Positions 1-64,000 of a DNA stretch of 64,000 nucleotides are shown piece after piece. Location of the stretch: NCBI GenBank assembly GCA_044892525.1, contig CM097886.1, positions 84,754,001-84,818,000 of the forward strand, in the 5' to 3' direction. Each line of letters starts with the position of its first letter. Position 1 is the first letter of the stretch. A model generated the notes under the pieces. That model saw nothing but the letters and a program-made list of their open reading frames with translations. It was not told where the DNA came from and did not search any database. The DNA comes from Schmidtea polychroa (Eukaryota). Both the position numbers and the translations under genes were made by a program.

Positions 1-392
1 ATTTCCACAAAAAGCTTTTGGTGTTTTTCTTTANNNNNNNNNNNNNNNNNNNNNNNNNNNNNNNNNNNNNNNNNNNNNNNNNNNNNNNNNNNNNNNNNNN
101 NNNNNNNNNNNNNNNNNNNNNNNNNNNNNNNNNNNNNNNNNNNNNNNNNNNNNNNNNNNNNNNNNNNNAAGTTTAAAAAGTGTAATTTTTTGAATAACAA
201 AATATTTGTGAATGTAAGTATTTTTACTTAGAGTTTATTATTTTTTCAATAAAGTATCTTAAATATTAATTGAGGAATGGTGAAAGTAAGTATCACTAAT
301 AGTACTACTTTTTACTTTCATCATAGCACATGGCTTTGCCCTCATCACCACTTTTATATTTAATTTTAAATTCTTTTCAGTATAACTAAGAA

Positions 393-2941
393 ATGGAGAA
401 AAAAGAATTATCCGGAGCAAAGTGCCGCAAAAGAAAAGCGATAAGGGATATGGAACAAAAGAAGTTAACAGGTCAAATAAACAAATTCTTTAAAAAACGG
501 ATGAAATTTCTGCAAACAGTAATGAACCGAAAGAATTACATTCATTCACAGTCCAAAAAGTTATTGATTCACCTTCCTTAACTTTACCACATCAACACGA
601 AGGACATAACAATATCGCTACCACGTTGACCACAGAATGTGAATCTAATTTACATTTATCACCCCAAACAACTTCAGGAACAGTAAGTGAAACAGTGAGG
701 GAAAATGAAGTATTGATTTCATTTAAATCAAATGATCCAGCTACTTGGCCCAAAGTTATAAATGACAAACTTCGGAAAATTGTTATTGAGCAAGGTTCGA
801 TGATACCGATAGAACAAAAATTATATCCTCGAGACGATTGTGGTCGTAGTTTTAGTAATAACTATTACTATCGTAAGATAGCAAATAAAGATACTGTTTC
901 ACGAAGATAGCTTATATATTCATGTTCTGTAAATTGTGTTTTTTGTTCATGTTGCAAATTATTTGCAGGTGGAACAAGTTCTTTGACCACAGATGGTTAC
1001 TCAAATTGGCAAAATTTATCAAAACCTCTGAGTAGTCATGAAGTAATTAAATCCCATTTAACATCATTTATAAAGTGGGATGATGTAAAAAAACGATTAG
1101 AAAGTTTAGCACAATAGATAGTGAACTTGAAAAAGTATATGAAAGAGAAAAACGACATTGGTGCGGTGTGTTAGAACGAATTGTTGAAATAATAAAATAT
1201 CTCGCTAAACAAAATTTAGCTCTTCGAGGCTCGTCAGATATTATTTTCCAAAATAACAATGGTAATTTCTTAAAATTAGTTGAACTATTCTCTAAATTTG
1301 ATATGGTTATGGAAAACCATCTCGCAAAAATTCATAATACTCAAAAAAAAATACACAGTGCATTATTTAGGAAAAAATATTCAAAACGAAATAATATCCT
1401 TAATTTCAAAGAAAATAGTCGACGCTATTGTCGAGATGGTGATAAATGCCAAATATTTTTCCATAATATTAGATTGCACTCCTGATATCAGTCACACTGA
1501 ACAAATGACTATTATTATAAGATTTGTCCATAAAAACGAAAGCAATCAAATTACTGTAGAAGAACATTTTTTGGGTTTCGTAGAAATAGCTGATTCTACT
1601 GGCGAAGGTTTGTTTAAAAGCATAGTTGCTAAGTTAGAAGATTTAAATATAAATTTAAAAAATTTACATGGACAGGGCTATGATAATGGCTCTAACATGT
1701 GTAGTAAACACAACGGTGTTCAAAAACGCATTTTGGATAAGAACCCTCGAGCATTTTTTGTACCATGCGCAGCTCACACATTTAATCTAGTAATATGTGA
1801 TGCTGCTAAAGTTAATACAGAAACTATAATTTTTTTTGACATTATACAAGAACTTTATAATTTTTTTAGTCCTTCCACAATACGGTGGAATGTTTTAAAA
1901 CAATATAGCAAAATAACACTTAAACCTTTATCGGATACACGATGGAAATCAAGAATTGATGCTCTTAGTCCATTAAAAACAATATTGGTGATTATTTAGA
2001 CGCTTTACTTGCCATCCATGATAATGACAGAAATGACAAAATAAAATCTGAAGCTAAATCTTTGGCACTGAAGCTTGACTACGAATTTGTTTGTTCGCTG
2101 ATAATTTGGTACGACATTTTAAGCAGGATTAATGTTGTGAGCAAGATGTTTCAATCTTCAAGTACCAACCTAAATGAATCAACAAATAGTTTAAATAATT
2201 TAATAACATTTTTTAAAGAATTTCGTTTAGATGAAAATTTTAATAATATACTTAAAAAAGCTATAATTTTGGCACATGATATTGACATAGCTACTCAATT
2301 TAAAGAAAATCCATTACGTAGGCGTAAAAAACGTATGTTTAACTACGAATGTCGAGATGAAAGACCGACAGACACGGAAAAAAACTACAAAATTTCATGT
2401 TTTCTTCCAATTGTTGACAGTGCAATTAACTCAATAGTCGAAAGATTTGAACTTATGAATAGTCATGACGAAAAGTTTCAATTTCTCTTAAATTTTAATG
2501 AAATTTATAATTTGGATAATGAGATACTAAGAAATAAATGTACAGATTTACATAATGTGTTAACTGATGGTGAAGATATAGATATAAGTTCTTCAGAATT
2601 ATGTAACGAACTGTGTATATTTAAAGACACCATAACTCAACTTAATAGTTTTGATCCATTAGATATATTGCAGTATATTTATTCAAATGATTTATTTGAT
2701 ATATTTCCAAATATAGTTGTATCTTTGAGAATATTATTAGCACTACCTGTCTCAGTAGCAGCTGGCAAAAATCATTTTCCAGACTTAAACTAATTAAGAA
2801 TTATTTACGCTCAACCATTTCTCAAGAAAGACTAGTTGGCCTGTCTTTGATTGCTATTGAAAGCGATATCTGTGACAAAATCAAAATTAATGATGTGTTG
2901 GATGAATTTGCTTCCATAAAAGCAAGAAAAATAAAATTTTA
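393..2941 (+). pseudogene. hAT transposase pseudogene
   Basis: Several in-frame stops (e.g. 908-910) and frameshifts split an otherwise collinear transposase. Confidence 0.88.
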
Positions 2942-3151
2942 AATGAAATATTATGGTTTTCTAATTTATATATATAAGATTTCTATTTATTTTTTTTATG
3001 AATTAATGTCTAATTATATAGTAAATCTTTTTAATAATAAAGTTATAATACTTTACTGTGAAATTTGAGTTTTATTTCTGATATAATTTCCTATAAAAAG
3101 CGCTTAACAAAAAGTTGCATCGGGGCGCCAGCACCGCTAGAACCGGCCCTG
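393..3151 (+). mobile_element. hAT DNA transposon (ZMYM1/DUF4371/Tip100-like), decayed; right end at 3151
   Basis: The transposase is in fragments (393-581, 626-910, 1168-1485, 1280-1999, 2062-2793 and a frameshifted tail to ~2941). Motifs include SIILDCTPD, GQGYDNGSNM, FVPCAAHTFNL, TRWKSR and the dimerisation region LRILLALPVSVA. The right terminus is ...GAACCGGCCCTG (reverse complement CAGGGCCGG). The left end was not seen. Confidence 0.9.
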
Positions 3152-4658
3152 TATATCGCTATATATATATATTAGAAAAATTAGCAAAGCTCAACGTTTA
3201 AATTTCAGTGGAAATTTCGCAACGGGCTAAGCCAGCCAATAGAATATCATTACTATGCGTAGTCGAATCATTTAAATTTATTATTTTAGATATTTATTTT
3301 TTAAAGTGCAATTATAATAATTGATAAAATTGTGATAATTATCTATTATAAATTGATCATATACAAATCTTAGCATGCAAATAATAATTAATTTCGATTG
3401 TAAGATCATTTGTTTATCAAATATAATAAACCATTTTCCTTGGTAAGAATTTAATGTAATTTGAAAATGTCGATATTATAAACAAATATTTTATGATGCT
3501 ATATTTATTTGTTTGTATGTTGATTATACTTATCAATTTGAACAACTTATAAGAATCTTTTATTTTTTTGGACACTTCATTTATTATGATATTTCAATTA
3601 TTTTCATTCTGATAAAAAATTAAAAATTTTTGTTGCATAGAATTAATTTTTAATCTTTTTCTGAATGAAAGTAAACGAAATGTCAAAACGTAAGGTATTC
3701 AAACTTTTAATAATAAGAAGCTCTGAATACGAAATGCTTAAAGAACAGATATTAATAATGCTTATTCCAAAGATATTTAGAGATATCATGGTTATTTTTA
3801 TTATCAAAACTTTCTTTTGACAAAAGCTTGAAGCAGAAAAAAAATCATATATTTGATTATTATGAGTTATTGATACTGAGAAATCATGGAATCATTGCAT
3901 TTGGATAAGAAAATCAAGCTAAATATCTACTGAGCGATTGACATGAATTCTGTACATCTACTATAGAAAACAGAAAAATAAACCCCCAGTAACCCCCCTG
4001 CGTACGCGCATGTCACTAAATAATAATAACTGATAAAAATAGATAATAATTACTATAAATAAACAATATATTTCTATTTTTTATAGTAGCAGCATTTTTG
4101 GGTTATCTATTTAGCATATTGTGCATAATCAAATATATTTTTAGACAGAAAACAAGCGTTGTCTTATTTAATACATATTTTATTATTTATAATACTACAC
4201 GTCAGAAAGTTTATCTTTGGAGTCAGATAAATCAGTGTTTTGTGTTAGACATCTTAGTCCTCTAGATCGATATTAACATTAGGACTTTAACTCTTTGAGT
4301 GCTAATATGATTTTTTGCTAGTGGAAAATAGAAATTTTAAAATATATTTATTAAATAATTTCAAAGCATTTTATTTACGAAACGAATTTCGAAAACAAAA
4401 AATAAATGTATGGCTTGGGCCTTAAAATCCTAGCACTTCCTACTAGTGAATTAATTTGTGAATTAATTCCTCATTTGCCGCTATCTTTGATAACTGGTAT
4501 ATAGTGACATTCAATAAAATTACGGAGAATGATTAAATTATAGTAAATAAGAGGTATTGTATAATTGTATAGTATTTAAAACAATATTTTTGAAAAAATT
4601 TTCAAAATCATCATTTATTTACTGCGGAACTATAATTAAAAGTGTGCAGTAAAAGTCA

Positions 4659-5462
4659 TTAATCATAGACAAAAGTTAAACACATTTCACGCTTGGTGGA
4701 TTTACGGATTAAATAATATCTAAAAACAAAAAAGAGAATTAGCACAATTATTGCAGATAAAAAAGACATTAATGAGAAAAGGATAACATAAAAAAAGTTA
4801 TGTTTTAATTGTGACCAATTGCAGTGTTCTTTCGTGAATGTTACAATAACTTCTGAATGGTCGACTTTATTATCTAAATAGAAAGTCACAGTTCTGTTGG
4901 ATTTGTTGACAAAATGATCACGGAGACATTTGTAGGTTCGTTTGCAATTGAATAAAGTTATCTCCCATTCGTCACATGGCATTCTTAAATGAGAAAATCC
5001 TAGATTTGTTGATGCGGTGTTCAAACAGACAATTGTAAGTTTAAAAGACTTTATTATTGAAATATTTTCGAAGCTGTTCTCATCAATCTTTGTCGGGTTA
5101 ACGATCTTTATAATGTTAAGATTCTTTAAACTTCTGAAAGTCGAATTTGTAAAATAATTGACTTTTATATTCGGAATTATAATTCCATGAACCTCTTTAA
5201 CGTCAGAGAGAATGTTTCCAAAACTTTCATTTGTTATCAAATCAACTTCAATAATTTGACCACTTTCTCCCGATAAAGTAACCGTTTTGTCAGTTGCGTC
5301 GTAATTATAGTAGATTTTCGTATGGTTTGAATTGATACTTTTTCTTGACAGATTCTCGCATGTCAAAATCCTTTTCTCAATATAACAGCTGATATTGCTG
5401 GACTCTATTGGCAGTGAAATATAAAACATTATGAAATAAAATGGGATAATATCATAAGTCAT
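4659..5462 (-). CDS. Single-exon type I membrane glycoprotein with LRR-like (BspA/LRR_5-like) segment
   Basis: 267-aa ORF with a hydrophobic N-terminus, 9 N-x-S/T sequons and the LRR-like stretch IIIPNIKVNYFTNSTFRSLKNLNIIKIVNPTKIDENSFENI. A C-terminal TM helix FFYVILFSLMSFLSAIIVLILFFVF is followed by a basic RYYLIRK. Confidence 0.6.
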   Translation of the reverse strand: MTYDIIPFYFIMFYISLPIESSNISCYIEKRILTCENLSRKSINSNHTKIYYNYDATDKTVTLSGESGQIIEVDLITNESFGNILSDVKEVHGIIIPNIKVNYFTNSTFRSLKNLNIIKIVNPTKIDENSFENISIIKSFKLTIVCLNTASTNLGFSHLRMPCDEWEITLFNCKRTYKCLRDHFVNKSNRTVTFYLDNKVDHSEVIVTFTKEHCNWSQLKHNFFYVILFSLMSFLSAIIVLILFFVFRYYLIRKSTKREMCLTFVYD

Positions 5463-6567
5463 TTTGATTTTAGATTTTAAAATATTCGTTTATTAAATAT
5501 TAATACTTGATAATTTAAATAAACGGAAATAATTNNNNNNNNNNNNNNNNNNNNNNNNNNNNNNNNNNNNNNNNNNNNNNNNNNNNNNNNNNNNNNNNNN
5601 NNNNNNNNNNNNNNNNNNNNNNNNNNNNNNNNNNNNNNNNNNNNNNNNNNNNNNNNNNNNNNNNNNNNNNNNNNNNNNNNNNNTAACAAATATAAAAGCA
5701 AATAAAATTTTTAAACTAAAAAATTTACCTTTGATGAAATTTTAGACACAATTTTTTTGTTGTCAACTTGCTCTCAGTTTTCGATTTATGCCATTGTGGT
5801 AGGTTTGTTTTGTGTGAAATGATTTTTAAGTTAATAAATTTTTACATTTAATTTAGTTGTTTTTGTTCTTTTTATCATTCATTTCTAGTTTAAATTTTTA
5901 TGTTTTTTGAGTAATTTTAATAGTTATGGTGGAGTGGAACTTACTATTAGCCAAGGATCAGGAGAAATTCTCTGTCTTCAGATCTTGTGGGTTAAAGGCA
6001 GTTTCAAACACCCAGCTGATTTGATTTGTCACGGAGGGCCTTCGTCGAGTTGATCGCTGACATCTTTTTATGGATTATAGTGAGTTAGGCTAGTAATCAA
6101 GAAAGTAAGATCGATTGTAAGTAGAGAAGATTTAGTTTTGGGGTAACATTATAGAAACATCGAGTAACTAGGATTAAATATAGGTCAGAATAAGAAATAT
6201 AGGCAGATCCCTGTTCAAATTTTCCGAAGAATAAGTCGAATATCCTTAAACATTGCAGAAAGTATAGCACAACATTTACGAACAAGAAAATAAGGGCAGA
6301 TCCCTGCGCAAAATTTTCGAAAGTAACATCGACTAACATCCAGCAATGAGGACCACAATAAAATGAATAAATGAATGGCAATAATCTAAGAGATAGATAA
6401 TGAACAGTGACGTAAGACCTTCTATCGGTAGTCCAGAAACTGAGAATGAAAATAAAATGAGGAGTAGTTTTAGCAGTAGAGCTCACCTGCTCATTGATTT
6501 TCAGATATTGTTTACATCACCAACATAATTGTTTCCATGGTTACGCAGATGGTATAAAGTAAAATAG

Positions 6568-6800
6568 TGGTGGGTTACAGGTAAGTATACCTTTTACGTA
6601 TTCGTGCTGTTTCCAGTGTAACCCAGAATACAAACGATTGCTTCTCCGCTTGATACCCGTTGAGCGATCAACGTTGGTACTGAATCAAGAGGGTGAGTGC
6701 TCGCAAAAAATGAGCGCGCTACTTGCACTATAATTGTCGAGCACTCCTTTGGGTTCACGAACTACCGTTAGAAGGTTTATGTCCGCTTTACATGGTCCCT
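6568..6800 (-). ncRNA. Conserved structured RNA motif, copy B
   Basis: Aligns by eye with 46905-47135(+) and 49577-49806(-). Stems are GAGUGCUCG/CGAGCACUC and CGUUGA-UCGC-UCAACG, with the AGUACCAA loop (plus strand 6674-6681) and a CUG-GAAA-CAG hairpin. Confidence 0.7.
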
Positions 6801-6900
6801 GTCGTCAGATAGTGCTCCCGATAACTTGTTAACGTATCTTGTATTCTCCCGCGTACCCCACCATTCGTATCAATCATCATTATTCATGGATCAATCTTTC

Positions 6901-6960
6901 CTAACTTCCCTGAAGATGGGCCGACTTTTCCGTCTTCGTTGATCTTCTTGCGTCTGACAT
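6901..6960 (-). pseudogene. Truncated accessory mini-ORF (MSDARRSTKTEKSAHLQGS) upstream of RNA copy B
   Basis: The ATG at 6960 immediately follows an acceptor-like TTAATCTCATTTAG, the same arrangement as at 45641, 58725 and 60464. Confidence 0.4.
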
Positions 6961-7714
6961 CTAAATGAGATTAATAAATTAAAGTAATAAATATTTAACT
7001 TAAATTAATAAATTAAATTAGTAAATCTTTGACTTAAATACTTGTTTTAAATGATGACATAACAGTCATTTATTTATCACCCCAAAGCGGTGAATTCAAA
7101 TTTTAATATTTATTTGGAATTTCAATTTTTAAGTAATTATTTATGAAATTGCCACAACTGAAAACGATTTTAAACCTGAAATAGAAACACTAGTCGAAGC
7201 ACACGGGTCTAAATTACTTAGTAAACCTTTCAGGAAAAGATGAATTTCCATTCATTATTGGAATTCTATCGGCTCTAAAAACGAATTTTATACTTACTGG
7301 ACGACAGAAATTAGTTGCCGAAATATTAGAACAGGCAAAATTAACACTGATGCTAAATTTTCGACATTGATTTTAAATTGCAAACAAGCTGCTAAATTGG
7401 TTTCGAAAAATGTACATGCCGATGATTTGTTGATGCTACTTTTCGCACAATATAAATGACATCGTAAAAATAACGGAATCGATTGAAGGATCAAAACTTA
7501 GTGACATTATGAAATGTTTGGTTGAGTTTTTGTTCTATTAAATATGACATGCCTTTTCTTTGGATTATTATTATTATTATTGAAGATGTTCAGATTTCGG
7601 ATTAGGGGGTTGTGATTGTTTGAGGTTGGATTGCAGGTATATATTGTTATTAATGTACGTAGAGATTTTATTATGTGAATTATTCGTGCAATAAATAGTC
7701 GATTACAGAAAGTT

Positions 7715-10175
7715 GCTTGCTTTCGTGGCCACACTGTGCTCAGTACAACAAGCCCTAGTGTTATGTAAGCAATGCAGCTACAGCCGAACCAAAAAAGCCC
7801 GTTTTAACCACAAATAGATCAATTTGAATCATATTTACCACCAAACTAAGTTGGTCACCACGAAGTATTTTAAAGCAGATACACTACACCGTTTACACAG
7901 TGCAGTCAACCGCCACTCCGGGTTGGTAAATCATTTTAATTCTTGCATTTGCAGGTTGTGGACCTCATACACTAGCATAGATGCTAGATTAGTTGGGATC
8001 TCGTGTTGAAATTGTCAACAACGGGGATCTCGGTCAATCCGTCATTGATAAAGATTAGAACATAATGATTAAAAAAATTGTCTGTAAACATGATAACTCA
8101 TATATTAATGAAAATCCCTTACTTACAATCTCAGAAAAATCAAGATCAAAATTTTGGCATAGGAGTAAGCATTTAAAAGTGACAAAATGTGTTAGTTTAT
8201 ATAGTCTCTGTTTGGTGTGAAAGTAGGCATGCGTGCATTGATGCAGTAAAACAAATTCGAATTATTTTAATTCTCGAACATTCGATTTTTAATTTTTATC
8301 GATTTTGATGGCGATTTTTCAGTAAGAATTTTTGTTTTTCTTTTTGGGATTTTGTTTTTGAATTATTTTTTATTAAATTTGCCTCCATGATGGATTTCAG
8401 CATTTCCAGAACATTCCATGCTAAATTTAATCTATTTCTTATTTTGAAATTATTTTTTATGATTTCTTTTCTAAAATTTTTATTTTTTATAAATTTTATT
8501 GAGTTGTTTGGCGGTCATGATGGATTTCGCCATTTTTATGAATTGTTCTGGATTTTTATTCAAAATATCGATATAATTTTCTTTACGGAAGATTTTATGG
8601 AGATTTTCTTTAATTTTCTTTTTTAATTTTTACTAATCGCCTTTATTCGAATTTGTTTTTGTTGTTTTATGTCTTTCGGTTATATTTGAGTAAGTTTTTG
8701 TGTAATGCTTCTTGCTCGTGTTTTATTTTATTTTTAATTCAGATGTTTTATTTTTGGGTATATTATCTCTCTATTATCATTGTTTACTTGGTGTTTTTAT
8801 ATATTTTTATTTAAGTGAACTTAATGCTGGGTATGTGTGTTGTGTACTGACACTTTTCGTCCTCTTCCTAACTTTGGGTTTAGAAATCAGTTCTAACCCA
8901 GCAATAGTCATGAAGTCGTTTGAGAAAGAGTTGATTGAAAATCCATAAGAAACCCCATTTTGGGCTAGAACTGATTTCTAGACCCAAAAAACTAAGTTCA
9001 TGACTAAAATGTGTCGGTACATAACCTGCAACTCAGCACTAAGGTAAATTAAAATCAAAACATATAAAACACCAATTAAACATTAATAATTAAGAAAACA
9101 ACACACAAAAAATTAAAACATCCAAATAAATATAAAATAAACCCAACAAGAAGTATTGCACAAAATCCTACTCATATATAGCAGAAAAACATACAAACAA
9201 CCGAAAACAAATCCGAATAATGGCAATTTGAAAAATTAAAGAGAAAATTAAATAAATAAAGAAAATTATTTAGAGAAAATTACAGCAAATTTCAATTATA
9301 AAACCCAGAATAATCCATAAAAATGGCGAAATCCATAATGGCCACCGAACGACCTAATAAAATTTATAAAAATAAATATTTTAATTAAAATATAAAAATA
9401 TTTTTAAGGAAAATTTACAAAAAACAATTTCAAAATTAAAAATTGGAATCAATTTAACATGGAATGTTCTGAAAATGCCCAAATCCATCATGGATGTAAA
9501 TTTAGCAAAAAAATAATTACAAAATAAAATTTTGATAAATAAAACAAAAATTATTGCGAAAAAACCGCCAAGAAAATTAATAAAAATCAAAACTAGAAAA
9601 TTCTAGAATTAAAATAATTCTGATTTGTTTTACTGCACTAATACATGCACACAAACTCACACACCAAAAGTAAGGCATATATACCGACGCATTTCAGTCA
9701 CAGACACACTCTTCTTAGCCAAATTTATTTTGTGTAATTTTTGGAAGAAATCGATCAGTAAGGAACTTTCATTACTATATGTGTTATCATGCTTAAAAAT
9801 ATTTTCTTTTTTTTATCTTCAATTTTCATCAATGATCTAAAACTAACTAAAACTCCCGTTTTTGACAATTTCAACACGAGATCCCAACCAATCCGGCATC
9901 TATACAATTATATGAGGTCCACAACCTGCAAACACAAGAAGCAAAATGATTTCCAACCCGGAGTGGCGGATGACTACACTGTGTATACGGTGTGGTGTAC
10001 CTGCTTGAAGATACTTCATGGTAACCAACTTAGTTAATGAAACCATGCTTGATGATAAACATAATTCTAAATAATTTATTTGTGGTTATAACGGGGTTTT
10101 TGGTTCGGCTGTAGCTGCGGTTCCTACATAACCATAGGGCTTCGAAGTACCGTGTCGAGTCGGCCGGGAAATCAA
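7715..10175. mobile_element. Foldback-type element: ~2.4-kb imperfect palindrome
   Basis: Paired inverted blocks: 7780-8030 vs 9860-10120, 8180-8330 vs 9560-9710, 8390-8430 vs 9460-9490 and 8500-8560 vs 9300-9350. The centre has TAGAAATCAGTTCTA / TAGAACTGATTTCTA. No coding capacity and no TSD were identified. Confidence 0.8.
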
Positions 10176-11023
10176 ACACTTTTACTAATTAATCAGACTT
10201 ATAGTATAAGTGGTAGACGACATAATCATCATTCAATTTGACATCATACAATCCACTAAGGGTATGTGTCCCGGCGTCGCATCGGTCGAGGGAATATACG
10301 ATAACCTTAATAGACTTAACCTTATACATACTACAATAATGCTATTTTAATACTATGATTTATGACTTCAGAACCTTCAATTTGACTAATCTATTGTAAA
10401 CTAAAACTCTAACAATCTATAGTAAAATGCGGTATCGACTAGGCTGATAGCATATTAGGGCAACTCATACTAAACTATGGAAGTAACTAACAGATAAAAT
10501 ATCGGAAAATTCCTACCCTTTAGTGAAAAGTCAACATAAAATATATATCCCGATAAAGAGCAACCACTTTATGAATATTTACGTTAAAAGAGATCAATTA
10601 GAAGAAATGGAATTCTGTAACAACTTAAACCACCTATACTAAAATAAATGGCAAAAGATTCATCACTACTAATGTTAAAATCAATCAATGAGAAGTAAAT
10701 AAAATTTGTGGGAATAACCTAAAATCATCAAATAGCAATACTAGGAGTTAACTGAAATAATATTTTTCATTTAACAGTTTGTATATGAAATTTTGAAAAT
10801 ATAGGTATGTTTTTAAGAAAATATTGTTAAACTTTTTTGTAAATTTATTGAAATTTATAATTTAATAATAACTTTAATTTAAATATTCGTATAATTAATA
10901 TATATTTTTAGGTTGTATTTTTAATTTCAGGTTGCTATTATTTAAAAATTACCATAAAATCAATTATTTTTAAATATAAAAGTCGTTTTAAAGCATGTTT
11001 GAGTAATTATTCAAAATTTTAAA

Positions 11024-13720
11024 ATGGCCTTGAAACAAGATATTGGGTTATCTTGTAATAATTGTAGTAATTGTACAGGTTTTAAAATTCATGGATGGAG
11101 GTAAATATTAAAAACATTTTAATAACATAAATTTTATGTTAGAAAAACATGCGACAAATGTAAATGTGCAGTAGAAAAGCATGATATTTTTGATGAGTCA
11201 ACCTTGCCAATATTGGATGAAATGAAAGTAGATAAGCCTATTACTGCTGAATATAAGGAAGCACTAGCAGTTGCAAGCAAAGTTGGTAAACCCTGGTTGC
11301 CAGTTGGCTTGAAAAATAAAAACATGATTGAAGAATTTTTATCAAATAAAGCCTATCCAAATTTATTGAAACGCAAAAAAAGTCTTCGCTTGCAAATACC
11401 TGTTCAGGATAGGTGTGTTGAAAAGTTCAATCATCTTGGTACACTTGCAGAAAGAGAAGAAGCAGAAAAGTTTTTATTAAATCGTAATAATCGAGATATT
11501 GGTATTGGCATTGTCAGAATTTCTGATGAGCATATGGTAATTATAAAATGTGGAGACATTAAAATTGATTAGTTTTAATTTTTGTCTTTAGAATTGTGCA
11601 GAATGTCATACAAATATTAAGCCCAATACTCTTTGCGTGACTAATGAACAAAATTCTGCTGTCAAGCAATTTTGGCATTTAGAATGCTTTAAATGTGTTT
11701 CGTGTCAAGAACTCTTAGTTGATTATATATATGCATCATATAATCAAAAACTTTATTGTATACGACATTATGCTAAAAATATTCGACCTCGCTGCAGTGA
11801 ATGCGATGAATTGATATTCTCTGTTGAATATATCCGAGCAGGTGATAATGAATTCCACATGAATCATTTTGCGTGTTATATTTGTGATGCGTCTCTGTCG
11901 AAGCAATCATATTTACAGCACAAAGGATTTGCAACTTGCATCCAATGTTACCATCATGAATTATCCAATAAATGTGTAAAGTGTTTAAAGCAAATCTCCT
12001 GTGATTCGAAGGACCTTTCATATAATAACAATCACTGGCACAGTGATTGCTTTATATGTTCAATGTGCAATAAAAACCTTGAAGGAAATCAATTCCTCTT
12101 TCTGAATGAACTACTATATTGTGTAAATTGTCATCAGGATAAAATTCTACCAAAATGTTCTTCGTGTGATCGACCTATTGAAAATGGTGCAAAAATGGTT
12201 TGTTTCGAAGAGAAAAATTGGCATTTCAATTGTTTCAATTGCAAAGACTGTAAGCGACCTATTGGGAATGACAGTTTTGTGCAACATGACAAACGTTCGA
12301 TATGCTCTAAATGTTTTGATGCTAAGTATGCAAAAAGATGCGCAAAGTGTGAAAAGGTAAGTTTGATTTTTTAATATTTAACAAGAATGAATAACTAGAT
12401 GATTTTTTAATTTCTTATATTAACGAAAGATTTTATACTATATAAATATATTGAATTATTACTATTGATTCAAATATATTACTGTTATATGTTGGAATTA
12501 TAACGAGAATAAAAAAATCAGTTCATCCAGATATAAAAAATGAATGTAAGCTGACATCAAAAAATGGTTTTTCGAAAACCGAATTTGCTTTTTTGATAAC
12601 TGGAAACGATTTGGATGATTTTCTGTTTTATATTTTACCTCCAACTATATTTTAAAATTAGGAATAAAATATTTATGATCAAAAATAGTTTTATTTTCTA
12701 TGTCCGGAAAATATTCAAAAATAATGACTAAATTGATTGTCTATATATTTTAATTTACAAATCCTCATTTAGCTTGTAAAAGAAGGAGGAATATCGTACA
12801 AAAATCAATCATATCATTACGATTGTTTCAATTGCGCAAATTGTAAGTGCAAAATTGCAGATACAAAATTCTTGGTGAAAAATAATGAAAACTATTGCAA
12901 ATTGTGCTGCGATAGGTTATTCTCAACACGATGCAAAAAATGTACAAAGCCAATAACAGGTAAATATTTATAAATTTTATTTATCCATACAATAGTCTCT
13001 TTTATTAAAATTCTTGAGAGGTCAAATTTGGTGTTGGTGGTTCATTTCCTTTCTTAGCTAAGAGAACAGGATGGATTTGTGGCAAAACTCCTCCTCCGGC
13101 AATGTGAACATTTGCCAATAATTTTTTCAATTCTTCATCGTTTTTTACTCCTAGCATGATGTGTCGAGGATTGATTGTTCGTCTAAAAATAAACATAATA
13201 ATTTGCTTTTTCATTAATATAGAATAATTTCTACCTTTTGTTGGCCTTTGCAGCATTGCCTGCCAATTCGACGATTTCTGCAACCAGATACTCCATTACA
13301 GCTGCCGTATAAACCGAAGAGCCACATGAAATGCGTTTAGCATAGCGCCCTTTCTTCAAATATCTGTGGAATCTTGAAACTGGCATTGTTAAACCGGCTT
13401 TGTTCGATTTTGATATTCTATCGACATTTTTTTTCTTTTCTTCACTTGGAATTGCTTTAGGAGCCATTTTTAAATATAATTTATAATCTATGAAAATTTA
13501 AACAAACTAATTATTCCTTTAATTAATCAAATGTTTTATTTAAATAAGTTATAAATTTGATCTAGGTGATGCAATATGCAAGTATGTTTCATTCGAGGAC
13601 AAAAACTGGCATGTCGGATGCTTCAATTGTGACAAGTGTCATGTTAGTCTTGTCGACAAAGGATTTTTCATCAAAGATAGTGATACGTTGTGTCCCAATT
13701 GCAGCAGTTCGTGTCAATAA
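11024..13720 (+). CDS. Lmpt: LIMPETin (testin/FHL-related; Cys-rich N-terminus + PET + 6 LIM domains), ~525 aa; exons 11024-11100, 11143-11536, 11592-12356, 12773-12959, 13566-13720
   Basis: All introns are GT-AG and the joined exons give 1578 nt in frame. It has the testin-like [24 protein letters not shown], the PET-like PWLPVGL...[13 protein letters not shown] and six CxxC..HxxCFxCxxC LIM repeats. Confidence 0.92.
13005..13467 (-). CDS. H2AX: Divergent histone H2A variant with H2A.X-type C-terminal SQEF, 136 aa; exons 13467-13235 and 13182-13005
   Basis: Histone fold AGLTMPVSR...[19 protein letters not shown]...[22 protein letters not shown]. One 52-bp GT-AG intron (13234-13183) joins two ORF-track fragments in frame (411 nt). 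An AATAAA overlaps the stop codon. Confidence 0.88.
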
Positions 13721-15345
13721 TTTTGATGTTTTTAAATTTAAATATATTTTGTCTTGTCATTAGTGTTACTTGAAATTGAATAGAATTGATTTCAATTTGT
13801 TTTTGTTTATTTTATAAAATTTTTAAAAATTAAGATTTAATCTTGAAAATTTTAAATTGACTTTTTATTAGTAATTTATAATCAATGAATAATCGATATA
13901 AATAATTTCTATATTTGCTCACTAGAGGTTTAATAGCGAAATAAAGAAATGAAAACGGAAAATGTCAAGTTATTGATGGAAATAAATGATGATTTAATCA
14001 CCAATTAAATTTATTAAGTATTTTATATTGAAACTTAATTTTCAAACAAAGAAAATTTAGAACCTTTTGCTGGTGTTGGATATTTACGGTGAAATGCGAT
14101 GCTCGAGACAACTCTTGCACAAAATTGCTTGAAAAAGAATATTAATTTTCATAATCATTTGTAATGTCATAGTTGATCATTATCATTCGTAGTAAATTTT
14201 GAATATAATAATTAATTATATTATCCATTGTAAATATAACATAAAGTAATGAAGATTTATTTGTAATACATAAATGATTATAGTAACCTAATATCAAAAT
14301 ATAAAGGAATAAAATGTTACTTTTCGATTTGAGATCGTCACAAAAAACTAGACATTAAATTTCTTTCATATTTATACTCATAATTTACGCGTGTTATTAA
14401 GTATGCGTAATTAATGTAAATAAACTAATTCAAAATAATAAATTACTTTTGCTCTATTTTTAATAAATAAAACGGAAAAAATCAGTGGTGAAATTGAAAA
14501 AAAGTTTTATAAATTATTTTTTAGTTAATTTTATTTTATCGTAATCACCATAGACATTCATTAATTTCACGTGTTATTTGGTTATTATTTCTTTTTGCAT
14601 ATATTAAATTTGAATGGAGATTTGTGCTAACTTTTTTATTAATTTTTTTTATAGTTCGTTTTAAGAATTTAATTTTATTTCCCAATTTTTATCACCGCTT
14701 CGGTGGATTTCGAATAAGTTTAACATGTATTTTTAGCCTGTTTTATCACATTTGCCATACTTTGTTAATTGTTATTTTTTCATGTTTATTAGTTATTTAA
14801 AATGTTTTCCTTAATTTACTTTTGTTTTATTTGATATTCATTTTGAATTTTAATTCAACTTGGTGATTGTTAGCGACACGAATAAACAAATTACAAAATA
14901 TAAATTCCAAACTAAGTTCTTGCCAATTATTAATATAAAATTTAATATTTTCTTGGTTATAAATATAAACAATATGTACTAAATGTTATTGTATTACTTA
15001 TACAAAAAAACACTGAAATAATATCGCAACGTGTTTTATTCATTTCTCGTGGGCCTTAAAATTATAGATATGATGCTTTATAAATTCTATCTTTTCACAG
15101 ATGTCAAAGCCACAGAATGCATCAAAGTGATATTATAACATTATCACTGGCTCATATGCAGTTGGTTTGAAGGCTTACTAGGTGCAAATATGACAACTAA
15201 ATGTTTTAAACTGACAGTTCACAAAAAAATTAGTCATTATTCACTGGAAAAAAACTGATCTAGGAAATTCTATTGCCGAAAATATTTACTGCAAGTGCAC
15301 CGATGATGCTGGATTGAGAACTATTACTATGGCACCCACTTAAAC

Positions 15346-15672
15346 CAGTGATTCTCAATCAATGATACCCGTACCTCTATGAATTTTCATAAACCCAAAT
15401 GTGAAGAATGTGGGGAAGTACCCTCGCTGCTTTTATGTTACCTTCAAACAAAATATGCCAATTATTAAAACAAAGAATTAAAAAATTTTTAACGTTTAGC
15501 TGCTAAAAATATTAAGATGTCAGTTTTGACATCGTATATCCTGCCAGCTAATAAAGATTTTGAAAATGCGGTTGAGTCAAGTTACCGCATTAGTAACCGT
15601 ATTGCTACATGCGGTAAAAATGATATAATTGCTGAGAATCTAGTTCAACCCTCTATAAAAGATGTTGCTTGA
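15346..15672 (+). mobile_element. hAT (Buster/Charlie-like) remnant
   Basis: TIR-like CAGTGATTCTCAA at 15346, a BED-finger remnant PKCEECGEV, and NAVESSYRISNRIATCGKNDIIAENLVQP, typical of ZBED5/Buster transposases. Confidence 0.7.
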
Positions 15673-17805
15673 TGTATATTTTGGTGGGCTTGTTTTTGGT
15701 TTTCTGTAATAAAAGCTAAAAACATTGAAGGGATCGTGAAAATAGCAAAATAATATAAAGAAAAGTAAAAATTTGGAATAAAATAAAGAAACGAGATCGA
15801 TAAATTAACAATAAATAATAACAAAAGAAATTTAACAAAATAAAATCGTCATACAAAATAGGAAGCAGAAACACGATCTTTTCAATGTTCGTTTTTTAAA
15901 CGATTCAGGACTTCTGTACTGTCAAACACCTTCTAAATCATTCAGGAGATTAATTTTCAAATAACACAACCCATTCAGCGTTCAGTACCATTCTGAAACT
16001 ACTTATCGCGATTTCGAGCCTCCAGTAGCACCAGGACTTCTATATATTGGAATCACAGTTTGATAACTCGTTAAATTTTCATGCATGAATAAATTTTATG
16101 TACAATTTAAGATAATATAGTAATGCAAATAAAATTTTTATAGTCGTAAATTCCTTTCTCTTTTCATGCATCCCAATATTTACTAATACGTTCTTTAAAT
16201 GATATTTAATAATTGATATGATTTAAATTAACAATCTGATGAAATGACTTTTATGATATTCATGGTATATGATTTGGATTATAAATGGTAACATCGTCAT
16301 GGTGGAGTTGAGGACCATATACTATAGGTCGGGGTACCTTCGGGATGCTCGACTGGTAAGTAGGTGGGATCTTCAGCCGTTCGGTGGACATTCGGATCAA
16401 AATGTAAAGGCTTCTTCACGGGTCCGTCGCCGGTAGATGTCAGAGAATTGAACAACTTTATAAAAGGAACATGTGTAAATCGAGATGACATCTGAAATCG
16501 AATTGAGAACATCATTAAATCTAAATGACTTACATGCAGCACAATGATTGAGATCATAAGACTAAGGTAAATAAAATTTTTCAACTGTAGTAACATCACA
16601 TGATCAGGATCCTCTGAACAAAATCCAGTTAAAGTAGGCCATATGAATCTCGTACAATAAGGAAGTTTCTATCTATTCCACAGTAGTACATTCAATTTTT
16701 AGTCTTTTAAGGTGACATATAGACTCAGCAACTACTAGGAACAGACCTCTAGTGCTAGTGGAACCGAAACTTCCGGAATGTCTTCCCTTTATCGTCTTAT
16801 CATACCCGTAAGCATCGATCTCGTAAACTGAAGTCATTTTCGAAAGTTCAACCTTCATGAAAATCCTCGAGAAGTAAAACAAGAAATGTAAAACATCGAT
16901 AAACATCCATAAAGCGAAAATTCCAATCGGTTGTTGAGATTCATCTGGTGATACACATTAAAAAATAAAAATCCAGCAGACATAATGCAGAGATAAACCG
17001 TGAAAACCATTCCAAGAGTATCTTGGTCCAAATCAACATACGGAATAGAAATTCCGTTTATCCGACAACTTGAGAACCAACAGCTGAGGTCAGATCGATT
17101 TTGTAGTCAAGCACATAAAATTCCCTGCGAATTGAACGTTTGTTTAATTGTGATCATATTAAATCTGAACAACTGCGTAAAGTTACATCGATAAACAGAT
17201 AAGGCGAACTTACCTTGTAATCAACCATCCTGTAGAAATAGCAGCCGGAGTAATCTACTTATTGATAATGGTAATAAACCAGACAATCGGTTAAGAAAAT
17301 TCTGATCAAAGTTTTTTAGAATTAATAACTCGGTAATTTATAATTTAAATAAATTAGAAAGCGTTAGGCCACTATCATTTTAATAAAAATTAATAATTAA
17401 GTAAATAGAGAATTTTAATTCATATTATTAAATTGGATGTTGAACACGATTAAATTAACTTAGGAATTTTTTAGTAAATTTAACATTATAATAAATATGA
17501 ATGAGTGGTTGGATTAAATGGACATTCAAGTAATCAAAGATATTTTTGGGTCAAATAAATAGAATTTGAGTTAGACGATAGGATATGACCCCAAGTCGCC
17601 TATAGGTAATTTAACTTTAGTCAGTAAACGCAGTGGTAAATGAACATTGCTAGTCCAAGTTAGGATTTGTGCACATTTAAGTTTGGTTAATATCAAATAT
17701 TATTAGAAAAATCACCGTGATAATAAACATAGACGATTTTATAAAAAAGCTAAATTAAGAGGTAATAAAATTCTAATAAGGTGAAATGGATGAAAGTATC
17801 AAAAT

Positions 17806-17943
17806 AGTAGTGTCTATAATGTGTATCCTAGGCCCACCCCAATATTCGCTCGTAAAAAAACCAAAACAAGTTTGTTTTTTTATCTTCGCTCACCCTTCGG
17901 GAGGGGGTTGGGGTGACCTAGGATACCCATCATAGACACTACT
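17806..17943. mobile_element. 138-bp mini-element with AGTAGT...ACTACT termini (Polinton-type ends)
   Basis: 27-bp terminal inverted repeats with 25/27 match (AGTAGTGTCTAT..TATCCTAGG). No TSD is visible. Confidence 0.55.
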
Positions 17944-17949
17944 ATGAAT

Positions 17950-18700
17950 ACATGTATATTAAAAATAATAATAATTTTAATAATGCGTCTATATAATATT
18001 TTAATAATTTAATAATGTATGTATATTAATAATTTTATAATTTTTTATTTTCAATAATGTTGGGTATCCAAATTTTATTGGTACCCAAGAATAAATAATT
18101 TATTATATATTATAGATACAAGGATTTAATAATATAATATTTTAATATTTTAATAATTTTTTATTTTAAAGTTGTTATATATTATAGATACAAGGATTTA
18201 ATAATAATTTTAATATACATGTAGAGAATGATTTAATAATTTTAAAATAAAAATAATTTCAATAATGTTGGGTACCTAAATTTTATTGGTACTTAAGAAT
18301 AAAAAAATGGAAGAGTTTCTGTTCATATATTACACACATGCAATGATTTCAATAATTATGGAGATTAGTAAATTTACTAATACCCAACAATATAAAACAT
18401 GGAATTGTCAAAATTTTATATTATAAAAATAAACCAGTAAAAAAAATTTAAAAAAAATAAAAATGGCTACTTCAAGAAACTTCCATACCCAAGATTTTAA
18501 TAATAATAATAATTTAATATACTTCAAACACAGATACTCGAGAATTAAGACTTAAGATTTTAATAATAATTTAATATACTCTAAATATAGACACCCGAGA
18601 ATTAATTTTTTAATAAATATTGAAAAATATAAAAATATAAAAAATTGAAATTTCGGTTTTCTGAACAGAAATAAAGCAACAGTTAAGAATTTTATTGTTT
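17950..18700. repeat. AT-rich region with short duplicated blocks
   Basis: TTCAATAATGTTGGGTA..AAATTTTATTGGTAC occurs at ~18050 and ~18258. ATATTATAGATACAAGGATTTAATAAT occurs at ~18106 and ~18178. Confidence 0.6.
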
Positions 18701-18745
18701 AAAAATAATAAAATAACAATTATCAAAAAATGATTATATTTATAG

Positions 18746-19114
18746 TTAATAAAAACATTTTATTATATTCCGTTTATAAATATTTTTTAATGGTTTTTTA
18801 CAAATATTGTTTCTTGTTCTCAATATTTCATTCCCATTACCTTTATTGCCCAATCTCTCAAACACGCTTTGTCTGTTTCCAATCAATTTGGGGCCCCTCA
18901 TTGAAATATTTTCATTTGGATTAATTATAGAAATCTTTCTGTGAATTTTATCTGATATTTGTTGATTTGTTGAAACATTTATTATCAATTGATCATTTTG
19001 CTTTTTGCCCAATCTGCTGAATGCGCTTTTTCTTGGTGTCGAATATTCTGTATGGCATTCATATTCGATTGTTGAGAATTTGTTGAGCTGTTGTTTGAAT
19101 GAGTGATTTGGGGA

Positions 19115-19147
<33 letters not shown>

Positions 19148-19501
19148 GAAAAGTGTTTCTGGTGTTGTTACTGATGATTTTATATCATTTGGGGGAGAAC
19201 TTTTCAAATTTATATTTTTGTTTTCATTGATTGAGTTTGTTGGATTTTCATTGGCTTGAATATTTCTATTGAATATTGATTTATTATTGATTGGTAAATG
19301 ATTGGTGCTATTATTGATCTGAGATAATAACCAATCAATAAATGGTTCAGTTTTCTCATCCAAAAATATTTTCAAATCTCCGATTAATTCTTCTCTAGAT
19401 TTTAAACGTTTGATTAACATAATTACGTAATCAATTAAGCAATTGTCAATTTCACATTGTTGTGATTTAAAATAATTTAAAATTATATTTTTCATTTCCA
19501 T
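18746..19501 (-). CDS. PWI-like domain protein (ZC3H14/Nab2- or RBM26-like N-terminus) with low-complexity tail
   Basis: LIDYVIMLIKRLKSREELIGDLKIFLDEKTEPFIDWL matches the PWI pattern. It has two S-[AV]-F-x-R-L-G motifs and no CCCH fingers in this ORF. Confidence 0.65.
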
Positions 19502-20059
19502 ATTTTATTTGTCTTATTTATGTTTATTAATAAATGTAAATAGAAAGATTTGATTAATTTCCTCGGATTTTCATCCAATAAAATTAAAAATAATAAATTT
19601 AAGTTATTATGCGGTATAAAGTTTAAATTATTATTTAATTGTTTAAATATTGTATAATTAATAATATTAAAATTATAATATATTAATCAATAATATAACA
19701 AATATTAATAATAGAAATATTAAAATTTATGTTGAGCTAGGTGGGTGCTGGTTTATAGCACGAAAACATAACATTAGGTTGAGTCAAACTAAAACACGTT
19801 TGAACATCAACTGAACAATTAAGTGAATTTATAAAATTAAAAATAATAAATGTTTATATAAATAATAATATAAAAATTATAAAGTGATGATTTCTTGGTA
19901 ACAGGATTAATTAAATTTTAAACAATTAAATGATAATTTAAGCCTTTTGTTGCGAATAATATATTTAATACAAATGAAAAAAAGGACTATAAGATAGCCC
20001 TTTTATTTATGAAAAGCTAATCTTCTAGTAGCGTAGTTATCATAACTGACGCCCAGGCA

Positions 20060-20420
20060 CGATTCTATTGGTCTTGAACTGAATTCTAGACCCACATCTC
20101 GAAACTGTGACGATATGGAATGTGGAATGATATGTGGAATAATATGGAATGTTCTGGAAATGCCCAAATCCATCATGGAGGCAATAGAATAAAAATTAAA
20201 AAAACATAATAAAAAAAACATAATAAAAATAAAATTTTAAAAATAAAAACAAAAATTATGGCACCAAAATCGGCACAAAATCAATAAAAATTAAGAATCA
20301 AATGTTCTAGAATTAAAAAAAATCGAGTTAGTTTTACTGTATCAATGCACACACACGTACTCGCATACCAAAAATCAGGTATATATATCGCCACATTTCG
20401 GTCACAAGTTACACTTTATG
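20060..20420. repeat. Partial, internally deleted copy of the 7.7-10.2 kb foldback family
   Basis: Shares ATGGAATGTTCTG(G/A)AAATGCCCAAATCCATCATGGA and TTTTACTG..CAATGCACAC...CACATTTC(A/G)GTCACA with 9460-9700. Confidence 0.7.
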
Positions 20421-21409
20421 CCAAAAATTTTGTGTAATTCACATTTTTACCGAATAATTGATACTAGTAAGAAATGTTTTTGTTTATATGTTTTTATATA
20501 TTATGTTAAATTCAACATTCATATTTGGTTTTTCTTCTTAATGATGTTATTTGGAAGATAACTGAAATCGGAGTGACGATAACATTTTTACGCACCAGTA
20601 GGTAGTTATATGCACTCTAGATCCATGTGCACTCTAGATTCAGATACCCCCCCCTTATTTTTTTTTAAAATTTTTAAAAGACCCCCCCCCCCCATATTTT
20701 TTTTTAAAATTTTTAAAATACCCCCCGCTATATTTTTTTAAATTAAAATTTTTGTTTTAATTATCGACTACGTAACAATTTTATTTTTTGTTTTAATCAT
20801 CGATTACGTAATAATTTAAAAATTTTTAAAATGTCGATTACGTCATTGATTTTAATTTTTTATAAGAATTTTTTATGTCATTATACTTGAAATTTAATTC
20901 TCTGTTAAATGAGACTATGATGTAATCAAAATTCTGAAATTTCATTTTTTTAGTACACGATTTTTAAATTTACACATCTTTTTAAACAAATTGAGATATT
21001 TTCACTCAAACAATATATAGATAGAATTTTAATCTCTATAAAATGACATCAATATTTACTTCAAATTCATAATCATAACACCTTAAACAATGTATTTTTC
21101 AGCCAACTTTTACATACACACATATTTTCAACTTTTAAAAAATACAAATTAATCATCTATACTTAACTCATAGTAAATAATTATATTAAAAGACATATTA
21201 AAAGATGTATTAAAAACTAAACATTTATTAAAATCCCAGAGAAATTCGAGCACTATCTAATTTCCAAATCGGTGATATGACATCTTTCTCATCTATTTTA
21301 TATCCCTGTATTGAAATATTTACGAACCAGCTTTCCCCATCTTTATATTCAATTTTATATAACAAAGACATATTACATAACAAAGACACACCTGACTCAT
21401 CATACTTTT

Positions 21410-22470
21410 TAAATATATTACGTTGCGGTATTTTAAAATTTAAATATATTTTAAAAACTTATTTTGATGCTAAAGTTGACAAAATAAAATTATTGTACAT
21501 ACTTTGCATTATCATATATAGTCTATCAGACAAGATATTTTGTCCCCCTAAGGGTATTGCTCACAAGGGTACTACTCACATGGGTAATTGTCACAAGGGT
21601 ATTACTCACATTCAACATGTCGTAAATTATTTTCAAATACAAGTTCAAAGTATCATTATTTATTTTAACACGCACGGGAGTTATTATTATTATTATCATA
21701 TATAGTCAGAGTTTATCCGACAAGATATTCTGCCCCCCCCACCCCTATGTGTACTGCTTACATAGGTAATGGTTACAAGGGTACTTCTCACATTCAAAAT
21801 GTCTCAAAGGGCATATTATAATTACTATTAAAATTATTATTAAATTCCGACCAACTTATATCAATGAAGGGGTAGAACAAAATATATTACGTTGCGGTAT
21901 TTTAAAATTTAAATATATTTTAAAAACGTATTTTGACACTAAAGTTTACTTAATTAACAAAGACATAATTATTGCACATGCTTTGCATAAATATTATTAT
22001 TATTTTTTGCATTTTTAATATTTTCATTCAAAGTATTATTTCAAANNNNNNNNNNNNNNNNNNNNNNNNNNNNNNNNNNNNNNNNNNNNNNNNNNNNNNN
22101 NNNNNNNNNNNNNNNNNNNNNNNNNNNNNNNNNNNNNNNNNNNNNNNNNNNNNNNNNNNNNNNNNNNNNNNNNNNNTTGCACACACACACACTCAACCCA
22201 TTAAACTTTATTATTATTATTATTAAAATAATTTTTACACACTAGGTTATGGGGTAGAGAATTATTATATGTTTGCAGTATTCTGTATTTGCCTTTACAT
22301 GAAATTTTCAATAAGGAGCGATAATTTTACACATACATTCTATATACACATACCTTGTTTAACATGGGTGTATATACTTCTAGTCTATCCGACAAGATAT
22401 TCTGTCCCCCTATGGGTATTGCTAGCAAGGGTACTACTCACATTCAACATGTCGCAAGGGTATATTAATT
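21410..22470 (+). repeat. Tandem-duplicated termini of the TATCCGACAAGATATT family with 15-bp subterminal repeats
   Basis: The motif occurs at ~21520, ~21710 and ~22380, followed by CAAGGGTACTACTCA-like units. The block ATATATTACGTTGCGGTATTTTAAAATT is duplicated at ~21412 and ~21882. Confidence 0.7.
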
Positions 22471-23819
22471 AGGGTTAGTAAATAAAACTTATGACACATA
22501 CTATTTTTAATAATTCTTTAAACTATAAAAATCAAGACAAGAGAGGACAAGGCAAAGTTTATGCATTTATTATTGCCAGGCCTAATGAGCAGTGACCAAA
22601 TATCTGTGCCTGAAAGACACGGTGGATATTTGTTCGCGTCCACAAGGGTCGTCTGTGCCTCCCCAAGTGGGGTCAGAAGAACCTGGGCATTATAGTTTTC
22701 CGTACGGAACATTACGCCTAGCATGGGTAGTTAACTACCAGCACATTCGAAACGTATAATTTCAAAATGCATGCGTCATTGGCACTATAACCAAATTAAT
22801 TAATGTTTTCACTAACACAAATATATATTTACAGAGGCCTCCCACTAGTTGGATTACAACCGCCTACCACGACGATCAGCTTGTAAATATATATTAATTA
22901 AGGGATAAAGAGGACCCACCCAACCCTATTATATTTAATTTACAAATTTTTCTCGCTCTTCTGCTGGTAATCTATCTCAAAATTATCATCTCCATCGGGC
23001 CATTTGGAATACATTTTGCAAATTGGACGTATTTCTTAGTTTCTGATGCGGTGTCAACTATCATTGCTAAAATTTATATTGATTTAAAAGCAATTAACTT
23101 ACAGATGTTATCTAACATTTTATCGTCACAAATTAAATTCTGTCTGACTATTAGGCAACTGTTATTGGTGGTATACTTTTTCAATGTCATTTCCCACCGT
23201 NNNNNNNNNNNNNNNNNNNNNNNNNNNNNNNNNNNNNNNNNNNNNNNNNNNNNNNNNNNNNNNNNNNNNNNNNNNNNNNNNNNNNNNNNNNNNNNNNNNN
23301 NNNNNNNNNNNNNNNNNNNNNNNNNNNNNTTACATTAATAATAATATTCTTCAGGTATGACGAGTACTTTACTTAATTGCTAAAACATCAATTTTCCCCA
23401 TTTTTCTTGACATTCGTTGAAAGTTTACATAATTTAAGTCTGATAATTCATGTTGAAGGACACCCACAATCAGCTAATTCATTTAAGAAATCCAGAACAT
23501 AAGTCATTTAGTGTTTCACCATTTTGTCTGGTTCATCTTCTTCATAATCATATAATTCATTTTCTTCATTACTAAGTAAAATAATTAAAATATTGTAGTA
23601 AATTCTTTATTTACTTACTTTATGGATACTAAAACGAAAGAAATAAAGTTATATCAAAATTATATTTAAATAATTTAAATTTAAATAATTTAAATTTAGT
23701 ATTTAAACATATTTAAACACTTTAGTTATTTAAGCATATTTAAACATTATTATATAGTATAACTTTATAAAATATTATAATATTATAATTTTATGTATTC
23801 TAAATTTATTAATAAATAT

Positions 23820-23934
23820 AGTTATGTAAAGTTTTGTTTGAATAATATTCGTTTTAATGTGTTTTTGAAAAATATATTTTATTGAATTATTATTGATTTA
23901 TTTTATGAATTTAGAAGTTGAGGACATCATAACT
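23820..23934 (+). repeat. 5' LTR (AGTTATG...CATAACT)
   Basis: Direct repeat of 28270-28384 with a 7-bp perfect terminal inverted repeat. Confidence 0.93.
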
Positions 23935-44384: not shown

Positions 44385-45640
44385 TTATATACAATCATTC
44401 ATACTACTTATATATACTACTCATTAACTTGTATTTCTGATAAAAATTTATAATTTGGGATTTTATAAATTACCCCCATAACCATCTATAATAATATTAG
44501 TGTATACATCATTCATAAAATTTATTTTACAAATTCACCCTATAATGTCCTATTTATAAATATTCGTCTTAATATTACTGAAATATACCATTTGTAAATA
44601 TACACTCCTAAGACATTATAAATTCCAATCACACCCCCATATTTTTTATAACAACTTATACACCTACATGTACATCTATACACTGATATATATACTACTT
44701 ATAAATGAAAATCATAAATTTCATTCTGATGAATCACCCCCCCCCCCTTCATATTCTCCCCTTACCTATACTACTATTTGAATGTATTATGAAAAAGGTA
44801 TAATAAAAATTTCATAAATTGGAGATCTTTGTTTATAATTCTATATATATCTATATCATATTATGTGTATATTACCTATAAATGACAATTTAAAAACAAA
44901 ACCCCTTTATGATATTCTACATTGTTAGAATACAAAAACTATAAATTTCCTAGCTATAATCTTAGTTTATGAATATTTCTCACTTATTATAAATGTCTAT
45001 ATCTCTCACTAAAATAACAGATCAAATCATTAAGAAGATTTATTCATATCACATGGCGAAATAATTTGAGTTTGGATTGAGAATGCGTGGTTTTTCGTTC
45101 ACTGCCTGCGGGGTGGTCGTCTCCACTTTGGGTGGCTTTGGGGAACTACAATGTGAATTGTAAGCACAGGTACTAAAGAAAATGGGCATTACCTTTTTGC
45201 TATTCCTCAGAAGGTCGAATACTCCTTTACTAGGTTTAGAGTTCCGATGTGAGTCGCTCGTGGGTTGGCAGCCGATGGCGTTTCCCGGCTGTGGCTTTCT
45301 TGGATTGCTGGTTCTACAATTTATAAATTGACATTATTGCTTAGTTAAAGTCTATTTTTAATTTAATTAATCAGATTGTTATATAAAATTAGTTTATAAA
45401 TCTTAAATTAATAAAATTTAAAATTGTTATATTTAAATCTCCATTTGAAACATTATAACAAACATAAATTAGAATACGTACATTAGGGAAGTTCCTTTCT
45501 TGAAGAATTATGGGGATATGATGGTGATTAGTATATTCAGTTGAAATTTTTTTTAATCCGACAAAGGTACGGAAACGCATGAGGAGAAACTGGAAAATAA
45601 TCATATTTATCTGAAAAGAAATAGAAAATATTTATTTAGA

Positions 45641-46012
45641 ATGTCGCAGTCCAGTAATCACAGCGAGGAGGACCTGTATGACGTGACGACCACACGCCTT
45701 CGCTCCAGACATATCTGGCACCACATCCACCGGTGGAGCCAGGGACGGGACCTAGATTGCACCAATCGAGTGATCCGGGAAGGCCCCGAGACAAACGCAC
45801 CAGTATGGGTAAAGACCGAGCCGGACAACAATTGGCTCGTCGAGGCCAGAGACCGTACTATGGATGCCATCGCTAGAGCCCAGTGGGAACTCCGTTTGAT
45901 CGAGGCTCAGCTCCGTGCCGTCGAAACTGGTCGGCCAATAGAAGAAGTGGACGTGGAGCCGACGCCGGCGAAGAAACGGGGTCGCCCCCGCAAGAAGGCT
46001 TTCCGAAACTGA
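45641..46012 (+). CDS. Accessory ORF A: 123-aa protein with C-terminal AT-hook
   Basis: GC-rich clean ORF ending PAKKRGRPRKK. The ATG lies one base after an acceptor-like TTTATTTAG. Confidence 0.6.
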   Translation: MSQSSNHSEEDLYDVTTTRLRSRHIWHHIHRWSQGRDLDCTNRVIREGPETNAPVWVKTEPDNNWLVEARDRTMDAIARAQWELRLIEAQLRAVETGRPIEEVDVEPTPAKKRGRPRKKAFRN

Positions 46013-46323
46013 GATCTCGGTGGTCTCGGGGACGGTCTTACATTTCATTCTTTGACTTTAGTGATTTGACATGACCCCTTTGCTTAATAAACGTATTGTT
46101 TTCTTTATTTCGTTATGTCAATCTACATGTTATCATTTTAATAAGTTATGCTAATCGAGACGTTATCATCTAGACTATCAACTCAACAGAAAATTTATGC
46201 TCACCCGTAGGACGTTAGTGTTTTATTCCACTTACATGGGCATAGTTCCTCGGATATGGGTACCCGAGCTTCGTTTCATAGGGATCGGCAATTATAAGGA
46301 GATAAAATTACGGTAAAAGTCGG

Positions 46324-46818
46324 TTGATTCTATATTTTAATTCAGTGTACAAACTGTTCGAAGGACTCCGGAAGGACAGGGAGCAGGCGCAGCAGCAGGC
46401 GGAGCGGCTGCAACTTAGCGTCAATCAGTTCAAGGAACGCTGTCGGAAGATGGAGCAGACTTGGATTCGCCCTGAGGTGGCACACAAGTACTTGAGACAG
46501 ATTGAACAACTGCAGCTCCAGAGTACCCAAGACAAAACCGAAATACGAGCCCTAAAAATACAGATGCGGGCCATGGAAACAAAATTAAATCAGCGGGCCA
46601 TCGACGAGCACGTCACGGCAGCTATCCGGCCCATGACGATAGAACTGGCCGAAATGCACCCAACCAAGCCCAAGGCCAAGCGAAAACGACTAGGCCGGGA
46701 TGGTCGTGAGCGACTCAAACGACTGAGACTAGCAGAGCAAAGATTAGAAGAAGAGGCAAGAAAGTCAGTGCTACTTGACAGTTCATGTGCAGGACCGATG
46801 GATGTAAATAAAACGTAG
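46324..46818 (+). CDS. Accessory ORF B: coiled-coil + basic (NLS-like) protein; 5' end probably spliced at 46345
   Basis: KERCRKMEQTWIRP motif and KAKRKRLGR. It is homologous by eye to 50763-50972(-) and, more weakly, to 58725-59483(+). Confidence 0.62.
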   Translation: MILYFNSVYKLFEGLRKDREQAQQQAERLQLSVNQFKERCRKMEQTWIRPEVAHKYLRQIEQLQLQSTQDKTEIRALKIQMRAMETKLNQRAIDEHVTAAIRPMTIELAEMHPTKPKAKRKRLGRDGRERLKRLRLAEQRLEEEARKSVLLDSSCAGPMDVNKT

Positions 46819-46904
46819 ATAGTTGAAGTCGAGTTCTTGTATGTTGAATGATGAAGCTGAATGATGAGATGGGCATGGCGTTTTTGGGAAAACAATAGAA
46901 GTAG

Positions 46905-47135
46905 GGGACCAATGAAATCGGACACAAATCTTCTACCGATAGTCCGTGGACCCAAAGAGTGCTTGACAATTATAGTGCAAGTAGTGCGCTCACTTTTTGC
47001 GAGTACTCACCCAGTTGACACAGTACCAACGGTGATCGCTCATCGGGTGTCAATTGGCGAAAGCAAGCTTGTATTCTGGGTTACGCTGGAAACAGCACGA
47101 AAGGGTGAAATGTCTGACCACCTGTAACCCACCAA
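46905..47135 (+). ncRNA. Conserved structured RNA motif, copy A
   Basis: Stems are 46957-46965/47000-47008, 47015-47021/47047-47053, 47030-47035/47040-47045 and 47077-47084/47124-47131. The loop AGTACCAA is at 47022-47029 and GCTG-GAAA-CAGC is at 47085-47096. Confidence 0.75.
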
Positions 47136-49576
47136 TAATTTAACATAGTTGTCGAGTCCACAACTCACTGCGATTTTGTAGGTCTATGATCTCACATGCA
47201 GAGTTAAAATGAAGTGGACTCCACTAAAGGTGCTACTGACTTCATGGTTCAGGCCACGGATGTAGTGGGTTAATTATTTCTGAAGTGGCCAACATAGTTT
47301 CGGCTGTGTTGGCTTAAATGAAATCAATAACCTGGTTCGACTTTGTAGTACCTTTTGCTGCAGCGTTGACCGCACATAACACTAAGATCTATCGTAGTGA
47401 GTTCAGTGTGGTCACGAAAATAGGAAAATTTTAATTAATGCGACCATTTTTATCTAATAATAACATATTCAAATCCATGTTAAAATTCTATCATTGTATC
47501 TCACACTAGGACTCAATAAACGGAGGAAAGCTCCAGACTTAATATAATTACAATTCCACAATTAATTAACAAACTATGTAGTCGATTAGTTCTATAATAT
47601 ATGGCAATAATCATGATAAAATTTTCTGTTATAGTTGGTAAAATCGTAGTCGGTACATTTTACTTCAAATAATTATATAGTAACTAGAGACAATGTTTAA
47701 AATTCTAACCAGATTTTTCTATTTATTGTATAGTTTTTCAGTTTGTATAACCAAAGATCATTTTAAAAATATAAATGACCCATAATATATATATTTGATT
47801 TAAAAATATAATTTATAATTTCAATAAATGACCCCCTCAAATCATATAACCGTTAATTATTATCCTAAATGCACTAATAGATTACTATTATGTATATTTG
47901 GCTTATATTTGATTAAAAAGTATAATTTATAATTTTCTTAAAGGACCACCCCCCTAAAATCACAAATTAGCCAAATATCATCTTAGATATACCAACATAA
48001 ATTACCCATGTATTCTATCTATGAGGTAGAATGTATAAACCTTCTTAAACGACCTCTCCCACATTACATGATGATCGAAGGCAATATTATCTCTGACAAT
48101 TCGAATTATGTGTCCATACGTGTATTCACATTGCAAATTTATAAACTCATAAATATCTTGAGGAGCTAGCACATGTAATTCCCAATGACGCGATCGAAAT
48201 CGATCTTTCATTCAAAGTTTGACTACCTAAAATTACAAAATTTATGAAAATCATAAATCCTCCAAATAAGAGGGAAATGTGATGAAAGGTGGGACGTAGC
48301 AAGTGACTGCACCAGCGGGGAAATATAGGGTCCAAAGTGGGAGCCAGTGAGTCGTCGTTGGTGGAGCCTCTCTTGCGACCTACAATTAAAAATATGAATA
48401 TAAATATTGTTGAGGTCCGTAAATTAAAATAAATTTAAATGAAATTTAGGTTAATAATTTAAATAAAAAGTAAGTGAAGAAAAAAGACAAATAAAAGCGG
48501 GATCATACACAGAATCGATAGTAAAAGAAAGTGTGATGGGAGCAGTATTAGAAAATACCAAAAGCAATTACGAAAGGCAAGAATCCGGAAATCCGAGAAA
48601 AATCAATAAATTGAAGAATCATCGAAATCGAATGGGGGAAAACGGGACAGGTATAGAGTAGCTAATGGTCAGCAAGATGATGGTTAGGGATTTATCAGAG
48701 AATGGTTAGGAAGGGTCGAAAAACATTCAAATGTATGAAAACAGAAAACGTTAATTAATTAATTAATTGGCTAATAGAAAACCCGAGCTAATGGGAAACC
48801 CGAGCCAATAGAGAACCCGAGAGATGAAGGAAACCTGAGCTGGGTAAACAAGAAGAAAAGTAAACAGAAGGAAGATTTGGGCCCATTAGTTTGACACAAT
48901 GATTAATTGGAAAAGAGCAAGGAGAAGATAGTGCGTGTAGAAAGGCCAGACTGGCTATTAATTATCTTGGTTCGTTGGACCATTATGGGTGACAGCCGAA
49001 GCAGATACGTGGAAGCAAATGTCAAGTGAAATATTGGCTCGGCAATAATCATTTGTCATCCCGATTTCGAGGAGTATATAAGGAAAGAGAAAATCAGAGC
49101 AAATTGGCATTTTGCCTCAGGTAGGGTAAGAAGAAACCGAGCTTAGGAAAAGGCGAAAACGAATCTAGGAGATTAGGGAAAAAGAAGAGATAGAATAAGA
49201 ATAAAAAGCGTGAAAAGTATCAAATCAAACAGAAAAAGAGGAAAACGTGGGTCAAGAGAACCTAAGAAAATAAAAGGTGAATATTATCTTTATGAAAGAA
49301 TCAACACCGAGCGGAGAATCGGTCAAACGTAGTTTTGATTATTAATTGTAAAGTGGTGAGAAAAGATTGTGAATTTGTTATTTCAATATACGTTGGGTCG
49401 TTATTGTTTTGATTTAAAGGACACGAGGAGTCAGAGGGAACCGACTTAAATTAACCAAAAACCCAACAATATTTAATAAATATTTGGAAAACTAATTACA
49501 TATAAAAACATAATTAGATGATTGAGACAACGGAAATTTTGTAAAAATTATAAACGTACTAAAGGAGTAATACCGT

Positions 49577-49806
49577 TGGTGGGTTACTGATGATTAAATA
49601 TTTATTCTTTAGTGCTGTTACCAGCGCAACCCAAAATAAAACATTGTTTTACCGCTTGATACCCGTTGAGTAATCAACTTTGGTACTGTATCAAGTGGGT
49701 GAGTACTCGCATAAAGTGAGCGCTTTATCGGCACTATAATTTTCGGGTACTCTATGGGTCCACGGACTACCGTTAGAAGACATGTGTCCGATTTACTCAG
49801 GTCCCT
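49577..49806 (-). ncRNA. Conserved structured RNA motif, copy C
   Basis: GAGUACCCG/CGAGUACUC, CUUGAUAC/GUAUCAAG, GUUGA-UUAC-UCAAC, AGUACCAA (plus strand 49680-49687) and GCUG-GUAA-CAGC. Confidence 0.75.
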
Positions 49807-50762
49807 TGCTTTAATTGTTTTCCCAAACACCCTTATACAAATTTACTGTCATCAAACGATCATAAATCACAACAACATGTACATTAATTTATTGAAATCC
49901 GTACATTCAATCACAACTAGGATGCGGAAGTTGATTTGGTGTTTTTGTTAGGTTCGACGGGTATGTATTCGAACTAACACAAAAACAGCCCGATATAGGT
50001 GAGCGGAAAAGAGATAAGGGAGTTTACCTAAATTTAACGCGATAGTCAACCCAGAAATTGGTTAACCCTTTTTCCAATAATATTCGTAACGAAACAACAC
50101 AAAAAAGATACGTGCTGACGTTACTGCTTCCCTTGTTAAAATTAGTTTTATTTAACTGAATAAATTTATATTTATATTTATATTTATTTAGATATGAACA
50201 ATAAAAACTAACTAATTTAATTTTTTCCTTATTGAAATTCCTCCCAGTAGATAGCCAAATCCACAGATGGGTTGTCGAAATGAATCCTAATAATCTTCTT
50301 CCTTTGATCTCTTCTAAATTTCTCCAAAGAATATTGGAGCTAAGTGACAATTTGACTTGATAATAAATTTCCAAGAGATTCTTAAATTCCTTTTCTTCCG
50401 ATCAATAAAATGAATACTAAAACAGAAATTCGTCCAATGAGAAATTTGTTTCCTGATCTAATTTTAATTTTTTCTGATCTGTGATCTTTTTCTCTCTAGA
50501 TTTTCTCCTCCCATCAATATAATTTTGCTGATATTTATATAATTTATTTATTATAAATCTATTAATAGTAATTATTTAATTACTATTTTTATTATAAATT
50601 TTTTAAAAAATTGCTATTTTTGTTACGAATCTATTTTTAGTAATTATTTATTACTATTTATATTTTAATTCCAATTTTAGTAATTTTTAAATACTATTTA
50701 TATTATAATTCTAATTTTAGTAATTAATTATTATTTAATTTCAAAACTTTTGATTCCGGTTC

Positions 50763-50972
50763 CTACTGAACTCCAACATTTTCTAGTCGCTCCTGTTCCG
50801 CCAACCAGGCTCTTTTCAATTTTTCATGAGTGTTTCGCCCTAATTGCTTGCGTTTCGGTTTACTCGACTGTGCACGCGGTTATTTTTCGGCTAGTTCTAT
50901 GGGCATTTGGCGGATCTGAGCTTTGGTAGTTTCATTCATGAACTTCACGTTCAATTTGACCTCAAGCGGTCC
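50763..50972 (-). pseudogene. Fragment of accessory ORF B family (absent from the ORF track)
   Basis: LEVKLNVKFMNETTKAQIRQMPIELAEK*PRAQSSKPKRKQLGRNTHEKLKRAWLAEQERLE aligns with METKLNQRAIDEHVTAAIRPMTIELAEMHPTKPKAKRKRLGRDGRERLKRLRLAEQRLE. Confidence 0.75.
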
Positions 50973-50973
50973 T

Positions 50974-51045
<72 letters not shown>
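50973..51045. repeat. (CT)n(AT)n microsatellite
   Basis: Directly visible in the sequence. Confidence 0.95.
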
Positions 51046-51049
<4 letters not shown>

Positions 51050-51179
51050 TTATATAAATATTGTATTTTAATAAATATTATATTTCTGTATGTTAATGTA
51101 TTTTTTTTAAAATAAGAGGTCGATCTTGAAACCAAAAAGTAGCTCTGGCCATGGAAAAGTTTACCGACCCATTCTATAC

Positions 51180-52430
51180 CAGGGGTCGGTAAACTTTTCT
51201 ATGGCCAGAGCTACTTTTTGGTTTCAAGATCGACCTCTTATTTAAAAAAAAATATTAACATACAGAAATATAATATTTATTAAAACAATTAATGTGATGA
51301 ATGGAATTGGTTTTCATTCAATAGTTTCTTCATATCCGGAGAATAGTTTGTAACTGCCAATCTTAAACAATTATCCAGATTTTTATTGGTAAGTTATGTT
51401 CGATATTTATACTTTATGAATTTCATATTTGAAAATACGGATTGACACAAGTACGTTGATCCAAAGAGTCAAAATATTTTTAATGCAACATCTCTTAAAA
51501 ACGAATACTCATTCGGTGTTACATGGCTCCAAAATTCCAATTGATTTTCAGAAAATTCGCAACTCAACTCTATATCATTTGGTATTGAAATTAATTCCAT
51601 TTTTAGCTGTGCTTTATCATATTGGTTATTAATAACTTCCAAGAGAGTTTCGATATTAATATTTACGAAAGGATACATAAAAAATTTCACAATTGGTTCG
51701 ATGTTGCGAAAATTTGCGAAGCGTTTTTCAAACTCTTCTAATAAACTAATAACAATTGGTCAACAACTTTCACAGAAAATGAGTTAAACTATTAATCTCT
51801 TCTTTTAAATTAGTAAAGTGTTTCAAATCATATTCTATTAGGTTGATTTCCCACATGATTAATTTTTGGTTAAAACATTGCACCGCACTTATCAAATGCA
51901 TTATATTTTTATCTTTCCATTGCAGATATGCATTTAATTCATTTAATCTCACCGTAATATCAGTAAGAAACGCTAGATCTCTAAGCCATGAATCATTGCT
52001 TAGCTCCTGATGACTTCCTTTCAAAAATAAACTTATTCGTGGTAACAATTCTCTAAAACGCTTTAAATATTTTCCCTTACTTAGCCAATGAACTTCTGTA
52101 TGTAATAACAGATCACCATATTGACAATCGAGCTCGCCGTTAAGTCCTTTAAATAAACGTCTTTGCAGTGATTTTCCTCTTAAAGAATAACTAATTTTGA
52201 CTACAAGTTTCATAACAGAATTCATGTTCAAAAATTTAGCACAAAGGGCTTGCTGATGTATTATACAGTGATAACTTATGAATTCAGGATATCTTTGATC
52301 TTTTTTTACATAATGCAATAAAAATGCAATAGGGAAAACTAAATTAGAAGTTAGTCTTTTCTCTGAGTCCGGTATGACAGTAGGCATGGTTGGTTTTGCA
52401 GGGATTTACGATGCTGGAATAGCAACGACC
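51180..52430 (-). mobile_element. 5'-truncated, decayed hAT (Charlie-like) element
   Basis: TIR CAGGGGTCGGTAAACTTTT at 51180. Fragments include YHCIIHQQALC, EVHWLSKG, DLAFLTDI and FGSTYLCQSVFS, with stops and frameshifts. Confidence 0.85.
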
Positions 52431-52767
52431 TGTTAGTAACAACATTAAAACAAAATTTTAAATATTTATTCTTTTTAATAATTGTAACAAATTAATTAAT
52501 TTGCAAAAAAAATTAATCTTTGAATTAAAAATTACTTATTTGTTTGTTAAATATTAAAATATTTTATAATTAAAAACATCTAAAGTTTTGTGAATCTTTG
52601 AAAACAATATCGGGCATTTCTTGAATTATTTTTAATGATTTTAGTTTAAGATTATAATTTCAATAGAATTCAATCAAAAAATATATATAAATTTTACTGA
52701 ACATATTCGTTTATCTGAGGCTTGTTTAAATAATACAAATTTTTATATTTTATTTGAATAAAGTTTA

Positions 52768-53729
52768 ATGTATTACGACAATCAAATTTTTAATAGTGCT
52801 CTTGAAGACTACACAAGGTAGTATATTAATTTATAAATTAGTTTTAATGCTATAAAATTTTATTAAAGAAATGAAAATATTGGTGGAGATCTGACATGTA
52901 AAATGCGAAAAACAGGAACTACAATCGTTGGTGTCCGCTTTGCAGTATGAATTATGAATTATTTATTTCTTATTGTAGTTTAGGATGGAATTGTTTTAGG
53001 TGCAGATACAAGAGCAACTGAGGGAAATATTGTCGCTGAAAAAAATTGTCAAAAGATTCATTATATTGCGGACAACATTTAGTAATATTATTATTGATTG
53101 TTTTTTATTAACTAGCTTAAATTAGTTGTTGTGGAGCTGGAACTGCCGCAGATACTGAATTTGTTACAAGGATTATTTCATCTAAAGTAGAATTACATCG
53201 TTTGCAAAATGATTCTCGAAGAAAACCTCGTGTTGCAATGGCTACACGTATGTTGAAACAATATCTTTTTCGATACCAGGGATATGTTGGAGCTGCTCTT
53301 ATTTTGGGCGGAGTTGATTTCGAAGGTCCAAAATTACTTTCTATACATCCACACGGTTCAAGTGACGCGTTGCCATATGTAACAATGGGCAGTGGCTCAT
53401 TAGCAGCAGTTAGTGAATTGGAAAGTTTGTATCGTCCGAATCTTACCAGAGAAGAGGCGATGGAGCTTGTAAGGCGGGCTATTAGGAAAGGAATTGATCA
53501 TGATATGGGATCTGGTAGTAATGTTGACTTGTGTATAATAACAAAAGATAGAACTGAAAATATAAGAACATATGAAGAAGCTCACAAAAAAGGGCAGCGT
53601 TTAAACAAGTATCACTTTTCTGCCGGGACAACACCTGTATTGAGATCTTGTGTGCGTCCAGTTGAGATGGATATTGTTTCAACGCGAATAATCCGAGATC
53701 TTCCACAGGAAGAAATGGAAATATCATGA
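52768..53729 (+). CDS. PSMB7: Proteasome subunit beta type-7 (beta2), 275 aa; exons 52768-52817, 52869-52944, 52984-53081, 53126-53729
   Basis: RKTGTTIVG (catalytic Thr), [24 protein letters not shown] and [16 protein letters not shown] introns of 51, 39 and 44 bp give an 828-nt CDS. Confidence 0.95.
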
Positions 53730-54850
53730 TTTATTAATTTGGCAAATAATTCAGTGTTTTGTTTGAATAAAATATAATAATATAATTGTTTCTCTCATTT
53801 TAGCATTATTTAATTATTAAATTAATGTTTTATTGAAATTTTGTATACAGATGCTTGCAATTGAGGTTAATTTTGATGGCCTTTTGTATTGTTTTTTATG
53901 CTGTTTGAACATTATACTAATTGATTGATTTTTCATTTGTTGTTGTGCCGATTTATTCATGCTTGCTTGTGAACTACATGCTGAAAGGAGGATTTTGTGA
54001 AACGTAGTGGCCATCGAGACATTCCATAGGGATAAGGTAATATGAAGTTCAATTCGATACATCTAACTATCAAATGAAAGTAAACCCATGCTGCATAGCT
54101 ACCAACAAAGATTGTAGAACGGGATATAGTCACTATAGTTTAGTTAAAAATGCCGAATGAACCACCTTCAAAATCATTGGCAATTAATCACAAACGATTT
54201 AGACATATCGGTAGAATGATAGGAGGATTGATTTATATGTATGGGTGCACCAAAACGTTCGCGAGAATGCCAGAGAAATCAGTCAAACCTTTCAAAAATG
54301 CACCAAGAACAGACAAGATTCGTACAACCAGTAAAGAGAGTGATAAACCGGATCAATTCCACCGCAACAATGTCTTTGGACCAATCTTCCAAAAGCCTGA
54401 TAGGTAATTATTGTGAAGTTTTAATTTTATTAGTAATAGTGTAATTATATATGTAGTAATCGTATGTTGTATATATGTGTTTATATATTTTGTGCTGATA
54501 TACGTGTTATAAAAGATTTTGTTAGAACCCAGCCGAGTCTCCTTTAAAAATGATGTTTCAGGACATCTGGGGTGTTTGTATGCCGATTGCTTTAAAACAA
54601 ATTTTATTAAACAATTCAAATAGATATTTAATTTCTTCAAAACTTTTCGACTATAAAATAGCTCTTGTCAATTTCCAAGGGTTATCTTATTGTCGAAAAG
54701 TTTTTCATTTGTATTAAGTATATTATTTGCAGCAAAAGGCTTAAATTATCATTTAATTGCTTATAATATGAATATTATAATATAATAATTAATAATATAA
54801 CAAATATTAATAGTAGAAATATTTAAACTTATTTATAAAAAGCTCATCTT

Positions 54851-55463
54851 CCAGTGGCGTAGTGAGCATAATTAACGCCCAGGCAGCATGCCATTTTCGC
54901 GCCTCCGAAAGAATGCAGAAATATCTAAAAGAATCTTTCTGTAATTGATCCTATCACACGCTCTATTTTTACACAACCATTGTTTATCAAACCATTTAAC
55001 GTGTCCAATAACTTGAGATTGAGCCATGATTGAATTGGAAATATTGGATAATTGTTCAACACTTTGGCGAATAAACATTTGAATTTAGTTGATCTTTTTA
55101 AGAGCGCGATTAAATAGAATATCATATTCATAAGTTAGCAAGTTTATCTTTTTATCGCTAATGTCATAAATGATTTCAGATAATTCACGAATATCTTTAA
55201 ATCTTTGGGGAAATTTCTTAAAAATATCTTGGAGTTCCTCTTCTGTCATTTCATGATTTACAGAGATTAAATCGTTGATTTCCAATCGTTTTGATAAACC
55301 TCCATTAATCATTTGCAACGACCTTGTTGAGCCACGATCACATGGACAAGTTTCACTGCTGGAAAGACATGTCTTCGCGCAACAGATACAAAACGCATGT
55401 CTACAACTTTCAAATATTAACGCCCAGGCAGCATGCCATCTTCGCGCCTCCGAAAGAATACAG

Positions 55464-55470
<7 letters not shown>
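54851..55470 (-). pseudogene. RING-finger gene fragment flanked by ~55-bp direct repeats of a hAT-MITE-like end
   Basis: ESCRHAFCICCAKTC....CPCDR is the second half of a RING. ORFs 55085-55660 and 54872-55078 are in frame across one stop. The repeat TTAACGCCCAGGCAGCATGCCAT.TTCGCGCCTCCGAAAGAAT occurs at ~54872 and ~55416, and CAGTGGCGTAG is at ~54852. Confidence 0.5.

Positions 55471-55548
<78 letters not shown>
55466..55548. repeat. (TA)n microsatellite
   Basis: Directly visible in the sequence. Confidence 0.97.
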
Positions 55549-55554
<6 letters not shown>

Positions 55555-55845
55555 GATATTTTTTTCCAATTTCAACACTAATTATTTTTTCCATTGAATT
55601 AACTAAAAAGAGAGCTTGAAGAATATAAATCAGTAATGTATAGATGTTTTTGATACTCACGAATTTTCGGCACTGCCTTTTTCAAGTGAATTTTAAAAAG
55701 CAAATTTTGTAACAATTAAAATAAATATTTAATTTAACATGAAATACAAAAACAAGCTAAATTAGCTTATAAAACGTTTATTCAATTATATAAGTAAGAA
55801 ACTTTAAAACATATGCTGAGCGAAACTAGTATCTGTTGGGCTAAA

Positions 55846-56563
55846 CTTCGAGAGTGTCGAAAATCGGGCTAAGAACGAATAAATAGGATAAAACAAATTT
55901 TCAATAAAATCACGAGAAATATAAGAATAACTAAATCAGATAACAATAAAAGAAATAAGAATATAAAAGAAATAAAAATAACTAATAAAACAATAGAATG
56001 CATAAGGCGAAATAAGGTGAAATTACCCAACACACATGGTAGGAAAAGGAAAAAACATAAAATAACAAAAACGTAAGAAATAAACGAGAAATTTAAGAAA
56101 ATAAAATAGAAATCCTCAAATAAATGCATACGCGAATTAAAACAAAAATTATATTATGATAAAATGACAATAAACGCGCAGGAAAAACGGGAGGGAAATA
56201 ATAAAAAATAGAAAAATAAATAAAATAATAATAAAAATAGGAAAAAGTCATCAAAATATACCTTATTACATGAAAAAACATAAAAATCATAATAAATAAT
56301 AATATTACACGCAAGTCACGTCCTGATTGGACGAAAAATAATATATAAGGAATATGGAAAATCTGTAAAGTACCACTTTTAATCGCTACTCTACAGGTAA
56401 AAATTTTTATTGTTTTATACGACCACTTTTAATCGCTACTCTACAGCATCCACTTTGACTACGATTCAACGAAAACAAAATCGACTACCAGTATCTAGCG
56501 GAACCAAAAGGAAAACGATTTAGTAGAATCTTGAACATTACCATTTTTTGACACTCTCGAAGG
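55846..56563. mobile_element. MITE-like element
   Basis: Inverted ends CTTCGAGAGTGTCGAAAA / TTTTGACACTCTCGAAG. An internal 25-bp direct repeat ACCACTTTTAATCGCTACTCTACAG occurs at ~56371 and ~56422. Confidence 0.5.
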
Positions 56564-56889
56564 ATATTATTTGGTAAGTATGGTGATTGTTTTAAATGCT
56601 TTTTATGATGATGATATTAAATATTTATATGAGTTTGATATGGAATAAATTCTTTTAGTATATTAAATGTTTTAAGTTTCGAAAGATGTTCCTCTCTCTC
56701 TATGGTGCTGGCGACGATGTCGTCTGGGACTCCAATATGATGCGGGAAATCAAATAAATCCGTGGACAAAGCCACGAGGATGGCGGCTAGAAGTGACATT
56801 GAAAATCGGGACGAAGCTAGATTTATAGCAATAGAGTTGATTGAACGATTGTGATTATTATGGGACGGCATCATATTCGAGACTCAGAC

Positions 56890-56902
56890 GGCGTGGTCGC
56901 CA
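56890..56902 (-). promoter_or_regulatory. Orphan primer-binding-site-like sequence TGGCGACCACGCC
   Basis: 13/13 identical to the PBS of the gypsy element at 23934. It is preceded on the minus strand by an AT-rich stretch with several AATAAA. Confidence 0.5.
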
Positions 56903-58724
56903 GACAAGTAAATTTTATTATAACGATTAATTTCATAAAACCATGCCATTTATTTAATCGTATTTATTACAAAAATGTTCTGAAATTGACGAATTGAGGA
57001 GATCGAATCGTCCTTCCTGGCGGTCTAAGGATGGTGGCAGCGATGATTGCCGTCCTTAGGTGGGTCAGGAGGGGTGAGGACATACGGCGGACGATATTAC
57101 CACTGCACGGGAAATTCTGTCACTGAGTGATGTCTGCGTTCGGCATAGGAAATACTATTTTTGGAGAAGATGAAATTAAGGCACCTGAGGCAAATAAAAA
57201 ATCCACAGAGATTCGCCGGAGAGATTCGAAATACAATTCTTTAAAATTTGGCATAATCATCATTTTGTTAAGTCCAGGTTCGACATCGTTACGTCTTAAG
57301 TCCCCGAGTTACAGTGGGCTGAACACGAAGGGATCATAGTCTTCGGTTGCAAACAGAAAATTCCAACGAGATTAGAGTAGACTGTCACCAAGCTTTTCGG
57401 TAGGGATTTGGATCGCTAAGGAGTTAACGACAAAATCCATCATCGGTGTACTTTTAAGTTGAATTGTTGATTCTTAGGCTATAGATAAGGATTGTTTTTC
57501 TGAAAATAGAGTAAATAAATCCTGAGAAATTATCAGAACACCTACGATAGATGCGAGGGAAGCCGTTGTCGAAGTTATCAGATAACTGCCAAATGAATTT
57601 CAGTCTGATTATACCCAACCGAATTAGATGACTAAAGGGAATCTGAACAGTGAGAGAGAGCGATAACCGTCATCACCATAGATACAGCGAGAGCGTTGAC
57701 AGACGGGTATCTTAAGTCGACTACGATAGTAGATAAATTATCAGCTCCAATTCTCCAGTGATTTGTCGCGTAATGGGTAAGGCTGACACGCATAACGAAT
57801 CGGGTAGAGATTTCTAAGAGTCCGGATCTTGATAATACACGCCTACCAGTACGTCACATGGAATTCCCTCTCAGTATGCCGCCAACCAATCCACATAAAA
57901 AGAAAATTTGTTCGGTGACCTAATCATTACATAACAATGACGAAGTTAAACGAGATAGTAGCATTGCGTGTAGGGACAACAGGGGAGATCGTATCCCCGT
58001 AAATAATTTTGCTAGGAGTATTAGACAGCCACTCTCGAAAACATAATCCGAGCCAGACACACCAAGACATAGTGGTCAACAGAATAGTAGAAATTGACAA
58101 TACACAAGCATGCATTGCAACACATCATATTCAGCACTCAAGTAAATGACAGTATTTAGTCACAACCACATACTGTGTTAGATTCGTCATGACAACCTCA
58201 CGGCAAAAATCTGAACTAAATAAAATTTTCAATTCACGCAGTTCAAATAAATATATATTTTATGATTTCGTTTTCAATTTCGATCAATATTAAAATAATG
58301 CAAAGAAGCAAGGCCGAAATTTTTGTTATTTACACAAACTTAACTTCATAGAACTTAGTAATGAGGAGTAGACTTATCAATGTTGGACAATAAGGGATAT
58401 ATTAATGGTGTTAAAGGTTATAGTACTCGAACGATGGAACATTATAAAGGGGAGGTCAAGCCCGTAAAATTATACCGATTGATGAAACTATAATAAATGA
58501 ATTCTGTCTAAAATTCCCATTTTCCTCTCATAAAATTGTAAAGAACGAGTGAGTTAACTTGAATGTTTGAGTTTGAATGAATACGAGTATCGATCAACGA
58601 CACGGGTGTGTAGATCACTATTGAATAGTTTGATTTGGAAACTTGTAAATCTCATATGCGAAATGCAAATAACGTTCCAGAAAAACTGTTACGATCGACA
58701 ATAAATTTTTCTCTTAATCTTTAG

Positions 58725-59483
58725 ATGAATACCTCGACCAGCTCTGGAAAAATTCCTCGTCCTTGTTTCTCCTGCGCCGATAAAAATGCAGATATCGCGC
58801 AGCTCCATCTATACATCGGGGCTCTAAAGAAGAGAATTGACCTCTATGAGGGTACGTGGTTCTCCCCGCCACGAATGAAGGAGGAACGAAAGAAAATCCT
58901 CCGGTTAGAACATTGTAGAGATAGCTTGCTGGAGGAAAGCCGATGCCAACGGCTTACAATCAAAGCCCAATCGGAAGCCCTCCACAAGGTATACACGGAG
59001 GCAGAACTGGCCAAGCGGGTTCGGGAATTCCCCGTCTTAGATAGCTCTAACATTTTCCCACTGCATCATCAGACGTCTCAAGTAACTACATCGAACTGTC
59101 AAGGGCATGGCTCTTATCTGCCGCCCATTCCAGCCCCGGTATTATCTGGATGTCAGCCGCTGGCAGGTGGCTCTTCCGACCCAATTTTGGCTCCAGTGTT
59201 GTTGGCACCCTCCGCCGCATCTATCGCGAATAACCAGATGTCTTCCCGCAAAAGGAAACGGCCAACCCGGGCCGCCAAGAATCAGAAACGTCGAGATGCG
59301 ATGGCAGCACTGGAGGCTTCGTTATCCGTGGCCCAGTCCACCATCGAAGAGATTTCGAGCTCGCATGTGATTCCAGCCAGAGAAATATTTCGAGTAGTGC
59401 CGGCCGACGGTATTAAGTACCTCGCAGATCGTCGCTTACCTGTGGACATTGATGAGGTGTTCGCAGACAGTGAAGCATTTTGA
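58725..59483 (+). CDS. Accessory ORF B-like protein, 252 aa (CxxC, coiled coil, Pro/Ser-rich linker, basic RKRKR)
   Basis: The ATG directly follows CTCTTAATCTTTAG. LKKRIDLYEGTWFSP parallels FKERCRKMEQTWIRP of 46324-46818. Confidence 0.65.
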   Translation: MNTSTSSGKIPRPCFSCADKNADIAQLHLYIGALKKRIDLYEGTWFSPPRMKEERKKILRLEHCRDSLLEESRCQRLTIKAQSEALHKVYTEAELAKRVREFPVLDSSNIFPLHHQTSQVTTSNCQGHGSYLPPIPAPVLSGCQPLAGGSSDPILAPVLLAPSAASIANNQMSSRKRKRPTRAAKNQKRRDAMAALEASLSVAQSTIEEISSSHVIPAREIFRVVPADGIKYLADRRLPVDIDEVFADSEAF

Positions 59484-59783
59484 TGGAGCTGGAGCAGCAG
59501 CGGGACGTGTCCGTCCGATTTGACATGCGTATTGACCGACTCTCTTGTATATGGCGAACACTTGTTTTATTCTTTTGTTTTTGTGCTTCAGACTTTGATG
59601 AAAGAAGTTTGATTATTTGTAATTTAATGCGTGTAATTTAATTTAATATAAGTATGGACATTTAATGAGTTATTTTACGAGAATGATGAGGGAAACGCCC
59701 GATTTGATTGATGAACCGAATGGATGACATTGAAGGAAGGTTGTCCCCTCGGACCAGGGTCGACCCGAGAATGAATGAGATTA

Positions 59784-59925
59784 TGGGTAAGTCCTTCTAA
59801 GGCACCTTAGAACCTGTACCGCGAGTGGGTTAAGAGTAGTCCTAAGGCAGGGGCTCACCTGTTAACCTACTCCAACCCGTGTGAGCAGCACCAACGTGGA
59901 ACACCGCCACGGGCTCACATGAGGG
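59784..59925 (+). ncRNA. Conserved structured RNA motif, divergent copy D
   Basis: Same topology with different stem sequences: GAGUAG/CUACUC and UGUGAGC-AGCACCAA-CGUGG(7)CCACG-G-GCUCACA (59880-59919), with an upstream CUUCUA..UAG hairpin. Confidence 0.68.
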
Positions 59926-60463
59926 AATATTAATAAGGTCATGTGATGTATGTTGGGTAAATCTGAGACCGATGTATGGGATTGCATGTCCGACTACGAA
60001 AATATTTCTTCTCCCCTTCATACACCAACATGATTTTTGGGGGTTCAGCCGGGATCTGATTTCGAATTGTTTGATTGCCTATTATTGTATTACGATGTGT
60101 TAGACTAACAATTTAATTAATTATAATAAAAAAGGGAATCGGGACGGAAATGAATCGATATTATAGTGTATTAAGATGATGATACGAACTGTTTTTGCGT
60201 GAAATAGAACATGCTATGAACAAAAACGAACCTAAATAAGTTTGAATGAATGTGATTGAATATGAAGAGAAGAGAAAATGGGAATTGACTAATTTTGTTT
60301 AATTTTAAATGAATTAAATTAAAAAAGAATTATTAAAGATTGAATAAAATACATAAACTAGAAACAATAGCGAACAAAGCCAAACGAACATTGATTATAA
60401 CACGATAATATTATTTTTATTTTTATAAGTGAGACCGAGTAATGACAACATACTTTTTTAGAT

Positions 60464-60943
60464 ATGTCAGAAGCTAGGAAACATCTACAACGACTAAGCC
60501 GGTTCGTCGACATAGAAAACGATTCCATAAAGACGTTAAGAGAAAAACTGCAACAAATAGAAACCCTAGAGCAACAACGCCACAACGCACCGCTGATATC
60601 CAAACAAAACTTTCTAACCGACAGATTGGGGTCAACAAATACCGACACCGACTTGTCTGTCCATTACCAATGGATGCAGCAACGACTCGACGACCCCGCT
60701 CTGAACCTCGAATATGTGAGAATACGCGAACAAGTAAAAACTCTGTCTCAGAGAATACGAACCTCGATAATAGAAAAAGCAGCGGCCTTGAGAACTTGTA
60801 ACATTTGTAAGACGCGACCTGCCAGAATTCTAATTCTACCTTGTGGACACCTTAGCCATTGCGACGAATGCGCCGTCAGTTTAACGCATTGCTCTTTATG
60901 TGTATGTGCAATAAAGGAGAAGCACACGATTTACTTCAGTTAA
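60464..60943 (+). CDS. Coiled-coil + C-terminal IAP/MDM2-type RING (C3HC4) protein, putative E3 ligase
   Basis: CNICKTRPARILILPCGHLSHCDECAVSLTHCSLCVCAIKEKHTIYFS ends the protein. No BIR domain is present. The ATG lies 2 nt after TACTTTTTTAG. Confidence 0.8.
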   Translation: MSEARKHLQRLSRFVDIENDSIKTLREKLQQIETLEQQRHNAPLISKQNFLTDRLGSTNTDTDLSVHYQWMQQRLDDPALNLEYVRIREQVKTLSQRIRTSIIEKAAALRTCNICKTRPARILILPCGHLSHCDECAVSLTHCSLCVCAIKEKHTIYFS

Positions 60944-61524
60944 CACGCGAGCAGCACTCGGTGAAAGAATTGATCTGATTGACGATTTGACTAAATCCTT
61001 TATTTTTAATTGATGTATCAACAATTTTCTAGTAAATTTGTATATTGCATGTGACTTAAGCCAACTAATGAATAGAATGTTTTGCGTGTTCATTTTATTG
61101 TGAATTCAGTAACTTATTGATAATTTTCACCATAGAGAGAGAGCATCTATAAATTTAATTTGAACAAATAAATAAAGTGGAGCTAGTCCCAACATAGGAT
61201 TAAAGGGGGAATAAACCGAGCCACCTTCGGGAGGTACGATACACGAAAACCGGTTGGGAAGGGATAACCGATCACCCCGAGTAAGAGATGTAAGGCGAGG
61301 TACCATCGCGAATATTGAAAAGTTTCTGCGGTATGGCTGATCACCATACCAATGTAGAAATGGATCAATGCGATCGTTTTGCGTTTTGAGCAAGGGGGGA
61401 AAGGGGAAACATTCTCAAGCGGCACAGATTAGATCGACAAATAAAAAGTAAAAATAAAAGGAAAGATCACAGTCTAGAATAAAGGTAAAGAAAAGATAGA
61501 AGCATGCAGAGTCGAAGATATTGA

Positions 61525-62017
61525 GGCCGAGCTGTTGAATAGTCCAGCCGGCCAGGGAAATTGAAACTGAGCTGTGAAAAGTCCAGCCAGTCAGGAGATA
61601 TTAAGGCCGAGTTGTTGAATAGTCCAACCGGTCAGAAGGAAGAAGATTGAGCTGTTGAAAAGTGCCAGCCAGTCGTAAGGCCGAGCTGTCGAGAAGTCCA
61701 GCCGGTCAGGAAAAATTAAAAACTGAGCTGTGAAAAGTCCAGCCAGTTCGGAGACGAAGAAGATTGAGCTGTTGAAAAGTGCCAGCCAGTCGTAAGATCG
61801 AGTTGTCGAATAGTCCAACCGGTCAGAAGGAAGAAGATTGAGCTGTTGAAAAGTGCCAGCCAGTCGTAAGATCGAGTTGTCGAATAGTCCAACCGGTCAG
61901 AAGGAAGAAGATTGAGCTGTTGAATAGTGCCAGCCAGTCGTAAGATCGAGTTGTTGAATAGTCCAACCGGTCAGAAGGAAGAAGATTGAGCTGTTGAAAA
62001 GTGCCAGCCAGTCGTAA
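61525..62017 (+). repeat. 74-bp tandem repeat array built from two ~37-bp subunits, upstream of gag
   Basis: GAGCTGTTGAA recurs at 61766, 61840, 61914 and 61988 (period 74). Earlier units are more diverged. Confidence 0.92.
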
Positions 62018-62964
62018 AGGCCTAGAAAATGATTGGATAGGATTTAAGTTGATAATGAGATAGAATATTAAGCTAGCTAGAAACGAATTGAATTGGGATA
62101 CGAGAAGTCGAATTTAGAAAGGATTAAACGAGCTCGTAGAAGATGAAAACAAAACCATTTTAGTAGAAAAGGAGAATCGGACAAGGAAAATGAATTGAGG
62201 AGATAGTAAAGGTAGAGGATAAGTGGGAATAAATGACGAGTAAAAAGGAAGATAATTAATTAATTAAAGGGGATCCCAAGTAAGTAGACAAAAGTCTACA
62301 GAATTTTTGGTTTAAACCGGATAAACGAATCTGATTTTTTTTGGTTCAGAGTAGAACCGAGTAAAGGGGAACAGAGACGAAAGATTAAGTAAAATAGCGG
62401 AACCGCGTAAAAGGATTAAGAGAATATGGGGGGTGATAAGCAGTAACTGACAACGACCTATCGTTATTATAAATGGGAACTATAGATAATTGATACGACC
62501 ATATAGATAATTATTACTACCCCAAATAGATAATTTAAAATCGACGAAAACTATGGGTTGATGGGTAACTATAATCCACGAGGAATTATATGGGGAATAA
62601 AGAGAAGCATAACAGAGGCCCTAAACGGTGTCTGTGTTTGAATGTTGCAGAAAGAATGATGAAGTCGTGTAAGCAGATGCAACACGAGATCATTTTTTCA
62701 TTTTAGATATCAAACCAATCCAGTCAATCAAGCCAATCCAGAACCTGCACAAAGGAATTCGAAGAAATCAACGACCAACTAGAAATAACCAATCCAGAAC
62801 CCGCTCAGTAGGAGTAACACAACCCGAAGATTCCAAGAACGGAAGACGTCTCATAACGCTAACAACCAATTGCCAAGGACTCGGAACACCGACAAAACCG
62901 AATTCGCTCAAGTCAGCAGCCGCTAATTGCCGAGAAATCCATAAGAGACGATAAGGAGGCGTAA

Positions 62965-64000
62965 GAAGAAATCACGGAGAAACTAAATCTCAGATCCTCA
63001 AGTAAGTCAAGAGACGTATTATTTTCAGGAGACGAACTAGAACAGCTCAGAAGAGGACGATCCATAAAACAGCAAAGAGGAAGATCACAAGGAGCAAAAA
63101 GAACAAATCAAGTACCAACATTTGACCAAGAAAACCTCGGATACACCCCTAGTCGATCTAGAAGCAGAGAAAGCCTATCCGATATAACAAACAACCTAAC
63201 CGGGTCAACAGAAGAATTAGCCGTCTATAATTTAGCGACATCGCTGGAAAATTTAAAAGAAACAATAGAGTTACAAGAACCAGTCATGATGAATGTGGTA
63301 AAAACCGACGAGTATAAAGAAAAATTTAGAGGCGAACCGTTTAACGGGAATGCGAACAAGTTGGCAACGTTCATAACAAATTTTGAAGTCTATATCGATG
63401 TGTGCGGATGGACAGCGGAAGCAATTAGTAAACGAATGCCTCTGTTTTTGTGCGATAGCGCACTCGAAGTGTATCTAGAAGCAAAAGAAAGAAATACGAA
63501 ATTAGACAATTGGGAAAGCATCAAAACATTTTTGAGAAAAACATTCGGGGCCAGCAAACCAATAAATCAAGCCCTAGGAGAATTAGCGAGTAGAAAACAA
63601 AGAGCAAATGAATCAATAACGTTATACGCAAGCGAATTGCGAAGATTGGCAAAGAAGGCCATGAACGGAAACTTGCCGGAGGAGAATCTAATTGGTTATT
63701 TCATAGAAGGATTACGCCGGGAAGAGGTAAGAGCCTCGGTGGGATGTCAGATGTGTAAAACACTAGAAGAGGCCATAGATTGGGCCACAAGATGCGAACT
63801 ACACCTCCCGGCACAAATGAATATCATGCAGGAGGAGGGAAGAATCGCAGCAGCTACGGTGAAAACAGAAAATGGAGATAACAACAATCATGAACCCAAG
63901 ATGAATCAGTTCATACCAGGTGCGCACCAAATTTTCAAACCACCGCAAGGACGATCAAACGGGAATAACAGTGAACGCAACAACTCGAACAATGGAAATA
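62965..64000 (+). CDS. gag: Ty3/gypsy-type Gag, runs off the window (ATG at 63286; not in the ORF track)
   Basis: The frame is open from 62965: FRGEPFNGNANKLATFITNFE..CGW..WESIKTFLRKTFG..LASRKQRANESITLYASELRRLAKKA..LIGYFIEGL, a retrotransposon gag pattern. Confidence 0.88.

Follow-up and report, generated by a model that had tools for sequence, protein, structure and literature searches.

What a small basic protein is doing immediately upstream of a structured RNA is the question raised by one locus in the 64,000-nt stretch of Schmidtea polychroa DNA analysed here (the window). The initial annotation had taken the two for a protein–RNA pair, in which, for example, a Rev/Rex-like basic protein would recognize its cis element. 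We found that the reading frame, hereafter ORF A, and the RNA motif almost certainly both lie in the long terminal repeat (LTR) of giant Burro-type Ty3/gypsy elements. Mobile DNA makes up most of the window, including hAT sequences, a Polinton-like block and a small gypsy element.

In the 781-Mb, AT-rich genome the ORF A protein has at least 150 scored matches, and the genome-wide protein matches include pairs of identical copies on the same strand about 30.8 kb apart. Element E1, which one such pair marks, is 36.3 kb long in total and has LTRs of 5571 bp that are 99.84% identical, TG..CA ends and a 4-bp target duplication; its primer site begins 8 nt past the LTR and is complementary to the host tRNA-Pro(TGG). 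Its interior encodes Gag knuckles, MATH, a fusion glycoprotein, PR-RT-RH-IN, ankyrin, TRAF and BIR-RING. Defining traits of Burro-type elements were found: a size above 30 kb with near-identical multi-kilobase LTRs, both in E1 and in the 30.6-kb element of family B, and the succession PR-RT-RH-IN, the fusion glycoprotein lying between gag and protease. The MATH/TRAF, BIR, RING and ankyrin cargo agrees with the passages of PMC6431247 that describe Burro.

The window holds several LTRs of this type. ORF A lies in the 3' part of a family A LTR of about 5.3–5.6 kb (44385–47134, +), which ends in ...CACCA with no primer site following and is 94.8% identical to another copy (L057) over 2789 bp and 81% identical to the LTR of E1. 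This copy is a 5'-truncated solo or 3' LTR: its first ~2.5 kb are missing, so the promoter, the leader exon and the donor are gone. The 5' LTR of the family B element (4.2 kb; 55834–60030, +) is 99.8% identical to its own 3' LTR, with a 4-bp target duplication; the element continues past the window end, its primer-binding site for the host tRNA-Pro(TGG) lies at 60038–60055 (+) with one mismatch in this copy, and its first internal ORF is a RING-finger accessory gene (60464–60943, +). At 6568–8903 (−) lies an internally deleted LTR of the non-autonomous family A3, with the RNA at 6568–6806 and no ORF A. Family A3 is a young 20-kb element present in many near-identical copies, with LTRs 99.9% identical; it has kept the RNA, the primer site and gag (L110-L112), and pol, env and the two LTR ORFs are missing from it.

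Other features of these elements and of the window were noted in passing. The primer site starts 7–8 nt after the LTR end (L031:9704-9730; 60031–60055 in the window) and the 3' LTR is not preceded by a purine run, two points on which the usual retroelement layout differs. The tRNA-Pro(TGG) genes form a 475-bp tandem array (L173-L180; G000:C1:130.90 Mb), with 2164 pattern matches genome-wide. E1 and A4 have a common U3 (90%) and ORFs only about 50% identical, and one locus where an A-type ORF is joined to an A3-type LTR end (L016) is probably a template-switch recombinant. A 2.4-kb inverted repeat in the window (7750–10142; 74%) consists of two LTR starts placed back to back at 8903/8960. The Polinton/adintovirus-like block (31183–39147, −) has integrase, double jelly roll, PLA2-like and protein X-like ORFs, and the compact gypsy element (23820–28384, +) has 115-bp repeats at 98%.

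ORF A has two relatives in the window, as initially annotated. The first is a broken 3' fragment of an A2-family ORF with an in-frame stop (50763–50972, −); its alignment with ORF A was reproduced by tblastn (53% identity over 62 aa with 50966–50781 on the minus strand, E 1e-9). Where this fragment is broken, a 220-bp near-perfect palindrome (51066–51285) adjoins a (TA)n tract. The second is ORF B (58725–59483, +), a protein of 252 aa at the equivalent LTR position, with a CxxC, a coiled coil, a basic patch and an acidic/hydrophobic tail. Here tblastn with the window ORF gave no match and direct BLAST is weak (E 0.006); the homology that had been claimed is upheld by alignment of the A and B family profiles (probability 96–97%, E 1e-9/1e-10, 51–52 columns). 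The A profile scores 20.7–28.1 bits on all 12 B proteins, against at most 2.9 bits on reversed B proteins and at most 5.9 bits on seven other element ORFs. With the B profile, the window's own subfamily, which is the farthest from B, scores 8.6 bits, in the basic region; A2-type copies, about 45–55% identical to A, match B at E 1e-3 to 1e-5. The A/B homology is seen over the N-terminal ~100 residues, with a weak extension to the basic patch. The motif on which the link had been based, K-x-R-x4-E-x-T-W-x-x-P, is indeed present in both window proteins (46346–46818 and 58725–59483), but in its strict form it is found in only 3/19 A-type and 7/12 B-type proteins, and what characterizes the family is its core, E-x-[TS]-W-x-x-P (18/19 and 12/12). 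As judged from their sequences, ORF A and ORF B are thus one family of distant homologues.

Outside this genome a homologue was found only on two short ENA contigs, which encode an unnamed protein of 157 aa. A protein database search with ORF A returned 76 candidates, none at E ≤ 0.01, a PDB sequence search three matches (E 0.19–0.67), and Pfam over 19 members weak matches only, the best being DUF4515 (5/19, E 0.0026, under its cut-off for the member shown). In the Atlas, ORF A falls with generic coiled coils and ORF B has no match scoring 0.9 or more. The absence of a named homologue, a window copy with no ATG and the many broken A2 copies (among those matching the junction pattern, only 2 of 12 are uninterrupted) could suggest that no functional gene exists here and that the frame is open by chance or as a side effect of LTR DNA conservation. 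This explanation, already largely refuted, is barely credible: the median dN/dS is 0.10 for ORF A (254 pairs with dS > 0.1, from 25 distinct A copies) and 0.076 for ORF B (143 pairs, 18 B copies), values from copies chosen by protein similarity, a choice that favours intact ones; dN/dS is 0.046 in frame versus 1.9–3.9 in three other frames, and ORF A shows third-position bias. The homologues on the ENA contigs and the exact splice that makes the ATG, described below, also argue against it. ORF A is under strong purifying selection, and it is a real, undescribed accessory gene with no named homologue.

The window copy has no ATG of its own; the start codon of this gene is made by splicing. The reading frame had been drawn from a TTG at 46324; the coding exon actually begins at 46346 (46346–46818, +; 157 aa, pI ~10) and ends ~320 nt upstream of the LTR end. 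The TTG is contained in a phase 1 3' splice acceptor, a T-rich tract followed by CAG (46321–46345, +). Protein conservation starts directly past the T-rich tract and AG, with diverged DNA upstream, the acceptor search pattern itself having required the AG. Alignment of LTRs revealed, upstream, a TATA box near +655, an initiator-like motif, an exon of ~70 nt and a GT donor at +746, which would place the transcription start at the TATA/Inr near +655/+675. The leader exon ends in A ahead of the GT donor in 8/8 LTRs, from six ORF-A-bearing elements; in two ORF-less A3-type LTRs it ends in G and in T, with another potential donor in the latter. When the genome was searched for ORF A starts led by ATG, 18 hits were obtained, three of which (L191, L192 and L203; two events) join the leader exon exactly to ORF A (A|TG). 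L191 and L192 are both LTRs of one element with an intact target duplication (G000:C1:78.92-78.95 Mb), and they differ at one position in 1561 bp. The other 15 hits were rejected as splices, being acceptor point changes or rearrangements. Among the sister loci, sampled from pattern hits (12/41 and 4/4), the leader exon is followed by GT in 13/13 examined. Family B shows the same arrangement: a GT..AG intron runs from the leader to ORF B (56574–58724, +), and a sister element has lost the corresponding 2151 nt from each of its two LTRs (L040, L041), with one substitution beside the joint. The ORF A start codon is thus created by splicing a short leader exon across a ~4-kb intron (A|TG), and it follows that the TTG at 46324 is intronic.

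Two alternatives for the start, a 32-nt intron directly ahead of the acceptor and the leader ATGCCAA used as a start codon, were discarded; for each of them the phases differ among subfamilies and some meet stops. A 25-nt sequence is present twice downstream of the B-type TATA box (56372–56446, +), its two copies flanking a short GT..AG stretch, and this repeat is kept even in copies that lack the large intron. In contigs of runs guessed to be RNA, which give neither starts, ends nor levels, ORF A is covered with no GT..AG joint there, and one contig crosses the acceptor unspliced.

The intron-less copies also locate the gene on the element RNA. Reverse transcription copies changes in the 5' part of the RNA into both LTRs; the intron is lost from both LTRs, and the gene therefore sits in the 5' portion of the RNA that is reverse-transcribed. 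ORF A lies between the promoter and the primer site, in an R/U5 of ~4.8 kb. At least 819 copies are of the acceptor (unspliced) type for three spliced genomic loci, which indicates that replication mostly uses RNA retaining the ~4-kb intron. At the ORF A stop, 328 nt ahead of the LTR end, an AATAAA (46807–46812, +) is a candidate poly(A) signal, and AATAAA, ATTAAA or AATACA is found 290–335 nt ahead of the LTR end in all 12 ORF-bearing loci with a located end. From its position, the ORF A mRNA probably stops ahead of the terminal RNA. In one run an A-run loose end lies 22 nt past an AATAAA at LTR +390 (L031:4522), upstream of the putative transcription start and in an A-rich tract; it reflects either internal priming or the true end of some transcripts.

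The RNA motif that follows ORF A is the folded end of the LTR (R/U5; seven helices, 46898–47134, +), detected by BLAST as a ~235–260-nt repeat at 46880–47142 (+), 49576–49830 (−) and 6560–6800 (−). Based on 19 A-type copies, a covariance model delimits the folded LTR end of the A2-family copy (49577–49811, −) and a distant homologue at the end of the family B LTR (59766–60030, +; E 4e-8, a rough value). In the A-type RNA, 97% of the alignment cells in the seven named helices are paired and 5/45 pairs change on both sides, as high as in none of 500 shuffles, the structure having been taken from one member, which inflates the slide control; compared with the first alignment, the one counted leaves out L082 (non-homologous upstream), L137, L140, L148 and L150 and includes L160 and L158. 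The B-type LTR ends covary at 15/46 pairs, and the window copy alone folds modestly (z −1.8). Rfam has no family for the terminal RNA, its six matches at E ≤ 1 falling elsewhere. The RNA had been placed 3' of the ORF on the same strand at about 90, 950 and 300 nt, in good agreement with the distances of about 80, 950 and 283 nt measured here; the 950-nt gap of the A2 copy contains an insertion of ~835 bp.

This adjacency is the main reason to consider that the ORF A protein recognizes the folded LTR end directly downstream, either as a response element or as a packaging/priming chaperone. The association is fixed (58 of 59 loci picked by ORF A carry the terminal RNA), the RNA is conserved and covarying with a detectable B-type homologue, and it would occur only in read-through RNA. 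However, the observed co-occurrence of protein and RNA, on which their pairing had been proposed, is explained by one common LTR, and because both lie in it, their co-occurrence is no evidence of binding. The converse association, of an ORF always upstream of the RNA, does not hold, as a fourth RNA copy (6568–6806, −) and family A3 are devoid of the ORF: the A3 RNA is 83% identical to that of A, and ORF A was found in 0/20 loci within ~1.7 kb upstream and is also absent from one whole A3 element. Furthermore, the RNA ends exactly at the LTR end and abuts the tRNA-Pro primer site. We therefore consider that recognition of this LTR end by the ORF A protein is unlikely. Since the non-autonomous A3 keeps this RNA in the absence of ORF A, the terminal RNA is most likely a priming/packaging structure beside the primer site. 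Additional pairing of the LTR end with the primer tRNA was limited, outside the primer site, to matches of 6–9 nt, none of them common to all five elements, and pairing of the conserved ACCAAC loop with the 5' end of tRNA-Pro was rejected.

A second folded segment within the leader intron also weakens the case for the LTR end as the target. This stable fold, at LTR ~+960–1260 (for example L031:5150-5270), is present in 4/4 LTR families, with z of −2.9 to −5.1 (20 shuffles per window). The spliced element has lost the intronic fold and kept the terminal RNA, and it still integrated, which fits with the terminal RNA being a replication signal and with the intronic fold mattering only to the unspliced RNA. 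If a response element exists, the intronic fold is at least as good a candidate as the terminal RNA.

The initial annotation had also noted a coiled coil and a basic cluster, and structure prediction agrees with it. AlphaFold places helices at residues 2–38, 42–103 and 117–145 of ORF A (pLDDT 86, pTM 0.39). A parallel coiled-coil dimer interface is predicted for residues 4–83 (46357–46596, +), kinked at E-x-[TS]-W-x-x-P (46432–46473); the homodimer scores an ipSAE of 0.55 versus 0.00 for three controls, and dimer runs agree in at least 89% of contacts, with pLDDT of at least 74. The dimer mark was reached by 21/30 microbial solved homodimers and 0/23 monomers, and in eukaryotes by 17/29 solved homodimers and 0/30 monomers, although long coiled coils may pass it from predictor memory. 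A basic segment with 5 K and 6 R in 20 residues runs into helix 117–145 (46666–46722, +), and this patch, with 9–11 K+R per 20 residues of which about half are lysine, is kept in the A and B families. The model thus points to a product that homodimerizes through a parallel coiled coil and carries a basic helix. Foldseek of the predicted fold against PDB and viral libraries gave nothing at E ≤ 0.001. The export-signal pattern has two matches in ORF A versus a shuffle mean of 1.5, which is chance level; the first is kept in 17/19 members but includes a proline, and the second lies inside the predicted dimer interface and is kept in 4/19.

A dimer of this kind might bind DNA. A-type LTRs, and only these, carry a second gene, ORF C (45641–46012, +; 123 aa), which has its own ATG just past an AG, a conserved Trp-rich core, a short coil and no Pfam match. 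It ends with RGRPRK, which we take to be AT-hook-like, and is followed by an AATAAA (46086–46091, +), a candidate poly(A) signal. ORF C is not a paralogue of ORF A (hhalign probability 7%). ORF A could accordingly encode a transcription or chromatin regulator that controls the LTR promoter by binding DNA through its basic helices, perhaps together with the ORF C protein, for which foamy-virus Tas and bZIP factors are models. The RGRP of the neighbouring ORF C (9/9 aligned copies), the very A-rich U3, the predicted parallel coiled coil with its basic helix, and the acidic/hydrophobic tail of the B family, which presumably resembles an activation domain, all fit this role. However, a basic region placed after the coil and a proline linker is the reverse of the bZIP order, ORF A has no acidic tail, and no Pfam DNA-binding family matches at cut-off, so that a DNA-binding regulator seems doubtful.

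A third possible target is the host. The other accessory genes of the element (RING, TRAF/MATH, BIR-RING) are aimed at the host, and the Burro1 BIR-RING is reported to protect stem cells in the lines of PMC13465017 that cite Lee et al. 2026. ORF A might in the same way be a coiled-coil adaptor with a nuclear/nucleolar signal, acting on silencing or cell survival and indifferent to the neighbouring RNA, and its LTR location could let solo LTRs express it. On the other hand, ORF A contains no host-like domain, and it is kept at the same position across families whose LTR DNA cannot be aligned, which is more like a core function than swapped cargo. A host-directed factor is, in our view, rather improbable.

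The explanation that we tentatively put first, and consider quite possible, is that the ORF A product acts in trans on the element's own RNA in a Rev-like manner, favouring unspliced genome RNA. The element has a strong donor close to the cap site, and its primer site is preceded by several acceptors and poly(A) signals, yet it is the unspliced RNA that is copied. A spliced, dimeric, basic protein from an element that retains its intron makes a Rev-like job plausible, and the retention of the cis RNA in A3, which dropped the gene, fits a trans-acting factor. By analogy with known systems and from the structural model, splicing of the leader exon to ORF A would yield the ATG and hence the small basic protein; this protein would be nuclear and would homodimerize through its coiled coil, its basic helices would bind element RNA, and the unspliced, read-through genome RNA would then survive and leave the nucleus. 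Against this, the basic patch, half of it lysine, is equally readable as a nuclear/nucleolar signal, the excess of unspliced copies can arise from weak splicing, poly(A) addition right after the ORF or a packaging bias, and the other accessory genes, as mentioned above, are directed at the host. Finally, sequence, Pfam, PDB and Foldseek searches gave no homology or fold likeness of ORF A to Rev, Rex, Rec or Rem; Rev-like proteins being themselves very diverse, this bars membership by descent and not the job, and ORF A is not filed as a Rev-family member. In the complete scenario, a Ty3/gypsy element would have independently evolved a Rev/Rex-type switch: a U5-leader gene would be turned on only when splicing creates its start codon, and its product, an RNA-binding coiled-coil dimer, would license intron-retaining genome RNA via a folded element of the LTR and would also act in trans for non-autonomous relatives. 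This scenario is somewhat doubtful.

Whatever its role, this gene has an unusual arrangement: it is selected and spliced, it lies in an R/U5 of ~5 kb, and a 4-kb intron divides its start codon. The intron-less copies provide a concrete gene model and are natural records of the structure of element mRNA, and solo LTRs may be self-contained protein-coding units. Coding within an LTR with expression by splicing is known for HIV nef, MMTV sag and foamy-virus bel, which lie in U3 at the 3' end of the RNA. ORF A resembles them in having its coding sequence inside the LTR and spliced expression, and differs in lying downstream of the promoter, in the ~4.8-kb R/U5, and in the interruption of its start codon by the intron. 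Hepatitis delta antigen, with an N-terminal coiled coil then basic segments, is the nearest named Atlas cluster for ORF B (score 0.78, at chance level, with no alignment); this is a likeness of architecture only and is a lead only.

The elements described here resemble Burro/GYPSM1, as outlined in PMC6431247, in their size of more than 30 kb, LTRs of ~5 kb, Gag knuckles, MATH, fusion glycoprotein between gag and protease, PR-RT-RH-IN, ankyrin, BIR-RING and accessory ORFs; they differ in that section 7 of that article names no LTR protein gene, leader splicing or LTR-end RNA. Our literature search returned no paper on LTR-encoded ORFs in Burro or on Rev-like proteins in gypsy elements, and the figures or supplements of Grohme 2018 and Lee 2026 may show these ORFs. 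According to the sections of PMC5568270 and PMC10746203 devoted to them, Rev-like proteins typically have a coiled coil and an arginine-rich motif and are made from a fully spliced mRNA; many retroviruses export unspliced RNA via cis elements alone, and Rev-like analogues outside retroviruses are called rare in the part of the latter review that bears on this point (PMC10746203). ORF A is similar to HIV Rev, HTLV Rex, HERV-K Rec and MMTV Rem, as presented in the same sections, in being a small basic protein from a spliced mRNA with a predicted coiled-coil oligomer and a basic helix, and its element, like complex retroviruses, must keep an intron in its genome RNA (PMC5568270, PMC10746203). It differs from them in belonging to Ty3/gypsy and not to Retroviridae, and in the location of the gene, in the 5' R/U5 leader and not around env. 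If ORF A is Rev-like, the regulated export of unspliced RNA would extend from complex retroviruses to Ty3/gypsy elements.

What the first reader, a model, noticed from the sequence alone, without database searches (positions are those of the whole stretch)
46905..47135. Novel ~200-nt structured RNA with compensatory base changes, present in four copies
Seen: copies A (46905-47135,+), B (6568-6800,-), C (49577-49806,-) and D (59784-59925,+). P2 pairs are GAGUGCUUG/CGAGUACUC (A), GAGUGCUCG/CGAGCACUC (B) and GAGUACCCG/CGAGUACUC (C). P3 pairs are UUGACAC/GUGUCAA (A) and UUGAUAC/GUAUCAA (C). The inner hairpin is CGGUGA/UCAUCG (A) and CGUUGA/UCAACG (B). A GNRA hairpin switches GAAA to GUAA, and the asymmetric loop AG(U/C)ACCAA opposite a single G is invariant. 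Substitutions are mostly non-synonymous in the overlapping small ORFs and copy B has a 1-nt indel, so the constraint is not protein-coding. It matches no ribozyme or Rfam family I can recognise. Inference: it is a cis-acting RNA of a retroelement family (export, packaging, translation, stability or self-cleavage).
Basis: partly seen in the sequence, partly recalled or inferred. Interest (0 to 1): 0.88.

Follow-up and report, generated by a model that had tools for sequence, protein, structure and literature searches.

The report
New structured RNA in mobile elements
A roughly 155-base, three-hairpin non-coding RNA fold, absent from Rfam, recurs in this AT-rich animal genome next to a transposon-type coiled-coil/basic ORF, and is most likely a cis-acting signal in a retroelement transcript rather than a gene product or chance repeat.

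Summary
A (46880-47135 +), B (6567-6825 -) and C (49576-49830 -) are real 256-nt repeats, 78-82% identical. They show no coding constraint and match no Rfam family. D (59767-59925 +) is invisible to a sequence profile, but a covariance model built only from A/B/C finds it at 36 bits (E about 2e-7). D shares helices P1-P3, with 19 of 45 pairs changed on both sides and still paired. Stems vary half as often as loops (p = 3e-4). The RNA is 80% identical between A and C, while the neighbouring ORF remnant is 56% identical.

The context is new. A, C and D each lie downstream of a co-oriented coiled-coil/basic ORF. That ORF's only database relatives are chimeric gene models fused to unrelated host domains, which points to a mobile element. 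D sits between this ORF and an IAP-type RING ORF, 3 kb upstream of a Ty3/gypsy gag. This layout recalls the giant planarian 'Burro' elements.

Best reading: a new cis-acting RNA module of a retroelement family, probably a protein-recognition platform for packaging or export. The mechanism is inferred. No more copies could be fetched, because the genome is not in the reachable collections. Self-cleavage, IRES and tRNA identity have no support.

The parts
46880..47135 (+). Copy A, full 256-nt unit: 24-nt leader, P1-P3 core (46904-47059), linker, P4 domain (47077-47131), 3' end ...ACCCACCA
   Evidence: Self-BLAST, extended alignment, fold with z = -3.35, helix coordinates
46905..46953 (+). A: P1 three-tier hairpin (46905-11/46947-53, 46919-23/46942-46, 46928-30/46938-40); the apical loop contains CUUCUA, shared with D
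46957..47008 (+). A: P2 (9 bp, 46957-65/47000-08) enclosing hairpin P2b (46974-78/46986-90); the GCUCAC segment is shared with D
47011..47057 (+). A: P3 (47011-21/47047-57) with internal loop CAGUACCAA, a 2-bp P3b and an apical hairpin P3c (47031-35/47040-44)
47077..47135 (+). A: P4 domain. An 8-bp closing stem (47077-84/47124-31) is followed by ACCA. It holds a GNRA-capped hairpin (47085-88/47093-96) and a variable hairpin. Present only in A, B and C
   Evidence: It is not a tRNA
6567..6825 (-). Copy B, full unit (core 6644-6800). No upstream ORF remnant was detected
49576..49830 (-). Copy C, full unit (core 49650-49805)
59767..59925 (+). D: divergent structural homologue of the P1-P3 core. 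P2 and P3 are built from different letters and the loop motifs are kept. No P4
   Evidence: Model R1 gives 36.2 bits, E about 1.6e-7, the best non-self hit in the window. Its own MFE shows the same P2/P3. Pair counts
58725..59483 (+). Intact 252-aa ORF, 284 nt upstream of D: helical hairpin/coiled coil, disordered linker, basic helix. Strong member of an orphan family seen elsewhere only inside chimeric gene models
   Evidence: (E = 9e-28 against a family HMM built without it)
46306..46818 (+). Open 170-codon stretch ending 62 nt upstream of A. Weak, collinear similarity to the same ORF family
   Evidence: BLASTP E = 0.01 in two collinear segments, hhalign E = 0.003, second-best of 1,836 six-frame pieces against the family HMM
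50766..50990 (-). Broken remnant (at least one interruption) of the same ORF as A's, lying upstream of C on C's strand
   Evidence: tblastn: 53% identity over 62 aa, E = 1e-9
60464..60943 (+). Context of D: 159-aa ORF with a coiled coil and a C-terminal IAP-type RING (zf-C3HC4_3)
61516..62025 (+). Context of D: tandem repeats with a unit of about 74 nt
62965..63999 (+). Context of D: Ty3/gypsy gag ORF (Retrotrans_gag, Ty3_capsid) running off the end of the window

Best explanation
A, B, C and D belong to a so far undescribed family of structured non-coding RNA modules carried by a family of mobile elements, most likely gypsy-type retroelements with accessory ORFs, in an AT-rich animal genome. 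The conserved unit is a three-hairpin core (P1-P3, about 155 nt). Its stems co-vary and its loop motifs are fixed. It is transcribed on the strand of, and just downstream of, an element-encoded coiled-coil/basic protein.

The proposed mechanism is that the folded core acts in cis on the element's transcript as a recognition platform for a protein. The best candidate is the adjacent coiled-coil/basic ORF product, or otherwise Gag. This would mark the transcript for ribonucleoprotein assembly, meaning packaging or nuclear export of the unspliced RNA. The A/B/C lineage adds a 3' domain (P4) that ends in an acceptor-like stem plus ACCA.

Shown: the repeats, the fold, the covariation, the lack of coding constraint, the absence from Rfam, and the linkage to the ORF.

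Inferred: the retroelement class, the protein partner and the function.
For: Fold under selection.
- 96% of cells are paired in A/B/C, with more double-sided changes than in shuffles.
- Stems vary at 26 of 127 columns and loops at 51 of 121, Fisher p = 3e-4.
- A model built from A/B/C alone retrieves D at 36 bits, against a background of 15 bits or less in 128 kb searched.
- Relative to A, D has 19 of 45 pairs changed on both sides and still paired, and its own MFE gives the same P2/P3.
- The sense strand is unusually stable in all four copies.

Not coding.

RNA better conserved than its neighbours: A and C are 80% identical in the RNA and 56% in the ORF remnant.

Mobile-element link.
- The ORF upstream of D is a strong member of a family whose other 14 members are all chimeras with unrelated host domains, from a single UniParc batch.
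- A's and C's upstream ORFs are homologous to each other, and A's is weakly similar to that family.
- D lies between this ORF and a RING ORF, followed by tandem repeats and a Ty3 gag on one purine-rich strand. That layout matches published accounts of planarian Burro elements: accessory ORFs upstream of gag, RING/BIR motifs and tandem repeats (PMC6431247), in genomes above 70% A/T (PMC11410931).

Precedent: accessory proteins needed to export genomic RNA exist in invertebrate Ty3/gypsy elements (Cer1 CERV, PMC10309623).
Against: - Only four sequences from a single window were available. The alignment that includes D is fitted to the model.
- There is no RT, gag or pol remnant beside A, B or C, and no ORF remnant upstream of B.
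- The similarity between A's ORF and the family is not significant on its own (E = 0.29 to 0.003).
- The LTR bounds around D are unknown, so D may lie outside the gypsy element.
- The ORF family has no recognised RNA-binding domain. The only hint is a sub-threshold Pfam REV hit on a relative's Arg-rich tract, and fold search gives only generic coiled coils.
- The antisense strand of C folds about as well as its sense strand.
- Binding, packaging and export are all untested.
Confidence: 0.5

Rival explanations
1. A, B and C are short, self-contained retroposed units, or the shared 3' ends of 5'-truncated non-LTR-type copies. The structured RNA, ending in an acceptor-like stem plus CCA, would be the 3'-terminal site that a reverse transcriptase recognises or primes from. 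D would be a related module in another element.
For: - All three copies end at exactly the same base...ACCCACCA, with no similarity beyond it.
- B stands alone, with no ORF remnant.
- There are three copies in 64 kb at 78-82% identity, as in a dispersed repeat family.
- P4 has an 8-bp closing stem followed by ACCA.
Against: - There are no target-site duplications and no poly(A) or simple-repeat tail.
- There is no Pol III-derived head and no tRNA/5S/7SL match.
- There is no RT or endonuclease ORF nearby.
- The common 5' edge may be only the limit of constraint, because homology between A and C continues upstream at the protein level.
- Stems are more conserved than loops, which is not expected from neutral decay after insertion alone.
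- P4 is missing in D.
Confidence: 0.2
2. The units are genes or pseudogenes of a host small non-coding RNA, independently transcribed, that happens to lie near transposon debris.
For: - The fold is compact, discrete and strand-biased.
- Stems are conserved more than loops.
- There is no match to known families, so it could be a lineage-specific RNA.
- A UGAUGA word lies within 60 nt upstream of each of A, B and C. Its significance was not tested.
Against: - Copies of a functional small RNA gene within one genome are usually near-identical, whereas these differ by about 20%.
- There is no shared upstream promoter-like sequence and no shared T-run terminator.
- The repeated, co-oriented linkage to the transposon-type ORF in A, C and D has no explanation under this model.
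Confidence: 0.12
3. The repeat is neutral. The apparent structure and compensatory changes come from chance, shared ancestry, or deriving the structure from the same sequences.
For: There are only three close copies. The consensus structure was derived from them, and the shuffle controls ignore relatedness (caveats given).
Against: - D was found by a model that had never seen it, at 36 bits against a background of 15 or less.
- D keeps 19 pairs through double changes.
- Single-sequence MFEs of A and D agree on P2/P3.
- Slid-partner controls fall to 31-40% paired.
- Stems are significantly less variable than loops.
Confidence: 0.05
4. The constraint acts on DNA, for example terminal inverted repeats of a DNA transposon (A and C face each other 2.4 kb apart), a short LTR, or a protein-binding array.
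For: A (+) and C (-) form an inverted pair. The unit starts near TGG and ends in CCA. hAT-like copies lie nearby.
Against: - No flanking duplications exist around 46880-49830 or around single units.
- Homology between A and C continues outward past the supposed termini.
- B and D are solitary.
- Covarying stems with G.U pairs and the strand bias in A, B and D point to RNA.
- The hAT copies are equally distant from each other, at 36-42% amino-acid identity.
Confidence: 0.03

Closest known systems
Retroviral and LTR-retroelement cis-acting RNA signals in the genomic transcript (packaging signals in the leader; Rev-response-type and constitutive-transport-type export elements)
   Same: A multi-hairpin non-coding module of about 150-250 nt, with conserved loops and co-varying stems. 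It sits on the sense strand of a retroelement-like locus, and in D it lies upstream of gag. A basic protein is encoded next to it.
   Different: There is no sequence or Rfam match to any of them. Its position inside an LTR element is not proven. No binding or export data exist. The A/B/C copies have no gag or pol nearby.
Cer1 CERV system of C. elegans (PMC10309623)
   Same: An invertebrate Ty3/gypsy element with an orphan, fast-evolving accessory protein. That protein has a helical or leucine-zipper region and is required for export of the unspliced genomic RNA.
   Different: CERV is a 517-aa product of a five-exon mRNA that overlaps gag, has a Cys-rich domain, and has no defined RNA target. 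The ORF here is 252 aa, unspliced as far as can be seen, has no Cys-rich domain and lies upstream of gag. No homology was detected.
Giant gypsy-like Burro elements of planarians (Grohme et al. 2018, as summarised in PMC6431247)
   Same: [quoted passage not shown]
   Different: The host species, the LTRs and the size of the element cannot be checked in this window. No structured RNA module is mentioned in the summary of Burro that I read (PMC6431247); the primary paper was not available.
Conserved 3'-UTR stem-loops of stringent-type non-LTR elements and their SINE partners
   Same: A short dispersed unit with a fixed 3' end and a structured terminal domain.
   Different: It has no RT partner, tail, target-site duplication or Pol III head.
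tRNA-like 3' structures ending in CCA (established general knowledge)
   Same: P4 closes with an 8-bp stem followed by ACCA at the end of the unit.
   Different: It has no cloverleaf. ARAGORN and the Rfam tRNA model find nothing, and permissive calls are inconsistent and on the wrong strand. P4 is absent from D.

Membership tests
Any Rfam 15 family (including ribozymes, IRES elements, snRNA/snoRNA, RNase P/MRP, 7SK, 7SL) | Score at or above the family's gathering threshold | tested here: not met
   The whole window at gathering thresholds gives only a weak tRNA hit at 41698-41770. In E <= 10 mode on A/C, D and B, only noise far below threshold appears.
Protein-coding exon | Substitutions enriched at third codon positions or synonymous; a frame kept across copies; protein homologues | tested here: not met
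   Substitutions fall 29/31/27 by codon position, non-synonymous changes dominate in all frames, B carries indels, and there are no homologues.
tRNA or tRNA-like structure (P4) | Cloverleaf recognised by tRNA models | tested here: not met
   ARAGORN finds 0 genes and Rfam tRNA gives no hit at E <= 10. Permissive mitochondrial-mode calls are inconsistent and antisense.
tRNA or tRNA-like structure (P4) | Acceptor-type stem followed by NCCA at the 3' end | tested here: met
   An 8-bp stem (47077-84/47124-31) followed by ACCA is invariant in A, B and C.
SINE | Head derived from a Pol III RNA (tRNA, 5S or 7SL) | tested here: not met
   No such Rfam match at E <= 10.
SINE or non-LTR retroposed copy | Target-site duplications and an A-rich or simple-repeat tail | tested here: not met
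   The longest shared flank words are 6-7 nt and out of register, and there is no tail.
Non-LTR retrotransposon 3' UTR | An RT/endonuclease ORF upstream in longer copies | tested here: not met
   Pfam scans of flanking pieces and tblastn with the window's pol find nothing near A, B or C.
LTR-retroelement cis RNA (leader, packaging or export signal) | Location inside an LTR element on the sense strand | tested here: inconclusive
   D is co-oriented with a Ty3 gag ORF and lies 3.0 kb upstream of it, in one purine-rich block. LTR and PBS bounds could not be found, and the 3' LTR lies outside the window.
Rev/RRE-type pair | An element-encoded basic RNA-binding protein encoded with the structured target | tested here: inconclusive
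   A coiled-coil/basic ORF is adjacent in A, C and D. The Pfam REV hit in relative P0004 is below threshold, at 19.1 against a cut-off of 22 bits.
Rev/RRE-type pair | Specific binding, multimerisation on the RNA, and export dependence | not testable with these tools
   These need experimental data.
Burro-like giant gypsy element | gag with Retrotrans_gag; accessory ORFs upstream; RING/BIR-type motifs; tandem repeats | tested here: met
   compared with the description in PMC6431247.
Burro-like giant gypsy element | Internal region up to about 25 kb with long LTRs; planarian host | not testable with these tools
   The window ends 1 kb into gag, and the genome is not in the reachable collections.
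DNA transposon TIR or short LTR | Paired termini with flanking duplications | tested here: not met
   Homology between A and C continues beyond the supposed termini.

The most novel reading that the evidence does not exclude
Giant gypsy-like retroelements of an AT-rich invertebrate (possibly a planarian) carry a dedicated protein-RNA pair upstream of gag. An orphan coiled-coil/arginine-rich protein multimerises on the P1-P3 fold to export or package the unspliced genomic RNA, as an independent invention of the Rev/RRE or CERV logic. Short derivative units (A, B, C) keep only the RNA, capped by an acceptor-like ...ACCA 3' domain, and ride on that machinery.
Probability: 0.15. Interest if true: 0.75.

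Novelty: new member of a known kind. Interest (0 to 1): 0.55.

Why it matters
Structured cis-acting RNAs are well characterised for vertebrate retroviruses, but hardly at all for invertebrate LTR elements. How giant retroelements with many accessory ORFs handle export and packaging of very long unspliced RNAs is an open question. This module has clear covariation between two divergent lineages and a physically linked orphan basic protein. That gives a concrete, searchable handle (a covariance model) for annotating such elements. It would also help to clean up chimeric gene models that have swallowed the linked ORF, and to ask by sequence, structure and expression data whether a Rev/RRE-like logic arose independently outside retroviruses.

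Tried and rejected
Searches for more copies or for the source genome, all without result:
- An IUPAC pattern scan of metagenome contigs gave 17 loci, all chance matches by nhmmer.
- The same pattern in viral contigs gave nothing.
- Exact-protein look-ups of four window ORFs and two family members were not on record. One further look-up was not sent because of a queue.
- A protein search with the overlapping 88-aa ORF found no homologue.
- A search with the LIM exon was wasted, because my E-value cut-off was too strict.
- Scans for loci encoding the ORF family found nothing in viral contigs.

Readings I rejected:
- Coding exon.
- tRNA or SINE head.
- LTR, TIR or PBS readings of the unit ends.
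- A hAT-borne module: the hAT-like copies are mutually 36-42% identical and differently arranged around B.
- P4 in D.
- An informative fold for the ORF: only generic coiled coils.

- These were fragments of RNase P/MRP RNAs, Pol III box and snoRNA box consensus strings, a hammerhead core and a group II intron domain V fragment, simple-repeat LINE tails, and the arginine-rich motif of a retroviral Rev protein.
- They are fragments, not a sequence, but they are consensus-like, so I flag them.

Full report
**1. What is there**

The window is AT-rich (about 30% G+C). It is animal nuclear DNA: it holds a proteasome beta-7-type exon and an FHL/testin-type LIM exon, and it is crowded with mobile elements.

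Self-BLAST shows three units of about 256 nt that are 78-82% identical. These are A (46880-47135, +), B (6567-6825, -) and C (49576-49830, -). An extended alignment puts a sharp common 3' edge at ...ACCCACCA. A sequence profile of A/B/C finds nothing else in the window, and it does not find D.

**2. Not coding**

Substitutions among A, B and C fall 29/31/27 on the three codon positions of the overlapping ORF. Non-synonymous differences outnumber synonymous ones about four- or five-fold in all six frames, and B carries indels. The 88-aa ORF has no homologue in 5.8 billion proteins.

**3. The fold**

Copy A folds into four domains on the + strand (MFE -76 kcal/mol, z = -3.35). The opposite strand is unremarkable (z = -1.1).

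RNAalifold on A/B/C gives 64 pairs. Of the cells, 96% are paired. Seven pairs changed on both sides, against 3.1 +/- 1.2 in shuffles, and slid-partner controls drop to 31-37% paired. Paired columns vary at 26 of 127 and unpaired columns at 51 of 121 (Fisher p = 3e-4).

**4. D is the key test**

MAFFT aligns D badly. However, a covariance model of P1-P3 built only from A/B/C, run unfiltered over both strands of the window, returns D (59767-59925, +) at 36.2 bits, E about 1.6e-7. The next hits are at 15 bits or less and are antisense or adjacent to the training copies.

Relative to A, D keeps 17 pairs unchanged, 2 through one-sided changes and 19 through double changes; 5 are unpaired. For all four sequences together, 21 of 45 pairs have double-sided changes, 95% of cells are paired, and 0 of 500 shuffles reach this (this alignment is model-fitted).

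Independently, D's own MFE gives a long P2 and a P3 with the same asymmetric loop and inner hairpin (z = -2.5 to -3.2). The 3' domain P4 is not detectable in D. The shared module is therefore P1-P3, and P4 is a feature of the A/B/C lineage.

**5. Known RNA families**

Rfam 15 gives no match at gathering thresholds, nor at E <= 10 around A/C, D or B. That excludes recognisable ribozymes, IRES elements, snRNAs, snoRNAs and RNase P/MRP. ARAGORN finds no tRNA. P4 looks like an acceptor stem plus ACCA, but it is not a cloverleaf.

**6. Context**

- **A.** It starts 62 nt after an open 170-codon coiled-coil/basic stretch (46306-46818).
- **C.** It has a broken remnant of the same ORF upstream on its own strand (53% identity over 62 aa).
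- **D.** It starts 284 nt after an intact 252-aa ORF (58725-59483).

An exhaustive HMMER search with the 252-aa ORF found 10 relatives, and a profile search found 4 more. All are singletons from one UniParc accession range. In most of them the conserved 120-200-residue domain is fused to an unrelated host domain, such as a transporter, CRAL-TRIO, subtilase, actin, a phosphatase or ankyrin. This is what a dispersed mobile-element ORF looks like after gene predictors absorb it.

A family HMM built without the window sequence scores D's ORF at E = 9e-28. The second-best of 1,836 six-frame pieces is A's upstream ORF (E = 0.29, two collinear segments). BLASTP (E = 0.01) and hhalign (E = 0.003) agree on the same register. 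So the link is strong for D, weak but positionally specific for A, and reaches C through A. Nothing is seen upstream of B.

The predicted protein is a helical hairpin/coiled coil, a disordered linker and a basic helix, and it has no informative structural neighbour.

**7. What kind of element**

Downstream of D, on one purine-rich strand, lie:
- a 159-aa coiled-coil ORF with an IAP-type RING;
- tandem repeats with a 74-nt unit;
- a Ty3/gypsy gag ORF running off the window.

Published summaries describe giant gypsy-like Burro elements of planarians with accessory ORFs upstream of gag, RING/BIR/apoptosis-related motifs and tandem repeats (PMC6431247). Planarian genomes are more than 70% A/T (PMC11410931). 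The resemblance is suggestive, but the host species and the LTR bounds could not be checked.

Beside A, B and C there is no gag, pol or RING remnant. The nearby hAT-like copies are old (36-42% amino-acid identity to each other) and differently arranged around B, so I treat them as bystanders.

**8. Selection versus decay**

Between A and C the RNA unit is 80% identical, while the ORF remnant is 56% and the spacer about 54%. After insertion, all parts should decay alike. The excess conservation of the RNA and the sparing of stems therefore mean that much of the divergence arose in lineages where the fold mattered. It also means the 'sharp edges' of the unit may mark the limits of constraint rather than the ends of a mobile unit.

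**9. Mechanism**

I take the P1-P3 fold to be a cis-acting recognition platform in the element's transcript. The adjacent basic coiled-coil protein, or Gag, is the likely reader, and the role would be packaging or export of the unspliced RNA. Cer1 CERV shows that invertebrate gypsy elements can need such an accessory export protein (PMC10309623).

My confidence by step is about 0.85 that the fold is real and selected, about 0.75 that it belongs to a mobile element, and about 0.35 for this particular mechanism. The main rival, at 0.2, is a 3'-terminal reverse-transcriptase recognition or priming domain of short retroposed units. The invariant ...ACCA end and solitary B favour it. The lack of flanking duplications, a tail, a Pol III head and a partner RT argue against it. 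A host small-RNA gene family, a neutral repeat and a DNA-level signal are less likely. Section 1 of the rival explanations gives the evidence for each.

**10. Limits**

The evidence rests on four sequences from one window. No further copies could be retrieved, because the genome is not in the collections the tools reach. The E-value of the model hit is rough. The organism is inferred.

**11. Slips**

One notebook entry and my working commentary summarise conserved residues of the ORF family as short motif strings. I flag both, and nothing was deleted.

Noticed in passing
window 31183-39147 (-): A run of ORFs typical of a Maverick/Polinton-type element: double-jelly-roll capsid (37855-38529), rve integrase (36306-36992), a parvovirus-VP1-like phospholipase A2 domain (36999-37826) and an adenovirus-pX-like basic protein (34899-35627).
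   Followed up: partly
window about 22372-29005 (+): A second, ordinary-sized Ty3/gypsy element with open gag (23893-25152, CCHC knuckle) and pol (25179-28259: PR-RT-RNase H-IN). It is flanked by LTR-like direct repeats (23820-23934/28270-28384 at 98%; 22372-22474/28903-29005 at 92%). Two N runs lie in its 5' repeat region and were left untouched. It carries no copy of the RNA module.
   Followed up: partly
window 1280-2793 (+), 39984-41351 (+), 43102-44178 (+), 51292-52405 (-): Four hAT-type transposase-like copies (DUF4371 plus the hAT dimerisation domain), mutually about 36-42% identical. One has a 455-aa open frame. The copy at 43 kb has one in-frame stop, and the copies at 1 kb and 52 kb have at least one and at least two interruptions respectively.
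   Followed up: partly
window 41698-41770 (+): A tRNA-like sequence (Rfam tRNA, 32 bits) followed directly by a long T run. Standard ARAGORN does not call it. It may be a tRNA pseudogene or the head of a tRNA-derived repeat, and it is unrelated to P4.
   Followed up: partly
within 60 nt upstream of A (46830-46879), B (6826-6885, -) and C (49831-49890, -): Each copy has a UGAUGA word shortly upstream of the unit, and A has two. It resembles a box-C-like word, but its significance was not tested and no matching 3' box was sought.
   Followed up: no
window 7700-8475 versus 9275-10180, and 20144-20439: A diverged inverted duplication next to copy B, with a related segment at 20.1-20.4 kb. This is another unclassified repeat family.
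   Followed up: no
window 59926-60060 (+): Directly after D's P3, the MFE predicts a long, roughly 100-nt hairpin whose 3' strand contains CACCAAC, loosely echoing the ...CACCA end of A, B and C. The P4 model does not recognise it.
   Followed up: partly
window 45557-46009 (+): A 151-codon open stretch upstream of A's coiled-coil ORF, ending in an AT-hook-like basic tract (sub-threshold Pfam hit). It may be part of the same element as A.
   Followed up: no
proteins P0001-P0014 (UniParc, one accession range): All database relatives of the D-linked ORF are gene models that fuse it, in most cases, to unrelated host domains. This suggests systematic mis-annotation in some published invertebrate genome.
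   Followed up: partly
window 50950-51110 and 55400-55560: Long (TA)n and (TATC/TC)-type microsatellites. The (TA)n tracts create spurious ORFs rich in Tyr-Ile repeats.
   Followed up: no

Follow-up and report, generated by a model that had tools for sequence, protein, structure and literature searches.

A covarying three-domain RNA near the 3′ LTR termini of giant Burro-like Ty3/gypsy elements in Schmidtea polychroa, possibly involved in docking of primer tRNA-Pro

Features beyond the primer-binding site (PBS) have been described in the leaders of several retroelements, including the PAS and the A-rich loop of HIV (available sections of PMC3185550 and PMC11181671), contacts with the T and D arms of the primer in Ty3 (PMC5371799, section 2.1), and a second PBS in Gypsy (available part of PMC1635307). 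MLV is primed with tRNA-Pro, and the available sections of PMC3185550 describe no extra contacts for it. What selects one primer tRNA, apart from the 18-nt PBS, is a matter of debate even in HIV-1. In planarians, Burro and GYPSM1 are giant gypsy-like LTR elements (PMC6431247, available part), and the accounts of Burro in the available text of PMC6431247, PMC11410931, and PMC8532177 mention no RNA structure in the LTR. Furthermore, the RNA motif reported here was found undescribed in the searched literature on Burro, planarian LTRs, and structured RNAs or ribozymes, while the supplements of the original Burro paper might cover LTR features. This report is focused on one copy of the motif, copy D, in a window of 64,000 nucleotides of S. 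polychroa DNA (contig CM097886.1, forward strand), in which an original prediction had placed a fold in four copies, A to D. The copies in the window and the element that bears copy D are as follows.

6402-6560, plus strand: copy E, a fifth, decayed copy (search with the A-C model, 23.8 bits)
6637-6790, minus strand: copy C (search with the A-C model)
46914-47066, plus strand: copy A, in another LTR family, the LTR end lying ~70 nt further on (search with the A-C model and LTR comparison)
49643-49795, minus strand: copy B (search with the A-C model)
55834-60030, plus strand: 5′ LTR of 4.2 kb, TGTTGG...CCAACA, target-site duplication TATC (direct repeat)
58725-59483, plus strand: ORF of 252 aa in the LTR, without a Pfam family, with a Lys/Arg-rich stretch
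59784-59925 (match span 59779-59932), plus strand: copy D RNA (covariance model match)
60038-60055, plus strand: tRNA-Pro PBS, 17/18 Watson-Crick pairs and one G-U
60464-60943, plus strand: RING-finger (C3HC4) accessory ORF in the leader (domain match)
62965-63999, plus strand: start of gag (Retrotrans_gag, Ty3 capsid), running off the window (domain match)

The second LTR of the D element lies 26.4 kb downstream, outside the window, and since the two LTRs are 99.7% identical, the insertion is young; the element comprises ~30.6 kb in total. A fusion glycoprotein of the Monjiviricetes (Mononegavirus-type; PF24664, E 4e-71) is encoded in the same ORF as protease, reverse transcriptase, RNase H, and integrase domains (RVP, RVT_1, RNase H, and rve) and precedes them in that order. 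MATH/TRAF, ankyrin (weak), and RING domains are carried as cargo between the LTRs, and no BIR or dUTPase match was obtained in the domain search of the element. The size of ~30 kb, the multi-kb LTRs, the glycoprotein between gag and the protease-RT-RNase H-integrase block, and the TRAF/MATH and ankyrin cargo are shared with Burro/GYPSM1 as described in the available part of PMC6431247. By contrast, a single polyprotein of ~4,900 aa is described there, whereas the polyprotein region of the one D element copy examined reads as ORFs of 676, 502, 2126, and 661 aa. By its domains and layout, the D element thus appears to fit Burro/GYPSM1. Each copy in the window forms the 3′ end of an LTR, and the LTRs come from different multi-copy families of giant Ty3/gypsy elements; copy E is truncated directly after P3 by the LTR end that bears copy C. 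Copy D, predicted to be a highly diverged fourth copy, is a version belonging to another family of Burro-like giant Ty3/gypsy elements in a young insertion, not a decayed copy. Its predicted flanks were right for the RING ORF downstream, whereas the upstream ORF (58725-59483), described as resembling ORF B, has no significant similarity to the ORF at 46450-46818 (BLASTP E 0.73).

Several further observations concern the element and its surroundings. CCAAT/TATA-like signals occur near the 5′ end of the LTR (56326-56348), the TATA-like box being 3.4 kb away from the motif. Acceptor-like pyrimidine-AG tracts, read by eye, stand directly before the LTR ORF (58700-58727), the RING ORF (60405-60466), and the gag region (62690-62710), and because these tracts precede ORFs, expression of the element by splicing is suggested. 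The leader between the RING ORF and gag contains tandem repeats of ~74 nt (61510-62017). Elsewhere in the window, an ORF cluster at 31183-39147 with double-jelly-roll, integrase core, adenoviral protein X-like, and parvo-type phospholipase A2-like domains looks, by its domain content, like a Polinton/adintovirus-like element in pieces, and a small Ty3/gypsy element (23820-28384) with 115-bp AT-rich LTRs and a different PBS has no motif match. A 2.5-kb block (52428-54927), presumably containing a proteasome beta-subunit-like gene, has a 99.7% identical inverted copy just past the far LTR of the D element. A near-perfect palindrome of 220 bp (51066-51285) and an imperfect inverted repeat of 2.4 kb (7750-10142) are probably derived from DNA transposons.

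The fold of copy D is composed of three hairpin domains, P1 to P3, followed by a fourth, variable domain.

59785-59806, plus strand: P1, a short outer stem, a GUAAG internal loop, and a CC/GG stem closing a UUCUAA loop
59795-59812, plus strand: alternative hairpin competing with P1 in the D clade (UUCUAAG/CUUAGAA)
59810-59816, plus strand: GAACCUG box, complementary (one G-U) to T-arm positions 50-56 of tRNA-Pro
59823-59872, plus strand: P2, a long covarying stem, a U/CAC internal loop, and a hairpin closed by AGU/GCU with a variable loop
59876-59925, plus strand: P3, a covarying stem with a capping hairpin; in its 8x1 internal loop, AGCACCAA faces a single G (59912)
59891-59894, plus strand: invariant CCAA, in which the Pro codon CCA is followed by A; its complement is found at positions 33-36 in the anticodon loop of tRNA-Pro(UGG)
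59941-60030, plus strand: fourth, variable domain, predicted to be closed by LTR-terminal sequence (predicted folds only)

All the pieces named in the original prediction for copy D are present at 59784-59925, which lies 105 nt inward from the 3′ end of the 4.2-kb LTR. Copies A, B, and C were located by the P3 loop and then aligned, and a covariance model (R1) was built from these three with the originally proposed structure and searched against the whole window with filters off. The model recovered copy D at rank four with 30.8 bits and E 7.8e-6 (the E-values of this search are rough); the best score below the five copies was 12.1 bits, on the antisense of copy C, and the best unrelated site scored 10.8 bits. 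A sequence-only HMM from the same A-C alignment did not return copy D at E ≤ 10, and recovery is therefore carried by structure. Copy D had been called barely alignable to A-C; its alignability is indeed weak, but it is 59-62% identical to them, compared with 52% for shuffles, and outscored all 200 shuffles. The folding z-score of copy D is -3.36 on the plus strand and -0.11 on the minus strand. With copy B folding better on the opposite strand and both strands of copy C folding well, the copies share no single strand preference.

Parts of the proposed structure required correction. The CUA..UAG hairpin, said to occupy the same place in the order of elements in all copies, is formed in different registers in A-C and D, and the families share another pairing, in which an RYAA internal loop separates an outer stem from CC-UUCUAN(C)-GG. 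The outer stem of P1 varies among GAC/GUC, GAG/CUC, and GG/CC, and its loop reads U-U-C-U-A plus one or two bases. This loop appears T-loop-like; its fourth base is a pyrimidine, unlike that of tRNA. The long hairpin that the P1 loop and the following box can form in the D clade is a possible switch. The supposed ACCC linker is partly paired and extends P3, whose internal loop reads AG-N-N-CCAA opposite one G. The claim of a full replacement of P3 was overstated: five of seven pairs differ from copy A on both sides, but not all pairs do, and the innermost C-G is invariant in 30/30 aligned sequences. The tips of P2 and P3 vary freely.

Selection on structure, as originally proposed, is borne out and extends well beyond the four copies in the window. 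The pattern GCTCA, 27-32 nt, AGYACCAA yielded 5741 genome matches compared with 53 for the reversed pattern; a first look gave 2255 genome candidates for copy A and 1084 for copy D, the latter often in pairs ~26 kb apart and 91-100% identical in the 40 scored. Helices P2b, P3a, and P3b are kept in 93 of 106 fetched genomic loci. For covariation, 48 representatives at 92% identity were reduced to 30, with 15 dropped because P1 was unparsed and three because of a wrong register, and an R-scape-like null was used in which substitutions are relocated along the tree. Twelve of the 38 proposed pairs covary at E < 0.05 (one in P1, five in P2, and six in P3), compared with 0 of 4813 other column pairs (best E 1.4, 30 sequences); no covarying pseudoknot or cross-domain pair was seen in these 30 sequences, in a test blind to invariant columns. 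There are ~30 near-invariant nucleotides in three modules, but motif invariance within the 30-sequence set is not evidence in itself because the alignment was hand-anchored on motifs fixed by the search. An Rfam mir-753 match above the gathering score was observed beside the LTR end of one fetched locus (L103:589-642), in keeping with a planarian host.

The position of the motif was established independently of the motif itself. Among 70 loci chosen by the PBS alone, 69 carry GCUCA and CCAA 112-173 nt upstream of the PBS on the same strand, and the P1 loop is present in 68; the single locus without the motif is interrupted by other sequence. These loci fall into ~18 clusters and hence are not 70 independent events. 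In nine LTR pairs from several families (a tenth, unparsed, was left out), the sequence common to both partners stops 114-160 nt past the P3 loop, beyond which one of the two runs on into the same PBS. We infer a placement in R/U5; no fixed TATA or AAUAAA position was found upstream of the motif. Contigs of runs presumed to be RNA cover the motif, one of them into the PBS, and are uninformative on ends, strand, and splicing; no canonical splice joint was found in them. Outside this genome, a 20-base pattern gave at least 27 viral and at least 117 metagenome matches. None of 100 of these was matched by the A-C model at E ≤ 1, and only 2/141 passed a three-helix filter, both without P2a; they were dismissed as chance, and no homologue was found among the viral or metagenome contigs listed.

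The primer is identified by the PBS, which matches the 3′ end of a tandemly arrayed tRNA (2183 genome pattern matches, control 0). This tRNA is tRNA-Pro(UGG) in the one array checked for it, the only checked array whose 3′ end fits the PBS. The tRNA-Pro(UGG) tandem arrays have a 475-bp unit (L115 and neighbours, G000:C1 ~130.9 Mb), and tRNA-Lys(UUU) and tRNA-Arg(UCG) genes are likewise arrayed. When the P3 loop was left free in the search, CCAA occurred in 95 of the first 100 matches listed, with the two preceding bases varying by family. Changes of the first C gave 91 matches (control 9), those of the third base 28 (control 2). Such departures from CCAA occur in lone copies dispersed among ~3,400, and the genome yielded no family with a different primer or codon. 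After P1, most families carry GAACCC(G), complementary to T-arm positions 50-56. A T-arm box is present in 55/68 parsed PBS loci and the remaining 13/68 have a pyrimidine-UAR D-arm box (a loose pattern from few families); families without the T-arm box have a D-arm-complementary box near the LTR end, and in families other than that of copy D the fourth domain carries such a box. The GAACCUG box of copy D is, by inference, PAS-like.

These complementarities were assessed by duplex energies in 27 clusters against shuffled tRNA arms, twelve such tests being run in all. No shuffled D arm of 100 was as good as the D arm against the downstream region, one of 100 shuffled T arms was as good against the linker, and 17/100 shuffles were as good in the upstream control; one clade has up to 15/16 complementary bases. 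Under a stricter null, in which the LTR region is shuffled, p ≤ 0.05 was obtained in only 2/19 clusters for the D arm and 7/22 for the T arm. tRNA-Pro was better than three other tRNAs of the genome in 13-15/19 (D arm) and 14-17/22 (T arm) clusters. The whole anticodon arm showed no excess pairing in the 27 clusters, and a cis stem between the linker or box and the PBS flank showed no covariation (p 0.90). Pairing of the linker with the PBS 3′ flank was rejected, being good in two families but with cognate pairs no better than permuted ones, and so was cis pairing of the linker with the fourth domain as a general feature (only 4/19 and 2/12 at p ≤ 0.05). In most families, a GGACC/GGGACCU word recurs 20-60 nt upstream of P1; it is complementary to the variable-loop region of tRNA-Pro, but its order does not allow a single continuous helix together with the T-arm box.

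The best explanation, to which a probability of about 0.4 is given, is that this three-domain LTR-end RNA, standing in the 5′ leader, captures or positions primer tRNA-Pro for reverse transcription. P3 would display CCAA for pairing with anticodon-loop positions 33-36 of tRNA-Pro(UGG). The T arm, after being opened by the PBS, would pair with the box that follows P1, or else the D arm would pair with a box nearer the LTR end; the UUCUA loop of P1 and the U/CAC loop of P2 may supply tertiary or protein contacts. Sequence complementarity lends moderate support to such tRNA contacts. Against docking, CCAA is only 4 nt long, was noticed post hoc, and could just as well form a cis pairing with UUGG at the edge of the PBS; to our knowledge, all tRNAs have GGUUC, and the changes that wobble tolerates are at the same time the most frequent transitions. 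Moreover, the most invariant parts (the P1 loop, U/CAC, and AG..G) are unexplained by tRNA pairing.

Invariant internal loops, borne on covarying stems in a leader beside the PBS, would also suit a packaging or dimerization signal in which asymmetric loops bind the Gag/nucleocapsid of the element and select full-length RNA, and retroelement leaders are known to hold such signals (available parts of PMC4974528 and PMC5454406). This reading is rather unlikely: there is no conserved self-complementary apical loop, as the tips of P2 and P3 are free to vary, an LTR-internal signal could also occur on spliced RNAs, and the loops are near-invariant across families whose stems are replaced. An element for RNA export, splicing, or polyadenylation, either of the Rex/Rec type for the basic LTR protein or as a U1 site (GUAAG of P1) controlling LTR poly(A) as in foamy viruses, is unlikely. 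A-type families (7/30) keep the fold with ACAA-like loops lacking GU, no relationship was detected between the LTR ORFs of A and D in spite of the invariant RNA loops, and AAUAAA has no fixed upstream position, although GUAA(G) is found in P1 of 23/30 sequences, the LTR ORF has its Lys/Arg-rich stretch, acceptor-like sequences (by eye) precede ORFs, and a precedent exists (available part of PMC3694450).

It is quite improbable that the motif is a T-box-like RNA machine in which CCAA of P3 holds the anticodon and the T-loop-like P1 the elbow of folded primer tRNA-Pro, with the tRNA then being concentrated and passed on to the PBS. The CCA-A of the P3 loop would fit Pro(UGG), by complementarity, as a specifier codon plus purine of the T-box type, and a codon plus purine in a side bulge and a possible T-loop motif may be shared with the T-box riboswitch as described in the available part of PMC7583486. 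However, there is one T-loop-like loop only, without a second T-loop, K-turn, S-turn partner strand, or antiterminator bulge, in a eukaryotic retroelement context and without an Rfam match, and the motif was rejected as a true T-box for its lack of features given in that part of PMC7583486. Were this reading true, it would mean tRNA capture by RNA shape in a eukaryote, evolved by an animal retroelement. A new self-cleaving ribozyme trimming the RNA near the PBS is very improbable, since three hairpins stand side by side with no junction, no pseudoknot or cross-domain pair covaries (a test blind to invariant columns), the long polyproteins encoded would need capped RNA, and no Rfam ribozyme was matched; in its favour are the ~30 near-invariant nucleotides in three modules and the hammerheads in retrozyme LTRs (available part of PMC4918200). 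No Rfam 15 family matched a copy of the motif in the window (E ≤ 1) or in 12 loci (E ≤ 10), and likenesses to twister-sister, hairpin ribozyme loop A, U1/U2 snRNA, and the Pol III B box were discarded as fitting only a few bases. Even less credible is an IRES that would supply ribosomes to the ORFs downstream of an extended leader. Such a leader is conceivable, given the ORF upstream in the LTR and the distant TATA-like box, but there is no pseudoknot and no start codon at a fixed distance, and in D an acceptor-like site precedes the next ORF, which starts ~540 nt further on.

Under primer-tRNA docking, the closest comparison is the PBS-segment of HIV-1. A structured leader upstream of the PBS is common to both, and the order of T-arm box (predicted), 4-nt anticodon-loop match, and PBS corresponds to that of PAS, A-rich loop, and PBS, as far as described in the available HIV sources. 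By contrast, the planarian motif has three separate covarying domains 110-270 nt from the PBS, its anticodon match is part of an 8x1 internal loop, covariation is lacking for a cis stem that would close a PAS, and the two have no sequence relation. With their complementarity to the primer's T and D arms, the additional boxes resemble the extended, bipartite primer binding of Ty1 and Ty3, whereas the PBS of Ty1, Ty3, and Gypsy is short or split in the available accounts, and here a full 18-mer PBS is found and the boxes flank a conserved fold. The motif marks the LTR ends of the Burro-like clade in planarian genomes, and its dozens of natural family variants with one primer are a ready mutational series. 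It is a real, selected cis-acting RNA, apparently undescribed, and of a kind to be expected in an element family that is already known. Structured leaders next to the PBS are no surprise in LTR elements; what sets this one apart is the many invariant loop bases together with supported covariation over thousands of copies, a combination absent from Rfam and from the papers searched.
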